64,000 nt of DNA from an uncultured Anaerolinea sp. (GTDB lineage: Bacteria > Chloroflexota > Anaerolineae > Anaerolineales > Villigracilaceae). The stretch's first letter is position 1; each line of letters opens with the position of its first letter. The position numbers were made by a program, and so were the translations under genes. Shown here piece after piece: positions 1 through 64,000 of this stretch. The stretch is from positions 8,866 to 72,865 of the forward strand of contig CAYWXS010000012.1 of NCBI GenBank assembly GCA_964462245.1, read 5' to 3'. The notes under the pieces were generated by a model that saw nothing but the letters and a program-made list of their open reading frames with translations, did not search any database and was not told the DNA's origin.

Positions 1-749
1 GATGTTTTGTATAAGCTGTAAACATCAGCCGAAAGACCATATTTACTCATCAACTCTTTGTTGGCATGGCAGCGCGCGCACATTTCAGGACTGCTAACGC
101 GAAATTCTGCAGTACGCGGGTCCTGAATATTGTGAACGCCGTGACAGTCGGTACAAACCGGGACGTCCTGATTGTTGTCCTGAATTAAGGCTTTGCCGTG
201 AATGCTTTGTTTATAGGTGTCTACAATTTTGGCATGGCACTTACTGCAGGTGGCTGAAATCAGGGAACGGGGTTCGTCTGGTTTCTTAACATCGTGCGCG
301 CCGTGGCAGTCTGTGCAGATCGCGGCTTCCAAATTACCGCCTTCAGCAGCCTTGGCATGCATACTGTCCTGTGTTTTTGCATAGTTCCCTGGGTGACACT
401 TTTGGCAAGCCAGGTAATATGTTCGGGAAAGTTCCCGCCGGGTTTTGAAATCCTGTTTGGGGTGTGGGTAAGTGCTAATGTTTGTATGGCAGGCTTCGCA
501 TTCAATTCCAAGCGGGCTATGAATGGAGTGTCCGATGACATCCTGTGAAACATACAGCGAAAGTGTTTCGCCACTGGGTAATGTAGTGCTTAATTTAGGA
601 TCACCGTGACAGGAAAGACAGTATTTTTCAGTTTCCTGGATTGGTTCTCCGGCACGTGCAGGTGAAACGAGTAAAAAGCTTAAAAGCAGGACAAGGACAC
701 CTGCTGCAATCAAGCCAATTTTTTGCCGATGCAGGTTGCGGATTGTCAT
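1..749 (-). CDS. Multihaem c-type cytochrome, N-terminal part (3' end runs off the left edge of the window)
   Basis: Absent from the ORF track because no stop codon lies in the window. Reverse-strand translation from the ATG (complement of 747-749) gives MTIRNLHRQKIGLIAAGVLVLLLSFLLVSPARA (signal/anchor). Seven CxxCH motifs follow (CLSCH, CEACH, CQKCH, CTDCH, CSKCH, CTDCH, CARCH), and the frame stays open to position 1. Confidence 0.85.
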   Translation of the reverse strand, partial: MTIRNLHRQKIGLIAAGVLVLLLSFLLVSPARAGEPIQETEKYCLSCHGDPKLSTTLPSGETLSLYVSQDVIGHSIHSPLGIECEACHTNISTYPHPKQDFKTRRELSRTYYLACQKCHPGNYAKTQDSMHAKAAEGGNLEAAICTDCHGAHDVKKPDEPRSLISATCSKCHAKIVDTYKQSIHGKALIQDNNQDVPVCTDCHGVHNIQDPRTAEFRVSSPEMCARCHANKELMSKYGLSADVYSLYKT

Positions 750-752
750 GTG

Positions 753-944
753 TTATGACTCCTTGGTGTTTGTTGGGGAGCTGTTTTCGTCATTGTCTGT
801 ATTTTCTTCTGGTTCGGGACTGTCAATTACAACCAGTCCAAATCGTCGAAGCAGGTAAGAAATCCCAAAAAGAATAGCTAATGGAACCAGGCAACGCAGA
901 ATGAATAACAACCCTACATATATTGGATTGGCAGTATCACTCAT
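753..944 (-). CDS. Small membrane protein with acidic tail, translationally coupled to the downstream cytochrome
   Basis: The track ORF is 753-959, but its first codons (GTG GAG GAA) are themselves a GGAGGA Shine-Dalgarno placed 7 nt before the ATG at 944 (MSDTANPIYVGLLFIL...). It has one hydrophobic helix and a D/E/N-rich C-terminus. Its stop lies 3 nt before the cytochrome ATG. Confidence 0.5.
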   Translation of the reverse strand: MSDTANPIYVGLLFILRCLVPLAILFGISYLLRRFGLVVIDSPEPEENTDNDENSSPTNTKES

Positions 945-1202
945 CGTTATTTCCTCCACGGCAAATCTAGCTTGCCGCCCGCGACGTATGTTGTAGGCAT
1001 TGCGTCTCCGTGAAACAAATTTTTTGTCAGTTAAGTATAACCTAAACCTAAGATTAAGAGATTAATAGAATGCTATTATAAGGTTGGATAATGGCAGCGG
1101 TGACATTTGTTCTGCCTGAATTATGACAGGCTACACTACCTGAAACGTCCTTTGGTCATTAAGATAATATCGTGAGCCCATCCACCCCTTGGGAGAATGA
1201 AA

Positions 1203-2009
1203 ATGATTAAGAGAAGTTACAAAAATTTATTCCTGGTTGTTTCTGCAATGATGTTCCTGTTGGCATTAGGTGTTTTGGTGGCGGCCCCCACTCAAAGCGT
1301 CGTTGCTGCTGAAAAAGAACAGGATATAGCGGAAACCTGCAAAGCCTGTCATGCGCAGGCAGCTACACCCTGGTCAACCAGCAAGCACGCTACTGGTAAC
1401 GTCAACTGCCTGGTTTGTCATAAGTTGGGGCAAGGCGAGGGTGTACATCCTCAACTAAAATACACAGTTGAGAACGAAGAAACCACCTGCCTGGTCTGCC
1501 ACACTGAAGTCGCCGGCGAGAATATTGCTGGACAGATGAAATTGAGCCAGCACGGCAAGGTTGGTCTAAAGTGTATTACGTGTCATGAACCGCATTCACA
1601 AGGCCCGGTTCTCTCCCCTGGTTCCAAGATTGTTTGCGAAAATTGTCATAAGAACCAGATGGAATCTGCCTTGAAATCAACCCATACTGCGGCAGGTCTG
1701 AACTGTATTAACTGCCACATGGGTCCTGATAGCAGCCATACGCTTAAGGTTGCAGGTGAAACTTGCGGTAACTGCCATACTGATATTCACGAGGCAAATC
1801 GTATAGTCTCCGCTGGTATTCAAGTAAAGGCTGTTGCAACCCCGATGGATGTTGTTGCAAAAGCTGTAGAACCGGATGAAAAGCCGGTACAACCTGAAAC
1901 AGGCGGCGTACACCTACCCTCTTGGACATTGGTGTTGGCAGGCTTATTAGTTGGCGGTATTGGCAGCTGGGCTATATTTGGTAGGGATCCCGGTACGCCA
2001 GAAAAATAA
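1203..2009 (+). CDS. Heptahaem c-type cytochrome with N-terminal signal/anchor and C-terminal membrane helix
   Basis: Seven CxxCH motifs (CKACH, CLVCH, CLVCH, CITCH, CENCH, CINCH, CGNCH). Hydrophobic N-terminus and C-terminal helix LPSWTLVLAGLLVGGIGSWAIF. GGGAGA abuts the first ATG (1197), so the ATG at 1203 is the better-spaced start. Confidence 0.85.
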   Translation: MIKRSYKNLFLVVSAMMFLLALGVLVAAPTQSVVAAEKEQDIAETCKACHAQAATPWSTSKHATGNVNCLVCHKLGQGEGVHPQLKYTVENEETTCLVCHTEVAGENIAGQMKLSQHGKVGLKCITCHEPHSQGPVLSPGSKIVCENCHKNQMESALKSTHTAAGLNCINCHMGPDSSHTLKVAGETCGNCHTDIHEANRIVSAGIQVKAVATPMDVVAKAVEPDEKPVQPETGGVHLPSWTLVLAGLLVGGIGSWAIFGRDPGTPEK

Positions 2010-2072
2010 TCACTGACTGTCATCAAGGATGGTCTGTATGCTTCAAACCGTCGATTTTTTGGAGGCATGATA

Positions 2073-2912
2073 ATGAAAGAAACTGATGAAAATCAGCAGG
2101 TACCCGAACAGGGTACTACATCCAGGCGCGATCTGATTAAGGTTTTAGGTGCGTTGGCCGGCGCTGCTACCCTTACTTCGTTTGTCAGTAGTGCCACTTT
2201 GGCTAGCCGTACTGCTCCCTCAGGTGGTGAAACCTCCCAGGGTCCGAAGTGGGGTATGTCAATAGATATTAATAAGTGTATTGGTTGCAAATACTGTACT
2301 TATGCCTGCCAGGCTGTGAATAATCTGGCAGATGATATGATTTATAACGTTGTTACCACCGAAAAAATGCAAAATGGCAAGGAATACTTCTTATCCCGAC
2401 CGTGCATGCATTGCGCCGAAGCGCCCTGCGTGCACGTTTGTCCTGTCAAGGCGACTTATAAGCGTCCGGATGGGATTGTCATTATGGACTATACACTTTG
2501 CATCGGCTGCCGTTATTGCCAGGTTGCCTGTCCATATGACGCGCGCGTTTTCAATTGGAAAGAACCTATCAAGGTCAGTCCCAAGTCACCTAATTTCGGT
2601 TTTCAGGAAGTCCCCAATCGTCCACGTGGTGTGGTTGAAAAATGTTCGTTCTGTGTACAACAATCTGATTCGGGAATGGCTCGTGGAATGGTTCCTGGTG
2701 TGGATGCGTTGTCTACACCGGCTTGTGTGGTTGCTTGCCCTACAGGCGCAAGGGCCTTTGGCGACTTGACAGACCCAGGTAGTCCTGTTTCGAAGGTGCT
2801 GGAAGAAGCAAAAGCAATTTTGCGTTTGCGCGAAGACGAATTGAGCACTGAGCCTAGTGTTTATTACGTTCCTCCCGATACTCATACAAACAACCCTTTC
2901 CAGAAGGGGTAA
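2073..2912 (+). CDS. Tat-exported 4x[4Fe-4S] ferredoxin-type subunit (NrfC/PsrB/HmcB-like)
   Basis: Twin-arginine signal TSRRDLIKVLGALAGAAT. Four Cys clusters: CIGCKYCTYAC, CMHCAEAPCVHVCP, CIGCRYCQVACP, and CSFC...CVVACP. GGAGG lies 7 nt before the ATG at 2073. Confidence 0.88.
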   Translation: MKETDENQQVPEQGTTSRRDLIKVLGALAGAATLTSFVSSATLASRTAPSGGETSQGPKWGMSIDINKCIGCKYCTYACQAVNNLADDMIYNVVTTEKMQNGKEYFLSRPCMHCAEAPCVHVCPVKATYKRPDGIVIMDYTLCIGCRYCQVACPYDARVFNWKEPIKVSPKSPNFGFQEVPNRPRGVVEKCSFCVQQSDSGMARGMVPGVDALSTPACVVACPTGARAFGDLTDPGSPVSKVLEEAKAILRLREDELSTEPSVYYVPPDTHTNNPFQKG

Positions 2913-2915
2913 ACC

Positions 2916-4184
2916 ATGCAAATATCTATTCACTATCCAAAATTACGCGTTGGTAAACACGCGATTGATGTTTTTCCATACTGGATTGGCCTGTTGGTGT
3001 TGGGCGTCTTGTTTGGTTTGACTGGTGTGTTTTTTGTATTTCGTGATGGACTTCAGGTAACCGGGCTGTCCAATCAAGTTCCTTGGGGACTTTGGATCTC
3101 AATTGATCTTTCATCCATCGCTTTGGGTGGCAGCGCTTTTGTCTTTGGTGCTATTGTCTATCTTCTACAAATTAAAAGGTTTGAATCAATTGGCAAGCTG
3201 GCCGTATTGCTTGGTTTCCTTGGATATTCCACTGCAGGTATGGTGTTGTTGATGGACCTTGGGCAGCCGCTGCGTTTCTGGCATCCCATTGTTTACTGGC
3301 AGCCGCACTCCCTTTTATGGGAAGTAACCATGTGCGTGGTGTTATATCTGACGGTTTTGTTGGCCGAGCTTATCCCGGTTGTGACAGAACACCCCAATTT
3401 TGAGAAACACGTTTTGCAGGATCGTTTCCCGATATTGAAGACCATGGCCAAGTTTGCAAAAACTTTGTCGGGTTGGCTGCACAAAAGTGGCCCGGCCATG
3501 GCAATTATCGGAATGACGCTTTCCCTGCTGCATCAGGCCTCATTGGGTGCGACCTACTCGGTTTTATATGGCCGTGGTGTCTGGTTCAACCAGAGTGCTC
3601 CCACTCAGTTCGTGTTTTCAGCTATGAGCGGTGGCATATCACTCTTATTTATCATGAGTGTCTTTGTCTTCCGGGTAATGCGCCCCGGGTTAGTGGATGA
3701 TGATGCTCTATATGATGTCGCCCGCCTGGCTGGTGGTGTCACATTACTGTTGACTTATCTGCGTTTTTGGGATTGGGCTGTGACCAATTACTATAGTTTT
3801 GACCAGCAAATTTCACTCCAGACACAGCTATTGGACACGGTTGCACCATACTCACAAACTTTTTGGTTTGGACAAGCACTCTTCCCGGTCATAGCGGGGA
3901 TAGTATTGTTGTATGCGAAGAAAATTGGCAAATTCCGATATTTGATGGCAGCCGCAGTTGTTCCAGTTTTCGCTGCTGTGCTCACTCGCTGGAACTATAA
4001 TTTTGTAGGATTGATTGCAGCTACATCGTATGATCCCTATTCCCCAACTGTGCGTTTATTTTCTTACACGCCTACCTGGGTGGAATTTGCGGTGGGTACC
4101 CTGGTACTTTGTTACTGGCTGATTATGTTCAGTTTGGCCACCCGTTTCCTGCCCTTCCACGGTGAAAAACACACAGTACATTAG
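2916..4184 (+). CDS. NrfD/PsrC-family polytopic membrane (quinone-interacting) subunit
   Basis: 422-aa highly hydrophobic protein starting 3 nt after the Fe-S subunit. The size and its position after an NrfC-like gene are typical of NrfD/PsrC/HmcC/ActC-type subunits. Confidence 0.75.
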   Translation: MQISIHYPKLRVGKHAIDVFPYWIGLLVLGVLFGLTGVFFVFRDGLQVTGLSNQVPWGLWISIDLSSIALGGSAFVFGAIVYLLQIKRFESIGKLAVLLGFLGYSTAGMVLLMDLGQPLRFWHPIVYWQPHSLLWEVTMCVVLYLTVLLAELIPVVTEHPNFEKHVLQDRFPILKTMAKFAKTLSGWLHKSGPAMAIIGMTLSLLHQASLGATYSVLYGRGVWFNQSAPTQFVFSAMSGGISLLFIMSVFVFRVMRPGLVDDDALYDVARLAGGVTLLLTYLRFWDWAVTNYYSFDQQISLQTQLLDTVAPYSQTFWFGQALFPVIAGIVLLYAKKIGKFRYLMAAAVVPVFAAVLTRWNYNFVGLIAATSYDPYSPTVRLFSYTPTWVEFAVGTLVLCYWLIMFSLATRFLPFHGEKHTVH

Positions 4185-4210
4185 TTTGTTAAGGTTTTTA
4201 CTTCTTCCGA

Positions 4211-4240
4211 ACGCCCACGAATTTTCGTGGGCGTTTTGAT
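4211..4240 (+). terminator. Intrinsic terminator after the cytochrome-FeS-NrfD unit
   Basis: Stem ACGCCCACG (4211-4219) pairs with CGTGGGCGT (4226-4234), followed by a T-rich tail. Confidence 0.7.
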
Positions 4241-4304
4241 ATTCCTTTGGAAAATATAGAGAATTCTATTTTTTTTTGATAAATTTGGACTATTTGGTTT
4301 ATTT

Positions 4305-4322
4305 TCATGACATTTGTCATGA
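4305..4322. promoter_or_regulatory. Perfect palindrome TCATGACA-TT-TGTCATGA upstream of the ccm operon (candidate operator)
   Basis: 8-bp inverted arms read directly from the sequence, about 90 nt upstream of ccmE in an AT-rich intergenic region. A second palindrome, GTGTA-gaat-TACAC, lies at 4361-4374. Confidence 0.35.
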
Positions 4323-4411
4323 CGATTTAGGCCTAATTTTCAGGATTCATTAATGTATTTGTGTAGAATTACACGTGTATGAATGCTTTATAAAATTCAC
4401 TGGAGGTAACA

Positions 4412-4900
4412 ATGTCATCCCCTCGTATGAAATTCTTTCTTGGTGGTTTTCTCATTTTAGCCGCTGTTGTATATTTGATCGTCTCTTCTACTCAGGCTAG
4501 TGCCCAGTATTTCTTAACAATTGATGAGCTCAATGCCAAAAAAGCCAGCATGGTCGATAAAAATGTGCGTGTTTCCGGGGCTGTCATTGGGGATACGATT
4601 ACCTATGATGCGGATACATTGACGCTCGGATTTACTGTTGCGCATGTGTCTGGTGATAATGCCGAAATTGAAAAAGAGGGTGGTCTGGCGGTTGTTTTGC
4701 ACCAGGCAGTTATTGACCCGGAGCGTTCAAAGATGAAAGTGGTTTACGTGGGTGTTAAGCCTGATCTGATGCGTAATGAAGCTCAGGCAATAATGACAGG
4801 TCATCTTGGTGCAGATGGGGTTTTTTACGCAGATGAACTACTCTTGAAGTGCCCCACCAAGTATGAAGAAGCTGTTCCTCAACAGGCTCAAGGCAATTAA
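4412..4900 (+). CDS. ccmE: Cytochrome c maturation haem chaperone CcmE, Cys-type (CxxxY) variant
   Basis: N-terminal anchor followed by an OB-fold-like body. The C-terminal segment TGHLGADGVFYADELLLKCPTKYEE aligns without gaps to E. coli ...LAKEVLAKHDENY, with Cys in place of the haem-binding His. GGAGG lies 6 nt upstream of the start. Confidence 0.85.
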   Translation: MSSPRMKFFLGGFLILAAVVYLIVSSTQASAQYFLTIDELNAKKASMVDKNVRVSGAVIGDTITYDADTLTLGFTVAHVSGDNAEIEKEGGLAVVLHQAVIDPERSKMKVVYVGVKPDLMRNEAQAIMTGHLGADGVFYADELLLKCPTKYEEAVPQQAQGN

Positions 4901-4954
4901 TCTTCCCAATAGTAACGACCGAAGTCGTTACTATTTATTTTAACGGAGAAACAA

Positions 4955-7027
4955 ATGCTCGCTGATTTCGGTTATGGTGTGCTCGTAATATCATTTATCC
5001 TGGCAATTTATGCCATTGGTGCTGCTTTTTATGGCTACAAAAGCGGTTCTCATAAGTGGGTCGAGAGTTCCCGGCTCGCCATGCAACTCACTTTTCCATT
5101 AATTTCATTAGCCGCTCTTACTCTTATTTATCTTCTGGTTACTGATGATTATCATGTGGCTTTTGTTTACGAAGTGACCAGCCGTTCGATGCCCATGTAT
5201 TTGAAGATTACATCTTTGTGGGGCGGGCAATCGGGTTCCTTGGTTTTCTGGGGCTGGCTGATGTCTGCGTTTGCTACAGCCGTCACTTTGCGTAAATGGG
5301 ACCGTGATCGCGAATTTTTGCCCTGGGTCGTGGTTGTTTGCAGTGTCACCCTGGCATTCTTTATCGGCCTGGTCATTTTGTATGAGAATCCTTTTGGTAA
5401 ATTTTTCCAAACTTTTAGCGGCGAAGTAATTACGGCTATGCTTCAGCCTACCGGATCCGTTCCGTTCAGTCCTCCGGATGGTCGTGGTTTGAACCCACTC
5501 CTTCGTCACCCGGGTATGATTATTCATCCCCCTATGTTGTATCTCGGTTTTGTCAGTTTCGTTATTCCGTTTGCATTTGCCATTGCAGCTTTGGTGACGG
5601 GACGTACCGACGATCGCTGGATCCGAATTACCCGGCGTTGGACAATCGTTGCATGGCTCTTTTTGTCTGTCGGCTTGGTATTGGGTGGACGTTGGGCTTA
5701 TGACGTATTGGGTTGGGGTGGTTACTGGGGTTGGGATCCGGTTGAAATTGCTGCCTTTATGCCCTGGCTTTCAGGTACAGCCTTCCTGCATTCAGTTATG
5801 ATTCAGGAAAAACGTGGGATGTTGAAGTATTGGAATATGATCCTGATTATTCTGACTTATGCCCTCGTGATCTTTGGCACATTTCTGACGCGTTCTGGCG
5901 TATTGTCGTCGGTTCATGCTTTTGCGCAAAGTGCGATTGGTCCGGCATTCTTCATCTTTATCGGCCTTACTTTTGTAACTTCAGCAGCACTGCTAATTTA
6001 CCGTTGGGGTGACCTCAAATCCGAATCTCAGATGACGTCGTTGCTTTCGCGTGAAGCTCTATTTCTTCTGAATAACCTGTTATTTATAAGTATTCTGGTA
6101 GTTTGTTTCTGGGGGGTTATATTCCCGCTTATTTCGGAACTGGCAACCGGACAAAAAGTTACCGTGGGACCACCTTTTTACGAAAGGGCTACGGGACCAT
6201 TGTTTGCTGCCTTGGTTCTTCTGATGGGTATTGCGCCGCTTTCCGCATGGGGACATTCCACACTTAAAACACTTGGAAAAGCCATGTGGAAACCGCTTGT
6301 GGCTGCTGTCCTGGTCATGTTGTACATATTTTTTGGAGTTGGGATTCATGAGCCCTATGCCCTGGTGGGTTTCTTTGTTGTAGCAGCCAGTGCATTTATC
6401 ACCTTGTATGAATTCTGGAGAGCAGCTCGCGCACGGGGCAAGGCTCAAAAAGAAAATTTACTGGTTGCACTTTGGCGATTGGCTGGCCGAAATCGGCGTC
6501 GTTATGGTGGTTACCTAATTCACCTCTCGATTGTATTAATGGCGCTCGGGATTATTGGTATCGAAATGTTCCAAACTGAGACCCAGGGAACCATTGCCCA
6601 AGGCGAATCACTCAAGATTGATGGCTATTCTGTAACCTATAAAGATTTGGCTGTCTTTGATACAAATGATAACCGTAATGTGGCGCGTGCGGTAATTTCG
6701 GTAGAACGTAACGGAAAATATCTGGGTGATTTGCATCCTCGCCGGGATTATTTTTACGAATCCCAGCAACCGATGACTATTCCGGGCGTTCGCTCTACGA
6801 TGGAAGATGATCTCTACGTCATTCTGGTGGACTGGCAGCCGATACTTTCCTCGGGTGCTACATTCAAGATCTATCATAATCCTTTGGTTAACTGGCTTTG
6901 GATAGGGACCATTACCATGATTTTAGGTTCGCTGGTAGCTGCCTGGCCGGATAAAGAACCGGATTATGTTCCTGTGCGTACCCGTCGCGAAAAGAAAGTG
7001 GTTTACCAGCCTGGTTCAGCGGATTAA
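4955..7027 (+). CDS. ccmF: Cytochrome c haem lyase subunit CcmF
   Basis: 690-aa polytopic protein with the WWD motif WGGYWGWDPVE. It lies within the ccm gene cluster. Confidence 0.92.
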   Translation: MLADFGYGVLVISFILAIYAIGAAFYGYKSGSHKWVESSRLAMQLTFPLISLAALTLIYLLVTDDYHVAFVYEVTSRSMPMYLKITSLWGGQSGSLVFWGWLMSAFATAVTLRKWDRDREFLPWVVVVCSVTLAFFIGLVILYENPFGKFFQTFSGEVITAMLQPTGSVPFSPPDGRGLNPLLRHPGMIIHPPMLYLGFVSFVIPFAFAIAALVTGRTDDRWIRITRRWTIVAWLFLSVGLVLGGRWAYDVLGWGGYWGWDPVEIAAFMPWLSGTAFLHSVMIQEKRGMLKYWNMILIILTYALVIFGTFLTRSGVLSSVHAFAQSAIGPAFFIFIGLTFVTSAALLIYRWGDLKSESQMTSLLSREALFLLNNLLFISILVVCFWGVIFPLISELATGQKVTVGPPFYERATGPLFAALVLLMGIAPLSAWGHSTLKTLGKAMWKPLVAAVLVMLYIFFGVGIHEPYALVGFFVVAASAFITLYEFWRAARARGKAQKENLLVALWRLAGRNRRRYGGYLIHLSIVLMALGIIGIEMFQTETQGTIAQGESLKIDGYSVTYKDLAVFDTNDNRNVARAVISVERNGKYLGDLHPRRDYFYESQQPMTIPGVRSTMEDDLYVILVDWQPILSSGATFKIYHNPLVNWLWIGTITMILGSLVAAWPDKEPDYVPVRTRREKKVVYQPGSAD

Positions 7028-7069
7028 TAGCAAGGACAGAATGTGTTTTTTTTGTAAATCGGAGAAGTG

Positions 7070-7549
7070 ATGAAACGTAATATTTGGATTCTTCTGATCG
7101 CCTTGGTTCTGGCATTGGTGTGGGTCACCGGGGTTGCTGCTCAAAAACCTGTACCTTCGGACGATGAGGTAAATGCTGTTGCCAGGGAGTTATTTTGTCC
7201 TGTATGTGAAAATACCCCATTGGATGTATGTCCCACACAGGCATGTGCTCAATGGAGAGAGTTGATTCGCACCAAGCTTTCTGAAGGTTGGTCCGCAGAG
7301 CAGATCAAGCAATATTTTGCAACACAGTATGGTGCTCGTGTGCTTTCTGAGCCGCCAAAGCAGGGTCTAAATTGGTTGATATACATTGTTCCACCTGTTT
7401 TAATGTTGATCGGTGTTTATATCCTGTTCCGAGCTGTTCAATCCATGCGTAAACCGTTATCGGCAATTGAGCAAGAAGCAGAAACACCTTTATCGGATTC
7501 TGACGAATATCTGCGTCGTGTTGAAGAAGAGCTTAAGAAGAGAAGATAA
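7070..7549 (+). CDS. ccmH: Cytochrome c maturation thiol-redox protein CcmH/NrfF family
   Basis: Signal peptide, then ELFCPVCENTPLDVCPTQACAQWRELIRTKLSEGWSAEQIKQYFATQYGARVL. This aligns to the E. coli CcmH segment LRCPKCQNNSIADS...YMVARYG. A TM helix follows. Confidence 0.85.
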   Translation: MKRNIWILLIALVLALVWVTGVAAQKPVPSDDEVNAVARELFCPVCENTPLDVCPTQACAQWRELIRTKLSEGWSAEQIKQYFATQYGARVLSEPPKQGLNWLIYIVPPVLMLIGVYILFRAVQSMRKPLSAIEQEAETPLSDSDEYLRRVEEELKKRR

Positions 7550-7602
7550 ATCAAGTCTGGTTTCTTGCATGCAAGCATGTCAGGAAAAATAGGAGAAGTA
7601 TT

Positions 7603-8208
7603 ATGACTGATTCAATTGCAGCTTCAGAGAAAGAGGCTGGTGTTGTACAGGTTGCGCCTAAGCGAGGTGTGCCTGTTTGGGCGCAGATAATTGTGTGGGT
7701 GGCGTTGCTTGGTCTGTTGACAGTTGTCGCCCTGAATCTGCGTCGTATCCAGCAGGGAACAGTCCAGATTGGAGATATGATCCCTGATTTTACGCTTTCT
7801 TTCTTTGACGGGTATCAGTACACGGGGAAAAGTGAAGTTAAGCTCTCGGATTTGAAGGGTAAAGTGGTTGTGGTGAATTTTTGGGCATCCTGGTGTAAAC
7901 CCTGTGAACAGGAAGCTGCTGAAATGGAATCGGCCTGGCGTTCGTATGAAAAGAGTGGCCAGGTGGTTTTTGTTGGTGCTGACTATGTTGATACCGAGCC
8001 CGAAGCCCGTGGTTATTTGAAAAAATTTGAAATTACCTATCCGAATGGCCCGGATCTGGGAACTCGCATTTCGCAGATGTTCCGTATCCAGGGTGTTCCG
8101 GAAACTTACTTTATAGATCAGACTGGCAAGCTGGTGTATGCTCAGATCGGTCCTTTTTCATCTGAATCAGAAATTCATGCCATTATTGATCCGTTGATCA
8201 AGAAATAG
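7603..8208 (+). CDS. ccmG: Membrane-anchored thioredoxin-fold thiol:disulfide oxidoreductase (CcmG/DsbE/ResA/TlpA-like)
   Basis: N-terminal TM helix and the motif NFWASWCKPCEQE (WCxxC). It lies within the ccm cluster. Confidence 0.85.
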   Translation: MTDSIAASEKEAGVVQVAPKRGVPVWAQIIVWVALLGLLTVVALNLRRIQQGTVQIGDMIPDFTLSFFDGYQYTGKSEVKLSDLKGKVVVVNFWASWCKPCEQEAAEMESAWRSYEKSGQVVFVGADYVDTEPEARGYLKKFEITYPNGPDLGTRISQMFRIQGVPETYFIDQTGKLVYAQIGPFSSESEIHAIIDPLIKK

Positions 8209-8215
8209 GAAAACT

Positions 8216-8737
8216 ATGGATATCGGTGCAATATTTTTAATTCTAGCGGTTGGTTTACTGGTTGGGTTGTTTGTTGCCCGGCCCTTTATGGAACGTCAAA
8301 AAAATTCCTTTGAATCTAGTGATGATCAAATTATTTCAGCGTTGCTCGCTGAAAGGGATCGGTTAATAGGAGCATTGCAGGAACTGGATTTTGACTTTAC
8401 TTTGGAGAAAATTCCTGCACAGGATTATGCCCCTATGCGAGCTGAATTATTACAGCACGCTTCTGATGTATTACGTAAATTGGATACGCTTCAACCGCAA
8501 ACAAGCGGTTCTCAAACCGCCGAGAGCCGTCTGGAGGCTGTAATTGCATCCCGACGTGCTGATGCTGCTATAGAAAAGAAACCTGTACTGCAGGCAGTTT
8601 CTGACGATGAGATTGAAGAATTGATCGCAGCTCGCCGTACTGTTCGAAAAGAAAAAGCGGCAGGATTTTGCCCAAAATGTGGCAAGCCGGTACTTCGGTC
8701 GGATCGGTTTTGTCCATCCTGTGGTAAATCAATTTAG
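8216..8737 (+). CDS. Membrane-anchored protein with CcmI-N-like cytoplasmic motif and C-terminal zinc ribbon
   Basis: N-terminal helix MDIGAIFLILAVGLLVGLFVARPF. Motif LIGALQELDFDFTLEKIPAQDYAPMRAELLQ. C-terminal zinc ribbon CPKCGKPVLRSDRFCPSCGK. Confidence 0.6.
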   Translation: MDIGAIFLILAVGLLVGLFVARPFMERQKNSFESSDDQIISALLAERDRLIGALQELDFDFTLEKIPAQDYAPMRAELLQHASDVLRKLDTLQPQTSGSQTAESRLEAVIASRRADAAIEKKPVLQAVSDDEIEELIAARRTVRKEKAAGFCPKCGKPVLRSDRFCPSCGKSI

Positions 8738-8779
8738 TAAGCTGTAATAAAAGTTAAAAACTTCAATTAAGGAATTCTA

Positions 8780-10729
8780 ATGAAATCTCGTTTATTTTTA
8801 ATTATGGCAGCATTGGCTTTTTTGCTCAGTGCTTGCACTATCTCTTTGGCAGAAGACATAACTCCTCCACCAAATTACCAATCGCCAACACCTGGTCCAA
8901 CCATGAGCCCACTTTTCCCTCAGAGTGCTCCCAGTCTGGCTTCAGGTGCCCTGGTTTATGCGGAAAAATGTGCACCTTGCCATGGTACTAACGGTCTTGG
9001 AGATGGGCCAATGGCCGCACAATTACAAAAAATACCTGCCGCCATTGGGAAACCTGAGAATGGTCGCAGAGCTGCCCCAGCGAATTGGTTTACAACGGTT
9101 ACACAGGGGAATATAAATTCGTTTATGCCGCCTTTCAATGCCAGCTTATCAGATCAACAGCGCTGGGATGTGGTGGCATATGCCATTTCGCTTGGTGGTA
9201 GCACCCAAAAAGAAGCCAGTAACGGACAAGCCATTTACGAAACCAACTGCGTGAAGTGTCATGGCTCTTCTGGAAATGCCATTCAAGCAGCAGATTTTAC
9301 TGACCAGGCATTAATGGCCAAGCTGACTCAGTCAGATATCGCCAATTTTGTTAATAAAGGTGTTGGTAGTATGCCTGGTTTTGGTGGTTTGATTCCGGAT
9401 GAAGATATTTTTGCAGCTGCAGCTTTTGTCCGAAGCTTTTCTGTAATTCCAGGGGATGTAGCTGCCGTGGTGGTGCCCAGTGCTACTCCTCAAGCTGTGG
9501 TAGCCAACCCGACGCTGGAAGGTACACCTGCGGCACCCGATGCAACGGCAGAGGCAGCTGTCACCAGCATTCCCACGGATGTAGTGGGAAGTATTAGTGG
9601 AAAGGTAACGAATGGATCTGGTGGATCCATTCCGGCTGAAACAAAGATAGTCTTACATGTTTTTGAGCATGATACAGCCACTCAGAATTTTAGTGAAGTT
9701 TCCACCCAGGAAACTGTCATTGCTGTGGATGGGACTTATAAGTTCGATAAAATTACCATGACGGCCAGTCGGGCATTTTTTGTTTCGATGGACTACTCGA
9801 ATACAAAATATGAATCTGACCCTGTTTTTCCAAAGGAAGGCGAGACTAGTCTTGACCTGCCATTGACCATTTATGAAACTACTACTGATGCTTCCGGCTT
9901 ACAGGTTGATCAGGCTCATATCTTGTTGGATTACAGCAAGCCAGATGTGGTTCAGGTGGTGGAATTTTTAATTTTCAATAACCCTGGGACAAAATCTGTG
10001 GTTGCGGCCACGAAGGGCGGCCCGGTTGTAAATATTACTTTACCCAAGGGCTATGCCAATCTTCAGTTTGATCAAGGTGCTATTGGTGAGCGATACGTCA
10101 AAACTGATGAGGGTTTTGCTGATACAACATCTGTTACCCCCGGTAAAAATAAATACCAACTTGTTTTTGCAGTAGATATGCCACTACCGAAGGCAGGTTT
10201 GTTCGGCGGGCGTAAGTTGGAAGTTGTCCAGCCATTTCCTTTCAAGATTAGTGCTTTTTCAGTTCTAGCTCCTGAAGGTGTGACTGTGGAAGGAGAGGGG
10301 TTGACTGCTGGCGGCCTTCAGGATATGGGGACCAGTGCAAAATATCAAGTATTCAATGGCGGTTCGATTGAACCAGGGAAGACAATGAAGTTTACTTCCT
10401 CTGGCGGAACACAGAGCGCTGCCACACCGGCTGCAACAGGTAGTAATCCAACCCAAAGTATCATTATTGGTGTTGGTGTGTTTGGTCTGGTTTTAATTCT
10501 TGCTGGTGTCTGGATGTACTTGCGTGACCGAAAGCGTGTTCAGGACGACGATGATGAGGAAGATAATGATATTGATGATGAGGACGGTGATGAATTGACC
10601 AGTTCTGAAGAGATCATGGATGCCATCATGGCATTGGATGATCAATTCAAATCTGGCAATATTCAGGAAACAGCCTATAAAGAACGCCGGGCAGAATTGA
10701 AAGCCAGGCTCAAGGGTACGACTGATTAA
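8780..10729 (+). CDS. Dihaem c-type cytochrome lipoprotein with large beta-rich ectodomain, TM helix and acidic cytoplasmic tail
   Basis: Lipobox LLSAC. Two class-I-like cytochrome c domains (CAPCH...FMPPF and CVKCH...SMPGF). A roughly 330-aa non-cytochrome region follows, then TM helix IIIGVGVFGLVLILAGVWMYL. The tail contains DDDDEEDNDIDDEDGDE and the motif IMALDDQFKSGNIQETAYKERRAELKARL. Confidence 0.8.
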   Translation: MKSRLFLIMAALAFLLSACTISLAEDITPPPNYQSPTPGPTMSPLFPQSAPSLASGALVYAEKCAPCHGTNGLGDGPMAAQLQKIPAAIGKPENGRRAAPANWFTTVTQGNINSFMPPFNASLSDQQRWDVVAYAISLGGSTQKEASNGQAIYETNCVKCHGSSGNAIQAADFTDQALMAKLTQSDIANFVNKGVGSMPGFGGLIPDEDIFAAAAFVRSFSVIPGDVAAVVVPSATPQAVVANPTLEGTPAAPDATAEAAVTSIPTDVVGSISGKVTNGSGGSIPAETKIVLHVFEHDTATQNFSEVSTQETVIAVDGTYKFDKITMTASRAFFVSMDYSNTKYESDPVFPKEGETSLDLPLTIYETTTDASGLQVDQAHILLDYSKPDVVQVVEFLIFNNPGTKSVVAATKGGPVVNITLPKGYANLQFDQGAIGERYVKTDEGFADTTSVTPGKNKYQLVFAVDMPLPKAGLFGGRKLEVVQPFPFKISAFSVLAPEGVTVEGEGLTAGGLQDMGTSAKYQVFNGGSIEPGKTMKFTSSGGTQSAATPAATGSNPTQSIIIGVGVFGLVLILAGVWMYLRDRKRVQDDDDEEDNDIDDEDGDELTSSEEIMDAIMALDDQFKSGNIQETAYKERRAELKARLKGTTD

Positions 10730-10742
10730 TTTGAAATAAGTT

Positions 10743-10787
10743 GCTGCAGAACCGGTATCAGGATATCTGTATAGCCGGTTCTGCAGC
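10743..10787 (+). repeat. Intercistronic stem-loop (perfect 13-bp inverted repeat) between the dihaem cytochrome gene and ccmA
   Basis: GCTGCAGAACCGG (10743-10755) pairs with CCGGTTCTGCAGC (10775-10787). No T-tract follows, so this is more likely an mRNA processing or stability element than a terminator. Confidence 0.6.
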
Positions 10788-10806
10788 CAAAATGGAAGTC
10801 GGAAGA

Positions 10807-11505
10807 ATGATTCAAGTAAAAAAATTGGTCAAGCGGTTTGGATTAAAAACTGTTTTACGTGGAGTGGATTTCCATGCTGAGCCAGGTGAATTTGTTGTAT
10901 TGCTTGGCCCCAATGGTGCTGGCAAAACAACTTTTCTGCGGATTCTGGCATCTCTTTCGCGCCCGTCAATGGGAGAGGTAAAAATTGCTGGATTTTCGCT
11001 TCCTTCTCAATCTGCTGCTGTTCGCCAGCGATTGGGCGTCGTCTCCCACATGCCATTACTGTACGGTGATTTAACTGCGGAAGAAAACCTTCAATTTTAT
11101 GGTCGCATGTATAACATACCTGACCTCCACGGTCGCATAACGGAAGTGTTGAACTTGATTGGACTTCCCGCGCGTCGCAGGGATATGGTGCATACTTTTT
11201 CCCGTGGTATGCAGCAGCGACTTGCCATTGGTCGGGCGGTCTTACACGATCCGGATGTTATGCTTTTTGACGAACCTTATACGGGCCTGGATCAGGATGC
11301 ATCTGAAATGCTGGATGATGTTTTGAAAAATGTTGCCGCAGCAGGTCGTACAGTTGTGATGACTTCGCATGATCTTGCTCGTGCGGAGGAACTTGGCACC
11401 CGGTTTGATATTCTTTCGCACGGTGTCATAACCGCTTCTTCCTCTCGCGCAGAGTTGGGGAGTGGGAATTTACTCACCTTCTACAAACAGGCATTAATGA
11501 GCTGA
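10807..11505 (+). CDS. ccmA: Haem exporter ATP-binding protein CcmA
   Basis: Walker A GPNGAGKTTFL and ABC signature FSRGMQQRL. The ATG at 10807 lies after the hairpin and has GGAAG upstream. The track's TTG start at 10741 would place the hairpin inside the gene. Confidence 0.88.
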   Translation: MIQVKKLVKRFGLKTVLRGVDFHAEPGEFVVLLGPNGAGKTTFLRILASLSRPSMGEVKIAGFSLPSQSAAVRQRLGVVSHMPLLYGDLTAEENLQFYGRMYNIPDLHGRITEVLNLIGLPARRRDMVHTFSRGMQQRLAIGRAVLHDPDVMLFDEPYTGLDQDASEMLDDVLKNVAAAGRTVVMTSHDLARAEELGTRFDILSHGVITASSSRAELGSGNLLTFYKQALMS

Positions 11506-11506
11506 T

Positions 11507-12214
11507 ATGTTAAAAACAGTTGAAAAACAAAAAAGACCAGCTGAAAATTATTTAAAAGCAGTACTGGCCATAACCTGGAAGGATCTATCAGCTGAGCTGC
11601 GGTCTCGGGAACTGTTGTCATCCATGCTGGTTTTTTCATTATTAGTCATTATGATCTTTTATTTTGCACTGGAGTTGGATGTTAAATCTCGAAATGGCAT
11701 TACGGCTGGGGCGTTATGGGTCACTTTTGCTTTTGCCGGAACGTTGGGATTAAATCGTTCGATGGCAGTAGAAAAAGATCGCGGTTGCCTGGATGGATTA
11801 TTGTTGGCACCGGTTGATCGATCTGTCATCTATTTTGGGAAGGCCATTAGTAATCTGTTTTTTATGCTTATCGTTGAAGCCATTGTTCTTCCGGCTTATA
11901 GCGTTATGTATAACGTAAACCTGTTTAACTTGGGCTTCATATTGGTTACTCTTCTTGGTTCGGTTGGCTATATTGCTGTGGGAACACTTCTGGCAGCCAT
12001 GTCTGTGCAAACGCGTACGCGTGACGTGCTTCTGCCAATATTACTTTTTCCTCTTGTTATCCCAGTTTTGGTTGCAGCGGTAAAGGCCAGTAATGGATTT
12101 TTATTCGCAACTGATATGAGCGAAATAATGCCCTGGATAAACATCCTGGTTGTTTACGATGTGATTTTTATTGCCGTATCGTTTATGGTCTTTGACAGCG
12201 TGGTTGAAGAATAA
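11507..12214 (+). CDS. ccmB: Haem exporter permease CcmB
   Basis: 235-aa polytopic membrane protein starting 2 nt after ccmA and preceding ccmC, which is the canonical position and size. Confidence 0.82.
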   Translation: MLKTVEKQKRPAENYLKAVLAITWKDLSAELRSRELLSSMLVFSLLVIMIFYFALELDVKSRNGITAGALWVTFAFAGTLGLNRSMAVEKDRGCLDGLLLAPVDRSVIYFGKAISNLFFMLIVEAIVLPAYSVMYNVNLFNLGFILVTLLGSVGYIAVGTLLAAMSVQTRTRDVLLPILLFPLVIPVLVAAVKASNGFLFATDMSEIMPWINILVVYDVIFIAVSFMVFDSVVEE

Positions 12215-12256
12215 CTGCAAGATTATTGTTTAGTTAATTTCAATAAGGAGTTGAAA

Positions 12257-12946
12257 ATGTCACAACAACCCAGAGCTTTAAAAATATTAAATGTTTTATC
12301 GCTATTACTGGTTTTGGTAGCTTTTCTGATGGCTATTTTTTATGCCCCACTCGAAAAAGTAATGGGTGAGGTACAACGAGTCTTTTATTTTCATGTTGCT
12401 ACTGCCTGGGTAGGTATGCTTGGATTCATTGTTGCAGCCGTGGTTGCAGTAATTTATTTGAAAACTCAGGACCTGAAGTGGGACGTGGTAGGTTTGGCTG
12501 CGGTTGAGATCAGCCTGGTTTTCTTCCTGATCGCAATTTTGTTGGGTTCCATTTGGGCGCGTCCCGCATGGGGCACCTGGTGGACTTGGGAACCCCGCCT
12601 GACTACCGCTGCGATTCTTGAGATGGTTTACCTGGCTTATTTATTATTACGTCAGGGGATTGAGGATCCTGAGCGTCGCGCTCGTTTTGGAGCGGTTTAC
12701 ACCTTGTTGGGTGGGCTCAGTGTTCCGCTTACATTTGTTTCTATTCGAATCTTTCGTACCATCCACCCGGTTGTTATAGGGGGAGGTGGCAGTGAAAAAA
12801 TGAGTATGACTGGATCAATGGTTTTGACCATGCTGTTCGCCATCGCAGTTTTTTCAGTAGTCTTTATCACCATGTTCTGGCACCGTATCCGACTTGGACA
12901 ATTTGCGGATCAGGTGGAACAATTAAAAATGAAAGTGACTCAATAA
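12257..12946 (+). CDS. ccmC: Haem exporter/haem-handling protein CcmC
   Basis: WWD motif WGTWWTWEPRL. Conserved His contexts FYFHVATAW and FRTIHP. AAGGAG lies 6 nt before the ATG at 12257. Confidence 0.9.
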   Translation: MSQQPRALKILNVLSLLLVLVAFLMAIFYAPLEKVMGEVQRVFYFHVATAWVGMLGFIVAAVVAVIYLKTQDLKWDVVGLAAVEISLVFFLIAILLGSIWARPAWGTWWTWEPRLTTAAILEMVYLAYLLLRQGIEDPERRARFGAVYTLLGGLSVPLTFVSIRIFRTIHPVVIGGGGSEKMSMTGSMVLTMLFAIAVFSVVFITMFWHRIRLGQFADQVEQLKMKVTQ

Positions 12947-12956
12947 GGAGCTGTAT

Positions 12957-13112
12957 ATGGATGCAATGCCCAATACTGTTAATTATCTAATTGGTGGTTA
13001 CCTTGTCTTTGCAGTGCTGATGGCTGTTTATATAGTAAGCTTGATATCTCGTTGGAACAACCTTATGAGAGAAAAGCAAATGCTTGACGAAATTGATAGC
13101 CAGAAAAAGTAG
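12957..13112 (+). CDS. ccmD: CcmD-like small membrane protein (51 aa), absent from the ORF track
   Basis: AAGGAG lies 6 nt upstream of the ATG at 12957. Product: MDAMPNTVNYLIGGYLVFAVLMAVYIVSLISRWNNLMREKQMLDEIDSQKK. It has one TM helix and a charged tail, and it follows ccmC directly as ccmD does in canonical operons. Confidence 0.6.
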   Translation: MDAMPNTVNYLIGGYLVFAVLMAVYIVSLISRWNNLMREKQMLDEIDSQKK

Positions 13113-13178
13113 TTAAGCAATCAATAATCCGCTATACTTATATGGTGGATTATTTTATTAGTACTCAGGATAATTGAA

Positions 13179-14891
13179 TTGCGATCACGTAAGGTATTTT
13201 GGGGCTGGACATTGGCATTTATTGTCAACTTAGGATTGGTGTTTGTCATTGCATTGGCGATGAATCCAATTCCTGTGTCTGCAGCTGTGCCAACTCCAGT
13301 ACCTTTGCCAAAGGGACCAGATCGTTTTACATCACTAAATATTGATGTAACTCTTTACGAATGGTGGATAGCTGCCTGGCGGGATAACAATGTTTTCTGC
13401 TCATTGTATGTTGATTATGGTGGCGTACCATCCGGTTCGGATGTGCTATCTGCCTGTGGGCAGGATTTTTACGATGAATGGAAAGCATATTCTGCTCCAT
13501 GTCTGGAAAGAAATGCAGCTGATTGCCCGGGATATTATTTCATACCAATTTCCAGTAAGGTTGTAAAACGAGACGTGACTGTAAAATTACCTCCTCCGGA
13601 TGTACGAGTATCCTTGGAGGGTTGCGCGCCGGATGATATGGGCTGGTGTACGCAGCAACCAAGTTTGGTGCTCTCGGCTGATGAACCATTACCAAATGAG
13701 AAGATTACATCCATCACTGGTGTTGTAGGCATTGACCCATTTAGCTGCAAAGGTAATATATGTAAATTTCAGCTTTCAGAAACAAACCTAACTGGTTTGC
13801 GTATAGCTTTTTGGGCATATTCAACTTATGGGGATAGTACGGCTGTTTTTGATGCGCTGTTACGTGTGAAAACTGATGGGACGAATACAGGAGACCGTCT
13901 TACTCCACGCTGGTATGTGGACGTGATATCTTCCCAGTGGACAGGCGCACCGATTGCATCGTGTGCTGCGGCATGGGAAGTGTTTCCCCCAACTGAAGGA
14001 TTACCCCAATGGTTGAGTACTCCTGACACCAGTATTGGTTTGCAATCGAATATTCCCTATAACTATCTTGCCGCCAACTTGATTACCCAAGGTGTCACAG
14101 ATGCTTCCACCTGTCCGGATAGTGGTTTGTTACCGGATGGTTCTGCCAATGCCTGTGGATTGCAGGCTGCAGCCAAAGATGTGGGGCAATGGCAAAATCG
14201 TTTTGATTCATTGATTTTTGATGTTGCAAAAAGTGGTGATGTTCCTGCTCAGCTGCTTAAGAATTTGTTTAGTCGTGAAAGCCAGTTTTGGCCAGGTGTT
14301 TTTCGGAATGGCAAGGACGTGGGTTTGGGTCAGATGACTGAAGGTGGGGCGGATACTGTTATGTTATGGAATCCGACTTTTTATGATAGCTTTTGTCCGC
14401 TCATTTTAAACGAAGATTTATGTCAAGCCAAAGGATTCGCAAATCTGACATCTGCTCAGAAGGCGATGTTAAGAGGGGCTTTGGTTCGTAGCGTGGATGC
14501 GCGTTGTGCCGATTGTCCTCTTGGGCTGGATCTTTCACGGGCCGATTTTAGTGTGGGTGTTTTTGCGCATACTTTACTTGCAAACTGTGAGCAGGCTGGA
14601 AAAATAGTACAAAATGTCACTGGTTCAATGCCTGGCGTAAATGTGGATTATGAGACAATGTGGCGTTTTACGCTGGTTAATTACAATGCCGGTTCTGGTT
14701 GCCTGGCAGATGCAGTTGCTCAGGCTTATGATCCTTCCGTTACTCAACCATTGAGTTGGGATCAAGTTTCGGTTGTTTTGGAACAGTACTGCCCAGGTGC
14801 TGCTGGTTACGTGAATGATGTCAGTCGTGAGGTGGATCTGTTAGCCCCCGCGCCAACTCCAGGCCCTGGACCAGATGGGTCAAATGGTTAA
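13179..14891 (+). CDS. Secreted or anchored Cys-rich protein with C-terminal lytic transglycosylase (SLT) domain
   Basis: N-terminal hydrophobic signal. SLT motifs SRESQF (catalytic Glu-Ser), GLGQMT and NYNAG. 18 cysteines counted. The TTG start is uncertain. Confidence 0.65.
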   Translation: MRSRKVFWGWTLAFIVNLGLVFVIALAMNPIPVSAAVPTPVPLPKGPDRFTSLNIDVTLYEWWIAAWRDNNVFCSLYVDYGGVPSGSDVLSACGQDFYDEWKAYSAPCLERNAADCPGYYFIPISSKVVKRDVTVKLPPPDVRVSLEGCAPDDMGWCTQQPSLVLSADEPLPNEKITSITGVVGIDPFSCKGNICKFQLSETNLTGLRIAFWAYSTYGDSTAVFDALLRVKTDGTNTGDRLTPRWYVDVISSQWTGAPIASCAAAWEVFPPTEGLPQWLSTPDTSIGLQSNIPYNYLAANLITQGVTDASTCPDSGLLPDGSANACGLQAAAKDVGQWQNRFDSLIFDVAKSGDVPAQLLKNLFSRESQFWPGVFRNGKDVGLGQMTEGGADTVMLWNPTFYDSFCPLILNEDLCQAKGFANLTSAQKAMLRGALVRSVDARCADCPLGLDLSRADFSVGVFAHTLLANCEQAGKIVQNVTGSMPGVNVDYETMWRFTLVNYNAGSGCLADAVAQAYDPSVTQPLSWDQVSVVLEQYCPGAAGYVNDVSREVDLLAPAPTPGPGPDGSNG

Positions 14892-14941
14892 TTCTTATGC
14901 TGGTTATTTGGAATCTTTCTGAAATATCTCGTTTACTTGCT

Positions 14942-14977
14942 AAAACAGGGCTGGGTTAATCTCCGGCCCTGTTTTTT
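14942..14977 (+). terminator. Intrinsic terminator
   Basis: AAAACAGGGC (14942-14951) pairs with GCCCTGTTTT (14966-14975), and a T-run follows. Confidence 0.75.
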
Positions 14978-15060
14978 AAGCGAATGGTCATATCTGTACG
15001 TGATAAAAGTTACTAATCAGATTGTTCAGAATCGCTTATGCTAATACTCGATGATATTGT

Positions 15061-15087
15061 CTTTTCTGATATTTATCATCAGAAAAG
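15061..15087. promoter_or_regulatory. 10-bp perfect inverted repeat just upstream of the LysR-family gene RBS (candidate autoregulatory operator)
   Basis: CTTTTCTGAT-atttatc-ATCAGAAAAG, read directly from the sequence. It ends 3 nt before AAGGAG. Confidence 0.35.
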
Positions 15088-15103
15088 TTAAGGAGTTGTA
15101 TTT

Positions 15104-16048
15104 ATGATTAATGTCCCTGAATTAAAGGTATTTGTTACAGCCGCAGAAGAACTGAATTTCAGCCGTGCTGCTCAACGATTGCATTTGTCACAATCTGCTG
15201 TGAGCCAAAATATCCAGTCTCTGGAAAGAGCGTACCGGGTTGAATTGTTCGTCCGACATGGTCGTACTGTTCAATTGAGTGAAGCAGGTCAGACGATTTT
15301 ACCCATGGCGCGGGATGTATTAAATTCAGCCAGATTGTTGGAAGATGCGCTGGCTAATGTAAATGGTGATGTGGGTGGAGAATTGATGATAGGTTGTGCC
15401 GCCACGTCTGGTCGCTATTTTATGCCTAATTTGCTTGCATCTTTTCAACATGAATATCCCCATGTGCGGGCAAGCTTAAGCCTCATGCGTCGTCAGGAGG
15501 TTGTCGAAGGTCTATTGGATCAGACTCTTAATTTTGGCGTAGTGGGCAGAAGCGTGGAACATCGCGACCTGGAATGTCAGCCTTTGCTTCAGGATCGTGT
15601 CATTATGATCGTACCTGCGCATCATCCCTGGGCTAGTCTTGAAATGGTAAAACCAGCGGACGTTTTGAATGAGCCGTTTATCAGCCGCGAGAATAATTCT
15701 GGGACTTTTGAAGTATTATTCGATAATTTGCGCCGGCATGGGATTGATCCGGAGAATCTGAAAGTTGTTATGCAGTTGGGTGATGCTGAAGCAGTGCAAA
15801 TGGCAGTTGAAAATGGCATCGGTATTACTTTCATATCAGAAGTTATGGCAGCGCGAAGCCTGGCATTGGGGAGGGTTAAGAAAGTAGAAGTGGAAGGTTT
15901 CAAGTTGACCCAACAGGTCTTCCTTGTGCGCCATGTTGCACGAGTATTCACCCACGCCGAGACGAAATTTTGGGAATACATCGGTCTGCACCATAATGAG
16001 TTAATGTCGGATTTAATGTTTAACCTGGCTGATGTGAGCCTGATCTGA
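15104..16048 (+). CDS. LysR-family transcriptional regulator
   Basis: N-terminal HTH LNFSRAAQRLHLSQSAVSQNIQSLE followed by a substrate-binding-type C-terminal domain, 314 aa in total. Confidence 0.9.
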   Translation: MINVPELKVFVTAAEELNFSRAAQRLHLSQSAVSQNIQSLERAYRVELFVRHGRTVQLSEAGQTILPMARDVLNSARLLEDALANVNGDVGGELMIGCAATSGRYFMPNLLASFQHEYPHVRASLSLMRRQEVVEGLLDQTLNFGVVGRSVEHRDLECQPLLQDRVIMIVPAHHPWASLEMVKPADVLNEPFISRENNSGTFEVLFDNLRRHGIDPENLKVVMQLGDAEAVQMAVENGIGITFISEVMAARSLALGRVKKVEVEGFKLTQQVFLVRHVARVFTHAETKFWEYIGLHHNELMSDLMFNLADVSLI

Positions 16049-16095
16049 CTCACCTGATAAAAGTTGGATTTGGGTGAATAATTTATTTCTATCAA

Positions 16096-16135
16096 AAAGC
16101 GGCAAATTCCCATATTCGTGGGAGGTTGCCGCTTT
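16096..16135 (+). terminator. Stem-loop between the LysR gene and the Fe-S protein gene (terminator-like or regulatory)
   Basis: AAAGCGGCAA (16096-16105) pairs with TTGCCGCTTT (16126-16135). An inner TCCCA/TGGGA pairing is present. The T-tract is weak. Confidence 0.45.
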
Positions 16136-16172
16136 GCATATTTGAATTCTGCTGCTGACTTGAGGAGAACGT

Positions 16173-18161
16173 ATGTTGACATTCATCGAGAAAATCTTGT
16201 TTGCAATTGCAGTGGGTGTATCTTTGTACTTCACATGGATGGGTATTCAGCGCATAATTAAAAACATCAATAGTGGCAAGGGTAAACCCGATTGGAAGAT
16301 GGTTGGTAAAAAGTTGGGCACTGCAGTTATTAATTTCCTCACTTTTCAGCCAGTTTTTCGTTTTCGGTTTATTCCAAGTCTTTTGCATGGCTTCATTGGC
16401 TGGGGTTTTATCACTTTTCTACTTATTAATCTGAGCGATTTAATTTATGCTTATTCAGGCTGGCGTTTATTAAATAATTTGGGGATTTTGGGTGACTTAT
16501 ATCGGTTATTGGCAGATGCCGTTAATGTACTAATTTTAGTGGGCATTATTGCGATGGTTGTACGGCGTTTTGTCCTGCGACCTGTCACTCTTTCCACACG
16601 TGCAGCTACCCTTCTCGATCCAAAGGCAAGAACAGGCATCAACCGAGATTCTGCCATTGTGGCAGGCTTTATCTTTTTGCATAATTCCGGACGTTTGCTG
16701 GGCGAATCCTTTAGTATTGCTTTACATGGACAAGTTGATACCTGGCAGCCAATCATTTCATCAGTGGCAAAATTGTGGATGGGTGTAAATCCAGCCGCTC
16801 TGGAAGTTGGCGAGCATCTTATGTTCTGGTTGTCCATTGGTGCGGTGGTGGCTTTTTTGCCTTATTTTCCTTATTCCAAACACCTGCATCTGTTTTTTGC
16901 ACCGATTAATTTCGCACTTAAACCTGAACGTAAATCAATTGGACAGCTGGATTATATAAATCTGGAAGATCAGTCCATTGAACAATTTGGTGCAGCTGTA
17001 GTGAAAGATCTTGGGTATGAACAAATTTTGGATTCCTATGCTTGTATCATGTGTTTTCGCTGTCAGGAGGTCTGCCCAGCTTACAATACGGGGAAGGTTC
17101 TTTCTCCTGCGGCGCTCGAGATCAATAAACGCTATAATTTTAATCATGGGGGTGGCGTTGAGAAGCCATTATTCGAGATCATTCCCGCAGAAGCTATTTG
17201 GGCCTGTACGTCTTGTGGAGCATGTGTGGATATTTGCCCGGTAGGTAATGAGCCAATGCGAGATATTCTGGATATTCGACGCAATCTCGCAATGATGGAG
17301 AGTGCATTTCCAAAGCAATTGGAAAATGCGTTCAAGGGTATGGAGAGAAACATGAACCCTTGGAATGTGCCGCAAGCTGATCGTATGAAATGGGCGCAGG
17401 GTTTGAGTGTGCCCACAATTGAGCAGAATCCGGCTCCGGAAATTTTATGGTGGGTGGGTTGCGCCCCGGCTACAGATGCCCGTGCTCAAAAAACCGCTCA
17501 GGCTTTTGCTAAAATTCTGAATGCAGCGGGTGTCAATTATGCTGTTTTGGGCAGGAATGAAACTTGTACGGGTGATTCTGCACGCCGGGCAGGGCGGGAG
17601 GATATATTCTTTGGTTTGGCGATGGGTAACGTGGAGCTATTGAATGAATTGAACCCAAAGCGCATTGTAACCACCTGCCCGCATTGTTTACATACTATAA
17701 AAAATGAATACCCGGCTTTTGGTGGAAACTATGAAGTAATCCACCATACACAATTGATCAATGAACTGGTTGGAATGGGTAAGTTGCAACTTGTAGAGGG
17801 CCCCGAAAGTCTGGCTGTGACTTTTCACGATCCTTGCTATCTTTCACGACACAACGGAATTACGGCTGCACCGCGTGATTTGTTGAGGAGCGCTGGATTA
17901 CTGACGGTGGAAATGCCCCGTAATTCGGCCAAATCATTTTGTTGTGGTGCCGGTGGTGCGCAAATGTGGAAAGAAGAAGAGCAGGGTACCAGTAGAGTTA
18001 ATTCAGTACGATTTGATGAAGCGAAAGCCACTGGCGCGGAAATTGTAGCTGTAGGCTGCCCTTTCTGCTTATCAATGATGTCAGACGCTGCCAAGGCTGA
18101 TAACAATTTGATTCAGGTTCAGGATGTGGCTGAACTGGTTTTGTCCCGCTTAAAATCCTGA
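16173..18161 (+). CDS. Fused membrane (NarI/DsrM/HmcE-like) plus HdrD/DsrK/HmcF-like Fe-S protein with CCG domains
   Basis: The N-terminal roughly 250 aa are polytopic with conserved His residues (LLHGFIGWGF, FLHNSG, SKHLHLFF). Two ferredoxin motifs follow: CIMCFRCQEVCP and CTSCGACVDICP. Cys-rich CCG-type motifs include TTCPHC, CCGAGG and GCPFC. Confidence 0.75.
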   Translation: MLTFIEKILFAIAVGVSLYFTWMGIQRIIKNINSGKGKPDWKMVGKKLGTAVINFLTFQPVFRFRFIPSLLHGFIGWGFITFLLINLSDLIYAYSGWRLLNNLGILGDLYRLLADAVNVLILVGIIAMVVRRFVLRPVTLSTRAATLLDPKARTGINRDSAIVAGFIFLHNSGRLLGESFSIALHGQVDTWQPIISSVAKLWMGVNPAALEVGEHLMFWLSIGAVVAFLPYFPYSKHLHLFFAPINFALKPERKSIGQLDYINLEDQSIEQFGAAVVKDLGYEQILDSYACIMCFRCQEVCPAYNTGKVLSPAALEINKRYNFNHGGGVEKPLFEIIPAEAIWACTSCGACVDICPVGNEPMRDILDIRRNLAMMESAFPKQLENAFKGMERNMNPWNVPQADRMKWAQGLSVPTIEQNPAPEILWWVGCAPATDARAQKTAQAFAKILNAAGVNYAVLGRNETCTGDSARRAGREDIFFGLAMGNVELLNELNPKRIVTTCPHCLHTIKNEYPAFGGNYEVIHHTQLINELVGMGKLQLVEGPESLAVTFHDPCYLSRHNGITAAPRDLLRSAGLLTVEMPRNSAKSFCCGAGGAQMWKEEEQGTSRVNSVRFDEAKATGAEIVAVGCPFCLSMMSDAAKADNNLIQVQDVAELVLSRLKS

Positions 18162-18277
18162 AATATTTTGTAACTGATGTGAAAATACCTGCTATTAAAA
18201 AGTGCACCAGAATTTGAGTCGATAAGATTATACATTTTTCCTGGTCTAGTGTAAAATTGATTATAAAACTAATGTCC

Positions 18278-18294
18278 CCGCCGCAAAGCGGCGG
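18278..18294 (+). promoter_or_regulatory. GC-rich hairpin in the ssb 5' leader
   Basis: CCGCCGC-aaa-GCGGCGG, located 30 nt upstream of the ssb start. Confidence 0.4.
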
Positions 18295-18323
18295 TACCTA
18301 AAACCACATAGGAGGAAATGCTC

Positions 18324-18746
18324 ATGTACCACACTTTGATTCTTGTAGGAAATGTTGGTCGCGACCCTGAAATGCGTTACACACCATCCGGCCAGGCAGT
18401 TACTTCGTTTTCGGTTGCTACAAGCCATAAATATACCGCCAACAGCGGTGAACAGGTTAAAGAAACCGTCTGGTTTCGCGTTACGACCTGGGGTAAACAG
18501 GCTGAGACCTGCAACCAGTATGTAAAAAAAGGTAGCAAGGTACTCGTTGAAGGTCGATTGACTGCTGATAATGCCACAGGTGGACCGAAGATTTGGAAGG
18601 CTCAGGATGGTACTCCCAGGGCTTCCTTTGAGGTGAGCGCCAGTAATGTGCGTTTCCTTTCCAGTCGAGGTGAAAACGAAGGCGGTGGTGGAGATATGGG
18701 TGGTGGATCCTTTGTTGGTGCACCAGATGAAGATATTCCCTTCTAA
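18324..18746 (+). CDS. ssb: Single-stranded DNA-binding protein
   Basis: OB-fold N-terminus LILVGNVGRDPEMRYTPSGQAVTSFSVA, a Gly-rich linker, and the acidic tip DEDIPF. GGAGG lies 8 nt before the ATG at 18324 and only 2 nt before the ATG at 18318. Confidence 0.92.
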   Translation: MYHTLILVGNVGRDPEMRYTPSGQAVTSFSVATSHKYTANSGEQVKETVWFRVTTWGKQAETCNQYVKKGSKVLVEGRLTADNATGGPKIWKAQDGTPRASFEVSASNVRFLSSRGENEGGGGDMGGGSFVGAPDEDIPF

Positions 18747-18753
18747 ATAGTCA

Positions 18754-18790
18754 GAAAGCCCTCGGAGATCGAACCTCTTCCGGGGGCTTT
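18754..18790 (+). terminator. Stem-loop after ssb (terminator or attenuator)
   Basis: AAAGCCCTCGGA pairs with TCCGGGGGCTTT (one G-U wobble), followed by TTTT. Confidence 0.6.
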
Positions 18791-18811
18791 TAATTTCAAA
18801 AAGGATATTGA

Positions 18812-19156
18812 ATGACAGTTCCCTCTGGACGTCCACAGCAAACTACATTGGAAGTCGCTGATGATATTAAACCGGTGTATTCCAATCTGGTGCGTATAGC
18901 TCATTCCCCTGCTGACCTTGTATTTGATTTTGCACATTTATTACCCGGCGAAACCAGGGCACGGGTTGGGGCTCGAATTCTAATGTCACCCTTGAGTGCC
19001 AAGCTGCTTTATCGGGCTCTGGGGGAGAATCTGGCACGTTATGAAGCTGCATTTGGCGAAATTACCATGCCGCGTTCTTCGCTGGCTGAACACTTGTTTA
19101 AACCATTTCAACAGCCACTTGATGGAACGGCACCGGACGAAGAAGGAAATTCATAG
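18812..19156 (+). CDS. DUF3467-like small protein
   Basis: The core YSNLVRIAHSPADLVFDFAHLLPGE...ARILMSPLSAKLLYRALGENLARYEAAFGEI matches my recollection of the DUF3467 pattern. Function is unknown. Confidence 0.5.
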   Translation: MTVPSGRPQQTTLEVADDIKPVYSNLVRIAHSPADLVFDFAHLLPGETRARVGARILMSPLSAKLLYRALGENLARYEAAFGEITMPRSSLAEHLFKPFQQPLDGTAPDEEGNS

Positions 19157-19840
19157 ATGGAATATTTGGACTCGATTTCTGAACTTATACGTCTCCAGTT
19201 TGATGCTCGAACAGCGGCACGTGATAAGGCCCTGACCCAGGCGCGAGCACTCACCCGATTTTGTTCTCAGGCCATTCGGGCTGTGCATCGTGATGATGAC
19301 GAAGGTATGCGTACCCAGTTAGCTGAAGCCCATAATATGGCGGATTCTTTGCGCCTGGCTGTTGCTGATTTTCCGGACTTGTATTATGCCGGATACACAC
19401 AGGATGCGCTTAAAGAATTTGTAGAAGCCAACGTGACCTGTGCCCTAATAAAGAATCAGTCTCTGATTGGTCCCAAGGAATTGGGTGTGGAATATAACAC
19501 CTACTTGAATGGCCTTTCTGAAGTTGTGGGTGAATTGCGCCGGCGCTGCCTGGACATACTGCGACATGGTTATTCAGCCGAAGCAGAGCGCCTATTGACT
19601 CATATGGATGATATATATGCTGTCCTGGTGACGATGGACTATCCAGATGCCATCACCAGTGGTTTGCGCCGCCAAACTGATATTGCACGCAGCATCATCG
19701 AGAAGACTCGTGGTGATATTACCTTTAGCTTGCGAGGTGAGCATCTTGAGCGAGCGATTGCGCGTTTGAGTGAACAAATGACGGGCGAATCTGGTCCAAA
19801 TGGCCCGATGTTAAGTCGTTCCGGTGGTGATGAAGAGTAA
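19157..19840 (+). CDS. Translin/TRAX-family protein
   Basis: 227 aa and all-helical. YLNGLSEVVGELRRRCLD aligns with the TRAX/translin segment ...GV.DLTGEL.R... The C-terminal GLRRQTDIARSIIEKTRGDITFSLRG resembles the translin C-terminus. Its ATG directly abuts the stop of the preceding gene. Confidence 0.55.
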   Translation: MEYLDSISELIRLQFDARTAARDKALTQARALTRFCSQAIRAVHRDDDEGMRTQLAEAHNMADSLRLAVADFPDLYYAGYTQDALKEFVEANVTCALIKNQSLIGPKELGVEYNTYLNGLSEVVGELRRRCLDILRHGYSAEAERLLTHMDDIYAVLVTMDYPDAITSGLRRQTDIARSIIEKTRGDITFSLRGEHLERAIARLSEQMTGESGPNGPMLSRSGGDEE

Positions 19841-19918
19841 ATTGAAGTAAATGGTTTTAGTAACCTATTTTACTGATCTACAAAAAAGCATAAATTAACC
19901 GCAATTGTTTTGTGAATT

Positions 19919-19941
19919 TTGTCACTACTAATAAGTGACAA
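19919..19941. promoter_or_regulatory. Palindrome TTGTCACT-N7-AGTGACAA just upstream of a candidate promoter
   Basis: Perfect 8-bp arms. The palindrome ends 6 nt before the -35 element at 19948. Confidence 0.35.
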
Positions 19942-19947
19942 ATAACT

Positions 19948-19976
19948 TTGTGATATTTTGAACAAAGTAGTATTAT
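19948..19976 (+). promoter_or_regulatory. Candidate sigma-70-type promoter (TTGTGA-17 nt-TATTAT)
   Basis: Hexamers at 19948-19953 and 19971-19976 with a 17-nt spacer, read from the sequence. Confidence 0.4.
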
Positions 19977-19982
19977 TAGGAC

Positions 19983-20070
19983 TGACAAATGGCAATTAAT
20001 TTGCACATCTTTGTCTCCTCCTTTGGCGAATGTCAGCACCGGGTCCTCCCCCCGGTGCTGACTGTTTTAA
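19983..20070 (+). ncRNA. Candidate small RNA of about 85 nt (promoter to intrinsic terminator) with a CU-rich anti-SD-like segment
   Basis: It lies between the candidate promoter and a 12-bp GC-rich hairpin (GTCAGCACCGGG 20032-20043 / CCCGGTGCTGAC 20051-20062) followed by TGTTTTAATT. It contains UCUCCUCCU (20014-20022). No plus-strand ORF is present, and the next gene is on the opposite strand. Confidence 0.35.
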
Positions 20071-20072
20071 TT

Positions 20073-20130
20073 GGTAGAACATAAAAAAACAGCCTGCTAA
20101 TTTATAGCGAGGCTGTTTTTATGTTCTACC
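20073..20130. terminator. Bidirectional terminator after lpdA, with about 21-bp extended inverted repeat
   Basis: GGTAGAACATAAAAAAACAGCCT pairs with AGGCTGTTTTTATGTTCTACC. On the minus strand, the CAGCCT/AGGCTG core is followed by a T-run 7 nt after the lpdA stop. Confidence 0.75.
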
Positions 20131-20136
20131 AATTAA

Positions 20137-21537
20137 CTAGATGTGGATTGGGCTTCCGATTGCTCCATGAGCAGCTTCCATGAGGGCTTCTGAAATGGTT
20201 GGATGGGCATGGACATTGCGTGCGATTTCTTCCGTGGTCAGTTCCATCATGTGTGCCAAAGTTAATTCGGGCAGGAGCTCAGTGACTTCTGGCCCGATCA
20301 TGTGCGCGCCGAGAATTTCGCCGTATTTTTCGTCAATCACCAGTTTGACCCATCCGGCGTAATCACCCAGTCCGAGGGCTTTACCGTTGGCCTGGAAAGG
20401 AAAACGTCCGATCTTTATAGTGTAACCGCGATCCTTTGCTTGAGCTTCGGTCAAACCAAAGGAGGCAACCTGAGGTTGGCAATAAGTGGCTCGTGGCATC
20501 ATTTCGTAATCCAGAGTAACGGTTTTATGACCGGCTATGTTTTCTGCACACACAATACCCATTGCTGATCCCACGTGTGCAAGCATTAATTTTCCAGTCA
20601 CATCTCCAATTGCCCAAATACCAGGGATATTGGTGGCCATTTTTTCATCAATTTCAACAAAACCTCGATCGCTGAGTTTTATCCCAATGTCTTCCAGTCC
20701 CAATCCCTTTGAGTTGGGGCGGAACCCGATCGCGACCAGAGCCTGATCTGCTTCCAGAACTTTGTTTTCGCCACCAGAAGAAACAGTTACGCGTACTCCA
20801 GTTTCTGTGGCTTCGACAGATTCAACCTTATGTCCAACCAGGGATTTAATCCCGCGTTTTTTGAAGGCTTTTTCCAGCTCTATACTGACTTCTACGTCTT
20901 CCAGCGGAACTATATGGGGTAGCATTTCTACAATGGTCACATCCACACCATATGAGTTCCATATGGTGGAAAACTCAACCCCAATCGCTCCAGAACCAAT
21001 CACTACCACCGATTTGGGTAATTTTTCCTGGAGGATAGCTTCCGAATAGGTGACAACTTTTTCACCGTCTACTTTCCAAGCCCCTGGTACTGCACTGCTG
21101 GCACCGGTGGCAACGATGATATTTTTTGCTTTTAGTTCTGTAACCTTGCCATCTTTATCGGTCACTGTCAGGCTGTCGTTTGCTGTGAGTTTGGCTGTGC
21201 CCATGTGGACAGTGATATTGTTCTTTTTCATCAGGAAGCCAACACCTTTTACCAGTCGGTCTGAAACCTGGCGACTACGTTTTGTGGCTACACTGAAATC
21301 CAACACAAGATTGTCGAATGAAAACCCAAATTCCTTACTGCGTTCACGCAGAGTGTGAGCAACTTCTGCATTGCGTAAAAGTGCCTTGGATGGGATGCAG
21401 CCAACATTCAAGCATACTCCACCCAGCCATTGTTTATCTACAATGGCAGTTTTTTGGCCCAATTGGGCTGCGCGGATGGCGGCGACGTATCCACCTGGTC
21501 CCGCACCGATAACTACGACATCATATTGATCGGCCAT
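20137..21537 (-). CDS. lpdA: Dihydrolipoyl dehydrogenase (E3)
   Basis: MADQYDVVVIGAGPGGYVAA. Redox disulfide GGVCLNVGCIPSK. GAGGAG lies upstream of the ATG at 21537. The track's longer N-terminus (to 21591) is not homologous to E3. Confidence 0.93.
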   Translation of the reverse strand: MADQYDVVVIGAGPGGYVAAIRAAQLGQKTAIVDKQWLGGVCLNVGCIPSKALLRNAEVAHTLRERSKEFGFSFDNLVLDFSVATKRSRQVSDRLVKGVGFLMKKNNITVHMGTAKLTANDSLTVTDKDGKVTELKAKNIIVATGASSAVPGAWKVDGEKVVTYSEAILQEKLPKSVVVIGSGAIGVEFSTIWNSYGVDVTIVEMLPHIVPLEDVEVSIELEKAFKKRGIKSLVGHKVESVEATETGVRVTVSSGGENKVLEADQALVAIGFRPNSKGLGLEDIGIKLSDRGFVEIDEKMATNIPGIWAIGDVTGKLMLAHVGSAMGIVCAENIAGHKTVTLDYEMMPRATYCQPQVASFGLTEAQAKDRGYTIKIGRFPFQANGKALGLGDYAGWVKLVIDEKYGEILGAHMIGPEVTELLPELTLAHMMELTTEEIARNVHAHPTISEALMEAAHGAIGSPIHI

Positions 21538-21685
21538 GCGAATCTCCTCATTTAGAAAGCCGGGATATTCCCGATGATAAGTTAGAAACAAACAAAATGA
21601 TTTTACTACGTCATTTCGCGCAGGGGTTGGTTAGCAGGCAGGACTCTTGCATTGCTATAATAATATTACAGAAATGCTCTTTTCA

Positions 21686-22156
21686 CTAAATCCACCGTCT
21701 TACTTTTTGCAGGTAATCCAAGTATATTTGCCCGAATTTGTGCGTCAAGTATGTTTCTTCCCGTTCGATGATCAGGCGGTTATAGGCGTCCAGAACCATG
21801 GGAGAAAGAATCAGGCCCCAATAAGTGCCTAGGATTAATGGTATCCCAATAACCTGCGCCACATATCCAAGATAGATGGGGTTGCGTGAGAACTGGTAAG
21901 GTCCGCTCGTCGCGATCTGAGTTGTGGGTGTGCCAGGGTTCACGGAGGTATGTACCTGTTGCATGGCGCGCAATGCAGAAAAAACTAAACCCAGACCGCA
22001 GAGAATAATTATCCAGCCAATCAGTGTCATCCAAAAAGGGAAAGGGATGGGGATTGGCAGTTTCCAGCCAAACGCAAGAGCCACTCCCAAAAAAATTATC
22101 ATCAAGTATGGCGGATGTATTGGCAACCTGACAGTATCTTTGACATCTTTTGTCAT
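21686..22156 (-). CDS. Membrane methyltransferase of the isoprenylcysteine carboxyl / phospholipid methyltransferase family
   Basis: Polytopic 156-aa protein with SGPYQFSRNPIYLGYV and C-terminal EREETYLTHKFGQIYLDYLQKVRRWI, typical of the ICMT/PEMT family. Confidence 0.7.
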   Translation of the reverse strand: MTKDVKDTVRLPIHPPYLMIIFLGVALAFGWKLPIPIPFPFWMTLIGWIIILCGLGLVFSALRAMQQVHTSVNPGTPTTQIATSGPYQFSRNPIYLGYVAQVIGIPLILGTYWGLILSPMVLDAYNRLIIEREETYLTHKFGQIYLDYLQKVRRWI

Positions 22157-22195
22157 CGGATTTTCCCGGACTATTTTTGAGAATACCTGTTTAAC

Positions 22196-22816
22196 TCAGT
22201 TTTTTAATTGCGCTGTCAATAAAAAGACCGGAAAGGTTTTTTCCTTTCCATCGATTAATTTGCGAACACCGAAGGCGGGAGTATATTGCACATCCATAAA
22301 GCCAGCCATTTCCACTTGAAGTTGTAGAGTTGAACGATCAAATCCAAGATGTACATCAGTTATGGTTGGCCCATGAAATGAGCCATCTTCTTTTTCCAAA
22401 TCCGCAATGCATAGAAATCCACCGGGATTTAAGAGTGTTCTGAAGTACTTCAAAGTGTCATTTGTTTCTGGTAGGTGGTGGAGTGTTAGCAATGAGTAGA
22501 TGATATCAAAGTGCGCTGCCGATGCTGGTTGAAAATCTGCATTTACCAGTAGCGGATGCATATTATCCACCCCTGAGCTCTTTATTTTTTCGGTCAGAAC
22601 CTCCAGCATACCAGGTGAAGTGTCTGCCAGAGTGATCGAAGCAAAATCCTGATGTAGTGCAAAACTTAGCAGACCTGTCCCGCACCCGTATTCAAGAGCG
22701 CTCATACCGGCTTTGATTAGCTTTTTGCTCCGGATGACATTGGCCACTATTTGCGCTCGTTCCACTTTGGCAGGATCAGAATCCCATTGCTTGGCACGTT
22801 CATCGAAATGATTCAT
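22196..22816 (-). CDS. Class I SAM-dependent methyltransferase
   Basis: Motif I ALEYGCGTGLLS, 206 aa. Confidence 0.8.
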   Translation of the reverse strand: MNHFDERAKQWDSDPAKVERAQIVANVIRSKKLIKAGMSALEYGCGTGLLSFALHQDFASITLADTSPGMLEVLTEKIKSSGVDNMHPLLVNADFQPASAAHFDIIYSLLTLHHLPETNDTLKYFRTLLNPGGFLCIADLEKEDGSFHGPTITDVHLGFDRSTLQLQVEMAGFMDVQYTPAFGVRKLIDGKEKTFPVFLLTAQLKN

Positions 22817-22819
22817 GAG

Positions 22820-24049
22820 TTATTTCCAGTTTTCCAAGGTATCTTTAATTTTGGAGAGAAACCAATCGGCTGAGGCACCGTCCAGTATGCGATGATCGAA
22901 AACAAAGGATAAATAAACCATCGGTAAAATGGCGATGGCATCATTGCCATTGGAATCTGTCACAACCATTGCGCGTTTTTTTAAGGCTCCAACGCCAAGA
23001 ATACCACATTGGGGTTGATTAATGATGGGCATAGCGATCAGGGAACCACTTACTCCGTGATTTGTCAGGGTAAATGTACCACCTTTAACCTCATCAGGCA
23101 TTAATTTTCGTGCGCGGGCACGTGCTGAAAGGTCATTGATAGCTCTTGCCATTTCGGAAAGTGAAAGAAGATTTGCATGTTTGATGACGGGGACGATTAA
23201 ACCGGCATCGCCGAGAGAGGTGGCCATGCCCAGGTGAATGTCATTATGCACCGTTAGTCCATCGTCTCTCCAGGATGAGTTGACAAGGGGGAAAGCTTGT
23301 AGACCTGCTGTTATGGCAGACATGAAATAGGCTGTGAAGGTTAGGTTAATACCCTCAAGTATAAATTGAGCTTTGTTTACTGTACGGTGTGCCACTACGC
23401 GTGATAAATCCACTTCCATGACAGTTAACACATGTGGAGAGGTTTGTTTGGATGCCAGCATATGTTCCGCGATGGATTTTCGCATCAGGCTGTGTTTTAT
23501 GAAAGTGTCACCGGTGGAGAGATTATGTTCTGGTCCTAAGGGCTGTGGTTTGACATTGTTGCCTTGCTGTATTTTTCTGTTCTGGATAAAGGCCAGCATG
23601 TCATTCTTGGTAATCCGTCCTCCCAGGCCAGAGCCTACTAAGTTCTGCAAGTCAATGTCATACTCGCTGGACATTTTGGCAACTACTGGTGAAATAAATC
23701 CTATATCGTGCTGTGCAGAGTTTGGGGTTCGATTTGCATAAGGCAGGCTTGGTTGGTTTTTTATATGCGGCTGTTGTGTGGTTTGTTCTGGCGAGCTTTC
23801 CACGGCTTCACCAGGTTGCCCGATCACTGCCAATAAATCGCCGACATGGGCTGTCATGCCCTCAGGGATGGCAATGGTCAATATTAACCCAGCAATGGGA
23901 GCTGGAATTTCGGTATCTACTTTATCGGTGTTGACTTCCAAAAGTGGTTCTAGATCGTTCACCCATTCGCCAACAATTTTTAGCCATTTGGTGACGGTTA
24001 CTTCTTCAACGCCTTCGCCAAGTCTTGGAACAAGCACGTTTGTAGTCAT
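22820..24049 (-). CDS. Dihydrolipoamide acyltransferase (E2) of a 2-oxoacid dehydrogenase complex
   Basis: Lipoyl motif EVNTDKVDTEIPAP, a subunit-binding segment ISPVVAKMSSEYDIDLQNLVGSGLGGRITKND, and the catalytic motif DHRILDGA. Confidence 0.92.
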   Translation of the reverse strand: MTTNVLVPRLGEGVEEVTVTKWLKIVGEWVNDLEPLLEVNTDKVDTEIPAPIAGLILTIAIPEGMTAHVGDLLAVIGQPGEAVESSPEQTTQQPHIKNQPSLPYANRTPNSAQHDIGFISPVVAKMSSEYDIDLQNLVGSGLGGRITKNDMLAFIQNRKIQQGNNVKPQPLGPEHNLSTGDTFIKHSLMRKSIAEHMLASKQTSPHVLTVMEVDLSRVVAHRTVNKAQFILEGINLTFTAYFMSAITAGLQAFPLVNSSWRDDGLTVHNDIHLGMATSLGDAGLIVPVIKHANLLSLSEMARAINDLSARARARKLMPDEVKGGTFTLTNHGVSGSLIAMPIINQPQCGILGVGALKKRAMVVTDSNGNDAIAILPMVYLSFVFDHRILDGASADWFLSKIKDTLENWK

Positions 24050-24119
24050 GGGTATGCCTCTGTATATTTATTTCAAGTTGCCTGAATAATTCGTGTTATT
24101 TCCATGAGAAAAGCGTGGA

Positions 24120-26534
24120 TTAATAAATCAATGGGTACCTTTTTGGATTAACTTCGTGCATTATGGAGTAAATAGCATCGTAGATGCTTTCTGCATTGGG
24201 TTTGGACCAATAATCTCCATCTGATCCATAAGCTGGGCGGTGAGGAGTACCTGTCAGTGTTTTGGGAGGGGAATCCAGCCAGTTGTAACCAGCTTGTTTT
24301 TCCAGGACTTCTTGCAGCATATATGCACTGGCTCCACCGGGAACATCTTCGTCCACGAAAATAATGCGGTTTGTTTTCCTGAGGGATTCGCTAATTTTGC
24401 CAGGCAGGTCAAATGGTAGCAGGGTTTGTATATCCACAACTTCGGTTTCAATGCCGTCTCTAGAAAGCCTGGCAGCGGCATCGAGCGCGATTCGGCAACA
24501 TGCTCCATAAGTGACCAGGGTTATATCTGTGCCTGAGCGTAGAACTTCGGGCACGCCCAATGCAAGCCTGAACTCACCTATATTGTCAGGCAGGCGTTCC
24601 TTTTGACGATAGCCATTCAAGACTTCAATCATGATTGCGGGTTCATCTGCCTGTAAAAGACAGTTATAAAACCCGGCAGCGTGAGTCATGTCGCGTGGTA
24701 CGAGCAGATGGATCCCGCGAACCAGGCCCAGGATGCCAGACATGGGCGACCCGGAATGCCAGATGCCTTCCAGCCTGTGTCCACGGGTACGAATAATAAC
24801 CGGTGCTTTTTGCCCACCCGCGGTGCGCCAGTGCAGGTTGGCGAGGTCGTCGCTCATCAACTGCAGGGCATACAGCAGGTAATCCAGATATTGGATTTCA
24901 GCAATTGGGCGCAGACCGCGCATAGCCATGCCAATAGCCTGTCCGAGGATGGTGGCTTCACGAATGCCGGTATCGCTGATGCGCAGCTGCCCGAACTTTT
25001 CCTGAAGACCTCTGAAACCCTGATTGACATCTCCCAGTTGGCCCACATCCTCACCAAAGGCAATTATGCGTGGGTCACGGCTGATGGCGGCATCGAAACA
25101 GGCATTCAGGATTTCAAAGCCCATCAGGTTAGGTGAAGATGGTGTATAGATGGGTGCAACTTCTGGTACCTTTAGTGCTGTGCCAGTTTGAAGATGTGAT
25201 CCAAAACGTTGCTCGTTGGTAGCCTGGTCTGAGATTTTCCAGTTTTTTAGTTTGTCATAGATATGATCAGGATCATTGCGCACGGTGCGTAGCACTTCGT
25301 GTGCAGCGATGTGCAGATCGCGCCGGATTGGATTGGGGATGGTGAAGAGTCCATTGCGAATTCGCGCAAGGGCGGTAGCCTGGCTGGAGCTTGGTACCAG
25401 ATCATCAAAAATATCCAACAACTGTTTGCGTTCGGTCAAAATGGGCGTGATATATGCCTCCCATGCGGTTTTACGTGCAGTTTCGACTACTTCCCGGTCC
25501 TCATTTTCCCAGTACGACAGCTCATCTTCATTTGCAATTCCATTTGTAATGATCCAGGTCTTCATTTTGAGCAGGCAATCAAATTCTTGCTCCCACTTTA
25601 GGCGTTCTGCAGGTTTATATCTTTCATGTGAACCGGATGTACTATGACCCTGCGGTTGCGTGCTCTCTGTTACATGGATTAGGGAGGGTATATGATATTC
25701 TCGCGCTGTTTCAGCAGCAGCTGCAAAGGTTTGTAGCAAAGCCGGGTAATCCCAGGCATGCACACTATAGCAATCGTAACCACGTTCTGCCAATTCTGCT
25801 GGCAAGGACGCATCCCTTTCGAAACCGCGTAGAATTTCACCAATATTTTCTTTAACCATCTGAAACCGGTTAGGTACAGATATGCCATAACCGTCATCGT
25901 AAATTGTAATCACCGCAGGTGACTTTAGCACACCGATTGCATTGACCGATTCCCAGAACAAGCCTTCCGAAGTGGAAGCGTTACCGATCGAAACCCAGGT
26001 AATTTCGTTGCCAATATTTGAAAATAAGCTTTGGTTTGATAACTCAGGGATTTGCCGGTAAAGTCGGGATGCGTAGGCAAGCCCGACTGCGCGAGGCATT
26101 TGTCCTGCAGTTGGGGAGATGTCTGCAGCAATGTTATGCATTTCAGTTTGATTACGCCAGGAGCCATCCGGATTGAGAAATCGCGAAGCAAAATGCCCGT
26201 TCATGGCTCTCCCGCCTGTGGCAGGTTCATGGTTGATATCTGTGTCTGCGAAAAGTTGTGCAAAAAAATCAACCAGGCTGATCACTCCCAGTGATAACAT
26301 CCAGGTTTGGTCACGATAATAACCCGAGCGCCAATCTCCTTTTTTGAAAGCACGAGCGATTGCCAATTGGGCGACTTCTTTACCGTCTCCAAAAATTCCA
26401 AATTTAGCTCTTCCACTTAGAACCTCACGCCGACCGATGATGGATGCCTGGCGTGATTGGTATGCAATCCGATAATCTTTTATTATTTCGATGTTTGGAA
26501 GTAAAAAAACATCGGAGGACTTTTGTCGGGGCAT
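24120..26534 (-). CDS. Fused E1 alpha-beta thiamine-diphosphate-dependent 2-oxoacid dehydrogenase component
   Basis: 804 aa. The N-terminal half is E1-alpha-like. The C-terminal half is E1-beta/transketolase-like (RISDTGIREATILGQAIGMAMRGLRPIAEIQYLDYL). It is the first gene of the E1-E2-...-E3 operon. Confidence 0.85.
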   Translation of the reverse strand: MPRQKSSDVFLLPNIEIIKDYRIAYQSRQASIIGRREVLSGRAKFGIFGDGKEVAQLAIARAFKKGDWRSGYYRDQTWMLSLGVISLVDFFAQLFADTDINHEPATGGRAMNGHFASRFLNPDGSWRNQTEMHNIAADISPTAGQMPRAVGLAYASRLYRQIPELSNQSLFSNIGNEITWVSIGNASTSEGLFWESVNAIGVLKSPAVITIYDDGYGISVPNRFQMVKENIGEILRGFERDASLPAELAERGYDCYSVHAWDYPALLQTFAAAAETAREYHIPSLIHVTESTQPQGHSTSGSHERYKPAERLKWEQEFDCLLKMKTWIITNGIANEDELSYWENEDREVVETARKTAWEAYITPILTERKQLLDIFDDLVPSSSQATALARIRNGLFTIPNPIRRDLHIAAHEVLRTVRNDPDHIYDKLKNWKISDQATNEQRFGSHLQTGTALKVPEVAPIYTPSSPNLMGFEILNACFDAAISRDPRIIAFGEDVGQLGDVNQGFRGLQEKFGQLRISDTGIREATILGQAIGMAMRGLRPIAEIQYLDYLLYALQLMSDDLANLHWRTAGGQKAPVIIRTRGHRLEGIWHSGSPMSGILGLVRGIHLLVPRDMTHAAGFYNCLLQADEPAIMIEVLNGYRQKERLPDNIGEFRLALGVPEVLRSGTDITLVTYGACCRIALDAAARLSRDGIETEVVDIQTLLPFDLPGKISESLRKTNRIIFVDEDVPGGASAYMLQEVLEKQAGYNWLDSPPKTLTGTPHRPAYGSDGDYWSKPNAESIYDAIYSIMHEVNPKRYPLIY

Positions 26535-26727
26535 TTGTTCACCTGTTAAATTGGGTAAATATCATCTTATTATACCGAGTTGGAGTGAAAAATACACAGT
26601 GAGATTTTTCTTCATGGAAAAGTCATTATTCTTAATATTTTATGATTTCCCGGTGTTTTAAACTTGTATGACATGCTGAAGATATTTTGTCTGACAAATG
26701 GTGACATAATACATGATGACCATCATA

Positions 26728-26756
26728 TTGACTTTACTTTCCAACTCGTGTAACCT
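26728..26756 (+). promoter_or_regulatory. Candidate promoter (TTGACT-17 nt-TAACCT) upstream of the gdh leader
   Basis: Hexamers at 26728-26733 and 26751-26756, read from the sequence. Confidence 0.35.
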
Positions 26757-26814
26757 TAGAGAGCACGACAAAAGGTCAAAACCCATATGATATACGTGCA
26801 CGACATACTACTCT

Positions 26815-26859
26815 AAAAAAGCGGGCATCCGATCCGGATGCCCGCTTATAGTTTTTTTT
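26815..26859. terminator. Strong bidirectional-type terminator hairpin located 20-60 nt upstream of the gdh start codon
   Basis: AAGCGGGCATCCG (26819-26831) pairs with CGGATGCCCGCTT (26835-26847). It is flanked by A6 on the left and by ATAG plus T8 on the right. Confidence 0.6.
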
Positions 26860-26879
26860 AAACTTATACAGGAGAAAAA

Positions 26880-28166
26880 ATGGCTGGACAAATCAATGCT
26901 TTTGAAATGGCTCAGAAACAGTTTGACGGTGTAGCCAAACTGCTTAATCTGGACCCCCAGATCGCTGAAGTCCTTCGCTGGCCGATGCGTGAATATAGCT
27001 TCCGCATTCCAGTACGTATGGATGATGGTTCCATGCGCGTTTTCCAAGGTTATCGTGTGCAGCACAATGATGCACGCGGTCCAAACAAGGGTGGTATTCG
27101 CTTTCACCCGAACGAGACCTTTGACACGGTTCGTGCCCTGGCTACATGGATGACTTGGAAGTGTGCTGTTGCAGATATTCCTCTAGGCGGTGGTAAAGGT
27201 GGCATTATTGTTGACCCTTCGTCAATTACTACTCCTGAAAAAGAACGCTTGTGCCGTGGTTGGGTACAAAATATGTGGAAGAATATTGGGCCACGCCAGG
27301 ATGTGCCGGCCCCGGATGTTGGAACAACACCCCAGATGATGGGTTGGATGATGGATGAGTATTCCAGACTTAAAGGTGAGTACACTCCTGGTGTCTTTAC
27401 TGGTAAACCTCTGGGTGGTGGTGGTTCTGAAGGTCGTACGGAAGCTACTGGTTATGGCGTAATTTATACAGTCCGCGAAGCCATGAAGTATCTTAAACTG
27501 GATCCTTCCAAGTCTGTTGCAGCACTTGAGGGGTTTGGCAATGTTTCACAATATGCTGCCATTGGTTTTGTTGAGATGTTGGGTGGCAAAATTGCCTGCG
27601 TTTCCTGCTGGGATCGTAACGATAAAACATCCTATACTTACAGTCACAAAGATGGCGTCAACCCGCGTTTTCTTTTGACCATTGTGGATCAATACGGCAC
27701 GATCGACCAGAAAAAAGCCAAGGAAGCCGGCTACGTTATGGAAGATGGCGAAAAGTGGATCGAGAAGGAATGCGATGTGCTCATCCCAGCTGCCATTGAA
27801 GGTCACGTGAATGGCGATACCGTCAAGCAAATGTCGAGTAGGGTCAAGATTGTGGCAGAAGGTGCCAATGGTCCGTGTACTCCAGAAGCTGACGATTACT
27901 TTAAGAAGAATGATATTTTTAATATTCCTGACTTCTTGTGTAACGCTGGTGGTGTAACAACTTCGTACTTTGAATCTGTCCAGAATGATATGAATTTCTA
28001 TTGGACAAAGCACGAAGTACTTGAAAAACTTGATATCAAGATGACCAGCGCTTTCCATGCTGTGCTTGATATGAGTTTGAAAGAAAAAGTTTACATGCGC
28101 GATGCAGCTTATATGGTTGCAATCGATCGTGTAGTAAAGGCCATGCAATTGCGCGGCTGGATATAA
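26880..28166 (+). CDS. gdhA: Glutamate dehydrogenase (Glu/Leu/Phe/Val dehydrogenase family)
   Basis: KGGIRFHP and PLGGGKGG motifs, 428 aa. AGGAG lies upstream of the start. Confidence 0.9.
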   Translation: MAGQINAFEMAQKQFDGVAKLLNLDPQIAEVLRWPMREYSFRIPVRMDDGSMRVFQGYRVQHNDARGPNKGGIRFHPNETFDTVRALATWMTWKCAVADIPLGGGKGGIIVDPSSITTPEKERLCRGWVQNMWKNIGPRQDVPAPDVGTTPQMMGWMMDEYSRLKGEYTPGVFTGKPLGGGGSEGRTEATGYGVIYTVREAMKYLKLDPSKSVAALEGFGNVSQYAAIGFVEMLGGKIACVSCWDRNDKTSYTYSHKDGVNPRFLLTIVDQYGTIDQKKAKEAGYVMEDGEKWIEKECDVLIPAAIEGHVNGDTVKQMSSRVKIVAEGANGPCTPEADDYFKKNDIFNIPDFLCNAGGVTTSYFESVQNDMNFYWTKHEVLEKLDIKMTSAFHAVLDMSLKEKVYMRDAAYMVAIDRVVKAMQLRGWI

Positions 28167-28189
28167 ATTCCAAATAAATTTTGAAAGTA

Positions 28190-28225
28190 AAAAAGACTGG
28201 CAGTTCAAGCTGTCAGTCTTTTTTA
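28190..28225 (+). terminator. Intrinsic terminator after gdh
   Basis: GACTGGCAG-ttcaag-CTGTCAGTC (one mismatch), followed by a T-run. Confidence 0.75.
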
Positions 28226-28282
28226 CTTTTTAAGTTGGTTAATGGCTTTAAATGAACCCCTTGGTTGTGTTAGAATCTTTTA

Positions 28283-28963
28283 ATGGCACTTATGAATAAA
28301 AATCCCATTCTTTTACTGGCTTCTAATTCTCCACGCCGCAGGCAGCTTCTGGCTCTTGGTGGCTGGGCTTTTGACGTGGATGTATCCAATATTGATGAAA
28401 CCCTCATACCGGGTGAGATCCCTGTAGATTATGTGCGCCGTTTAGCAGGGGAAAAAGCCAGGGCTGTTTTGTCTCGTGCCCGGCAGGAGCATGTTATTGT
28501 TGGCTCTGATACGGTGGTGGTAATTGATGGAGATGTGTTGGGCAAACCGGCGAGTACTCAGGAAGCACGCCAAATGCTCGAGCGCTTGCGTGGCACCACC
28601 CATCAAGTCTACACAGCTATTGCGGTTTTAAGAGTCTCTGATAAAAATCTGTGGACGGATGTTATCTTGACAAATGTGCCCATGCGATCTTATTCCAACG
28701 ATGAAATTGAGCGCTATATCCAATCCGGTGATCCGATGGACAAGGCAGGCGCTTACGGTATCCAGAATCCTGTATTCCAACCAGTCGCTTCCATGGAAGG
28801 TTGTTATGCTTCGGTTATGGGGTTGCCATTGTGTAGCCTTGGTAACTTGCTGCGCCAGATAAAAATAGATCCCCATGCGGATTTAGCCCGGAATTGTCAG
28901 CTCACGATTAATTATCAGTGCCCGGTTTTTCAAAAATATCTGGGTGGCGAACTTTATCGATAA
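28283..28963 (+). CDS. maf: Maf-family nucleoside triphosphate pyrophosphatase with C-terminal Cys-containing extension
   Basis: LLASNSPRRRQLL, GSDTVVVIDG and KAGAYGIQ motifs. About 35 extra C-terminal residues are present. Confidence 0.85.
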   Translation: MALMNKNPILLLASNSPRRRQLLALGGWAFDVDVSNIDETLIPGEIPVDYVRRLAGEKARAVLSRARQEHVIVGSDTVVVIDGDVLGKPASTQEARQMLERLRGTTHQVYTAIAVLRVSDKNLWTDVILTNVPMRSYSNDEIERYIQSGDPMDKAGAYGIQNPVFQPVASMEGCYASVMGLPLCSLGNLLRQIKIDPHADLARNCQLTINYQCPVFQKYLGGELYR

Positions 28964-28973
28964 GGTGAAATGT

Positions 28974-31205
28974 ATGAAATTCTATCGGTTTTTTAGTCTG
29001 ATCCTTGGGATGGTATTGTTAGTTGGTTGTGTTGGACAGAGTGGAACTGAGGCAGCTAATGCTGCCGATACTCCCACCAATGCCCCTACACTTCCAGCAC
29101 CTGTAATACACGTCACACTGGGACCAGACCCGCTCATCATCGTTCAGAAATTTCTAGATGGTTGGAAAAAAGATGACTATCCACTGATGTATCCATTGAT
29201 CACCGAAGACAGCCAGAAAAATATTTCAGCGGATGATTTTGCGGCAAGATATCGTAATGCGATGGATGCAATGACCTTGCAGGAATTTTCCTATCAAATT
29301 ACGCCTGGTGCTATAAATGCAGAAACGGCCAGTATTAATATTCATATGGATTTCAAAACCTTCATGGCTGGTGATTTAGCGCGGGACATGGTTGCTAATC
29401 TCAGGTTGGAGAATGGTTATTGGCGAATAGATTGGAATGATGGTTTGGTAATGCCCGATTTAAAGGGTGGAAACCAAATTAAGATGGATTTTAATGTCCC
29501 CAATCGGGGAAATATTTATGATCGGAAAAATAACCTGATTGTGTCACAAACAGATGTTATGTCGCTGGGCATCATTCCCACTCAGCTTGACCTTAATACT
29601 GAAACTGCAATGCTCATTGAAGTAGCTCGATTGACGGGTATATATCCAGGTCAAATTAAAGCGTTATATGATAATAAACGGGATACCGATTGGTATATTC
29701 CAGTTGGAGAGGCTGCCTTAAGTGAAATTAATCGCCTGGCTGGATTGGGCGGGGTGGTGATGAGTCAATACAATTCACGGTTTTATGTTCAAGGCGGAGT
29801 AGCCCCGCAATCGGTTGGTTATGTTGCTCCGGTTCCCAAGGAACAGCTTGGACAATATTTGCGAAGTGGTTATTCAATGAACGCGCATGTGGGTCAGACA
29901 GGGATTGAGAAATGGGCGGAAAAGTACTTGTCTGGTAAAACAGGTGGAACCTTGTACTTGGTAGACAAAGACGGTAAGGTGATTTCTACGCTGGCTAGTT
30001 CCAAATCTGAGCCATCGTCGGCTGTGACTCTAACCCTGGATGAGAATTTGCAAGTTCAGATTCAGAAAGCCCTTAGTGGTTTCCGTGGTTCGATTGTAGT
30101 TATTGAGCGTGATACTGGTCGTGTATTGGCTATGGCATCTTCTCCCAAATATGACCCCAACCTTTTTGATCCTAATAATACCAACAGTGGGTATGTTTTG
30201 GGCAATTTGCTTAGCGACCCGGAAACTCCATTACTGGATCGATCAGTTCAAGGACGATATCCGCTTGGTTCTATATTTAAGGTGATCACATTTTCTGCCG
30301 CGCTTGAAAGCGGTACTTATACCCCCGAAACCCAATATACTTGTGGTTATCATTTTACTGAGTTGGGAGACCGGGTTCTAGATGACTGGACCTGGCAACA
30401 TTTCCAGGATGAATTACTCTCGACTGGTGAGGGTCATACCCAACCATCCGGGGACCTTGATCTTACTGGAGCATTGATGCGTTCCTGTAACCCATATTTC
30501 TGGCACATTGGTCTCGACCTGTATAACCAGGGTAGGGTAACTGCGATTGCAGATATGGCGCGTGGTTTTGGCCTGGGTTCGCCGACCGGTATTGGCCAAT
30601 TGGACGAAGCCGCGGGTACCATCATAAATCCACCCAGTTTACTGGATGCTGTTAATCAGGCGATCGGTCAGGGAGATGTATTGGTAACTCCTTTACAGGT
30701 AGCCGATTTTATGGCAGCCATTGGTAATGGCGGTACGCTTTACCGACCGCAGATGGTTGAAAAGATAACAAATTCTGAAGGTGTGGAAACTATCATATTT
30801 AAACCCGAGGCACGCGGTGTTCTTCCTATCCGGCCAGAAACCCTGGCAGCTCTGCGGACAGCCATGTTATCTGTGATTCGTAATAAGCGTGGAACTGCTT
30901 ATCAACGCTTTACTAATATTAGTATTCCCATCTATGGTAAAACAGGTACGGCTGAAACCAGTACGGGGGTACCGCACGCCTGGTTTGCTGGTTATACTGA
31001 TGCAAACAACCCGTCCATCCCCGATATCGCTATTGCTGTAGTGGCTGAAAATGGTGGGGAGGGTTCAGTTATCGCGGCTCCTATGTTTAAGCGCGTTGTC
31101 GAAACTTACTTTTTTGGAGAACCTCGCAGTCCATTCTGGTGGGAATCGAGTTTTGGTATGACACGTACACCAACACCCCCAGTTACCGAAACCCCTACGC
31201 CGTGA
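28974..31205 (+). CDS. Class B penicillin-binding protein (transpeptidase) lipoprotein with NTF2-like N-terminal domain
   Basis: Lipobox LLVGC. Motifs SxxK (GSIFKV), SxN (RSCNPYF) and KTG (GKTGTAE). AAGGTGA precedes the ATG at 28974. The track start at 28944 overlaps maf. Confidence 0.88.
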   Translation: MKFYRFFSLILGMVLLVGCVGQSGTEAANAADTPTNAPTLPAPVIHVTLGPDPLIIVQKFLDGWKKDDYPLMYPLITEDSQKNISADDFAARYRNAMDAMTLQEFSYQITPGAINAETASINIHMDFKTFMAGDLARDMVANLRLENGYWRIDWNDGLVMPDLKGGNQIKMDFNVPNRGNIYDRKNNLIVSQTDVMSLGIIPTQLDLNTETAMLIEVARLTGIYPGQIKALYDNKRDTDWYIPVGEAALSEINRLAGLGGVVMSQYNSRFYVQGGVAPQSVGYVAPVPKEQLGQYLRSGYSMNAHVGQTGIEKWAEKYLSGKTGGTLYLVDKDGKVISTLASSKSEPSSAVTLTLDENLQVQIQKALSGFRGSIVVIERDTGRVLAMASSPKYDPNLFDPNNTNSGYVLGNLLSDPETPLLDRSVQGRYPLGSIFKVITFSAALESGTYTPETQYTCGYHFTELGDRVLDDWTWQHFQDELLSTGEGHTQPSGDLDLTGALMRSCNPYFWHIGLDLYNQGRVTAIADMARGFGLGSPTGIGQLDEAAGTIINPPSLLDAVNQAIGQGDVLVTPLQVADFMAAIGNGGTLYRPQMVEKITNSEGVETIIFKPEARGVLPIRPETLAALRTAMLSVIRNKRGTAYQRFTNISIPIYGKTGTAETSTGVPHAWFAGYTDANNPSIPDIAIAVVAENGGEGSVIAAPMFKRVVETYFFGEPRSPFWWESSFGMTRTPTPPVTETPTP

Positions 31206-31210
31206 TCAGC

Positions 31211-31250
31211 AAAGTACCATGCGTTTGAAAGCGCATGGTACTTTAATAAT
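31211..31250 (+). terminator. Intrinsic terminator after the PBP gene
   Basis: AAAGTACCATGCG (31211-31223) pairs with CGCATGGTACTTT (31232-31244), followed by an A/T-rich tail. Confidence 0.75.
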
Positions 31251-31294
31251 TCAGGAACTTCAGCTTTTACTTCAGTCTTTAAAGGAAAAAATAT

Positions 31295-32221
31295 TTGGAT
31301 ACGTCTGTTTCGAGTTTTTCCACAGGTCTCATTATTAGGGCTCAATCAGGTTTTTTCTTTGTATTAATTGATGGTCAGGATCAGCCAGTTACCTGTCAGC
31401 TTCGTGGAAGATTAAAACAGGGTCGTAGGGAAAGCGATATTGCTGCGGTTGGGGATCGGGTAAACTTTACGTTGTTGGACGATGGTTCTGGCTCTATCGA
31501 AGATATCCTGCCTCGCAAGAGTGCGATCGTTCGCCTGGATCCCCGCCCCCAGGGAGACTATCGTCAAATATTGCTTGCCAATCCAGATCAGGCTGTTTTT
31601 GTTTTTGCCTGTGCCAACCCGGAACCGCGTATGCGCATGTTGGATCGCTTCCTTGTGATTGCTGAAAAGCAGAATGTACCGGCGGTAATTGTAGCCAATA
31701 AAGTGGATATCATTGGAATTGAAGCCGCCAAATCTAAGTTTGGGTTTTATCCCGATTTGGGTTACCGGGTAATTTATACCTCGGCTCGGGAGAATATAGG
31801 CTTGGAAGAGTTTAGAGAAATTCTTACTGGTAAATTATCCGCCCTGGCTGGTCCGTCAGGCGTGGGTAAATCCAGTTTGATGAATGCTTTGCAACCTGGG
31901 CTGGGGATTGCGGTAGGTGAGATCAGTACCTATAATGATAAAGGAAAGCACACCACCAATTTTCGGCAGTTGCACGCCCTGGAGCAAGGTGGTTGGGTGG
32001 CGGATGCCCCTGGTTGGAAGTCACTGGCTTTGTGGGATACACAGCCGGAGGAGATGGATGCATATTTTCCTGAATTGACAACGCTGGTCCAGGATTGTCA
32101 ATTCAGTGATTGCAGTCATATCCATGAACCGGGTTGTGCAGTTCTGGCAGCAGTAAAAAATGGCACAGTGCGTCCTGAACGATATGACTCATATCTGCGT
32201 CTCAAAGCCGGGCAGGAATAA
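31295..32221 (+). CDS. rsgA: Ribosome small-subunit-dependent GTPase A
   Basis: OB-fold N-terminus, P-loop GPSGVGKSSLMNAL, and zinc motif CQFSDCSHIHEPGCAV. The TTG start is uncertain. Confidence 0.88.
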   Translation: MDTSVSSFSTGLIIRAQSGFFFVLIDGQDQPVTCQLRGRLKQGRRESDIAAVGDRVNFTLLDDGSGSIEDILPRKSAIVRLDPRPQGDYRQILLANPDQAVFVFACANPEPRMRMLDRFLVIAEKQNVPAVIVANKVDIIGIEAAKSKFGFYPDLGYRVIYTSARENIGLEEFREILTGKLSALAGPSGVGKSSLMNALQPGLGIAVGEISTYNDKGKHTTNFRQLHALEQGGWVADAPGWKSLALWDTQPEEMDAYFPELTTLVQDCQFSDCSHIHEPGCAVLAAVKNGTVRPERYDSYLRLKAGQE

Positions 32222-32276
32222 CTTTGAGTGACCGCAGGTTGCCATTCAGTAAACATATTGTGTTAAAGGTTTAGCA

Positions 32277-33275
32277 ATGAATACTTGGGAAGTTTCTGGA
32301 CATGATTGGGCGGTTGAGATGCTGCAGAAGCAGGTTCTAACGGACAGCCTGCGCCATGCCTATCTGCTGACCGGCCCAGCGGGAGTTGGTCGGCGGACAT
32401 TGGCTGTCAGATTGGCACAAGCCATTAATTGTGCATCTCCATTGGCGCCAGCTGTTCCTTGCCGTATATGCCGTACGTGCAGACAGATCGAATCTGAGCA
32501 ACACCCTGACTTGATGGTGATCCGTAAGCCTGAGGATAAGAAGGACATCCCGGTTGATAAGATCCGCGAATTGGGGAAATTCTTTTCTCTCAAGCCGTAT
32601 ATGTCACCCTACAAAATTGTTATCATTCTCAATTTTGAAGATGCTAATGCAAGTTCGCAAAATGCATTATTAAAAACGCTCGAAGAAGCCCCATCTTTTG
32701 GAGTTATATTATTGACAGCTGGTAATGCGGAACAACTCTTGCCTACTATTGCATCTCGATGTGAGATTTTACGTATGCGACCGCTGCGGGTTGAGTCTGT
32801 GAAGGATTTTTTGAGAGCCCAGGGTGTAGAGGTGGACCAAGCGAATTTCCTTTCCCATCTTTCTGATGGCCGGCCCGGGTATGCGATGCAACTTTTGGAT
32901 GATCATAAAACACTTGCTTTTCGCTCAGAGAAGTTGGACGATTTACATCGATTATTGTCTGCCAAGCTGCGTGATCGTATCCATTATTCTGAAAAACTGG
33001 TCAAGGACAAGGATGCTTTTCGTCAGACACTTTTTATCTGGTTATCATATTGGCGGGATGTTATGTTGAAGGCTTCTGGTGCCCAGGTTGAACTTACCAA
33101 TAGTGACCGGGTCGAGGAAATTGAAAATCTGGCCTATGCACTGGATCGCGTTCGGGCATATGCAGTTACCGACGGATTGGAACAGGCTATTGACCGATTG
33201 GATCGAAATGTAAATACACGATTGTTGGCTGAAGTAACCCTGATGGATTGGCCCAGGGTGGAATTTACCAAATGA
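32277..33275 (+). CDS. holB: DNA polymerase III delta-prime subunit
   Basis: AYLLTGPAGVGRRTLA and the zinc module CRICRTCRQIES, 332 aa. Confidence 0.85.
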   Translation: MNTWEVSGHDWAVEMLQKQVLTDSLRHAYLLTGPAGVGRRTLAVRLAQAINCASPLAPAVPCRICRTCRQIESEQHPDLMVIRKPEDKKDIPVDKIRELGKFFSLKPYMSPYKIVIILNFEDANASSQNALLKTLEEAPSFGVILLTAGNAEQLLPTIASRCEILRMRPLRVESVKDFLRAQGVEVDQANFLSHLSDGRPGYAMQLLDDHKTLAFRSEKLDDLHRLLSAKLRDRIHYSEKLVKDKDAFRQTLFIWLSYWRDVMLKASGAQVELTNSDRVEEIENLAYALDRVRAYAVTDGLEQAIDRLDRNVNTRLLAEVTLMDWPRVEFTK

Positions 33276-33736
33276 ATAAAAGTGTTCAGATGTATTGGCG
33301 GCAATTTCAAGACAGTCTACTGGAAAGGTCACCATACCGGTCCGAAATATTTACAGCCGAGGCTTGGGGGGATGGGGTGGAGATGGCCGATGAACTTGGC
33401 GCATTGATTGCTGCCGGGACCAAGACTGCCACATGTTCTGCTGTTTGGGAGTGGCAGGCCGAAGGGCAGGCGTGGCCTGTGCCGGGTGCGTTAACTGTAG
33501 TATTGAATGGCCATCAGCAGCCCCTGTGTATCATCGAAACCACCCAGGTGACAATCTCGAATTTTGATGAAGTGGATGCAGATTTTGCTTTTGAAGAAGG
33601 TGAAGGGGATCGATCGCTGACATATTGGCGTGAAGTCCATCGTAAATTTTTTGCGAACAGTCTGATTAAAATCGGCAGGCAGTTTTCAGAAGACATGCCC
33701 CTGGTCTGTGAGCGTTTTAGACTGTTAACTGTTTAA
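33272..33736 (+). CDS. ASCH (PUA-like) domain protein
   Basis: AWGDG...ADELGALIAAGTKTATCS...FAFEEGEGDRSLTYWREVHRKFF matches the ASCH pattern. The ATG at 33272 overlaps the holB stop (ATGA). Confidence 0.7.
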   Translation: MNKSVQMYWRQFQDSLLERSPYRSEIFTAEAWGDGVEMADELGALIAAGTKTATCSAVWEWQAEGQAWPVPGALTVVLNGHQQPLCIIETTQVTISNFDEVDADFAFEEGEGDRSLTYWREVHRKFFANSLIKIGRQFSEDMPLVCERFRLLTV

Positions 33737-33752
33737 ATTTTGAGAGGTTACC

Positions 33753-34175
33753 ATGGGTTTTTCGTCAGCCCCGAATCCAAAACAATTTCAGGTGACGGTA
33801 TGGGAAATTGCTCGACAAATACCGCCTGGTAAAGTTAGTACTTATGGACAGATTGCATCCATGATCCCGCCGCCGGGATCGCTCACATTGAAGGATTATG
33901 AAGCTTTTGGTGCACGCTGGGTGGGTGGTGCCATGGCAAATTGTCCAGCAGATGTCCCCTGGCAGCGTGTGATAAACTCCCAGGGTAAAATTAGTTCACG
34001 TCCAGGTGCTGAGGAGCAGAAGCAGCTGTTGCTCTCAGAGGGGGTGGATTTTGACGAAAAAGATAAGGTTAATTTTGATCTGTATGGTTGGAATGGCCCT
34101 AATCCGGAATGGTGCCGACAGCACGGTTATTTCTCACCCAAGCCACTTGGCAGGGCTCAGCCAGCATTGTTTTGA
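33753..34175 (+). CDS. MGMT-family DNA-binding protein lacking the acceptor Cys (alkyltransferase-like, ATL)
   Basis: VSTYGQIA helix-turn-helix region. The active-site position reads PWQRV instead of PCHRV. Confidence 0.75.
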   Translation: MGFSSAPNPKQFQVTVWEIARQIPPGKVSTYGQIASMIPPPGSLTLKDYEAFGARWVGGAMANCPADVPWQRVINSQGKISSRPGAEEQKQLLLSEGVDFDEKDKVNFDLYGWNGPNPEWCRQHGYFSPKPLGRAQPALF

Positions 34176-34285
34176 GAATTGCTCCACATTTTCCATTTGT
34201 TAAAACCCATCGCCAGCCGCAAAAATAAAGTAAAATTCTAACTCATAATTTCCGTTATTCATTCAACCAACCCATTAGATATCCT

Positions 34286-35962
34286 ATGCCTTCAGATACC
34301 CAGGTAATTTATTCGATGAACAAGGTGGGGCGCATTGTGCCCCCCAATAACAAGCAAGTCTTGCGCGATATTTCGCTGGGCTTTTATTATGGTGCCAAAA
34401 TTGGCGTGCTCGGTCTCAACGGTGCGGGTAAATCCACTCTCTTGCGCATTATTGCGGGGGTAGACAAGGATTATATTGGCGAAATTTCCATGTCCAAAGG
34501 CTATACTGTCGGGTTGCTCGAACAAGAGCCAAAACTCGACGATAGCAAAACCGTGATAGAGATCATTCGTGAGGCTGTACAACCGATTGTCGAAATGCTG
34601 GCACGTTATGATGTGGTTAATGCCAAATTTGGCGAACCGGATGCCGATTTTGAAGCCTTGATCGAAGAGCAGGCCAAACTTCAGGATCGTCTTGATCGGG
34701 TTGATGCCTGGAATCTCGATTCACATCTGGGTGTGGCCATGGAAGCTCTGCGATGCCCCCCGGCTGATACTCCTATTCGGATTTGTTCGGGTGGAGAGCG
34801 GCGCCGCGTTGCATTAACACGCCTGCTGCTAACCGAGCCAGATATCCTGTTGTTGGATGAGCCGACCAACCATCTGGACGCCGAATCTGTTGCCTGGTTG
34901 GAACATCATCTACGTGAGTACCGGGGCACGGTCATTGCAGTTACCCACGATCGTTATTTTCTGGACAATGTCGCCGGCTGGATTTTGGAGCTTGATCGCG
35001 GTTATGGTATCCCATGGAAAGGCAATTACACTTCCTGGTTGGAACAAAAAGGTGAGCGACTACGACAGGAAGAGAAATCCGAATCACGTCGTCAGAAAAC
35101 CCTGGAACGTGAGTTGGAATGGATTCGCATGTCTCCTAAAGCACGCCAATCCAAAGGTCAGGCGCGTGTCACCGCTTATGACAAGCTGCTCAGCCAGGAA
35201 ACTGAGAAATACCGTGAGGATCTGGAAATTTATATTCCACCTGGTCCACGCATGGGCGATATTGTGATTGAAATGAACAACATTACCAAGGCATTTGGTG
35301 ATCGACTAATTATCGATAATTTCAGCTGTGTAATTCCACCCGGATCTATTGTGGGAATTGTTGGCCCAAATGGTGCTGGGAAAACGACTCTGTTAAAGAT
35401 GATTACCGGGGAAGAAAAGCCGGATGATGGTAGTATTCGCCTTGGGGAAAAAATCAAACTTGCCTATGCAGATCAAACTCGTTCTCTGGACCCAGAAAAA
35501 TCAGTCTACGATGAGATTTCTGGAGGACAGGAAATCCTGGAACTGGGCACCCGCAAGATCAATGCGCGCGGTTACTGTTCATCTTTCAATTTTCAGGGAA
35601 CAGATCAGCAGAAAAAAATCAGCATGCTCTCAGGCGGTGAACGCAACCGTGTTCACCTGGCGAAAACCCTGAAAGAAGGTGCCAATGTAATCATGTTGGA
35701 TGAGCCCACCAATGACCTGGATATCAATACTCTGCGTGCTCTGGAAGAAGCCCTGGAAGAATTTGCAGGCAACGCTATTGTGGTCAGCCATGACCGTTGG
35801 TTTCTGGATCGTATCTGCACCCATATCCTGGCTTTCGAAGGTGACAGCCAGGCACGTCTGTTTTTGGGTAACTGGTCGGATTATGAACGCGATTATCACG
35901 AGCGTTATGGTAAGTCAGTTGAAACCCCCAAGCGTGTTCAATACCGAACACTAAAGCGCTGA
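34286..35962 (+). CDS. ettA: ABC-F translational throttle ATPase EttA
   Basis: Two ABC cassettes (GLNGAGKSTLL / GPNGAGKTTLL, with SGGERRRVAL / LSGGERNRVHL). The N-terminus IYSMNKVGRIVPPNNKQVLRDISL is characteristic of EttA. 558 aa. Confidence 0.9.
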   Translation: MPSDTQVIYSMNKVGRIVPPNNKQVLRDISLGFYYGAKIGVLGLNGAGKSTLLRIIAGVDKDYIGEISMSKGYTVGLLEQEPKLDDSKTVIEIIREAVQPIVEMLARYDVVNAKFGEPDADFEALIEEQAKLQDRLDRVDAWNLDSHLGVAMEALRCPPADTPIRICSGGERRRVALTRLLLTEPDILLLDEPTNHLDAESVAWLEHHLREYRGTVIAVTHDRYFLDNVAGWILELDRGYGIPWKGNYTSWLEQKGERLRQEEKSESRRQKTLERELEWIRMSPKARQSKGQARVTAYDKLLSQETEKYREDLEIYIPPGPRMGDIVIEMNNITKAFGDRLIIDNFSCVIPPGSIVGIVGPNGAGKTTLLKMITGEEKPDDGSIRLGEKIKLAYADQTRSLDPEKSVYDEISGGQEILELGTRKINARGYCSSFNFQGTDQQKKISMLSGGERNRVHLAKTLKEGANVIMLDEPTNDLDINTLRALEEALEEFAGNAIVVSHDRWFLDRICTHILAFEGDSQARLFLGNWSDYERDYHERYGKSVETPKRVQYRTLKR

Positions 35963-35981
35963 TCCATATTTTTAAATGGAT

Positions 35982-36014
35982 AAAAGGACGGAAACCAAAC
36001 GTTTCCGTCCTTTT
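35982..36014. terminator. Bidirectional terminator between convergent genes
   Basis: AAAAGGACGGAAAC-caaac-GTTTCCGTCCTTTT. Confidence 0.85.
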
Positions 36015-36034
36015 ATCATTATTTGAGTATTGTT

Positions 36035-36493
36035 CTAAACTACTGGGGTTTCGTTATTTTCTGGTGCTGGGGCTACTACAGGAACTGGAGTGGCAACAGT
36101 GTTTGTTGCGGTAGTGCGCAAACCTGAGCGTTTACCTAACTGGTACATGCCATATAGCAGCAGCCCAAACAATGCCAGTGGCAGCAAGCGTAAAAGTCCG
36201 CCTAATAGCATAAAGCCTATTCCAAACCCAAACGGCATAAATCTACCACCGAATCGGCCATCACGGTTAAACATACGTCCGCCACCCATGCTTCTGCCAT
36301 CGAAATTACCTCGTTGGTCCTGGATTGCGGGATGTTGCCAACCATTTTGGCCTGGCATCGAAGGTAGTGCTTGTGTATTTCCGCCGTTGTTAGCGACCAT
36401 GTAACTCCGCATAACGAGGGGTATTGAAATTATTGCTGCTACAACGATAACTACAATTAGAATCCCAAGAATCCATTTCCATGTTTTACTCAT
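36035..36493 (-). CDS. Hypothetical membrane protein, Gly/Arg/Phe-rich
   Basis: AGGAGA lies upstream of the ATG at 36493 (MSKTWKWILGILIVVIVV...). The middle segment is GGRMFNRDGRFGGRFMPFGFGIGF, and hydrophobic segments lie C-terminally. No family was recognised. Confidence 0.5.
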   Translation of the reverse strand: MSKTWKWILGILIVVIVVAAIISIPLVMRSYMVANNGGNTQALPSMPGQNGWQHPAIQDQRGNFDGRSMGGGRMFNRDGRFGGRFMPFGFGIGFMLLGGLLRLLPLALFGLLLYGMYQLGKRSGLRTTATNTVATPVPVVAPAPENNETPVV

Positions 36494-36716
36494 ATAAGTC
36501 TCCTTTTTTAATCTATCCAAATCATAGCATTTATATCTGAATAATTTGTGTAGATAGTTTGAAGATTTGGTAAAGATATTTCGAAAAGTGGATTTAGTAT
36601 TTTTAAAAAAATGATCGCTATTTTCCAATTGAGAGGGCTATTAATTAGCTGCTTTAGAAGGCCTGAAATCAAATCCATCTGGTGATTCGCGTGTCAACTA
36701 GGGTAAAATCTAGCTT

Positions 36717-37349
36717 ATGTCAAAACCGAAATACTCCCCCTTGATTTTCTTTTTCGGCGTTCTAGCCATTATTTTATTCGCCACATTTTTGGGTCCGGAA
36801 GAGAAAGCACTGGGTTCAAACGTGCGGATTGTTTACCTACATGGTGCATGGGTCTTAACGGCTGAAATAGCTTTTATTGCAGCCGCCCTTGCTGGTGTGA
36901 TTGGTTTACTCTCGCATTTTGTGCAGGGTCTACGTGTGCGCGAGACATTTTTTATGCGCTGGTCTGAATCAATGGGGCGCACCGGGATTGTTTTCTGGGT
37001 TACTTATTTACCGCTATCGCTCTGGGCTATGCAATCAAACTGGAATGGATTGTTTCTGGCTGAACCTCGTTTTCGACTGGCGCTGACATTTGCGGTAGTC
37101 GGGGTCTTAATGCAGGTTGGTATATCCATTATTGGCAATACAATGCTGACAGCGGCTGCCAATATTGCCTATATTATTGTCCTACGCGTAATATTCGCAA
37201 CAGCTGAAAATATTATGCATCCGCCGCCCTCTCCTATTTTTAATTCCGGGAATTACCCAATCATCGCTTTTTTCGTAGGGCTGAATTTACTCACCTGGTT
37301 GGCGGCTTATTTTATGGCACGTTGGTGGCTTACGCTTTCAAAAAAATAG
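36717..37349 (+). CDS. CcmC/CcsA-family (haem-handling protein) paralogue with degenerate WWD motif
   Basis: Local gapless similarity to the window's own CcmC at three points. GPEEKALGSNVRIVYLHGAW matches APLEKVMGEVQRVFYFHVATAW. SLWAMQSNWNGLFLAEPRF matches SIWARPAWGTWWTWEPRL. ENIMHPP matches RTIHPV. Confidence 0.55.
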   Translation: MSKPKYSPLIFFFGVLAIILFATFLGPEEKALGSNVRIVYLHGAWVLTAEIAFIAAALAGVIGLLSHFVQGLRVRETFFMRWSESMGRTGIVFWVTYLPLSLWAMQSNWNGLFLAEPRFRLALTFAVVGVLMQVGISIIGNTMLTAAANIAYIIVLRVIFATAENIMHPPPSPIFNSGNYPIIAFFVGLNLLTWLAAYFMARWWLTLSKK

Positions 37350-37457
37350 CTTACCTAATTTTATTTTCGGATTGCTGGCTGTCTTTTGGTCCTTTGGACC
37401 TCACGGCAGCCGGTAATTTTTTTCTCATGGCTATATGATCTGGAACAAACATTATCA

Positions 37458-38606
37458 ATGAAACTTAAATTACAGCTGGCTTTTTTCACTGTCATTCGAA
37501 CAGTTTTAAATACCTCCCATCGCATGGCTTACCCTTTTCTGGGTGTTTTTGCGCGTGGGCTAGGTGTTGATCTGACTACTATTTCACTGGTGGTTTCATC
37601 CAGGTCCCTGGTTGGAATTTTTGTGCCTTTTGTATCATCGGTTTCAGATCATCGTGGACGCAAATTTGGAATGATGCTTGGGCTGGCAATTTTTACCCTG
37701 GCAGGTGGTTTGGTTGCACTTCACCCTTCATTGCTAACTCTCTCTCTTGCTTTGGTGCTGGCAATGGTTGGCAAGTTCCTTTTTGATCCGGCTATGCAAG
37801 CCTACCTGGGTGATCGAGTAGCATATGAGCGGCGTGGTTTAGCGCTCTCAGTTACGGAAATGGGCTGGTCTTTTGCTTTTATTGCCGGAATTCCATTAAT
37901 GGGTTTACTGATTTCCAGGTATGGCTGGTCAGCCCCTTTCCCTCTTCTAGCTGTTTTAGGGTTTCTGCTCCTGATTGGTGTTTGGTGGATCATCCCATCT
38001 GAAGACCCACATCATGCACCATCGGCCGGACCATGGGCAAATTTTCGAGCAGTACTAACACATCGTTCTACGCTGGCAGCGATAAGCATAGGCTTGTGGG
38101 CCAGTGCGGCGAATGAAATGGTTAACCTGATTTTTGGGGTCTGGTTGGAAGATCGCTTTATGCTAAAAATTGCGGCACTTGGTGCAGCGTCTGCTGTGGT
38201 GGGTCTCTCGGAATTGAGTGGAGAAGGTCTGGTGGCCCTATTTACAGATCGGCTCGGAAAGCCCAAGGCTCTGGCTCTGGGTCTAATCGCCAGTGCAATT
38301 TCCTCGATTGCCTTGCCATTTTTGGGTCGGACTGAAATTGGGGCTCTGGTTGGTTTGTTTTTCTTTTATATTACTTTTGAATTTGTGATGGTTAGTCACG
38401 TGCCCATGATGACCGAAGTTCAACCGGCTGCCCGTGCCACAGTCATGTCATTTAATCTGACCGGCCATTCCATTGGACGGGGGATAGGTGCGCTCCTGGC
38501 AACATTTATTTATCAGTCTTATGGTTTCCCATTTGTCACGGCTCTGGCGATGCTCTTTAATATTTTCGGATTGCTTGCACTAAGGGAAATGCAAAAGAAG
38601 GTCTGA
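37458..38606 (+). CDS. MFS transporter
   Basis: About 12 hydrophobic segments. The N-terminus LNTSHRMAYPFLGVFARGLGVDL is typical of a predicted MFS subfamily. The start was chosen at the ATG at 37458. Confidence 0.75.
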   Translation: MKLKLQLAFFTVIRTVLNTSHRMAYPFLGVFARGLGVDLTTISLVVSSRSLVGIFVPFVSSVSDHRGRKFGMMLGLAIFTLAGGLVALHPSLLTLSLALVLAMVGKFLFDPAMQAYLGDRVAYERRGLALSVTEMGWSFAFIAGIPLMGLLISRYGWSAPFPLLAVLGFLLLIGVWWIIPSEDPHHAPSAGPWANFRAVLTHRSTLAAISIGLWASAANEMVNLIFGVWLEDRFMLKIAALGAASAVVGLSELSGEGLVALFTDRLGKPKALALGLIASAISSIALPFLGRTEIGALVGLFFFYITFEFVMVSHVPMMTEVQPAARATVMSFNLTGHSIGRGIGALLATFIYQSYGFPFVTALAMLFNIFGLLALREMQKKV

Positions 38607-38818
38607 TGTTTTACTTATTTGCAATTATCTTGTAATTGCCCACTCGTTTCTTGAAATATCAAATTCAACCTGGCTGTTTTCTTTCATTAGGTTGGTAAGT
38701 TATTCAAAATTCACACACCGAATCCATATTGCTGGCATATAATCAAATGGGTTGAAGATTATATTGTATACTGTTGATCATTAAGTGCATTCAAAACTTA
38801 CCATCAAAAAGGAAAACC

Positions 38819-39208
38819 ATGACTATACTGGAAAAGAAAGTTATTATTTCTGATAAGGCTCCCAAAGCAATCGGTCCATATTCCGTAGCGATTGAAAGTG
38901 GTGGATTTGTTTTTTGTGCCGGGCAAACTGGGATTGATCCTGCTACTGGTGAACTTGTCAGTCCGGATTTGGAAGCTCAGACTCACCAGGTGCTTATCAA
39001 TCTCAAGAGCGTGCTCGAAGCTGCCGGGACAAGCCTGGACAAAGTCGTAAAAACGACTGTTTTCCTGCGTGATATGGCAGATTTTCCAAAAATGAACGCC
39101 ATATATGCCAGCTATTTTTCGACTAACCCACCTGCACGCTCCACGATTGCTGTGGCGGGCTTGCCCAAGGGTGGAGTGGTCGAAATTGAAGCCATTGCCC
39201 TCAAGTAG
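38819..39208 (+). CDS. ridA: RidA/YjgF-family reactive-intermediate deaminase
   Basis: ISDKAPKAIGPYSVAIESGGFVFCAGQTGIDP and C-terminal ARSTIAVAGLPKGGVVEIEAIA. The start is at the ATG at 38819. Confidence 0.88.
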   Translation: MTILEKKVIISDKAPKAIGPYSVAIESGGFVFCAGQTGIDPATGELVSPDLEAQTHQVLINLKSVLEAAGTSLDKVVKTTVFLRDMADFPKMNAIYASYFSTNPPARSTIAVAGLPKGGVVEIEAIALK

Positions 39209-39233
39209 TCCAACTAGAAAATTTTTGAAGTGC

Positions 39234-39278
39234 GCACACTGGGTGCTGAGTAGGGTATCCTAACAGCACCCAGTGTGC
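39234..39278 (+). terminator. 15-bp-stem hairpin after ridA
   Basis: GCACACTGGGTGCTG (39234-39248) pairs with CAGCACCCAGTGTGC (39264-39278). No clear T-tract follows. Confidence 0.5.
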
Positions 39279-39381
39279 ATGGTGGTAAAATAGATTTTCA
39301 GCAATCTATTATTCCCGGCCCGCTCAGGGTGAATAATAGAATTTTTTTACCAGCATTGAGCCAATTACGTATTGATTTTGA

Positions 39382-40380
39382 ATGCTCCCATCAGTCTCTG
39401 TGATCGTACCCTGCTTAAACGAAGAAAAGCGTATCCGCAAATTATTGGATGCGATATATTCTCAAACCTATCCGGGTGCACAGTTAAGCGTAATTATTGC
39501 TGATGGTGGTTCAACCGACCATTCACGTGCAGTCATTACGCAATTCCAGTCTGAACATCCGTTTTTACGGTTACAGGTTGTCGATAACCCACTTGGAACC
39601 ATCCCGGCTGGACTAAATTGTGCCATAAAAGCTTCGGATGGTGAAATTCTTCTGCGGTTGGATGCACATTCTGCTCCGTACCCCGATTATGTGGAAAACT
39701 CAGTCAATGCTCTATTGACTGGCAAAGGGCAAAATGTAGGTGGTGTCTGGGAAATCCATCCTGGTTCCGAAACTTGGATCGCCAGGTCCATTGCCCGGGC
39801 TGCTGCCCATCCATTGGGTGTGGGTGATGCTCTTTATCGTCATGCACAGAAGGCAGCAATTGTGGATACCGTCCCTTTTGGATGTTTTCGCAGATCTTTG
39901 GTGGATCAAATTGGTGGCTACGATGAGACTTTGCTCACCAATGAAGATTATGAGTTCAATACTCGCATTCGCCAAATCGGCGGTAGAATCTGGTTGGACC
40001 CTACAATTCGATCCGTTTATTTTGCCCGCCCAGACATGGTTAGCCTGGCCCAACAATATATCCGCTATGGGTTCTGGAAGTTAAAAATGCTGCGTCGCTA
40101 TCCCGGCACGCTGCGTTGGCGTCAGGCTTTGCCGCCACTATTTACTGTCAGTTTATTGGTGGGTTTCGTTCTATCCATATTCTCTCGCTTATTTGGATGG
40201 TTACTGCTTATTGAACTTGCAGGATATTTCCTTATTCTAGGTTCTGTGAGTTTGCGCCTTGCGTTTAAAAATAAAGAATTTTTCCTGATCGCCGGTCTCC
40301 CGTTGGCAATTGCGGTTATGCATATAGCCTGGGGTGGTGGCTTTTTGTGGAGTATTTTTTCAGAAAAGTGGAATTCCTAA
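39382..40380 (+). CDS. Family 2 glycosyltransferase with C-terminal membrane segments
   Basis: VSVIVPCLNEE and ADGGSTDHS motifs, and a hydrophobic C-terminal region. Confidence 0.82.
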   Translation: MLPSVSVIVPCLNEEKRIRKLLDAIYSQTYPGAQLSVIIADGGSTDHSRAVITQFQSEHPFLRLQVVDNPLGTIPAGLNCAIKASDGEILLRLDAHSAPYPDYVENSVNALLTGKGQNVGGVWEIHPGSETWIARSIARAAAHPLGVGDALYRHAQKAAIVDTVPFGCFRRSLVDQIGGYDETLLTNEDYEFNTRIRQIGGRIWLDPTIRSVYFARPDMVSLAQQYIRYGFWKLKMLRRYPGTLRWRQALPPLFTVSLLVGFVLSIFSRLFGWLLLIELAGYFLILGSVSLRLAFKNKEFFLIAGLPLAIAVMHIAWGGGFLWSIFSEKWNS

Positions 40381-40383
40381 CCA

Positions 40384-41805
40384 ATGTCTTCTGAAACAAA
40401 ACCTACCTGGCGCTTGCGACCAGGTGAACAACGTGCGTTATTATTCTTTGGCGACCTTGTAATGGCTGTTCTGGCATTGCTTGCCGGGCTTTATTTTTGG
40501 TTTGCCGGAGATGCCTGGTTAAAGAAATTTTCGCTTGAATTTTTCCGGTTGCGGGTTCAGTTTTGGTTTTATCTTCTGCCGGGCGTTTGGATGCTTTTAT
40601 TAATTGAGATCTATGACTTGCACCGGGCTGCGAATTGGGGGAAAACACTTCGGGCGGTGACTATCGCTGGAATGGTGGCTGGCTTTGCTTATTTGCTAGT
40701 GTATTTTACAGCCATCGATCCTGGACGTATCAATCGGCGTGCCATTGCCGTTTTTATTATCCTGGCTATTATTCTGACGCTGATCTGGCGTTGGATTTAC
40801 ATTCGCATGGTAACCTCGCAAGGTATGCAGAGACGGGTGCTGGTAGTTGGTGCCGGTGGCAACGGCCAGTCTCTGGCGCAAATTTACAAAGCCATCAATC
40901 CACCGCCATTTAACTTGATTGCATATATTGACGATGATCCATTGAAGCAAGGTAAAGATGTAGAAGGGTTTCGTATCATAGCAGGTAGTAATAAGTTATT
41001 GCGACTGATTGACGAAATGAATGTTACCGAGGTGGTGGTTTCCATCACAGGCGAAATGCTGGGTGAAACTTTTCAAACGCTCCTGGATGTCCAGGAACAT
41101 GGCATCGAAATAATCCGTATGCCAACCCTCTATGAAGAATTGTTGGGGCGTGTACCCATTCATCATCTCGAATCGGATTGGATCATTCGTTCTTTTGTGG
41201 ACCAAGCTCGTTCAGGAAGTTTTTTCGAGATTGGTAAGCGTTTATTGGACATTATAGGCTCTATAGTAGGGTTACTGATCCTAGTTATTTTGTTGCCATT
41301 CTTGTCAATTGCCATAGTGATCGACAGTGGATGGCCTATATTTTATTCACAAGAACGTCTGGGCCGTGGAGGGCACCAATTCAAGATTATCAAATTACGC
41401 ACCATGCGTCAGGATGCCGAAAAAGAAGGTAAACCCCAGATGGCGGGCGAAAATGATGCGCGGATAACGAGGGTGGGCAATTTTATGCGCACCACTCGCC
41501 TGGATGAAATCCCCCAGTTTTGGAATGTACTTCGTGGTGAAATGAGTATTGTTGGTCCTCGAGCAGAGCGTGCCCAATGGGTGTCTACTTTTCAACAGGA
41601 GATTCCTTTTTATCGTGCGCGCTTGATGGTTAAGCCGGGTATCACGGGTTGGGCTCAGATCAATTACGGTTATGCTGCCACGGTGGAGGATACCGCTGTA
41701 AAACTTGAGTACGATTTATACTACATCAAACATCGATCAGTGATGATGGATATTGTCATCATACTGCGTACCATTAGTACGGTTTTAGGCCGAAAGGGCA
41801 GATAA
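40384..41805 (+). CDS. Polyprenyl-phosphate glycosyl-1-phosphate (priming) sugar transferase
   Basis: N-terminal TM segments. The C-terminal bacterial sugar-transferase domain has RLDEIPQFWNVLRGEMSIVGPR. Confidence 0.88.
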   Translation: MSSETKPTWRLRPGEQRALLFFGDLVMAVLALLAGLYFWFAGDAWLKKFSLEFFRLRVQFWFYLLPGVWMLLLIEIYDLHRAANWGKTLRAVTIAGMVAGFAYLLVYFTAIDPGRINRRAIAVFIILAIILTLIWRWIYIRMVTSQGMQRRVLVVGAGGNGQSLAQIYKAINPPPFNLIAYIDDDPLKQGKDVEGFRIIAGSNKLLRLIDEMNVTEVVVSITGEMLGETFQTLLDVQEHGIEIIRMPTLYEELLGRVPIHHLESDWIIRSFVDQARSGSFFEIGKRLLDIIGSIVGLLILVILLPFLSIAIVIDSGWPIFYSQERLGRGGHQFKIIKLRTMRQDAEKEGKPQMAGENDARITRVGNFMRTTRLDEIPQFWNVLRGEMSIVGPRAERAQWVSTFQQEIPFYRARLMVKPGITGWAQINYGYAATVEDTAVKLEYDLYYIKHRSVMMDIVIILRTISTVLGRKGR

Positions 41806-42734
41806 TGAAGCGTTACCTGGTTACCGGCGGCGCCGGGTTTATTGGCTCACATTTGGTTCGTACCCTGCTTGAGCAGGGTAATTTTGTGCGCGTTTTGGAT
41901 AATTTTTCCACTGGTAGATCTGAAAATTTGTCTGGTTTGGATATCGAGCTTGTTGAAGGTGATCTACGTGACCCGGGCATTACTGCTCGTGCTGTTGAAG
42001 GTGTGGATATTGTCTTTCACGAGGCTGCTTTTGTCTCTGTGCCGCAGTCAATGGAGGATCCACTCCCGTGTTTTGAGATCAATCAACATGGTACCGAAAT
42101 TCTATTGGAATCTGCCCGTAAAGCTGGGGTAGGCCGGGTAGTACTGGCTTCATCTGCTGCGGTCTATGGTGAATCGCAAGATCAGCCCTTGAGTGAAGAA
42201 GCCCAGTTATATCCATTCTCGCCATATGCGGTTTCCAAGCGCGTTGATGAATTATATGCCGCGATGTATACCCGCTCCTTTGGTTTGGATGTGGTTGCTC
42301 TGCGTTATTTTAACGTTTATGGTCCAAGACAGCGTCCGGATAGCATGTATGCTGCAGCGGTTCCCATTTTTACCCGTCGTCTGATCGATTCCAAACCTAT
42401 CAAGATCTATGGCGATGGTGGACAAACCAGGGACCTGGTTTTTGTAGGTGATATTGTCCGCGCCAACCTGATAGCTTCCGAACACCTAGCCGCACCCGGA
42501 CAAATCTTCAATATTTGTTCAGGTTCTGAAATCCGTGTGAGTGATCTGGTGGAGGCACTCATGTTGTTCTTTCCCTCTGCTCAGGCGCCAGTTTATGCAG
42601 CTGCCCGAGCGGGTGATATTTACCGGTCGGTCGGAAGTCCACGTAAAGCGGCGGAACTGTTGGGTTTCCACACCCAGACCAGTTTGTCTGAGGGTCTAAA
42701 GTCGGTTGTGGATTGGATGAAAGCAGCAGGATAG
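41805..42734 (+). CDS. NAD-dependent sugar epimerase/dehydratase (SDR)
   Basis: VTGGAGFIGSHL and SPYAVSK (YxxxK). The start overlaps the previous stop by 1 nt. Confidence 0.88.
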   Translation: MKRYLVTGGAGFIGSHLVRTLLEQGNFVRVLDNFSTGRSENLSGLDIELVEGDLRDPGITARAVEGVDIVFHEAAFVSVPQSMEDPLPCFEINQHGTEILLESARKAGVGRVVLASSAAVYGESQDQPLSEEAQLYPFSPYAVSKRVDELYAAMYTRSFGLDVVALRYFNVYGPRQRPDSMYAAAVPIFTRRLIDSKPIKIYGDGGQTRDLVFVGDIVRANLIASEHLAAPGQIFNICSGSEIRVSDLVEALMLFFPSAQAPVYAAARAGDIYRSVGSPRKAAELLGFHTQTSLSEGLKSVVDWMKAAG

Positions 42735-42768
42735 GCCAGCTGCCTGTCTCCAGCTATTTCCCATTTCT

Positions 42769-44652
42769 ATGAATCTACGTATTCGAAATCGCCTTGTTCT
42801 TCTTGTCGATCTTCTGCTCATCATTGTTTCGGTGTTGGGAAGTTATGCGCTGCGCCTGGAATTTACCCCGGACTTTGTCCGGTTTTATCTTCCAGGGGCT
42901 TTATGGCTGGCAGGGTTAGCTTTGCTGGTTAAACCGCTTGTTTATTATTTCTTTGGTCTTTATCGGCGTTTATGGATTTACGCAAGCATCAACGAACTCA
43001 AGCTGATTGCCACGGCGGTTTCCAGTGCGTCAATATTATTGTCGGTTATTTACGTCACTCTCTTCTGGTTGGGGGTCTTTGGGCCTGGCTTTCCTCGCTC
43101 GGTTCTGGCAATTGACTGGCTGCTCTCGCTATTTTTGATTGGTGGCACACGTTTTGCACTGCGGATTTTAGCCGAATCGGGCGCTCCTCGCAGGGCAGAT
43201 AAAACGCGTAAGATCATCGTAATTGGCGCAGGGGATGCAGGAGCGTTGGTTGTCAAGGAAATGCAAAAAAATCGATTGATCAGCCTGGAGCCGCTTGGGT
43301 TCCTGGATGACGATCCTGCAAAACAGAACCATTCCCTGTTGGGTGTGCCTGTAATTGGGGTATTGACTGACCTGGTAAAAGTGCTGGATGAGCGCCCGGT
43401 TGATGAAGTTATCATTGCCATTCCCTCCGCTCCTGGGCGGGTTGTGCGCCTTGTTGCGGATATTTGCCGCCTCAAGGGTGTGCCTTTTCGCACCATGCCT
43501 GGTATTTATGAATTATTAGGTGGTAAGGTTAACGTCAGCCGGCTGCGCGAGGTCGAAATCACTGATCTTTTGCGGCGCGAACCAGTCCGGATCCATGAAG
43601 AGTTGATTGGGCAGGTATTGGAGGGAAAGCGTGTCCTTGTAACAGGTGCTGGTGGTTCGATAGGTCGCGAATTATGCCGCCAGATTGCGCGTTGGAATGC
43701 TGCCAGCCTGGTTTTACTTGGTCATGGTGAAAATAGCATTTTTGAAGCCCTATTGGAACTCAAGAATGATTACCCTACACTTGAACTAATCCCTGTCATA
43801 GCGGATGTACGTGATACTGTGCGTATGCAGGCAGTTTTTGAGCAATACAAGCCGCAGGTTGTTTTCCATGCTGCGGCCCACAAGCACGTTCCTCTGATGC
43901 AGACCAATGTCGAAGAAGCTGTTGCGAATAATATTCTTGGTACGCTGAATGTAGTTGAAACTGCTGATCGCTGTGGAGTGCAGCGGCTTGTGCTTATTTC
44001 TACAGACAAAGCTGTCCATCCTGCCAATGTTTATGGTGCCACCAAGCGTATGGCAGAAATGATTGTGCTGGATGCAGCCCGGCGAACCGGTAAGGAATTT
44101 TCGGTGGTCCGTTTTGGAAATGTCCTGGGGAGTCGCGGTTCGGTTGTACCACTTTTTAAACGGATGATTGCCAACGGTGGCCCACTTCAAATTACCCACC
44201 CAGATATGTTTCGCTTTTTCATGACCATTCCCGAAGCAGTGCATCTGGTTTTACAAGCTGCAGCCATGGGTAAGGGTGGTGAAGCCTTTCTACTCAATAT
44301 GGGCGAGCAAGTTCGAATTTTGGACCTTGCGGAAGACCTCATTCGTCTTTCCGGTTTGGAGCCTGGACGGGATATTGAAATAGTCTTCACCGGCGTACGC
44401 CCGGGTGAAAAGCTGCGTGAAGAATTATGGGAAACTGATAAGACCTATGATCCCACTGCCCATCCGGATATTTTCCGTTCCATGGATGAAGTAATGGTCA
44501 GCAAAGAAGTGCTGCACACCAGCCTTCGCCGCCTGGTTGATCTGGTCAAAGATAGTTGTCCGGATGAAATCATCAATCTTTTGGATGAAGTTGTTCCGGG
44601 ATCCGCCATCCGTGCGACTCTGTCTCCAGTGGATGTGACTGATGTGGTCTGA
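42769..44652 (+). CDS. Membrane-anchored CapD/PglF/WbpM-type nucleotide-sugar 4,6-dehydratase
   Basis: Four N-terminal hydrophobic segments. VTGAGGSIGREL and NVYGATKRMAE motifs. 627 aa. Confidence 0.88.
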   Translation: MNLRIRNRLVLLVDLLLIIVSVLGSYALRLEFTPDFVRFYLPGALWLAGLALLVKPLVYYFFGLYRRLWIYASINELKLIATAVSSASILLSVIYVTLFWLGVFGPGFPRSVLAIDWLLSLFLIGGTRFALRILAESGAPRRADKTRKIIVIGAGDAGALVVKEMQKNRLISLEPLGFLDDDPAKQNHSLLGVPVIGVLTDLVKVLDERPVDEVIIAIPSAPGRVVRLVADICRLKGVPFRTMPGIYELLGGKVNVSRLREVEITDLLRREPVRIHEELIGQVLEGKRVLVTGAGGSIGRELCRQIARWNAASLVLLGHGENSIFEALLELKNDYPTLELIPVIADVRDTVRMQAVFEQYKPQVVFHAAAHKHVPLMQTNVEEAVANNILGTLNVVETADRCGVQRLVLISTDKAVHPANVYGATKRMAEMIVLDAARRTGKEFSVVRFGNVLGSRGSVVPLFKRMIANGGPLQITHPDMFRFFMTIPEAVHLVLQAAAMGKGGEAFLLNMGEQVRILDLAEDLIRLSGLEPGRDIEIVFTGVRPGEKLREELWETDKTYDPTAHPDIFRSMDEVMVSKEVLHTSLRRLVDLVKDSCPDEIINLLDEVVPGSAIRATLSPVDVTDVV

Positions 44653-44676
44653 CCTGGAAGGCTGATAAAACCCCCT

Positions 44677-45672
44677 ATGCCCCTGGTTTCTATTTCTGAA
44701 TGGCAGGCCTTTTTAACCCAACACCCTGAAGCCCATGTTTTGCAAACGGCTGAATGGGGTGCATTGAAATCGGCTTTTGATTGGGACGTGCTGCGAGTTG
44801 TCTCCGGTTCTGAAGGGGTACAGCTTCTGTTTCGGCACTTGCCGCTTGGTTTTAGCATCGCTTATGCCCCTAAACCATTAGATGGAACGGGCTTCCTCTC
44901 CTTGAGCGATTCGTTTCGGGCGGAGATTGACAAAGTTTGCCGTAAAAAGCGTGCAGTCTTCCTTAAAATTGAACTGGATACATGGGATTCGGAAACAATC
45001 ACGTCCCTGCCGGATTCCTGGCCCTTGCTACCCTCTCCGCACAACATTCAACCACCTCGTACAGTCGTCATTTCGCTTATTGGCAGTGAGGAAGAACTTC
45101 TGGCTCGTATGAAACAGAAATGCCGGTATAACATTCGATTGGCTGAGAAAAAAGGGGTGACGATTCGTGTCTGGGATGATTTGGAAGGGTTCCACCAACT
45201 AATGCAGGTGACAGGTGGCCGGGACGGTTTTGGGGTACATTCCCTGGCCTATTATCGTAAAGCTTACGAATTGTTCCAGCCGGCTGGTATGGCTGAATTG
45301 CTGCTGGCTGAATTTGAAGGTAAACCCCTGGCAGCATTGATGATTTTTGCGAGGGGTAATCGCAGTTGGTATCTGTATGGTGCTTCCAACGATAATGAAC
45401 GCAACCGTATGCCTACTTATCTGCTGCAGTGGCATGCCATGCAGTGGGCCAGGGCGCATGGCTGTACAGAGTACGACTTGTGGGGAGTGCCGGATGAAGA
45501 CGAACCCGGTTTAGAATCACAATTTGAAACACGACACGACGGGCTGTGGGGGGTATATCGTTTCAAGCGTGGTTTTGGTGGGCAGGTTGTGCGGGCCAGG
45601 CAAGCGCTTGACCGGGTCTATCTGCCACTGCTTTACCGTTTTTATGTCTGGCGTATGGGTCAGGCTATCTAA
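44677..45672 (+). CDS. FemAB-family aminoacyl-tRNA-dependent peptidyl/aminoacyl transferase
   Basis: FemAB-like pattern HVLQTAEWGALKS...CRYNIRLAEKKG...YLYGASNDNERNRMPTYLLQWHAMQWARAHGCTEYDLWGV. Confidence 0.75.
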   Translation: MPLVSISEWQAFLTQHPEAHVLQTAEWGALKSAFDWDVLRVVSGSEGVQLLFRHLPLGFSIAYAPKPLDGTGFLSLSDSFRAEIDKVCRKKRAVFLKIELDTWDSETITSLPDSWPLLPSPHNIQPPRTVVISLIGSEEELLARMKQKCRYNIRLAEKKGVTIRVWDDLEGFHQLMQVTGGRDGFGVHSLAYYRKAYELFQPAGMAELLLAEFEGKPLAALMIFARGNRSWYLYGASNDNERNRMPTYLLQWHAMQWARAHGCTEYDLWGVPDEDEPGLESQFETRHDGLWGVYRFKRGFGGQVVRARQALDRVYLPLLYRFYVWRMGQAI

Positions 45673-45696
45673 TTCTCCATATCGATCAGCGAGAAA

Positions 45697-46857
45697 TTAT
45701 TCTGCTTTGAGGATGTGCGTCAAAATGGTGGCTCCGCTGCCGCCAATATTCTGCGCCATACCTATTTTTGCACCGTCTACCTGACCTTTTCCGCATTCTC
45801 CCCGTAGCTGTTGGACTACTTCCACGATTTGGTACATACCGGTTGCCCCCACAGGGTGCCCCCGTGCTTTTAATCCGCCGCGTGTGCAAACCGGAATCCT
45901 GCCACCTTTTATCTGAATATCGTTGTCCAATCCCAGCCGTGGTCCCTGTCCGCGTTCTGCAAAACCGCAGGCTTCCAATGAAAGTGCAGCCATGATCGAA
46001 AAAGCATCATGCAGCTCAAACAGGTCAATCTGGTCTCTTTCAACCCCGGCCATTTCATAGGCCTTTTTTGAAGAGAGATAGGCAGCGGAAAGAAAAAGTG
46101 GATCTTTGCGGCTGTGAACTGCTATCGTATCCGTGGCTGAAGCTGATCCGGCTACGATGATCCGTGGACGTCCAGGCATTGAGCATACCTTGTCCGCAGG
46201 GACGATGATCACAGCAGCTGCGCCATCTCCAATTGGTGAGGCATCCAGTAAATTGATGGGGGTTGCCACCATCGCTGATCTTTCAAATTGTTCCACGGTG
46301 ATTTTGTCGTGTAACCGAGCGTATGGGTTGTACATAGCGTTGGCATGGGCATTGATTGAAAACGGGGCAAAGTCCGCATGTTTCCACCCATATTCAAACA
46401 TATAGCGCCGCATTATCAACGCGTTAAGTCCAACAAATGAGATACCCTGTTCCAGTTCATAATCTGCATCTGCTGCGGTGGCAAGCGCTGCCGTGACATC
46501 ATGTCCGGCTTTGTCGGTCATTTTTTCCACGCCGACCACGAGGGCCGAATCCATTTCACCTGCGGCGACCGCCATGACCCCAGCCCGAAAAGCTGCAGAG
46601 CCTGAACCACAGGCCGCTTCTATTTTTACTGCTTCGGCGCCCCACATGCCCACCCAATCGGCTATAAATGTACCAAGCTGATTTTGACCGCCCACCAGGG
46701 GCGAGAGCATATTTCCGACAAATAATCCATCCGGATGCTCAACACCTGCATCCTGCATGGCAGCAAAGGCCGCTTCGCCCGCGATTTCGCGCAGCGATTT
46801 ATCCCATTGTTCATCGATGATGGTTTGTCCAATTCCCAGGATTGCTACATTGCGCAT
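45697..46857 (-). CDS. Thiolase-domain protein (SCP-x / archaeal-type acetyl-CoA C-acyltransferase family)
   Basis: Active-site region EAACGSGSAAF and C-terminal GHPVGATG and NIGGSGA. GGAGGA precedes the ATG at 46857. Confidence 0.82.
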   Translation of the reverse strand: MRNVAILGIGQTIIDEQWDKSLREIAGEAAFAAMQDAGVEHPDGLFVGNMLSPLVGGQNQLGTFIADWVGMWGAEAVKIEAACGSGSAAFRAGVMAVAAGEMDSALVVGVEKMTDKAGHDVTAALATAADADYELEQGISFVGLNALIMRRYMFEYGWKHADFAPFSINAHANAMYNPYARLHDKITVEQFERSAMVATPINLLDASPIGDGAAAVIIVPADKVCSMPGRPRIIVAGSASATDTIAVHSRKDPLFLSAAYLSSKKAYEMAGVERDQIDLFELHDAFSIMAALSLEACGFAERGQGPRLGLDNDIQIKGGRIPVCTRGGLKARGHPVGATGMYQIVEVVQQLRGECGKGQVDGAKIGMAQNIGGSGATILTHILKAE

Positions 46858-47106
46858 ACCGTCCTCCACAATAAATATCTAATTCAATTGTACCGGATAG
46901 TTCTCTCAGGAGCTATCCAGGTTTGTCAGAAAATATCAATTAGCCCGTTTGATTACTTTATAAGTAAAATTGGATAGCTCCGAACGTTTTTATCGGTAAT
47001 TTTTTGGAGGCGTAAACTGCTTGTTTTTTGGTTAAATTGCAACTTTCATGCAGGTCAAGCATCTGATAAAATGCATAATCACAAAATAAACTTAATGAGG
47101 CTCAAT

Positions 47107-48084
47107 ATGTCTTTCAATCTAAGCAGTGTTAATCTCTCATCTGATCTGGTTGCAGAAAAACAAGTCAAAGTATTGGTGCTCGGTTCCGGACCCGCCGGTC
47201 TGACTGCAGCATTGTATGCTGCGCGTGCTGACCTTGCTCCAATTGTTCTAACCGGTACCGAATTGGGCGGGCAGGCAGCTTTGACCCACACCATTGAAAA
47301 TTATCCGGGTTTCCCGGACGGGGTGGGTGGTGCAGAACTTGGTGAACTATTTCAAAAGCAGGCTGAACGATTTGGTGCTACTGTGGAATTTGATACAGCC
47401 AACCAGGTGGATCTCTCTACTCGCCCATATAAGGTCACTACTGATAATGGTACTTATCTGGCAGATACTCTGATTATTGCCACTGGTGCCCGCCCCAATC
47501 ATCTGGAAGTGCCTGGCGAAGTTGCGTTGACCGGAAAAGGTGTTTCTTACTGTGCCACATGTGACGGCTGGTTCTTCAAGGAAAAGAAGGTTGTGGTAGT
47601 TGGCGGGGGCGACAGTGCTCTGGAAGAGGCCCTCTTTCTTACCCGTTTTGGTTCTTCTGTCACCATCATTCATCGTCGTGAGAGCTTGAGAGCTGGAAAA
47701 GTGCTTCAAAATCGTGCACTTACCAATCCAAAAATCAACTTTATTTGGAATACCGTGGTAACCGAAGTCGGTGGCACTGATAAAGTGCAAGAACTTAAAC
47801 TCAAAAATACTCAGACTGGGGCCGAATCCAACATGTCCGCAGATGGGCTGTTCATCTTCATTGGGCATACCCCAAATACCCAAATGTTTCGGGGTCAGCT
47901 CGAAATGGATGAACTGGGTTACATCAACACTAATCATTTTATGGAAACCAACCGCACAGGTGTTTTTGTAGCAGGCGAAGTCTCGGACTCGCATTTCCGG
48001 CAAGTTATTACTTCGGCTGGAATGGGTGCCTCGGCAGCAATCCAAGCTACGCATTTGCTTGAAAAAGAAACTGCCAACGCTTGA
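47107..48084 (+). CDS. trxB: Thioredoxin-disulfide reductase
   Basis: GSGPAGLTAALYAAR and redox motif CATCDG. GAGG lies 6 nt before the ATG at 47107. Confidence 0.92.
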   Translation: MSFNLSSVNLSSDLVAEKQVKVLVLGSGPAGLTAALYAARADLAPIVLTGTELGGQAALTHTIENYPGFPDGVGGAELGELFQKQAERFGATVEFDTANQVDLSTRPYKVTTDNGTYLADTLIIATGARPNHLEVPGEVALTGKGVSYCATCDGWFFKEKKVVVVGGGDSALEEALFLTRFGSSVTIIHRRESLRAGKVLQNRALTNPKINFIWNTVVTEVGGTDKVQELKLKNTQTGAESNMSADGLFIFIGHTPNTQMFRGQLEMDELGYINTNHFMETNRTGVFVAGEVSDSHFRQVITSAGMGASAAIQATHLLEKETANA

Positions 48085-48249
48085 ACATTTCTGGTGCTGT
48101 TGGCGGGAATATTTTTTTGGTTACAATCTTTTAGAGATTATGTGACAAAATCTACTATGTTTGTTTTAGATTTGAATTAAAATTTATTTACTCCCGGGGA
48201 GAGGAATTTTCGGGAGATTTGGTTATCAAAATGTTATTACGGAGGAGTG

Positions 48250-49185
48250 ATGGCAAAGGTATCTATTATTGGTGCCGGTATGACCGGTGCGACAACCGCC
48301 CATTGGCTGGCGGAACGTGAATTGGCTGATATTGTACTGGTCGATGTATTGGAAGGTATGCCGCAGGGCAAGGCCCTTGATATGTTCGAAGCGATGCCCA
48401 TCATTGGGAAGGATGTGGACATTGTTGGCTCAAATTCGTATGAAGCCACCAAGGATTCAGATATTATCGTAATCACAGCCGGTCTGCCCCGTAAACCGGG
48501 TATGAGTCGTGATGATTTATTGTCCGTAAATTCGGATATCGTTGCCAAGGCTACTATTGAAACCTTGAAGTATTCACCCGATGCCATCTACGTGGTACTC
48601 ACCAACCCGCTCGACACCATGGCCTACATGGTGATGAAGGCTGGCAATATTCCCGCCCATCGCGTTATTGGGCAGGCAGGCATCTTGGATTCAGCTCGCA
48701 TGCGTGCTTTCGTAGCTTTGGAAACCGGTGTCAGTGTTGAAAATATTAATTGCTATGTTCTGGGTGGTCACGGCGATGAAATGGTACCCCTGACAAAGCA
48801 ATCCAATATAGCCGGCATTCCTCTGCGAGATTATATCCCTGCTGATCGCCTGGAAGCGATTGTTAACCGTACCCGTAAAGGTGGGGGTGAGATTGTCAAC
48901 CTTTTGAAGACCGGCTCGGCGTTTTATGCGCCTTCAGCCGCAATTGCTCAGATGGTGGAGGCCATTCTGAAAGACAAGCACCTGATCGTTCCCTGCGCCG
49001 CATATATGCAGGGCGAGTATGGTCTGAATGATATGTTCTTTGGTGTTCCGGTTATGCTTGGTCGGAAGGGCATTGAACGGATCATTGAGTACAAACTTGA
49101 TGGTGAAGAACAGGCTGCCTTTGATAAATCAGCTGCTTCGGTGAAAGATACTATCCTGGCTCTTAAGAACCTGGTCAAACTCTAA
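48250..49185 (+). CDS. mdh: Malate dehydrogenase (LDH-like type)
   Basis: KVSIIGAGMTGATTA and GGHGDEMVP motifs, 311 aa. Confidence 0.9.
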   Translation: MAKVSIIGAGMTGATTAHWLAERELADIVLVDVLEGMPQGKALDMFEAMPIIGKDVDIVGSNSYEATKDSDIIVITAGLPRKPGMSRDDLLSVNSDIVAKATIETLKYSPDAIYVVLTNPLDTMAYMVMKAGNIPAHRVIGQAGILDSARMRAFVALETGVSVENINCYVLGGHGDEMVPLTKQSNIAGIPLRDYIPADRLEAIVNRTRKGGGEIVNLLKTGSAFYAPSAAIAQMVEAILKDKHLIVPCAAYMQGEYGLNDMFFGVPVMLGRKGIERIIEYKLDGEEQAAFDKSAASVKDTILALKNLVKL

Positions 49186-49190
49186 AACTT

Positions 49191-49226
49191 ACAGGAGCGA
49201 ACTGCCATTCGCTCCTGTATTTATTG
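49191..49226 (+). terminator. Intrinsic terminator (or attenuator) between mdh and citrate synthase
   Basis: TACAGGAGCGAA-ctgcca-TTCGCTCCTGTA, followed by TTTATT. Confidence 0.7.
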
Positions 49227-49244
49227 CCAAAGAGGAGAAAACAA

Positions 49245-50561
49245 ATGATTTTACATGAAAAAATTGCTCAGCAACTGCCTGAATGGCGCAACCGTTACAA
49301 GTCACTGGCCAAGGAACATGCCGATGTAGTGGTCGATAAAGTTACTGTTGGGCAGGTTGTTGGCGGTATGCGTGATATCAAATCGCTGGTAACGGATATT
49401 TCCTTTGTTGATCCGGCCGAAGGGATTCGCTTACGCGGTAAATCCATTCCTGAGGTATTAAAAGCTCTTCCCAAGCCACGTGGCGCAAAAATCCCATATG
49501 TGGGTGGTTTGTACTATCTCCTGTTGGTTGGCGAAGTTCCCACCCGTGACCAGGCTTTGCAGGTGGAAGCCGATTGGGCCAGTCGCGCTGAGGTGCCGGA
49601 CTACGTCTATAAAATGCTTAGGTCGATGCCCAAGGAAACGCACCCCATGACTCTGCTCTCACAGGCTGTTTTGGCCATGCAGAACGGGTCAAAATTTGCC
49701 CAGCAGTATCATGCTGGTATGAAAAAGGATGCCTATTGGGAACCGGCTCTGGAAGACAGTATGGATTTGATTGCGCGTCTCCCAGTGATTGCGGCTTTTA
49801 TCTACCGCATGAAATATTTTGGTGAAACCAAGAAGCCAAAATACAGCGCCCGATTGGATTATGGTGCTAACTTTGCCAAAATGATGGGCGTTGCCGATCA
49901 AAAGGGCTATGCAGAACTTGCCCGGCTTTATTTCATTTTGCACAGCGATCATGAATCGGGTAATGTTTCGGCCCATACCATGCATCTGGTGGGTTCTGCA
50001 CTCTCCGATCCGTATCTCTCGTTCTCCGCAGCCCTGAATGGATTGGCAGGCCCGTTGCATGGTCTGGCTAATCAAGAATGCCTGGGTTGGTTACTGGATG
50101 TGCATAAAATTTTTGGGGGCGTACCTTCTCGCGAGGATCTGTATAAGTTCGCTTGGGATACCCTCAATAGCGGTAAAGTCATCCCTGGTTATGGGCATGC
50201 CGTTTTACGCGTTCCTGATCCCCGCTTCACAGCCCAGATGAATTTTGCCAAAGAACACTTCCCACAGGATGAACTCGTCCGCCTGGCTGATATGGTCTTT
50301 GATGTAGTTCCGTCTGTTCTAAAGGAACAGGGCAAAGCTAAAAATCCTGCCCCCAACGTGGACGCCATTTCCGGAACCCTGCAATACTATTATGGTGTGC
50401 GTGATTTCGATTTTTACACCGTTTTATTTGGTGTTGGGCGCGCATTGGGCGTTACCCCTAACTATGTTTGGGCGCGCGCACTTGGTCAGCCGATTGAACG
50501 ACCTAAATCTCTTTCTACCAAAATGCTGGAAGATATCGTCAAAGCCGCACAAGCTGCTTAA
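49245..50561 (+). CDS. gltA: Citrate synthase
   Basis: HSDHESGN and GYGHAVLR motifs. AGAGGAG precedes the ATG at 49245. The track's TTG start (49224) lies inside the terminator hairpin. Confidence 0.9.
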   Translation: MILHEKIAQQLPEWRNRYKSLAKEHADVVVDKVTVGQVVGGMRDIKSLVTDISFVDPAEGIRLRGKSIPEVLKALPKPRGAKIPYVGGLYYLLLVGEVPTRDQALQVEADWASRAEVPDYVYKMLRSMPKETHPMTLLSQAVLAMQNGSKFAQQYHAGMKKDAYWEPALEDSMDLIARLPVIAAFIYRMKYFGETKKPKYSARLDYGANFAKMMGVADQKGYAELARLYFILHSDHESGNVSAHTMHLVGSALSDPYLSFSAALNGLAGPLHGLANQECLGWLLDVHKIFGGVPSREDLYKFAWDTLNSGKVIPGYGHAVLRVPDPRFTAQMNFAKEHFPQDELVRLADMVFDVVPSVLKEQGKAKNPAPNVDAISGTLQYYYGVRDFDFYTVLFGVGRALGVTPNYVWARALGQPIERPKSLSTKMLEDIVKAAQAA

Positions 50562-50573
50562 TTTGAAAATCAA

Positions 50574-50610
50574 AACACGGACCTCAGCACCAGGAGGTCC
50601 GTGTTTATTT
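50574..50610 (+). terminator. Intrinsic terminator after citrate synthase
   Basis: AACACGGACCTC-agcaccag-GAGGTCCGTGTT, followed by TATTT. Confidence 0.75.
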
Positions 50611-50680
50611 AACGAGAATTATATTATTTTCCCATTGCCAACTCGATCCAGTTCGAAATGGATAGCTATGGGGAAAGATA

Positions 50681-51514
50681 ATGAGTTTTCGTCTTGAAGA
50701 AAACTCGGAGGTTTCCCTGAATATGGAGCATACGCCCCTTGTTCTTATTCTTGTAGATGGCATGCGTCCGGATGGTTTGCTACAAGCTCAGGTCCCCACG
50801 TTAAGGCGACTGATGGCGGATGGCGCTTATTCTATTTCGGCTCGAACCGTACTACCCAGCCTGACACTGCCTTGTATTACAGCCATGATGCTGGGGGTCA
50901 GTCCTCAGGTTCATGGCACACAGACCAATAGATTTGCTTCACATGGCTGGGATGGACCAGGTTTGATAGACTTGTTGCATGCCGCCGGGTTTACAACAGC
51001 TGCTTTCACCAATTGGGAACAATTGCGTGACCTTTCCCAACCAGGGTCGCTGGACCTGTCGATCTGTCTCAATACCTCAGAAACTTACAGTCTCCCGCTT
51101 GGGGAAAGCGATGAAAGACTGGTGACGATGACCATCTCTGCTTTGCATTCCCAGCCCATGGATTTTATATTCCTTTATCTGGGATGTGTGGATACAGCTG
51201 GACACAAATATGGTTGGATGTCTCCTGAGTATATCCGCACGATTGAGAATGCTGACCGTTGTATTGAGCAGTTTCTCTCTGAGTTGCCCGCAAATACGAC
51301 GGTGATTATCACGGCTGATCACGGTGGGTTGGGGCATTCACATGGGCTTGATTCTGATGAAGAAATGTTCATCCCATTAATTATTCATAATGCAGGTCTG
51401 ACTCACGGTGCTATTCAGCGTTCGGTTTCCATTCTGGATATCGCCCCCACAATTGCAGCTTATTTTGGCATCAGTGCGCCCACGGGTTGGGAAGGGATCA
51501 GTCTTATTCCTTGA
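50681..51514 (+). CDS. Alkaline-phosphatase-superfamily nucleotide pyrophosphatase/phosphodiesterase (NPP-type)
   Basis: LILVDGMRPD, PSLTLPCITAMMLGVSPQVHG (nucleophile region) and ITADHGG. The start could alternatively be the ATG at 50723. Confidence 0.75.
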   Translation: MSFRLEENSEVSLNMEHTPLVLILVDGMRPDGLLQAQVPTLRRLMADGAYSISARTVLPSLTLPCITAMMLGVSPQVHGTQTNRFASHGWDGPGLIDLLHAAGFTTAAFTNWEQLRDLSQPGSLDLSICLNTSETYSLPLGESDERLVTMTISALHSQPMDFIFLYLGCVDTAGHKYGWMSPEYIRTIENADRCIEQFLSELPANTTVIITADHGGLGHSHGLDSDEEMFIPLIIHNAGLTHGAIQRSVSILDIAPTIAAYFGISAPTGWEGISLIP

Positions 51515-51644
51515 CCCCGCTTCGTTACTGTCCACAGGCTCGAATATAGGTGTTATCATCCACGTTAATGCTCACCTATTTGAGTGAGAAGATCGATTAG
51601 GGGCAAAACATGATCGATCCCCGTGGTAGTTTTTTTATTATACT

Positions 51645-51683
51645 GGTAAAAAATAGCAGTCATCAGAACCATATGATGACTGC
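51645..51683 (-). terminator. Intrinsic terminator after ptrB (minus strand)
   Basis: GCAGTCATCA (51656-51665) pairs with TGATGACTGC (51674-51683). A T-run follows on the minus strand. Confidence 0.7.
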
Positions 51684-51769
51684 CTTGGGAGATTAATTTA
51701 TGCTTATATAAATAAGTAATGTATATATGGCTGATACTTTTCCATGTTCATGATGTATTCAGTACAGTC

Positions 51770-53860
51770 TTAATTTATTTTTGTTTCCTGGTCGCTTAGC
51801 TCGAGTCGGTCCAGTAAAAAGGCATAATCAAAGGCGATCTCTTTCAGGAAGTCATAGCGCCCGGATGCCCCGGCGTGTCCGGCATCAAAATTGGTCTTGA
51901 GCAGCAACAGGTTATCATCGGTTTTCAATTCGCGTAGTTTGGCGGCAAACTTGGCTGGTTCCCAATATGCCACACGAGGATCATTCAGCCCGGTTGTAAT
52001 CAAAAGGTTGGGATAATTTGTGGCGCGGATATTGTCATACGGCGAGTAAGACATAATGTAATCAAAATATTGCCTGTCTTCCGGATTGCCCCATTGATCA
52101 TATTCCAATGTGGTGAGTGGGATGCTTGGGTCACTCATGGTGTTGACTACATCCACAAAGGGTACCTTGGCAATCACCGCCTTGAACAGATCTGGGCGCA
52201 TGGTCAATGCAGCTCCTACCAGCAAGCCACCCGCGCTCCCGCCCTGAATGGCAAGCTTTGTGTTTGAGGTATAGCCCTTTTCAATCAGGACCTCGGCGCA
52301 GGCAATAAAGTCAGTGAAAGTATTACGTTTGTTTAACATTTTGCCATCTTCGTACCAGGCCCGGCCCATTTCGGACCCACCCCGAATATGACCCATGGCA
52401 AAAATGAAGCCGCGCTCCAGCAGGCTTAAGCGGTTGGCATTAAAGGCAGGGTCTGTACTTGCGCCATAAGATCCATAGCTGTACAACAAGCAGGGGTTGC
52501 TACCGTCCATTTTTACCCCTTTTTTGAAGACGATCGAGAGCGGTACTCTGATTCCATCGGCTGCGTTTGCAAAGATACGTTCAGAGATATATTCCGTTTT
52601 GTTATACCCGCTTGGGATATCCTGTTCCTTTACTGCCTGCCAGGTTGCGTTATCCATCCCGTAATCTATGATTGAATTGGGTGTAACCAGAGATGTGTAG
52701 GTGAAGCGAAATAGTTGGCTGGTAAATTCTGGATTCTTTTCAGGCAGGATCACATAAGACGGTTCAGGAAATTGTACATAATGCACATTGCTGATGCCAT
52801 CCTGTGCTGAAATCCGGATTTGGTACAGTCCATTTTTGCGTTCAATCAAGACCAGGTGATTCTCGAAGGCTTCCAGTTCTTCCACCAAAATCTCCGGGCG
52901 GTGGGGAATAACCTCGCTCCAGTATTCCCGGCCGGGCGTGTTGGTGGAGGTGCGCATCAGTCTAAAGTTCTGTGCGTCCTCGTTGGACAGGATGAAAAAA
53001 TAGTCAGCGTGGTGGGTGGCAAAATACTCAATTCCGCGTTTGCGCTCCTGAATTAGCTTTAGTGCGCTTGTAGGCTGATTGGCGTCTAAAAACCGCATTT
53101 CACGCGTGTTGGTGCTGACGTGGTAGGTCATGATGAAGGCCTTGCTGCGAGTTTTTAACACAAATAAGAAAAAGGTTTCATCCGCTTCGTGAAAAACCAA
53201 AATATCCTGGTTTATGTCTGTTCCCAGATTATGCCGGTACAACTTGTATGGTCTGAGTGCCTCATCCTGTTTAACATAGAACAAGACCTGGCTGTTATCA
53301 TCCCATTCCACTCCGCTGTGATTGTAAACCGAGCCCCAGGTGTTTTCAATTATTTCGGGGTAAAGTGTGTCATTTGTCAGATCCTTGATATACAATATAC
53401 ATTTTTCGGACCCGTCTGCATCCACCGAATAGGCCAGTTTGCAGCCATCCGGGCTGACCGAAAAGGCTCCAATACGGCAGAAGCTCTTGCCTTCGGCCAG
53501 TTTGTTTTGGTCAAGCAGGATTTCTTCTGGAGATTGGAAGAGATCTTTTTTCCGACAGTAGATCGGGTACTGTGCACCTGCTTCGGTACGGGTGTAATAA
53601 AAATAATTCCCATTTTTTTCAGGCGCAGAGCTATCAGTTTCTTTAATACGATCTTTCATCTCGAGGAAGAGATTCTCTTGTAGGCCCTGGGTGTGCTGCA
53701 TCACCTCTTCCTGATAATCACTTTCAGCTCGTAGATAGGATATGACTTCCGGGTCTTCCTTGTGGCGCATCCAAAAATAGTTATCAATACGGGTTTGCCC
53801 GTGCTGGGTGATGCTGTGCGGACGTTTGGGAGCGAGGGGGGAGGAATGAAGTGAGGTCAT
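51770..53860 (-). CDS. ptrB: S9-family serine peptidase, oligopeptidase B-like
   Basis: 696 aa. Beta-propeller N-terminal half plus a catalytic domain with GGSAGGLL (GxSxGG). Confidence 0.85.
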   Translation of the reverse strand: MTSLHSSPLAPKRPHSITQHGQTRIDNYFWMRHKEDPEVISYLRAESDYQEEVMQHTQGLQENLFLEMKDRIKETDSSAPEKNGNYFYYTRTEAGAQYPIYCRKKDLFQSPEEILLDQNKLAEGKSFCRIGAFSVSPDGCKLAYSVDADGSEKCILYIKDLTNDTLYPEIIENTWGSVYNHSGVEWDDNSQVLFYVKQDEALRPYKLYRHNLGTDINQDILVFHEADETFFLFVLKTRSKAFIMTYHVSTNTREMRFLDANQPTSALKLIQERKRGIEYFATHHADYFFILSNEDAQNFRLMRTSTNTPGREYWSEVIPHRPEILVEELEAFENHLVLIERKNGLYQIRISAQDGISNVHYVQFPEPSYVILPEKNPEFTSQLFRFTYTSLVTPNSIIDYGMDNATWQAVKEQDIPSGYNKTEYISERIFANAADGIRVPLSIVFKKGVKMDGSNPCLLYSYGSYGASTDPAFNANRLSLLERGFIFAMGHIRGGSEMGRAWYEDGKMLNKRNTFTDFIACAEVLIEKGYTSNTKLAIQGGSAGGLLVGAALTMRPDLFKAVIAKVPFVDVVNTMSDPSIPLTTLEYDQWGNPEDRQYFDYIMSYSPYDNIRATNYPNLLITTGLNDPRVAYWEPAKFAAKLRELKTDDNLLLLKTNFDAGHAGASGRYDFLKEIAFDYAFLLDRLELSDQETKIN

Positions 53861-53878
53861 GATCTGTTTCCTGTTATT

Positions 53879-54352
53879 TTACTCAGGTTGGAGAATGATT
53901 TTGCGCGATTGAGCGTAGCGCACCAGGTCGGGTGTCGGGTTTTCGTATTCCTGATTCATCAGATTGGATGAAATGATGAAATCTGCAGTGGCTCGATTGG
54001 AGGCAGTGGGGATATTGTACAAGACAGCCAGCCGCAGCAGGGCTTTGATATCCGGGTCATGTGGTTGTTGTTCGAGCGGATCCCAGAAAAAGATCAGAAA
54101 ATCGATCTTTCCTTCTGCGATTTTTGCACCGATCTGTTGGTCACCGCCGATTGGTCCGCTTTTGAACTGCGTAATCGGCAGCCCCAATTCGTTTTCCAGC
54201 AGGCTGCCGGTTGTGCCGGTACCAAATAAGTGGTGACGGGAGAGGGTTTCGCGGTTAAAGCGTGTCCATTCCAGTAAATCTTTTTTCTTATTGTCATGGG
54301 CTACCAGCGCGATACGTTTTTTTACACCAATAATTGAATTGGGAAATGTCAT
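53879..54352 (-). CDS. mgsA: Methylglyoxal synthase
   Basis: IALVAHDNKKKDLLEW, GTGTTG, GPIGGDQQIGA and FFWDPLEQQPHDPD motifs. Confidence 0.9.
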   Translation of the reverse strand: MTFPNSIIGVKKRIALVAHDNKKKDLLEWTRFNRETLSRHHLFGTGTTGSLLENELGLPITQFKSGPIGGDQQIGAKIAEGKIDFLIFFWDPLEQQPHDPDIKALLRLAVLYNIPTASNRATADFIISSNLMNQEYENPTPDLVRYAQSRKIILQPE

Positions 54353-54455
54353 TTTTACCTTGCCTTTTTTTTAGAATTGGTTCTTTTGGTTCCAATCGAA
54401 TCTGGGAGAGTAAGTTCCGGTGGGGGACTGGTTTTTGACCATATTTTCGGAAGAT

Positions 54456-54485
54456 ATAAAAAATCCCCGCATGAGCGGGGATTTT
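54456..54485 (-). terminator. Intrinsic terminator after the LysM protein gene (minus strand)
   Basis: AAAATCCCCGC-atga-GCGGGGATTTT. A T-run follows on the minus strand, 5 nt after the stop. Confidence 0.85.
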
Positions 54486-54490
54486 CATGC

Positions 54491-55654
54491 TTATGGTTTG
54501 GGAGTTGCTTCCGGCGCTACGCCCTGCCAGGAAAAAACACGCTGCGATGATTTTTCGCCAGCACTATCCCAGAGAGGTTGTCCCTGGTCATCTGTGCCGG
54601 TTTGCCGTGCGGTGGAAATAAACCAGCGGAAGATGTGCGGTGCGCTATCCTTGGGACGGAATGAGACCGGCACGATATATTTTGTATCGTTAACGTAATC
54701 GATCAAACGGCGTCCCTGACCTTCGGTCACATCTTCGATGGTAACAACATAGGATTCATTGTCACGTAGTGTGCCAATCGAAGCCCACTGCAGGGTGATG
54801 TTGTCGTTTGCCAGCGTGAAGGATGCGCCGTCTGCAGGTAAGAGTAGATTGGCGGCTGGGTAAGGCGGTGGAATGGTGGCGGTGGGAGTGGGGCCTGGGG
54901 TTGCCGCCCGTTCGCAAAGTGGAATGGTCAGGTTCATCCCGAGGAAAACAGTATCGGTGCTTAACCCATTGTATGATTTGATTGCATCGCCAGGTACGGC
55001 GTAATTAGCCGAAATTGTTCCCAGTGTGTCGCCGTTCTGAACGGTATAAATTACCTTTTCACAGGCTGCCAGGGTGGCTGCGGCCGATTCCAGGGTACTC
55101 GTTGCTGCGGGAAGCGGAGTGGGCGTTGGATAGGGGATTTGGATGACCTGCCCAATTGAAAGACTGTTGCAGGAAGCTGGCAGGTTGTTCAGGATGATGA
55201 TGCTCTGGACTGAGACGTCAAAACTGACAGCAATGGATGTACAGGTATCGCCGGTCGAGATAGTGTAATCGTGCGGCGGCTGTAAAGTTGCTGTCGGGAT
55301 GGGTGTAGAAGTTACTGCTTCTGTGAATGCCACCGTGACAGTCAGTGTTGGGGTGGCGGTAGGTGTGCCTGCATTCGGGCTTGCTGCAGTGGTTTTGTCA
55401 CCTGTCAGACGCAGTATAAAAAACACCAAAGCTGCGCCAACGATCAGAAACAATGCAAGCAGACCCAGCACAGCCGGTAGGCTGAGCGTAATTTCGGGCA
55501 TGCGGCTGGCCTGAATGGCAGCTGGTTTTTTGGCTTCCATAGTCAGGTTTAGTTCCGTGCCGCACACCAGGCAGCGTGTGGCATTTTCCGCCAGGCGTGT
55601 ACCGCAGGTGGGGCAAATTTTAGTATTTGGGGTTAATGTGGTTTCTGGACTCAT
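54491..55654 (-). CDS. Zinc-ribbon / TM / double LysM peptidoglycan-binding protein
   Basis: N-terminal CPTCGTRLAENATRCLVCGTEL and one TM helix. Two LysM repeats: YTISTGDTCTSIAVSFDVSVQSIIILNNL and YTVQNGDTLGTISANYAVPGDAIKSYNGL. Confidence 0.82.
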   Translation of the reverse strand: MSPETTLTPNTKICPTCGTRLAENATRCLVCGTELNLTMEAKKPAAIQASRMPEITLSLPAVLGLLALFLIVGAALVFFILRLTGDKTTAASPNAGTPTATPTLTVTVAFTEAVTSTPIPTATLQPPHDYTISTGDTCTSIAVSFDVSVQSIIILNNLPASCNSLSIGQVIQIPYPTPTPLPAATSTLESAAATLAACEKVIYTVQNGDTLGTISANYAVPGDAIKSYNGLSTDTVFLGMNLTIPLCERAATPGPTPTATIPPPYPAANLLLPADGASFTLANDNITLQWASIGTLRDNESYVVTIEDVTEGQGRRLIDYVNDTKYIVPVSFRPKDSAPHIFRWFISTARQTGTDDQGQPLWDSAGEKSSQRVFSWQGVAPEATPKP

Positions 55655-55731
55655 ACAAGCGAAAATTATACCATGCTAAAACAACCTCAAAACATCCGCG
55701 TAATGGTCGTTATGCCTATGATTTTATATCC

Positions 55732-55761
55732 TGACTCACCAACCTTTTACTCTGCTATAAT
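55732..55761 (+). promoter_or_regulatory. Candidate promoter (TGACTC-18 nt-TATAAT) placing the transcription start at or near the E1-alpha ATG (leaderless)
   Basis: TATAAT at 55756-55761 is followed by 5 nt and then the ATG at 55767. No Shine-Dalgarno sequence is present. Confidence 0.35.
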
Positions 55762-55766
55762 TCAGC

Positions 55767-56684
55767 ATGATGACCAATAACTATGATCTCTACTATAACA
55801 TGCTGCTCATTCGCCGGTTTGAAGAGCGAGCTCTGGCAGAATTTTCTGCCGGAAAATTGTTTGGTACCACCCATGCTTACACCGGTCAGGAAGCGGATGC
55901 GGCAGCCATTTTTTCGGTCACCGCTTCTGATGACATCGTCTGGAGTAATCATCGTTGTCATGGGCACTTTCTTGCTTATGGGGGGGATCCTTACCGATTG
56001 GCAGCCGAGCTGATGGGTAAAGCTACCGGCCTGGTAGGTGGGCGGGGAGGAAGTCAGCATATCCATTGGCGTAATTTTTATTCCAATGGTATCCAGGGGG
56101 GCATAGTTCCAGTGGCTACCGGTATGGCTTTGGCTCAAAAATTGCAAAAAAAAACGGACATTGCTCTGGTATTCAGTGGCGATGGGACATTAGGCGAAGG
56201 GGCTGTTTATGAGAGCCTTAATATTGCCGCATTATGGCAGATCCCGATCCTGTTTGTGGTCGAGGATAATCGTTATGCCCAGACCACGCCGACTGACAAA
56301 GGGGTTAGTGGTTCCATGCGGGCTCGGTTTGAGGCTTTTGGCATACATACTTTCGAAGCTGATTCCAGCGATGTGCTTGTGATTCGCCAGCTGGCCGAAG
56401 AAGCCGTTCAGATAGTTCGCCAAAAGAGTCAACCAGCGGCGCTTGTGCTGCATACATATCGCTTTGGGGCTCATAGCAAGGGTGATGACCCGCGCAATCG
56501 TGAAGAGATTGCCAAAATTCGAGATCAATTTGACCCATTGATTATTCATTCTGCCCGACTTTCCGAGACCGAGTTGGCTCAGGCAGAAATAGAAGTAGCG
56601 GAGCAAATAGATCAGGCTTTTACTCGTGCTTTTGCCGATCCATTCCCACAGTTGCTGGAAAATGTTCAGCCTAACGAGGCTTGA
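55767..56684 (+). CDS. Thiamine-diphosphate-dependent 2-oxoacid dehydrogenase E1 alpha subunit
   Basis: FGTTHAYTGQEA and the ThDP motif GDGTLGEGAVYESLNIAALWQIPILFVVEDNRYA. Confidence 0.88.
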   Translation: MMTNNYDLYYNMLLIRRFEERALAEFSAGKLFGTTHAYTGQEADAAAIFSVTASDDIVWSNHRCHGHFLAYGGDPYRLAAELMGKATGLVGGRGGSQHIHWRNFYSNGIQGGIVPVATGMALAQKLQKKTDIALVFSGDGTLGEGAVYESLNIAALWQIPILFVVEDNRYAQTTPTDKGVSGSMRARFEAFGIHTFEADSSDVLVIRQLAEEAVQIVRQKSQPAALVLHTYRFGAHSKGDDPRNREEIAKIRDQFDPLIIHSARLSETELAQAEIEVAEQIDQAFTRAFADPFPQLLENVQPNEA

Positions 56685-56733
56685 GTAGGTGGAAATCCTG
56701 CTTCCTTCCATAATCTATAACCAATAAGAGTCT

Positions 56734-57738
56734 ATGCCAACCGTCCTCGAACGTCTCAATTTCGCTCTTCAGCATGTGATGGAAACCGATGAACGGGTTT
56801 ATTTAATCGGTGAAGATATCCTTGATCCATATGGTGGTGCCTTCAAGGTGACCAAAGGTCTTTCCACGCGTTTCCCTGAGCGGGTCTTGACTACTCCCAT
56901 TTCGGAATCGGCTATTGTTGGCATCAGCAGCGGGTTGGCGATGCGTGGGCTGCGTCCGGTGGCTGAAATTATGTTTGGCGATTTCGTCACCTTGACTGCT
57001 GACCAGCTCATCAATCATGCTGCTAAATTCCGCTGGATGTATAACGACCAGGTGCGCGTGCCGATTGTGGTACGTGCACCAATGGGGGGCAGGCGTGGTT
57101 ATGGGCCAACCCATTCGCAATCTTTGGAAAAACTTTTTCTGGGTGTGCCCGGTCTGCGCGTGGTGGCTCCCAATGCGCTTCAGGATCCGGCAGGGTTACT
57201 GCAGGCTGCAATTCTGCAAGACGAAGGTCCCATCCTGTTTATTGAACATAAGCTGCTTTATACCTGTTCTCTCCTGGAACCGGGTAAAGCTGAACTACTG
57301 GATTTCCAGATCGAAACAAGTGCGGAACCCTTCCCGGTTTCTGTCCTGCGCTTTCCGGCGGTTCTACATGGACAATTAACTATTGCGACTTATGGCTATA
57401 ACTTTGAGTTGGCCAGGGCTGCAGCGCTGAAACTGGCTTACGAATATGAGATTTTTGCAGAAATAGTGCTCTTCAGCCAACTCAGTCCCTTTGAGATTGA
57501 TCCGTTGATAGCTTCAGTGCGCCGAACAGGGCACTTACTGACGATCGAAGAGGGGACCCAGCCTGTGGGTTGGGGGGCAGAAATATCTGCTCAGGCAGCA
57601 GAAAAACTGCCTGGTTTAAAAATTCGGCGTGCGGCTGCGCTTAATCTGCCGATTGCAAATGCTAAAACACTCGAAGATGCCATCCTGCCCTCGCAGGAAA
57701 AAATTCTAAAGCTTGCCCTTGAAATTCTAAAAAAGTAG
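56734..57738 (+). CDS. 2-oxoacid dehydrogenase E1 beta subunit
   Basis: VLTTPISESAIVGISSGLAMRGLRPVAEIMFGDF and a transketolase-C-like C-terminus. Confidence 0.88.
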   Translation: MPTVLERLNFALQHVMETDERVYLIGEDILDPYGGAFKVTKGLSTRFPERVLTTPISESAIVGISSGLAMRGLRPVAEIMFGDFVTLTADQLINHAAKFRWMYNDQVRVPIVVRAPMGGRRGYGPTHSQSLEKLFLGVPGLRVVAPNALQDPAGLLQAAILQDEGPILFIEHKLLYTCSLLEPGKAELLDFQIETSAEPFPVSVLRFPAVLHGQLTIATYGYNFELARAAALKLAYEYEIFAEIVLFSQLSPFEIDPLIASVRRTGHLLTIEEGTQPVGWGAEISAQAAEKLPGLKIRRAAALNLPIANAKTLEDAILPSQEKILKLALEILKK

Positions 57739-57745
57739 GAATATT

Positions 57746-58852
57746 ATGGCCACTTCTCCCATTCTTGTGCCGCTATTAAACGCCAATGAGCCTGAGGCTC
57801 GTCTGGTCACAATCCATACCAGGGATGGTGCACCTGTAAAAAAAGGTGATTTACTCTTTACCATTGAAACAACCAAAGCTGCGGCGGAAATTGATGCACC
57901 GGAGACTGGTTTTTTTAGATTATTAGCTGCCGAAGATACTACCTTTGCTGTTGGGGATATCCTGGCTTTTATTACTACTGCAGCAGATGAAACGCTGCCA
58001 AAAATGCCCGCCAGCGCTTTATCAATCAGCGCAGCGTTGGAACCAGCAATTACAGGGTCTGTGTCTGGCGAATTGCGTATGACCCGGCCTGCGCGTGAAC
58101 TGGCCCAGGTTTTGGGTCTGGACCTCTCCACGCTGCCTCGTGATCGTTTGATCACTGAAGCTTTGCTGCGACAGTTGACCCAAGCCCCTTCCCAGGATAT
58201 ATCTGTGCCATTGAATGCCCCGATTGTTATCTATGGCGCAGGTGGACATGCTAAGGCTGTGATGGAAATGGTCCGGGCTTTGGGTACTTTTCAGATTGCT
58301 GGGATCGTAGATGATAACCCTGCTCTAACGGGGAGTTCTGTATTGGGGATCCAGGTTTTAGGAACCCGTGAAATACTCAGTCGATTATACGAGCAGGGCA
58401 TTCACCTGGCTGCCAACGGTGTGGGTGGGATTATCAATATCGGAATTCGTATCAACCTGTTCCAACTGCTCGGCATGCAAGGTTTTGCCTTTCCGGCTTT
58501 ATGTCATCCGCGTGCCACGCTGGAAGCCTCAGCGCATGTTTTTGATGGAGTGCAGGTCTTTGCGAATGCCTATGTTGGTTCGTCCGCTGTACTTCACGAA
58601 AAGTGTATGATTAATACGGGTGCGATCATCTCGCATGACTGTCACATCGGTGCATATTCGCATATTGCGCCGGGTGCCCTGTTGGCTGGGCACGTGGTGG
58701 TTGGGGAAAAAGCGCTGGTCGGTATGGGTGTTACCACCGCCATCGGTATTCGCATCGGTTCTGGAGCACGTATTGGCAATGGCGCCATCCTGCTGGCGGA
58801 TGTGCCGGAAAGGGCAATTGTCCCGGCTGGCAAGGTTTGGACTGCTTCGTAA
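57746..58852 (+). CDS. Lipoyl domain + subunit-binding-like segment fused to a NeuD/PglD-type left-handed beta-helix acyltransferase (non-canonical E2 position)
   Basis: N-terminal lipoyl-type motif DLLFTIETTKAAAEIDAPETG. PSBD-like segment RMTRPARELAQVLGLDLSTL. The C-terminus has IVIYGAGGHAKAVMEMV...IAGIVDD, then hexapeptide repeats with TGAIISHDCHIGAYSHIAPGALLAG, matching the NeuD/PglD family pattern. There is no DHRxxDG E2 catalytic motif. Confidence 0.7.
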   Translation: MATSPILVPLLNANEPEARLVTIHTRDGAPVKKGDLLFTIETTKAAAEIDAPETGFFRLLAAEDTTFAVGDILAFITTAADETLPKMPASALSISAALEPAITGSVSGELRMTRPARELAQVLGLDLSTLPRDRLITEALLRQLTQAPSQDISVPLNAPIVIYGAGGHAKAVMEMVRALGTFQIAGIVDDNPALTGSSVLGIQVLGTREILSRLYEQGIHLAANGVGGIINIGIRINLFQLLGMQGFAFPALCHPRATLEASAHVFDGVQVFANAYVGSSAVLHEKCMINTGAIISHDCHIGAYSHIAPGALLAGHVVVGEKALVGMGVTTAIGIRIGSGARIGNGAILLADVPERAIVPAGKVWTAS

Positions 58853-58898
58853 TAATTTGTCGAGTAATTATCTGTTTTTACAAAAAATTGGAGTTAAC

Positions 58899-59777
58899 AT
58901 GATCGATCCTGTAATTTTTTCGTTTCATATCGGTACTTTTGAATTCGCGCTGCGCTGGTATGGCATATTGGTCATGCTGGGTGTGGTGGTTGCTGGTTGG
59001 TTCGCCAGTCGGGAAGTTGCCCGCCGTGGAGAAAATGGCGAATCGGTCTGGGATGCGCTGATCTGGATTTTGCCCGCTGGCATTGTTGGGGCACGCTTGT
59101 GGTATGTGGCCAATGCCACCCTGGGTGGTAATATGTACTATGCTCAAAACCCGATCCAGATTATGAATATTCCACAGGGTGGCTTGCATTTTTATGGCGG
59201 CTTGTTATTTGGTGCGGTTGCGATGGCCTTCTATCTACGGCAGTACAAAATGGATTTCTGGCTCTTTCTGGATGCTATTGCGCCTGCCACCTTGCTGGGG
59301 CAGGCTATCGCACGTCCTGCCAATTTTATCAACCAGGAATTATATGGTCAGCCAACCACATTACCATGGGGTATTCCAATTGATGCAGTCCATCGACTTG
59401 GCATTTATCAGGACATGGTGCAATTTCCGGCTGCAACAACTCGATTCCATCCGACCTTTGCTTATGAGATGATCTGGAATTTCCTGACATTTGCACTTAT
59501 CATTTTTATTTCGCGTCGCTTTGCCGGGCAAATTAAACCGGGGACATTATTCTTTGGTTGGTTGGTGGCGGCTGGGTTGGGTCGTTTCCTGATTGAGTTC
59601 TTTCGACCGGATCAGCCGCATCTCGGGACTTCTTGGGTTAGCACCACACAGGTGGTGACCATCCTGATGATGATCGCTGGGTTACTCTTACTGGCTTATC
59701 GTTTCGGAAAGCTGAAGCTTCCGCTGCCGGCTTTGCCTGATGAATATAAGCTGGCGCCTGCTGTAAAAAAGGCCTGA
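58899..59777 (+). CDS. lgt: Prolipoprotein diacylglyceryl transferase
   Basis: MIDPVIFSFHIGTFEFALRWYGILVMLG and the HPTFAYEMIWN motif. GGAG precedes the ATG at 58899. The upstream 279 nt of the track ORF overlap the previous gene. Confidence 0.88.
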   Translation: MIDPVIFSFHIGTFEFALRWYGILVMLGVVVAGWFASREVARRGENGESVWDALIWILPAGIVGARLWYVANATLGGNMYYAQNPIQIMNIPQGGLHFYGGLLFGAVAMAFYLRQYKMDFWLFLDAIAPATLLGQAIARPANFINQELYGQPTTLPWGIPIDAVHRLGIYQDMVQFPAATTRFHPTFAYEMIWNFLTFALIIFISRRFAGQIKPGTLFFGWLVAAGLGRFLIEFFRPDQPHLGTSWVSTTQVVTILMMIAGLLLLAYRFGKLKLPLPALPDEYKLAPAVKKA

Positions 59778-59787
59778 AAAGAATAAT

Positions 59788-59823
59788 AAAAGGTCCCCTC
59801 TCAAATAATGATGGGGACCTTTT
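59788..59823. terminator. Bidirectional terminator between lgt and the sulfotransferase gene
   Basis: AAAAGGTCCCC (59788-59798) pairs with GGGGACCTTTT (59813-59823). Confidence 0.8.
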
Positions 59824-59834
59824 ATATTATTTAA

Positions 59835-61058
59835 TTAGTCGCCAGCCAGGGGTACTTCGGCTGAAAAGATCGGCATGATTTGTGGTCTCACGGGCGCAGG
59901 TTTATTTTGTTCGCGCCGGTCAAAATTAAAGCGATCAAAAATATCATCAAATTCACGCAGGATCTCTTCGTGACTGAAACCCATTTCTTCATAATGATAG
60001 ACATGGTCACTATGGTAACTGTGGGTTTCTTCAATTGCGACTTGAATAATGTGGTCCAGACCGGAGTTTTTGGTATAGCCAAACTGCTCGTATATTGTAC
60101 GGATGATTTGATCCGGCCAGCGGATCAGGTCATCATAATTCAGAATCATCTTTGTGGGTGACGGGTTCTCGTCCATGACTTTAAGCGGGTGGTGGTACCA
60201 GTATTTGGTTAGCGCCAGAACATGGTCGCGGTACAAGTATTTTTGCCCCGGTTCGCTAAAGACATTCCATGCATAACTCAGCCACGAGATGGTGGAGGGC
60301 AGCATGTCCAATGGGTTGCGTGCCAGGTAAAGGATGCGTGCATCCGGGAAGAACTCCAGCAGTGTCTCGATTTTTGCGCTGGAAGCCGGGCTTTTAGAGA
60401 CGAAGTGGCTTTTGCCACCGGTGGCGTAAATATGCCGTTGTATGCAAGCCCGGTAAAAACCCATGATACGTTTTTTTTCAGAATCCGGCAGGGCATCATC
60501 GAAAAATTGGTACGGTGGCATGTCATCCAAAAATGGGAAAAGAAAACTGACAAAGAATGTGGACCAGGCATGCAACAGGATATTCTCATCTTCTTCGGGT
60601 TCGAAGAGGCTGATTTTGTGGATATGGACCTTACCCAATGATTGTTTATCAATGTTCCGGAGCGCATTCACCAGTGGGCTACCAAATATCCGGTCGATTT
60701 TGGCCATGCCCCGGAACATTTTGCGCTGTGTGATGGATGGCATCAGGAAGATATCCCAGGTGCGCAGGCTGGTAAACATATCTGCATCGCGTGAAAGCAG
60801 GCGGTGCAGGAAGGTAGAGCCGCTGCGAAAATTGCCAAGAATGAAGAGCGGTTTTTCGATGGCTTGTTGTTTGTAGGCTGGGAAGAGTAAGTCGTCCAGA
60901 AAAAAACATAACCAGGTAAACAGAGACCAACCCGGCCAGACGGTATAAAAGATGAGTAGAAATGTGATGCGCTTGCGGGTGAGTTTCCCGTAGGTGTCTT
61001 TGGATTTAAAAACTGAACGGTATGCCAGTCGCCAGAACAGGCGGAAATTGTATGCCAT
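59835..61058 (-). CDS. Sulfotransferase-family protein with N-terminal membrane segment
   Basis: 5'-PSB-like GNFRSGSTFLHRLL and 3'-PB-like YLARNPLDMLPSTISW. A hydrophobic N-terminal helix is present. Confidence 0.72.
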   Translation of the reverse strand: MAYNFRLFWRLAYRSVFKSKDTYGKLTRKRITFLLIFYTVWPGWSLFTWLCFFLDDLLFPAYKQQAIEKPLFILGNFRSGSTFLHRLLSRDADMFTSLRTWDIFLMPSITQRKMFRGMAKIDRIFGSPLVNALRNIDKQSLGKVHIHKISLFEPEEDENILLHAWSTFFVSFLFPFLDDMPPYQFFDDALPDSEKKRIMGFYRACIQRHIYATGGKSHFVSKSPASSAKIETLLEFFPDARILYLARNPLDMLPSTISWLSYAWNVFSEPGQKYLYRDHVLALTKYWYHHPLKVMDENPSPTKMILNYDDLIRWPDQIIRTIYEQFGYTKNSGLDHIIQVAIEETHSYHSDHVYHYEEMGFSHEEILREFDDIFDRFNFDRREQNKPAPVRPQIMPIFSAEVPLAGD

Positions 61059-61337
61059 ACGGGCTTACGATCCTTCTATCTCGAAAATTACTGGCGTAAT
61101 AGCATACTGAGTTTTCTGGTCACCAGCGACCAGTATCTCATTTTATCAGAACACCGTTCAGTCCGGATGAGATGTGAAGAACAGCAGTAGTACATCCTAG
61201 CCAGTGGGTAAATTCCACCGCGAGCTTGAATATGGAACTTTGAGAACGACTATCCTGAACATCTCTGCGTTCGCTTTTACGAACTTTGAGGTGGAAGTGT
61301 AATTATAAGATACGCCGGAATTGAAGTATGCTTAATT

Positions 61338-62297
61338 TCAGAGGGTGATTTCGACAGGTTCGCCATTTACGAAGCTAAGCAGTGTTCCATCCATACGCAG
61401 CCTGGAATCGGATTGGTAAATTTCGTGCAGCTGGTGTGTGTCCGGAGTATCAAGTGCTGATAGCGCGGCGATCTGATCGATTATGGACAATCCGGATTCA
61501 TTGCTGGTCGGGGTCGACACGATTTGCACGCTTCGCGCAAATCGCCCTTGTGGTGTCAAAATGGTTGGACCGGAAGTCGCTGCCACTTCATCCAATTCCG
61601 CCAGGATAATGCCCCAACAATCCCAAGGTAGCATTTCAACCTTGTTGAGGGAGGCTACATCGCGTACCACGTTTCCCCGGATAAAACTCATACCGTTCAT
61701 TTCCATAATACCGAATTGTTGTTGGTCTGCTTTTTGCAGACGGCACATCTGCCAGGCTTTACCGCCAACGATGAATTGGTCGCGGGGAACGTCCAATGGG
61801 TTGAATGGAATTTTTAAGACTTCGCATTGCAATCTATCCAGTTGCGCATCTACCATTACCCAGCGTCCTTGTGGTGCGTTCCAATATTCCGCTACCCAAT
61901 GATCGATAAATTTGTTGTTTTCAAAATACGCTCCAAAGCCGCAGCGAGCCCGGGCGGGTATACCTTTTTGCCGCAGCATGGAAACCATCAATAAACTAAA
62001 ATCGCGACAATTGCCGATCAATCGATTATCAATGCTGCGAACTTCCCGTAGTGGGCGGGGGTCCAATTGAAGGGTGCGAGCCAGGCGCTTTTCCATCGTC
62101 CTGAGTTGCAGTTCAAACATGCGTTCGCCAGGAATGATTAACCCGTAGCGTTCGGCCCAAAAAACATGGATGGTCAGACCCTGTACAACTTTGACAAGTT
62201 CATCAATAGTATCAGGCAGGTCATCAAAAAGGGAGATAAAGGAGCCTGGATTTGATGTAAGGCCCTGTTCTGAAAAGAAATCAGTCTCTTTATTCAT
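61338..62297 (-). CDS. Transglutaminase-like (cysteine protease fold) domain protein
   Basis: Core motif IGNCRDFSLLMVSMLRQKGIPARARCGF. Confidence 0.7.
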   Translation of the reverse strand: MNKETDFFSEQGLTSNPGSFISLFDDLPDTIDELVKVVQGLTIHVFWAERYGLIIPGERMFELQLRTMEKRLARTLQLDPRPLREVRSIDNRLIGNCRDFSLLMVSMLRQKGIPARARCGFGAYFENNKFIDHWVAEYWNAPQGRWVMVDAQLDRLQCEVLKIPFNPLDVPRDQFIVGGKAWQMCRLQKADQQQFGIMEMNGMSFIRGNVVRDVASLNKVEMLPWDCWGIILAELDEVAATSGPTILTPQGRFARSVQIVSTPTSNESGLSIIDQIAALSALDTPDTHQLHEIYQSDSRLRMDGTLLSFVNGEPVEITL

Positions 62298-62362
62298 CAG
62301 TCACCCGTTGTTCGTTTGTGAATTTTATTAATCTTGTTTTGTTTTCTGGTAAAAGATACTGT

Positions 62363-64000
62363 TTAGATATTTTGTTTTTCGCTACCATTGCGCAGTGAGG
62401 TAACTGCTGCAAACATGGCGCGGTTGACGCCTATAAGCTGTTCGTAAGGAATAGGTGCCATGCCCTCGCGAATGCCTTTGACCAGGGCTTGCATTTCACC
62501 AAAGTGGCCTTTATCCTGTTTGAAGGCGGATTTAATAATTTTACGATTACCGTTTTCGACCATTAGCAGTGATCGATAGTCATCCAGCACTGCAATTCGT
62601 CCAGCGCAAAAGACTTCCACGCGTTCCTTGGCAAAGGATTTATCGCCGTTTGCCAGGTAATCGACTACAGCGGTGGAACCATCAGCAAAGCTGAAGGTCA
62701 TGCTGACGTTATCTTCACGGTATTTGCCCAGATTCGGCAGGGCCTGGGTTTGGACAGAGATTGGGGCTGACCCAACCAGAAAGCTGACGAAATCCACAAA
62801 GTGACAACCTTCGCCAATGATGCGTCCGCCGCCCTGTTCCGGGTCTTGTGTCCAGTGATTGAGTGGGATATAGCCGGCGTTGACCCGATAGTGTGCGTAT
62901 AGCGGCTCACTACGGCTTTGCAAAAATTTCTTAAGTTCCACCGCCAGTGGCGCAAAGCGCCGGTTGAAACCCATCATTAACAGACCAGTATTTGTGTTTT
63001 GGAGCTGGATACTGACTTTTTCCAACTGTTCAACTGTGATGGCCAGCGGTTTTTCAACGAAAACGTTTTTGCCCGCCTGCAGGGCACGAATGGTCAGGTC
63101 GGCGTGTGTATCATGCCGGGTGAGGATGGCAACCGTGTTAACTTCGGGGTCATTCAAAATTTGCTCATCGTCTGAACAGGCGTAAGTAAATCCGAATTTT
63201 TTCCCGGAGTGTTGAGCGTGCATCCCGCTGGCTGAGGCAATGCCCATCAGTTGGATTTCGTTGATCTTTTTGATGGCTGGCAATAGAGTGGCATTGGCAA
63301 ACAGGCCTGCACCCAACACTCCCAATTTTACTGTGCTGGCTGGTTTTGAACCGGTTACCTGAAACCGGATCACGCTGGACGCCGGTCTTGCCCCACCTGG
63401 GTAGATCAGGACGACACCCAGAAAGGGCACTTTCGTTCTGCCAGTGATAATTTCGTAAGCATCGGGTGCTGATTCGATTGGGAAGCGTTGGGTGATGAGC
63501 GGAGCGACCTGCAGCTTGCCGGTTTCCAGCAGTTCCACGATGGTCTGAAAGTTGCGGCCTTCGGTCCACCGTACGTAACCAATGGGGTAATCCTTGCCCT
63601 TTTCTTCATAAGCAGGATCATAGCGCCCGGGTCCATAGGAACGCGAATTGATGAAGGACAGTTCTTTTTCAAAGTAGATTTTGCGAGGAAAACTTAAACC
63701 GACTGCACCGGTTGCCACAATTTTAGCGCGATCGCGGGCAATTGCCCCAGCCAGCTCGATTGGGTCATTGGAATGTGTATCGGCGCAGATGATAACACTG
63801 TCGAAACCGCGGTTGGCGGTAAAAGACTGGCTTGCCTCTGGCGCGTCTGGTCGAGCTACTGCTTCGATCCCGAACTGCCGGGCGAGTTGGACACGTTCAG
63901 GGTTGGTGTCGATACCAAAGACTTTACAGCCAGCGGCTGCCGCAATCTGAATGGTGAGCAGTCCCAGCAGCCCCAAACCGATGACCGCTACACGTTCGCC
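62363..64000 (-). CDS. Bi-domain oxidoreductase (Zn-ADH/MDR-like N-terminal part plus Gfo/Idh/MocA domain), 5' end beyond the right window edge
   Basis: The frame stays open past the track's Met (...GERVAVIGLGLLGLLTIQIAAAAGCKVFGID is an MDR Rossmann fold). A second Rossmann fold KLGVLGAGLFANATLLPAI begins a Gfo/Idh/MocA-type domain. Confidence 0.75.
   Translation of the reverse strand, partial: GERVAVIGLGLLGLLTIQIAAAAGCKVFGIDTNPERVQLARQFGIEAVARPDAPEASQSFTANRGFDSVIICADTHSNDPIELAGAIARDRAKIVATGAVGLSFPRKIYFEKELSFINSRSYGPGRYDPAYEEKGKDYPIGYVRWTEGRNFQTIVELLETGKLQVAPLITQRFPIESAPDAYEIITGRTKVPFLGVVLIYPGGARPASSVIRFQVTGSKPASTVKLGVLGAGLFANATLLPAIKKINEIQLMGIASASGMHAQHSGKKFGFTYACSDDEQILNDPEVNTVAILTRHDTHADLTIRALQAGKNVFVEKPLAITVEQLEKVSIQLQNTNTGLLMMGFNRRFAPLAVELKKFLQSRSEPLYAHYRVNAGYIPLNHWTQDPEQGGGRIIGEGCHFVDFVSFLVGSAPISVQTQALPNLGKYREDNVSMTFSFADGSTAVVDYLANGDKSFAKERVEVFCAGRIAVLDDYRSLLMVENGNRKIIKSAFKQDKGHFGEMQALVKGIREGMAPIPYEQLIGVNRAMFAAVTSLRNGSEKQNI

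Follow-up and report, generated by a model that had tools for sequence, protein, structure and literature searches.

A widespread E1-linked fusion of a lipoyl domain to a PglD-type acyltransferase suggests a route for acylating amino sugars

The PDH, OGDH and BCKDH complexes combine a heterotetramer-type ThDP E1 with an E2 that carries a lipoyl lysine in a beta-hairpin, flexible linkers, a two-helix docking PSBD, and a trimer-forming catalytic domain whose general-base His lies at the subunit interface. The locus analyzed here, part of a window of 64,000 nucleotides (the whole stretch of DNA under study), shares these features, with a PSBD-like segment for docking, and presumably the dependence on E3. 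Precedent for E2-type N-terminal modules on a non-CAT-like catalytic domain comes from the structure 7qjm and from AcoC, the acetoin dehydrogenase E2 represented by NF011457, which pairs a lipoyl domain with an alpha/beta-hydrolase fold. The PglD, PglB-ATD, PerB, VioB and WeeI enzymes (TIGR03570) have in common with the locus a fold, a GxGGH motif in the N-lobe and an Asn...His-Asp/Glu motif, and PglD, VioB and PerB are encoded beside a DegT aminotransferase, a 4,6-dehydratase and a PglC-like transferase. LpxA and LpxD are also left-handed beta-helix acyltransferases and move an acyl group from a protein-tethered thioester (acyl-ACP) to a UDP-amino or hydroxy sugar. An E1, lipoyl and acyltransferase system that feeds a biosynthetic pathway has been described in QncN/QncL/QncM (PMC6335953), which, with NapB/NapD and SclQ1-4, form the glycolicacyl-unit system of tetrahydroisoquinoline and scleric acid biosynthesis; there, a PDH/transketolase-type E1 loads the lipoyl domain, and the attached acyltransferase serves biosynthesis rather than central metabolism.

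The initial annotation placed an E1 alpha, an E1 beta and a three-part protein of 368 residues at 55767-58852, and the open reading frames, with their Pfam and NCBIfam matches, bear out this claim with exactly the same boundaries:

55767..56684, + strand: E1 alpha, ThDP-binding, 305 aa (PF00676 E1_dh, 2.9e-55)
56734..57738, + strand: E1 beta, 334 aa (PF02779 Transket_pyr, 1.1e-32; PF02780 Transketolase_C, 3.5e-15)
57746..58852, + strand: lipoyl / PSBD-like / PglD-type acyltransferase fusion, 368 aa (Pfam, NCBIfam, AF2, Foldseek)
57746..57979, + strand: lipoyl domain, residues 1-78 (PF00364, 4.3e-08 when scanned alone; K44 codon 57875-57877)
58067..58183, + strand: PSBD-like two-helix segment, residues 108-146 (linker profile, AF2)
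58217..58477, + strand: PglD_N Rossmann-like lobe, residues 158-244 (PF17836, 8e-12; GAGGHAK motif, D189)
58493..58825, + strand: left-handed beta-helix acyltransferase domain, residues 250-360 (Hexapep, 7.4e-12; N290, H297, D298)

Gaps of 49 nt (E1 alpha to E1 beta) and 7 nt (E1 beta stop to fusion start) separate the genes, and by sequence the E1 is translationally coupled to the fusion. The trio appears to be a self-contained unit for both the production and the transfer of an acyl group.

The two E1 subunits constitute a heterotetramer-type ThDP E1 (alpha + beta) with intact catalytic motifs: the ThDP/Mg motif GDG...EDNRY (residue 138) and the 'AHS' His (residue 236) in E1 alpha, and the cofactor-activating Glu motif 'PISE' at residue 56 in E1 beta. 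The best PDB match of E1 alpha is human PDH E1 alpha (3.9e-45), and E1 beta matches 1ik6 (9e-52). Because NCBIfam scores fall below the PDH equivalog cutoffs (256 bits against 393.85 for E1 alpha with its best model, TIGR03182 PDH_E1_alph_y, and 210 against 321 for E1 beta with NF006667), the substrate is not fixed as pyruvate.

The fusion runs from its lipoyl domain through a flexible linker, PSBD-like E1/E3 docking helices and a second linker to the catalytic end. Each of the motifs first reported in it is found: FTIETTKAAAEIDAPETG at residue 38 (containing K44), RPARELAQVLGLDLSTL at 114, YGAGGHAK at 163 and ISHDCHIG at 295. Pfam matches are to Biotin_lipoyl (residues 20-75), PglD_N (160-221) and Hexapep, and the match to TIGR03570 NeuD/PglB/VioB, at 171.8 bits, clears the curated cutoff of that model (160.8). 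As the initial annotation had anticipated, there was no Pfam match to 2-oxoacid_dh; a motif check found no DHR motif in the fusion, which is without a CAT-like E2 core. AF2 predicts every module confidently, and only the E2-like flexible linkers (residues 93-106 and 147-153, flanking the PSBD-like segment) are disordered. The lipoyl beta-barrel reaches a pLDDT of 87-97, and the hairpin that joins its strands 36-41 and 46-50 carries K44. The best match of the lipoyl region among E2 models of NCBIfam is the acetoin dehydrogenase E2, NF011457. The expected Pfam E3_binding match to the PSBD-like segment was absent even at E<=10, but a profile built from 49 family linkers matches solved PSBDs (1w4i at E=1.6e-5, as well as 1w4j, 2eq9_C, 2eq8_C, 2cyu, 1w4h, 2btg and 1bal), along with 7qjm, an alpha/beta-hydrolase with a PSBD-like segment. 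The segment is modeled with helices at 114-123 and 138-145 (pLDDT ~86), and A116 is invariant in the alignment. The apparent homology of the linker to PSBDs fits recruitment of E1 and/or E3.

Judged from sequence and predicted structure, the catalytic end is a trimeric PglD/PerB-type left-handed beta-helix N-acyltransferase with no CAT-like core. Foldseek gives target TM-scores of 0.90 to PerB 4ea7 (rmsd 1.6 A), 0.90 to PglB-ATD and 0.87 to PglD, and the closest solved relatives (PglB-ATD, PerB, VioB, PglD and WeeI) are all NDP-4-amino-sugar N-acetyltransferases. The predicted catalytic His297 (codon 58634-58636) aligns with the HDC-motif His of PerB and PglB-ATD, and both it and N290 are invariant across the family alignments. 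In the N-lobe, conservation is 90% or more at G164, G166, G167 and D189, and alignment A4 shows no substitution of H168.

Public data hold a 100% identical protein (P0001) together with more than 100 full-length relatives, and full-length relatives number hundreds down to about 30% identity, in Chloroflexota, Bacteroidota, Pseudomonas, Armatimonadota and Gemmatimonadales-labelled genomes. The same three-part protein, with K44 and H297 invariant, forms more than 100 clusters at 50% identity, a recurrence far beyond chance. The invariance of K44 (in alignments A1, A2 and A4), H297 and N290, and the at least 90% conservation of the N-lobe GGGGH...D, down to ~28% identity, indicate joint selection on lipoyl arm and acyltransferase site. 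A survey of genomes for co-occurrence with E1 found near-universal adjacency in three sets: an E1 gene lies immediately upstream of the fusion at 61 of 63 metagenome loci, 25 of 26 deep Chloroflexota loci and 38 of 44 near-clade loci. The E1 is split at some loci and fused at others, and its stop codon often overlaps the start of the fusion. A literature search of incomplete coverage found no description of a lipoyl-arm sugar acyltransferase with E1, in agreement with the initial annotation, which knew of no characterized example; E1 plus the fusion is a widespread module, undescribed in the literature found.

The genes around these relatives point to amino sugars. Glycan-type neighbors (a DegT aminotransferase, PglF-like dehydratase, PglC-like transferase or NeuB) occur at 28 of the 42 metagenome loci with enough flank, where DegT is present at 22, Bac_transf at 15, a PglF-like dehydratase at 10 and NeuB at 4, and at 19 of 27 loci in deeper Chloroflexota. 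RmlA and flippase genes also adjoin the pair in other lineages. Four loci with Pfam annotation illustrate the arrangement:

L090: GT1, E1, fusion, Bac_transf, DegT, Polysacc_synt_2, in that order
L093: DegT, NeuB, Epimerase_2 and a flippase beside the pair
L174 (Chitinophagaceae): Wzz, dehydratases, NTP_transferase, flippase and DegT upstream, then E1 and fusion; TylF and then glycosyltransferases downstream
L075 (Anaerolinea-labelled MAG): PglC-size Bac_transf, E1a, E1b, beta-propeller, fusion, DegT

Among glycan-context loci, only L149 has a second PglD-like gene in the flank; elsewhere, the fusion is the sole candidate N-acyltransferase within the examined flank. In these relatives, the pair stands where PglD, VioB or PerB would normally be encoded, the acetyltransferase position of amino-sugar pathways, suggesting a new route for acylating cell-surface glycans.

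The surroundings of the trio itself are different in character. The neighbors first listed (LysM, Lgt, sulfotransferase, transglutaminase-like and ADH_zinc_N+GFO_IDH_MocA proteins) are present, with Pfam-called orthologues 53-92% identical at locus L002. As support for a glycan function, the LysM, lgt, sulfotransferase and transglutaminase genes carry little weight, being conserved only in the window's own subclade. At none of the 42 loci of this subclade do amino-sugar genes occur within ~7 kb of the pair, and no DegT aminotransferase was detected within the whole window. With amino-sugar genes no longer adjacent, the acceptor is the least certain step in this Anaerolineales subclade. A possible source of acceptor lies 10 kb upstream of the trio:

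39382..45672, + strand: glycan gene cluster (Pfam, NCBIfam) with GT2, WbaP-type Bac_transf, NAD epimerase/dehydratase, PglF/WbpM-like UDP-GlcNAc 4,6-dehydratase and a FemAB-family protein

The initial annotation was correct in every part of the architecture, and its proposed passage of an acyl group from E1 to the arm to a sugar is now much better supported, but by the DegT, PglF-like, PglC-like and NeuB genes of the relatives and not by the window neighbors on which it had been based.

Taking the sequence evidence as a whole, we put at roughly 0.5 the probability that E1 charges the lipoyl arm with an acyl group that the hexapeptide domain passes to an NDP-4-amino sugar. E1 would decarboxylate a short 2-oxo acid and reductively acylate lipoyl-K44; pyruvate is the default guess, and hydroxypyruvate or a ketose phosphate could instead supply a C2 unit, as with QncN/QncL. 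The acyl-dihydrolipoyl arm would then enter the active site of the hexapeptide domain to which it is fused. There, an NDP-4-amino-4,6-dideoxy-hexose would take the acyl directly on its 4-amino group, activated by His297. The arm would thereby play the role of acetyl-CoA in PglD or of acyl-ACP in LpxA/LpxD, and CoA may be bypassed; the acyl group and, in the window's organism, the acceptor are putative. The reaction would yield an N-acylated amino sugar destined for a surface glycan, and the reduced arm would be re-oxidized by a dihydrolipoyl dehydrogenase borrowed from elsewhere. A candidate is encoded ~34 kb away, the E3 having been reported, correctly, as distant and not beside the trio:

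20137..21591, - strand: dihydrolipoyl dehydrogenase LpdA (TIGR01350, 569 bits, above the 408.8 cutoff)

Counting against this proposal are the lack of amino-sugar genes near the pair in the window's own subclade, the E1 scores below the PDH cutoffs, and the occurrence of the pair in other contexts in some relatives; in addition, if the acyl is plain acetyl, the gain over acetyl-CoA is not evident, and thioester exchange with CoA is chemically just as easy for a hexapeptide fold.

The most credible competitor, itself rather unlikely, is that the hexapeptide domain exchanges the thioester between the acyl-dihydrolipoyl arm and CoA, the reverse of acetyl-CoA-dependent S-acetylation of dihydrolipoamide. 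The trio would then be either a small PDH- or acetoin-dehydrogenase-like complex yielding acyl-CoA or an enzyme in which CoA in the usual groove relays the acyl to an amine. CoA is bound in complexes of PglD-family enzymes (4ea7, 4m99 and 3bsy), the E1 is nearest to the PDH type, the E2-style lipoyl-PSBD layout is kept, and PSBD- or lipoyl-bearing proteins with non-CAT catalytic ends exist, as the NF011457 and 7qjm matches attest. Context in the window's subclade is also housekeeping (mgsA, which with the LysM gene is a conserved neighbor, citrate synthase, malate/lactate dehydrogenase and PNPase) and free of amino-sugar genes. However, lpdA belongs to a full canonical E1-E2-E3 operon already in the window, whose bona fide E2, as originally noted, lies at 22820-24049 (- strand) with DHRILDGA at residue 385 and Biotin_lipoyl, E3_binding and 2-oxoacid_dh matches. 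An E3-like gene accompanies the pair at just one of ~170 loci (L173), and the amine-acceptor apparatus (N290, H297 and D298) and nucleotide-lobe motif are unchanged between clades. Moreover, most other lineages have the pair in place of PglD/VioB beside DegT, PglF and PglC, which a pure E2 role leaves unexplained.

That the fusion is a conventional acetyl-CoA-dependent sugar N-acetyltransferase, its lipoyl and PSBD parts being regulatory, scaffolding or vestigial and its acyl not coming from E1, is improbable. Public databases do name the protein simply a 'NeuD/PglB/VioB family sugar acetyltransferase', and the C-terminal 210 residues make up a complete PglD/PerB-like enzyme. Yet K44 is invariant, the lipoyl and PSBD-like segments are conserved to ~28% identity, E1 adjacency with overlapping frames extends across phyla and very different contexts, and the E1 catalytic motifs are intact, a pattern that would not persist if the domain were vestigial.

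Lower still we rate delivery to an acceptor other than a sugar, either a carrier protein or an amine in a secondary metabolite, on the precedent of QncL and the ACP QncM (PMC6335953). At two loci, L088 (Dokdonia) and L089, the pair does follow the NRPS condensation, adenylation, PCP and TE genes and a PPTase, and in Pseudomonas sp. CCI3.2 it is an orphan, so the acceptor probably differs among lineages. Against a general role of this kind, NRPS genes occur at only 2 of the 42 surveyed loci, as opposed to glycan genes at 28; the surroundings of the window trio contain no NRPS, PKS or carrier-protein gene, and every one of the closest structural relatives works on NDP-amino sugars. An artefactual joining of two genes by frameshift or misassembly near 58200-58260, a concern raised at the outset, has nothing in its favor and is rejected with near certainty, since hundreds of assemblies, independent of one another and spanning several phyla, contain the same continuous frame and AF2 models all modules confidently.

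The fusion differs from each described system. Unlike the E2 of PDH, OGDH and BCKDH, it ends in a PglD/PerB-type lobe and left-handed beta-helix rather than PF00198, lacks DHRxxDG, has a PSBD loop ~3 residues shorter without GTGxxG and no adjacent E3, would be expected to assemble as a trimer rather than a 24- or 60-mer, and probably acylates an amine rather than CoA. AcoC has an alpha/beta-hydrolase in place of the LbH and serves acetoin catabolism, where CoA is the acceptor. To the PglD family, with which target TM-scores are 0.87-0.90, the fusion adds an N-terminal lipoyl and PSBD extension of ~155 residues and obligatory pairing with E1, and its proposed donor is its own acyl-lipoyl arm instead of free acetyl-CoA. 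In LpxA/LpxD, the carrier is a separate phosphopantetheine ACP, whereas here a ThDP enzyme would charge a lipoyl domain that is covalently part of the acyltransferase. The Qnc-type systems come close in other respects: SclQ2/SclQ3 (305/338 aa) are nearly equal in length to the window E1 subunits (305/334 aa), and two members of the fusion family lie within NRPS clusters. The acyltransferase part of QncL/SclQ4 is, however, described as E2-like ('acyltransferase catalytic domain') with an ACP as acceptor, whereas here the domain is that of a hexapeptide sugar N-acyltransferase and a dedicated ACP is not conserved.

Three closely linked genes on the forward strand lie where the initial annotation had placed them, with 49 nt between E1 alpha and E1 beta and 7 nt between E1 beta and the gene for the fusion protein.

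55767-56684, forward strand: E1 alpha (Pfam E1_dh, 2.9e-55)
56734-57738, forward strand: E1 beta (Pfam Transket_pyr, 1.1e-32; Transketolase_C, 3.5e-15)
57746-58852, forward strand: fusion gene (Pfam Biotin_lipoyl, PglD_N, and Hexapep)

Judged by their domains (PF00676 plus PF02779/PF02780), the first two ORFs are a complete heterotetramer-type ThDP E1, and their original description as standard E1 subunits stands, given the Pfam matches and intact catalytic motifs. The ThDP/Mg motif GDG-x26-DN, the "AHS" histidine at 236, and the "PISE" glutamate motif are all present; we take the roles of these residues (ThDP/Mg, reductive acylation, and cofactor activation, respectively) to be those in human PDH E1. 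PDH-type E1 is the closest match for both subunits yet remains under the NCBI equivalog cutoffs (E1 alpha, 256 bits against TIGR03182, cutoff 393.85; E1 beta, 210 bits against NF006667, cutoff 321). The PDB neighbors are human PDH E1 alpha (3.9e-45) for E1 alpha and archaeal or human E1 beta for E1 beta. Promoter and terminator scans of 55400-60000 gave counts not above those of shuffled sequence and have no bearing on operon structure.

The fusion exceeds the curated TIGR03570 threshold (NeuD/PglB/VioB; 171.8 bits, cutoff 160.8), its C-terminal part matches PF17836 (PglD_N) and PF00132 (Hexapep), and its lipoyl domain matches PF00364. An AlphaFold2 model built from a 60-sequence alignment (mean pLDDT, 90) contains the following modules.

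Residues 1-78: lipoyl beta-barrel, with the predicted lipoyl-lysine K44 in a hairpin
Residues 93-106: first linker, disordered
Residues 114-123 and 138-145: short PSBD-like helix pair (pLDDT, about 86)
Residues 147-153: second linker, disordered
Residues 158-244: Rossmann-like lobe
Residues 250-360: left-handed beta-helix

The initial annotation had anticipated matches to PF00364, TIGR03570, and E3_binding (PF02817) but none to PF00198. All of this was borne out except E3_binding, which Pfam did not match in the whole fusion or in the excised linker, even at E ≤ 10; every motif quoted for the protein is present. The PSBD-like segment is recovered by a profile of 49 family linkers searched against the PDB, which matches solved PSBDs (1w4i at E = 1.6e-5, then 1w4j, 2eq9_C, 2eq8_C, 2cyu, 1w4h, 2btg, and 1bal), the loop in the fusion family being 3 residues shorter than in these structures. 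By these matches, the fusion appears to be built like an E2 in all but its catalytic end. The linker profile also matches residues 39-73 of PDB 7qjm chain A, an "alpha/beta-hydrolase (202)" (E = 3.3e-4), another case of an E2-type docking module (a PSBD-like segment) on a non-CAT catalytic fold.

A Foldseek search of the PDB with residues 158-360 returned only PglD/PerB-type folds, among them PerB (target TM-score, 0.90; rmsd, 1.6 Å), the Neisseria PglB acetyltransferase domain (0.90), and Campylobacter jejuni PglD (0.87); E2 entries were matched through the N-terminal modules only. With no PF00198 match and no DHR motif in the fusion, a canonical E2 core at the C terminus is ruled out. A sequence search of the PDB recovered the same relatives and aligned H297 with the HDC-motif histidine of PerB and of the PglB acetyltransferase domain. 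In PerB the catalytic histidine is His141, a position supported by entries for H141 mutants (4eaa and 4eab), and the equivalent residue in PglD is His125. The C-terminal tail was considered as a marker of lost CoA binding and dropped, its length being similar to those in stand-alone enzymes.

The contrast originally drawn with a bona fide E2 in the same window holds, this E2 forming part of a canonical 2-oxoacid dehydrogenase operon.

20137-26534, reverse strand: canonical 2-oxoacid dehydrogenase operon (E1-E2-E3)
22820-24049, reverse strand: canonical E2 (DHRILDGA; lipoyl, E3_binding, and 2-oxoacid_dh domains)
20137-21591, reverse strand: lpdA, within this operon

Its E1 is a fused alpha-beta protein of unusual length (804 aa), followed by the E2 (409 aa). 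Its E2 matches SucB and PDH models in NCBIfam about equally, and every match is below cutoff; with scores this ambiguous, NCBIfam places the operon with none of PDH, OGDH, and BCKDH, an assignment sought in order to judge whether the trio might be the sole PDH of the organism. Two methyltransferase genes, one of the class I SAM type (22196-22816) and one PEMT/ICMT-like (21686-22156), lie between E2 and lpdA, and a Glu/Leu/Phe/Val dehydrogenase gene (26880-28166, forward strand) is divergent from the operon.

Besides one protein of 100% identity, a word-indexed search returned 119 other full-length relatives of the fusion at 62 to 89% identity, mostly labeled Anaerolineales and annotated, where annotation is given, only as "NeuD/PglB/VioB family sugar acetyltransferase." An exhaustive search of 50%-identity representatives yielded 461 clusters at E ≤ 1e-30, and among the best 150 clusters, more than 100 can be aligned over their whole length, with identities as low as about 30%. 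Relatives occur in 387 GTDB species representatives, the best 80 of which are almost all Chloroflexota; more distant members are labeled Polaribacter, Dokdonia, Chitinophagaceae, Armatimonadota, and Pseudomonas sp. CCI3.2, and one locus is labeled Gemmatimonadales. Three alignments of diverse members (44, 26, and 60 sequences) show no substitution of K44, N290, or H297, and E41, G164, G166, G167, D189, and D298 reach 90% conservation or more in one or both of the alignments anchored on the window protein (A1 and A4).

Relatives P0201, P0262, P0151, P0178, P0173, and P0148 have longer linkers and otherwise the architecture of the fusion, and the unusually long relatives inspected include no Rosetta-stone protein joined to DegT, E1, or PglC. 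A tblastn search of a plasmid collection with the Pseudomonas member found stand-alone NeuD-like genes only and no fusion. Two relatives, P0181 (865 aa) and P0216 (423 aa), consist of two to four tandem PglD_N-plus-hexapeptide units without a lipoyl domain. At one locus (L126) the fusion gene matches in two pieces, 2903-3958 and 4109-4324, about 150 nt apart, perhaps because of an insertion or a frameshift in this copy.

When 173 fetched loci were annotated by tblastn, E1 lay directly upstream of the fusion in 38 of 44 near-clade Chloroflexota loci, 25 of 26 from deeper Chloroflexota, and 61 of 63 metagenome loci; the co-occurrence for which a survey had been proposed is thus near universal. 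Outside Chloroflexota, alpha and beta are fused into one E1 protein, usually of 640 to 685 aa, whose stop overlaps the start of the fusion. No canonical E2 or E3 gene was found beside the pair in the approximately 170 annotated loci except for an E3-like match in L173, a dihydrolipoyl-dehydrogenase-like gene (5257-6612) about 1 kb downstream of the fusion with 31% identity to the window LpdA. Since nothing else is kept across all contexts, E1 and the fusion are a functional unit, and on the evidence of these loci they are strictly coinherited. The space between E1 beta and the fusion is occupied by an antisense DUF4013 gene in the close relatives L001 (9230-9907), L002 (7218-7904), and L003 (7222-7908), all on the reverse strand, and by a beta-propeller gene in L075 (5691-6977, forward strand); the window has no DUF4013 gene in its 7-nt gap.

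The proposed link to glycan loci applies to the wider family and fails in the window's own subclade, where amino-sugar genes are within reach in 0 of 42 loci. Among metagenome loci with enough flanking sequence, 28 of 42 have glycan genes (DegT in 22, Bac_transf in 15, a PglF-like dehydratase in 10, and NeuB in 4), with DegT-dehydratase-Bac_transf-E1-fusion and E1-fusion-DegT-dehydratase-Bac_transf as recurring orders. In the deeper Chloroflexota clade (43 to 48% identity), glycan-type neighbors occur in 19 of 27 loci, DegT in 17, and Bac_transf in 12. By Pfam, an Anaerolinea-labeled MAG (L075) has a PglC-sized Bac_transf, E1a, E1b, the beta-propeller, the fusion, DegT, and UbiA. In L090 the order is GT1, E1, the fusion, Bac_transf, DegT, and Polysacc_synt_2, and in L093 the surrounding cluster is of the nonulosonic-acid type, including NeuB, Epimerase_2, DegT, and a flippase. 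A Chitinophagaceae locus (L174) runs from Wzz, dehydratases, NTP_transferase, a flippase, and DegT through E1 and the fusion to a TylF methyltransferase and then glycosyltransferases. In known pathways, the slot that the fusion fills in such loci belongs to PglD, VioB, PerB, or LegH-type acetyltransferases; a second PglD-like gene was present in L149 only.

There are exceptions: the pair is an orphan in Pseudomonas sp. CCI3.2, and it closes an NRPS cluster in two loci.

L088, 1-4926: NRPS-linked pair, Bacteroidota-type contig
L089, 1-7993: NRPS-linked pair, Bacteroidota-type contig

Besides condensation, adenylation, and PCP domains, these clusters encode a thioesterase and a PPTase, together with a guanidinoacetate-N-methyltransferase-like protein and a TonB receptor. 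By analogy with QncN/L/M, this suggests a role for the E1-fusion module in secondary metabolism as well.

Within the window, glycan genes lie at a distance from the trio.

39382-45672, forward strand: glycan cluster (Pfam, NCBIfam), its 3' end about 10 kb upstream of the trio
44677-45672, forward strand: FemAB-family (aminoacyl-transferase-like) protein

Besides the FemAB-family protein, the cluster encodes a GT2, a WbaP-type Bac_transf (473 aa), an NAD epimerase/dehydratase, and a PglF/WbpM-like dehydratase, the last a membrane-anchored UDP-GlcNAc 4,6-dehydratase of 627 aa located 11 to 13 kb upstream of the trio. No DegT aminotransferase was found in the whole 64-kb window. The neighbors initially cited as envelope or glycan-type genes (LysM, lgt, sulfotransferase, transglutaminase-like, and bi-domain oxidoreductase) are real but are kept only in the closest relatives, and the first four were rejected as functional evidence on account of this near-subclade conservation. 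Other members are flanked by PNPase/S15 or copper-homeostasis genes.

Immediately upstream of E1 alpha and divergent from it are genes for methylglyoxal synthase and a zinc-ribbon/LysM protein (53879-55654, reverse strand), a pair that is kept throughout the window's subclade (L002, L003, L005-L012, and others) and absent from deeper relatives. The bi-domain ADH_zinc_N plus GFO_IDH_MocA oxidoreductase lies downstream of the trio (62363-63976, reverse strand) and recurs on an unrelated contig, L093 (15920-18115); it may be sugar related, since in L093 it sits in the glycan cluster of the pair.

At the sequence level, both the E1 and the PglD-type active site of the pair are intact, and between them stand an E2-style arm, whose lysine is invariant, and a PSBD-like docking module. 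In the reading that we tentatively prefer, at about even odds, E1 would reductively acylate lipoyl-K44, the arm would carry the acyl group to the hexapeptide domain, and His297 would activate the 4-amino group of an NDP-4-amino-4,6-dideoxy sugar, the putative acceptor. The arm would then be reoxidized by a dihydrolipoyl dehydrogenase from elsewhere, for which lpdA is the candidate in the window. A bolder version, at a probability of about 0.38, makes the acyl-lipoyl arm the direct donor for nucleotide-amino-sugar N-acylation: the ThDP E1 would acylate the arm from a 2-oxo acid or ketose, and the PglD-type domain would transfer the group without acyl-CoA. Acetyl from pyruvate would be the default acyl group; a nonacetyl group, possibly glycolyl, propionyl, or succinyl, would better explain why the module exists. 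A route from E1 through the arm to a sugar had been proposed for the trio from the outset, and it is supported in part: strongly for the family, by the PglD-slot loci, with the acceptor uncertain in the window's lineage and the CoA bypass hypothetical.

The window's subclade, with its housekeeping neighbors, and the known CoA binding of the fold would suit a hexapeptide domain that exchanges its thioester with CoA, as an alternative E2 or a bound-CoA relay, but we consider this unlikely, as it explains neither the PglD-slot contexts nor the unchanged amine-acceptor residues. That the protein is a conventional acetyl-CoA enzyme with a noncatalytic N terminus is improbable, being contradicted by the invariant K44 and the coupling to E1. 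A carrier-protein or NRPS acceptor is compatible with 2 of 42 loci but not with the window and has very little likelihood. An artefactual ORF produced by frameshift or misassembly, against which a check had been advised, is excluded, because the fusion recurs across independent assemblies.

Direct donation from the acyl-lipoyl arm would add a third donor type for sugar acyltransferases, protein-bound acyl-dihydrolipoyl beside acyl-CoA and acyl-ACP, and would extend lipoate biochemistry from central metabolism to cell-envelope glycan synthesis. Such a CoA-independent, redox-coupled route for decorating glycans would be widespread among Chloroflexota and Bacteroidota and would tie N-acyl decoration to the 2-oxo-acid pool and the NAD+ redox state. 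It would also account for how some bacteria N-acylate sugars of the bacillosamine, viosamine, or nonulosonic-acid type. Hundreds of genes labeled "NeuD/PglB/VioB family acetyltransferase" and "pyruvate dehydrogenase E1" would then encode one machine; the current labels can mislead metabolic reconstructions of Anaerolineae toward a PDH complex. For protein engineers, the fusion would be a natural example in which an unrelated trimeric acyltransferase stands in place of the E2 catalytic core.

To our knowledge, lipoyl arms have otherwise been described only in the 2-oxoacid dehydrogenases of central metabolism, in glycine cleavage, and in a QncL-type NRPS feeder. Among hexapeptide acyltransferases, LpxA and LpxD take their acyl group from a thioester tethered to a protein, and with the QncN/QncL/QncM and SclQ1-4 systems as a second precedent, the lipoyl-arm logic is credible. 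The latter systems supply a natural-product pathway with a C2 unit by means of a PDH/transketolase-type E1 and an acyltransferase that bears a lipoyl domain (PMC6335953). In the QncN/QncL type, E1 moves a glycolaldehyde unit from a ketose phosphate, and the lipoyl-acyltransferase passes it to a dedicated ACP. SclQ2 and SclQ3 (305 and 338 aa) resemble the window E1 subunits (305 and 334 aa), a likeness of lengths and domain order only (PMC6335953). Unlike the QncL system, the pair has no conserved ACP gene beside it in the surveyed loci. With the E2 family the fusion shares the lipoyl domain but lacks the defining PF00198/DHRxxDG core. It belongs with the NeuD/PglB/VioB family by sequence and fold, keeping the catalytic histidine and the upstream asparagine, but the defining donor of that family, free acetyl-CoA, is doubtful for the fusion because of its obligate pairing with E1 and a lipoyl arm. 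A full-text literature search, in which subscription journals were thinly covered, found no description of the fusion architecture. Set among these systems, the pair is an E1 plus lipoyl-arm multienzyme with a nonhomologous catalytic domain, and its acceptor class is probably new.
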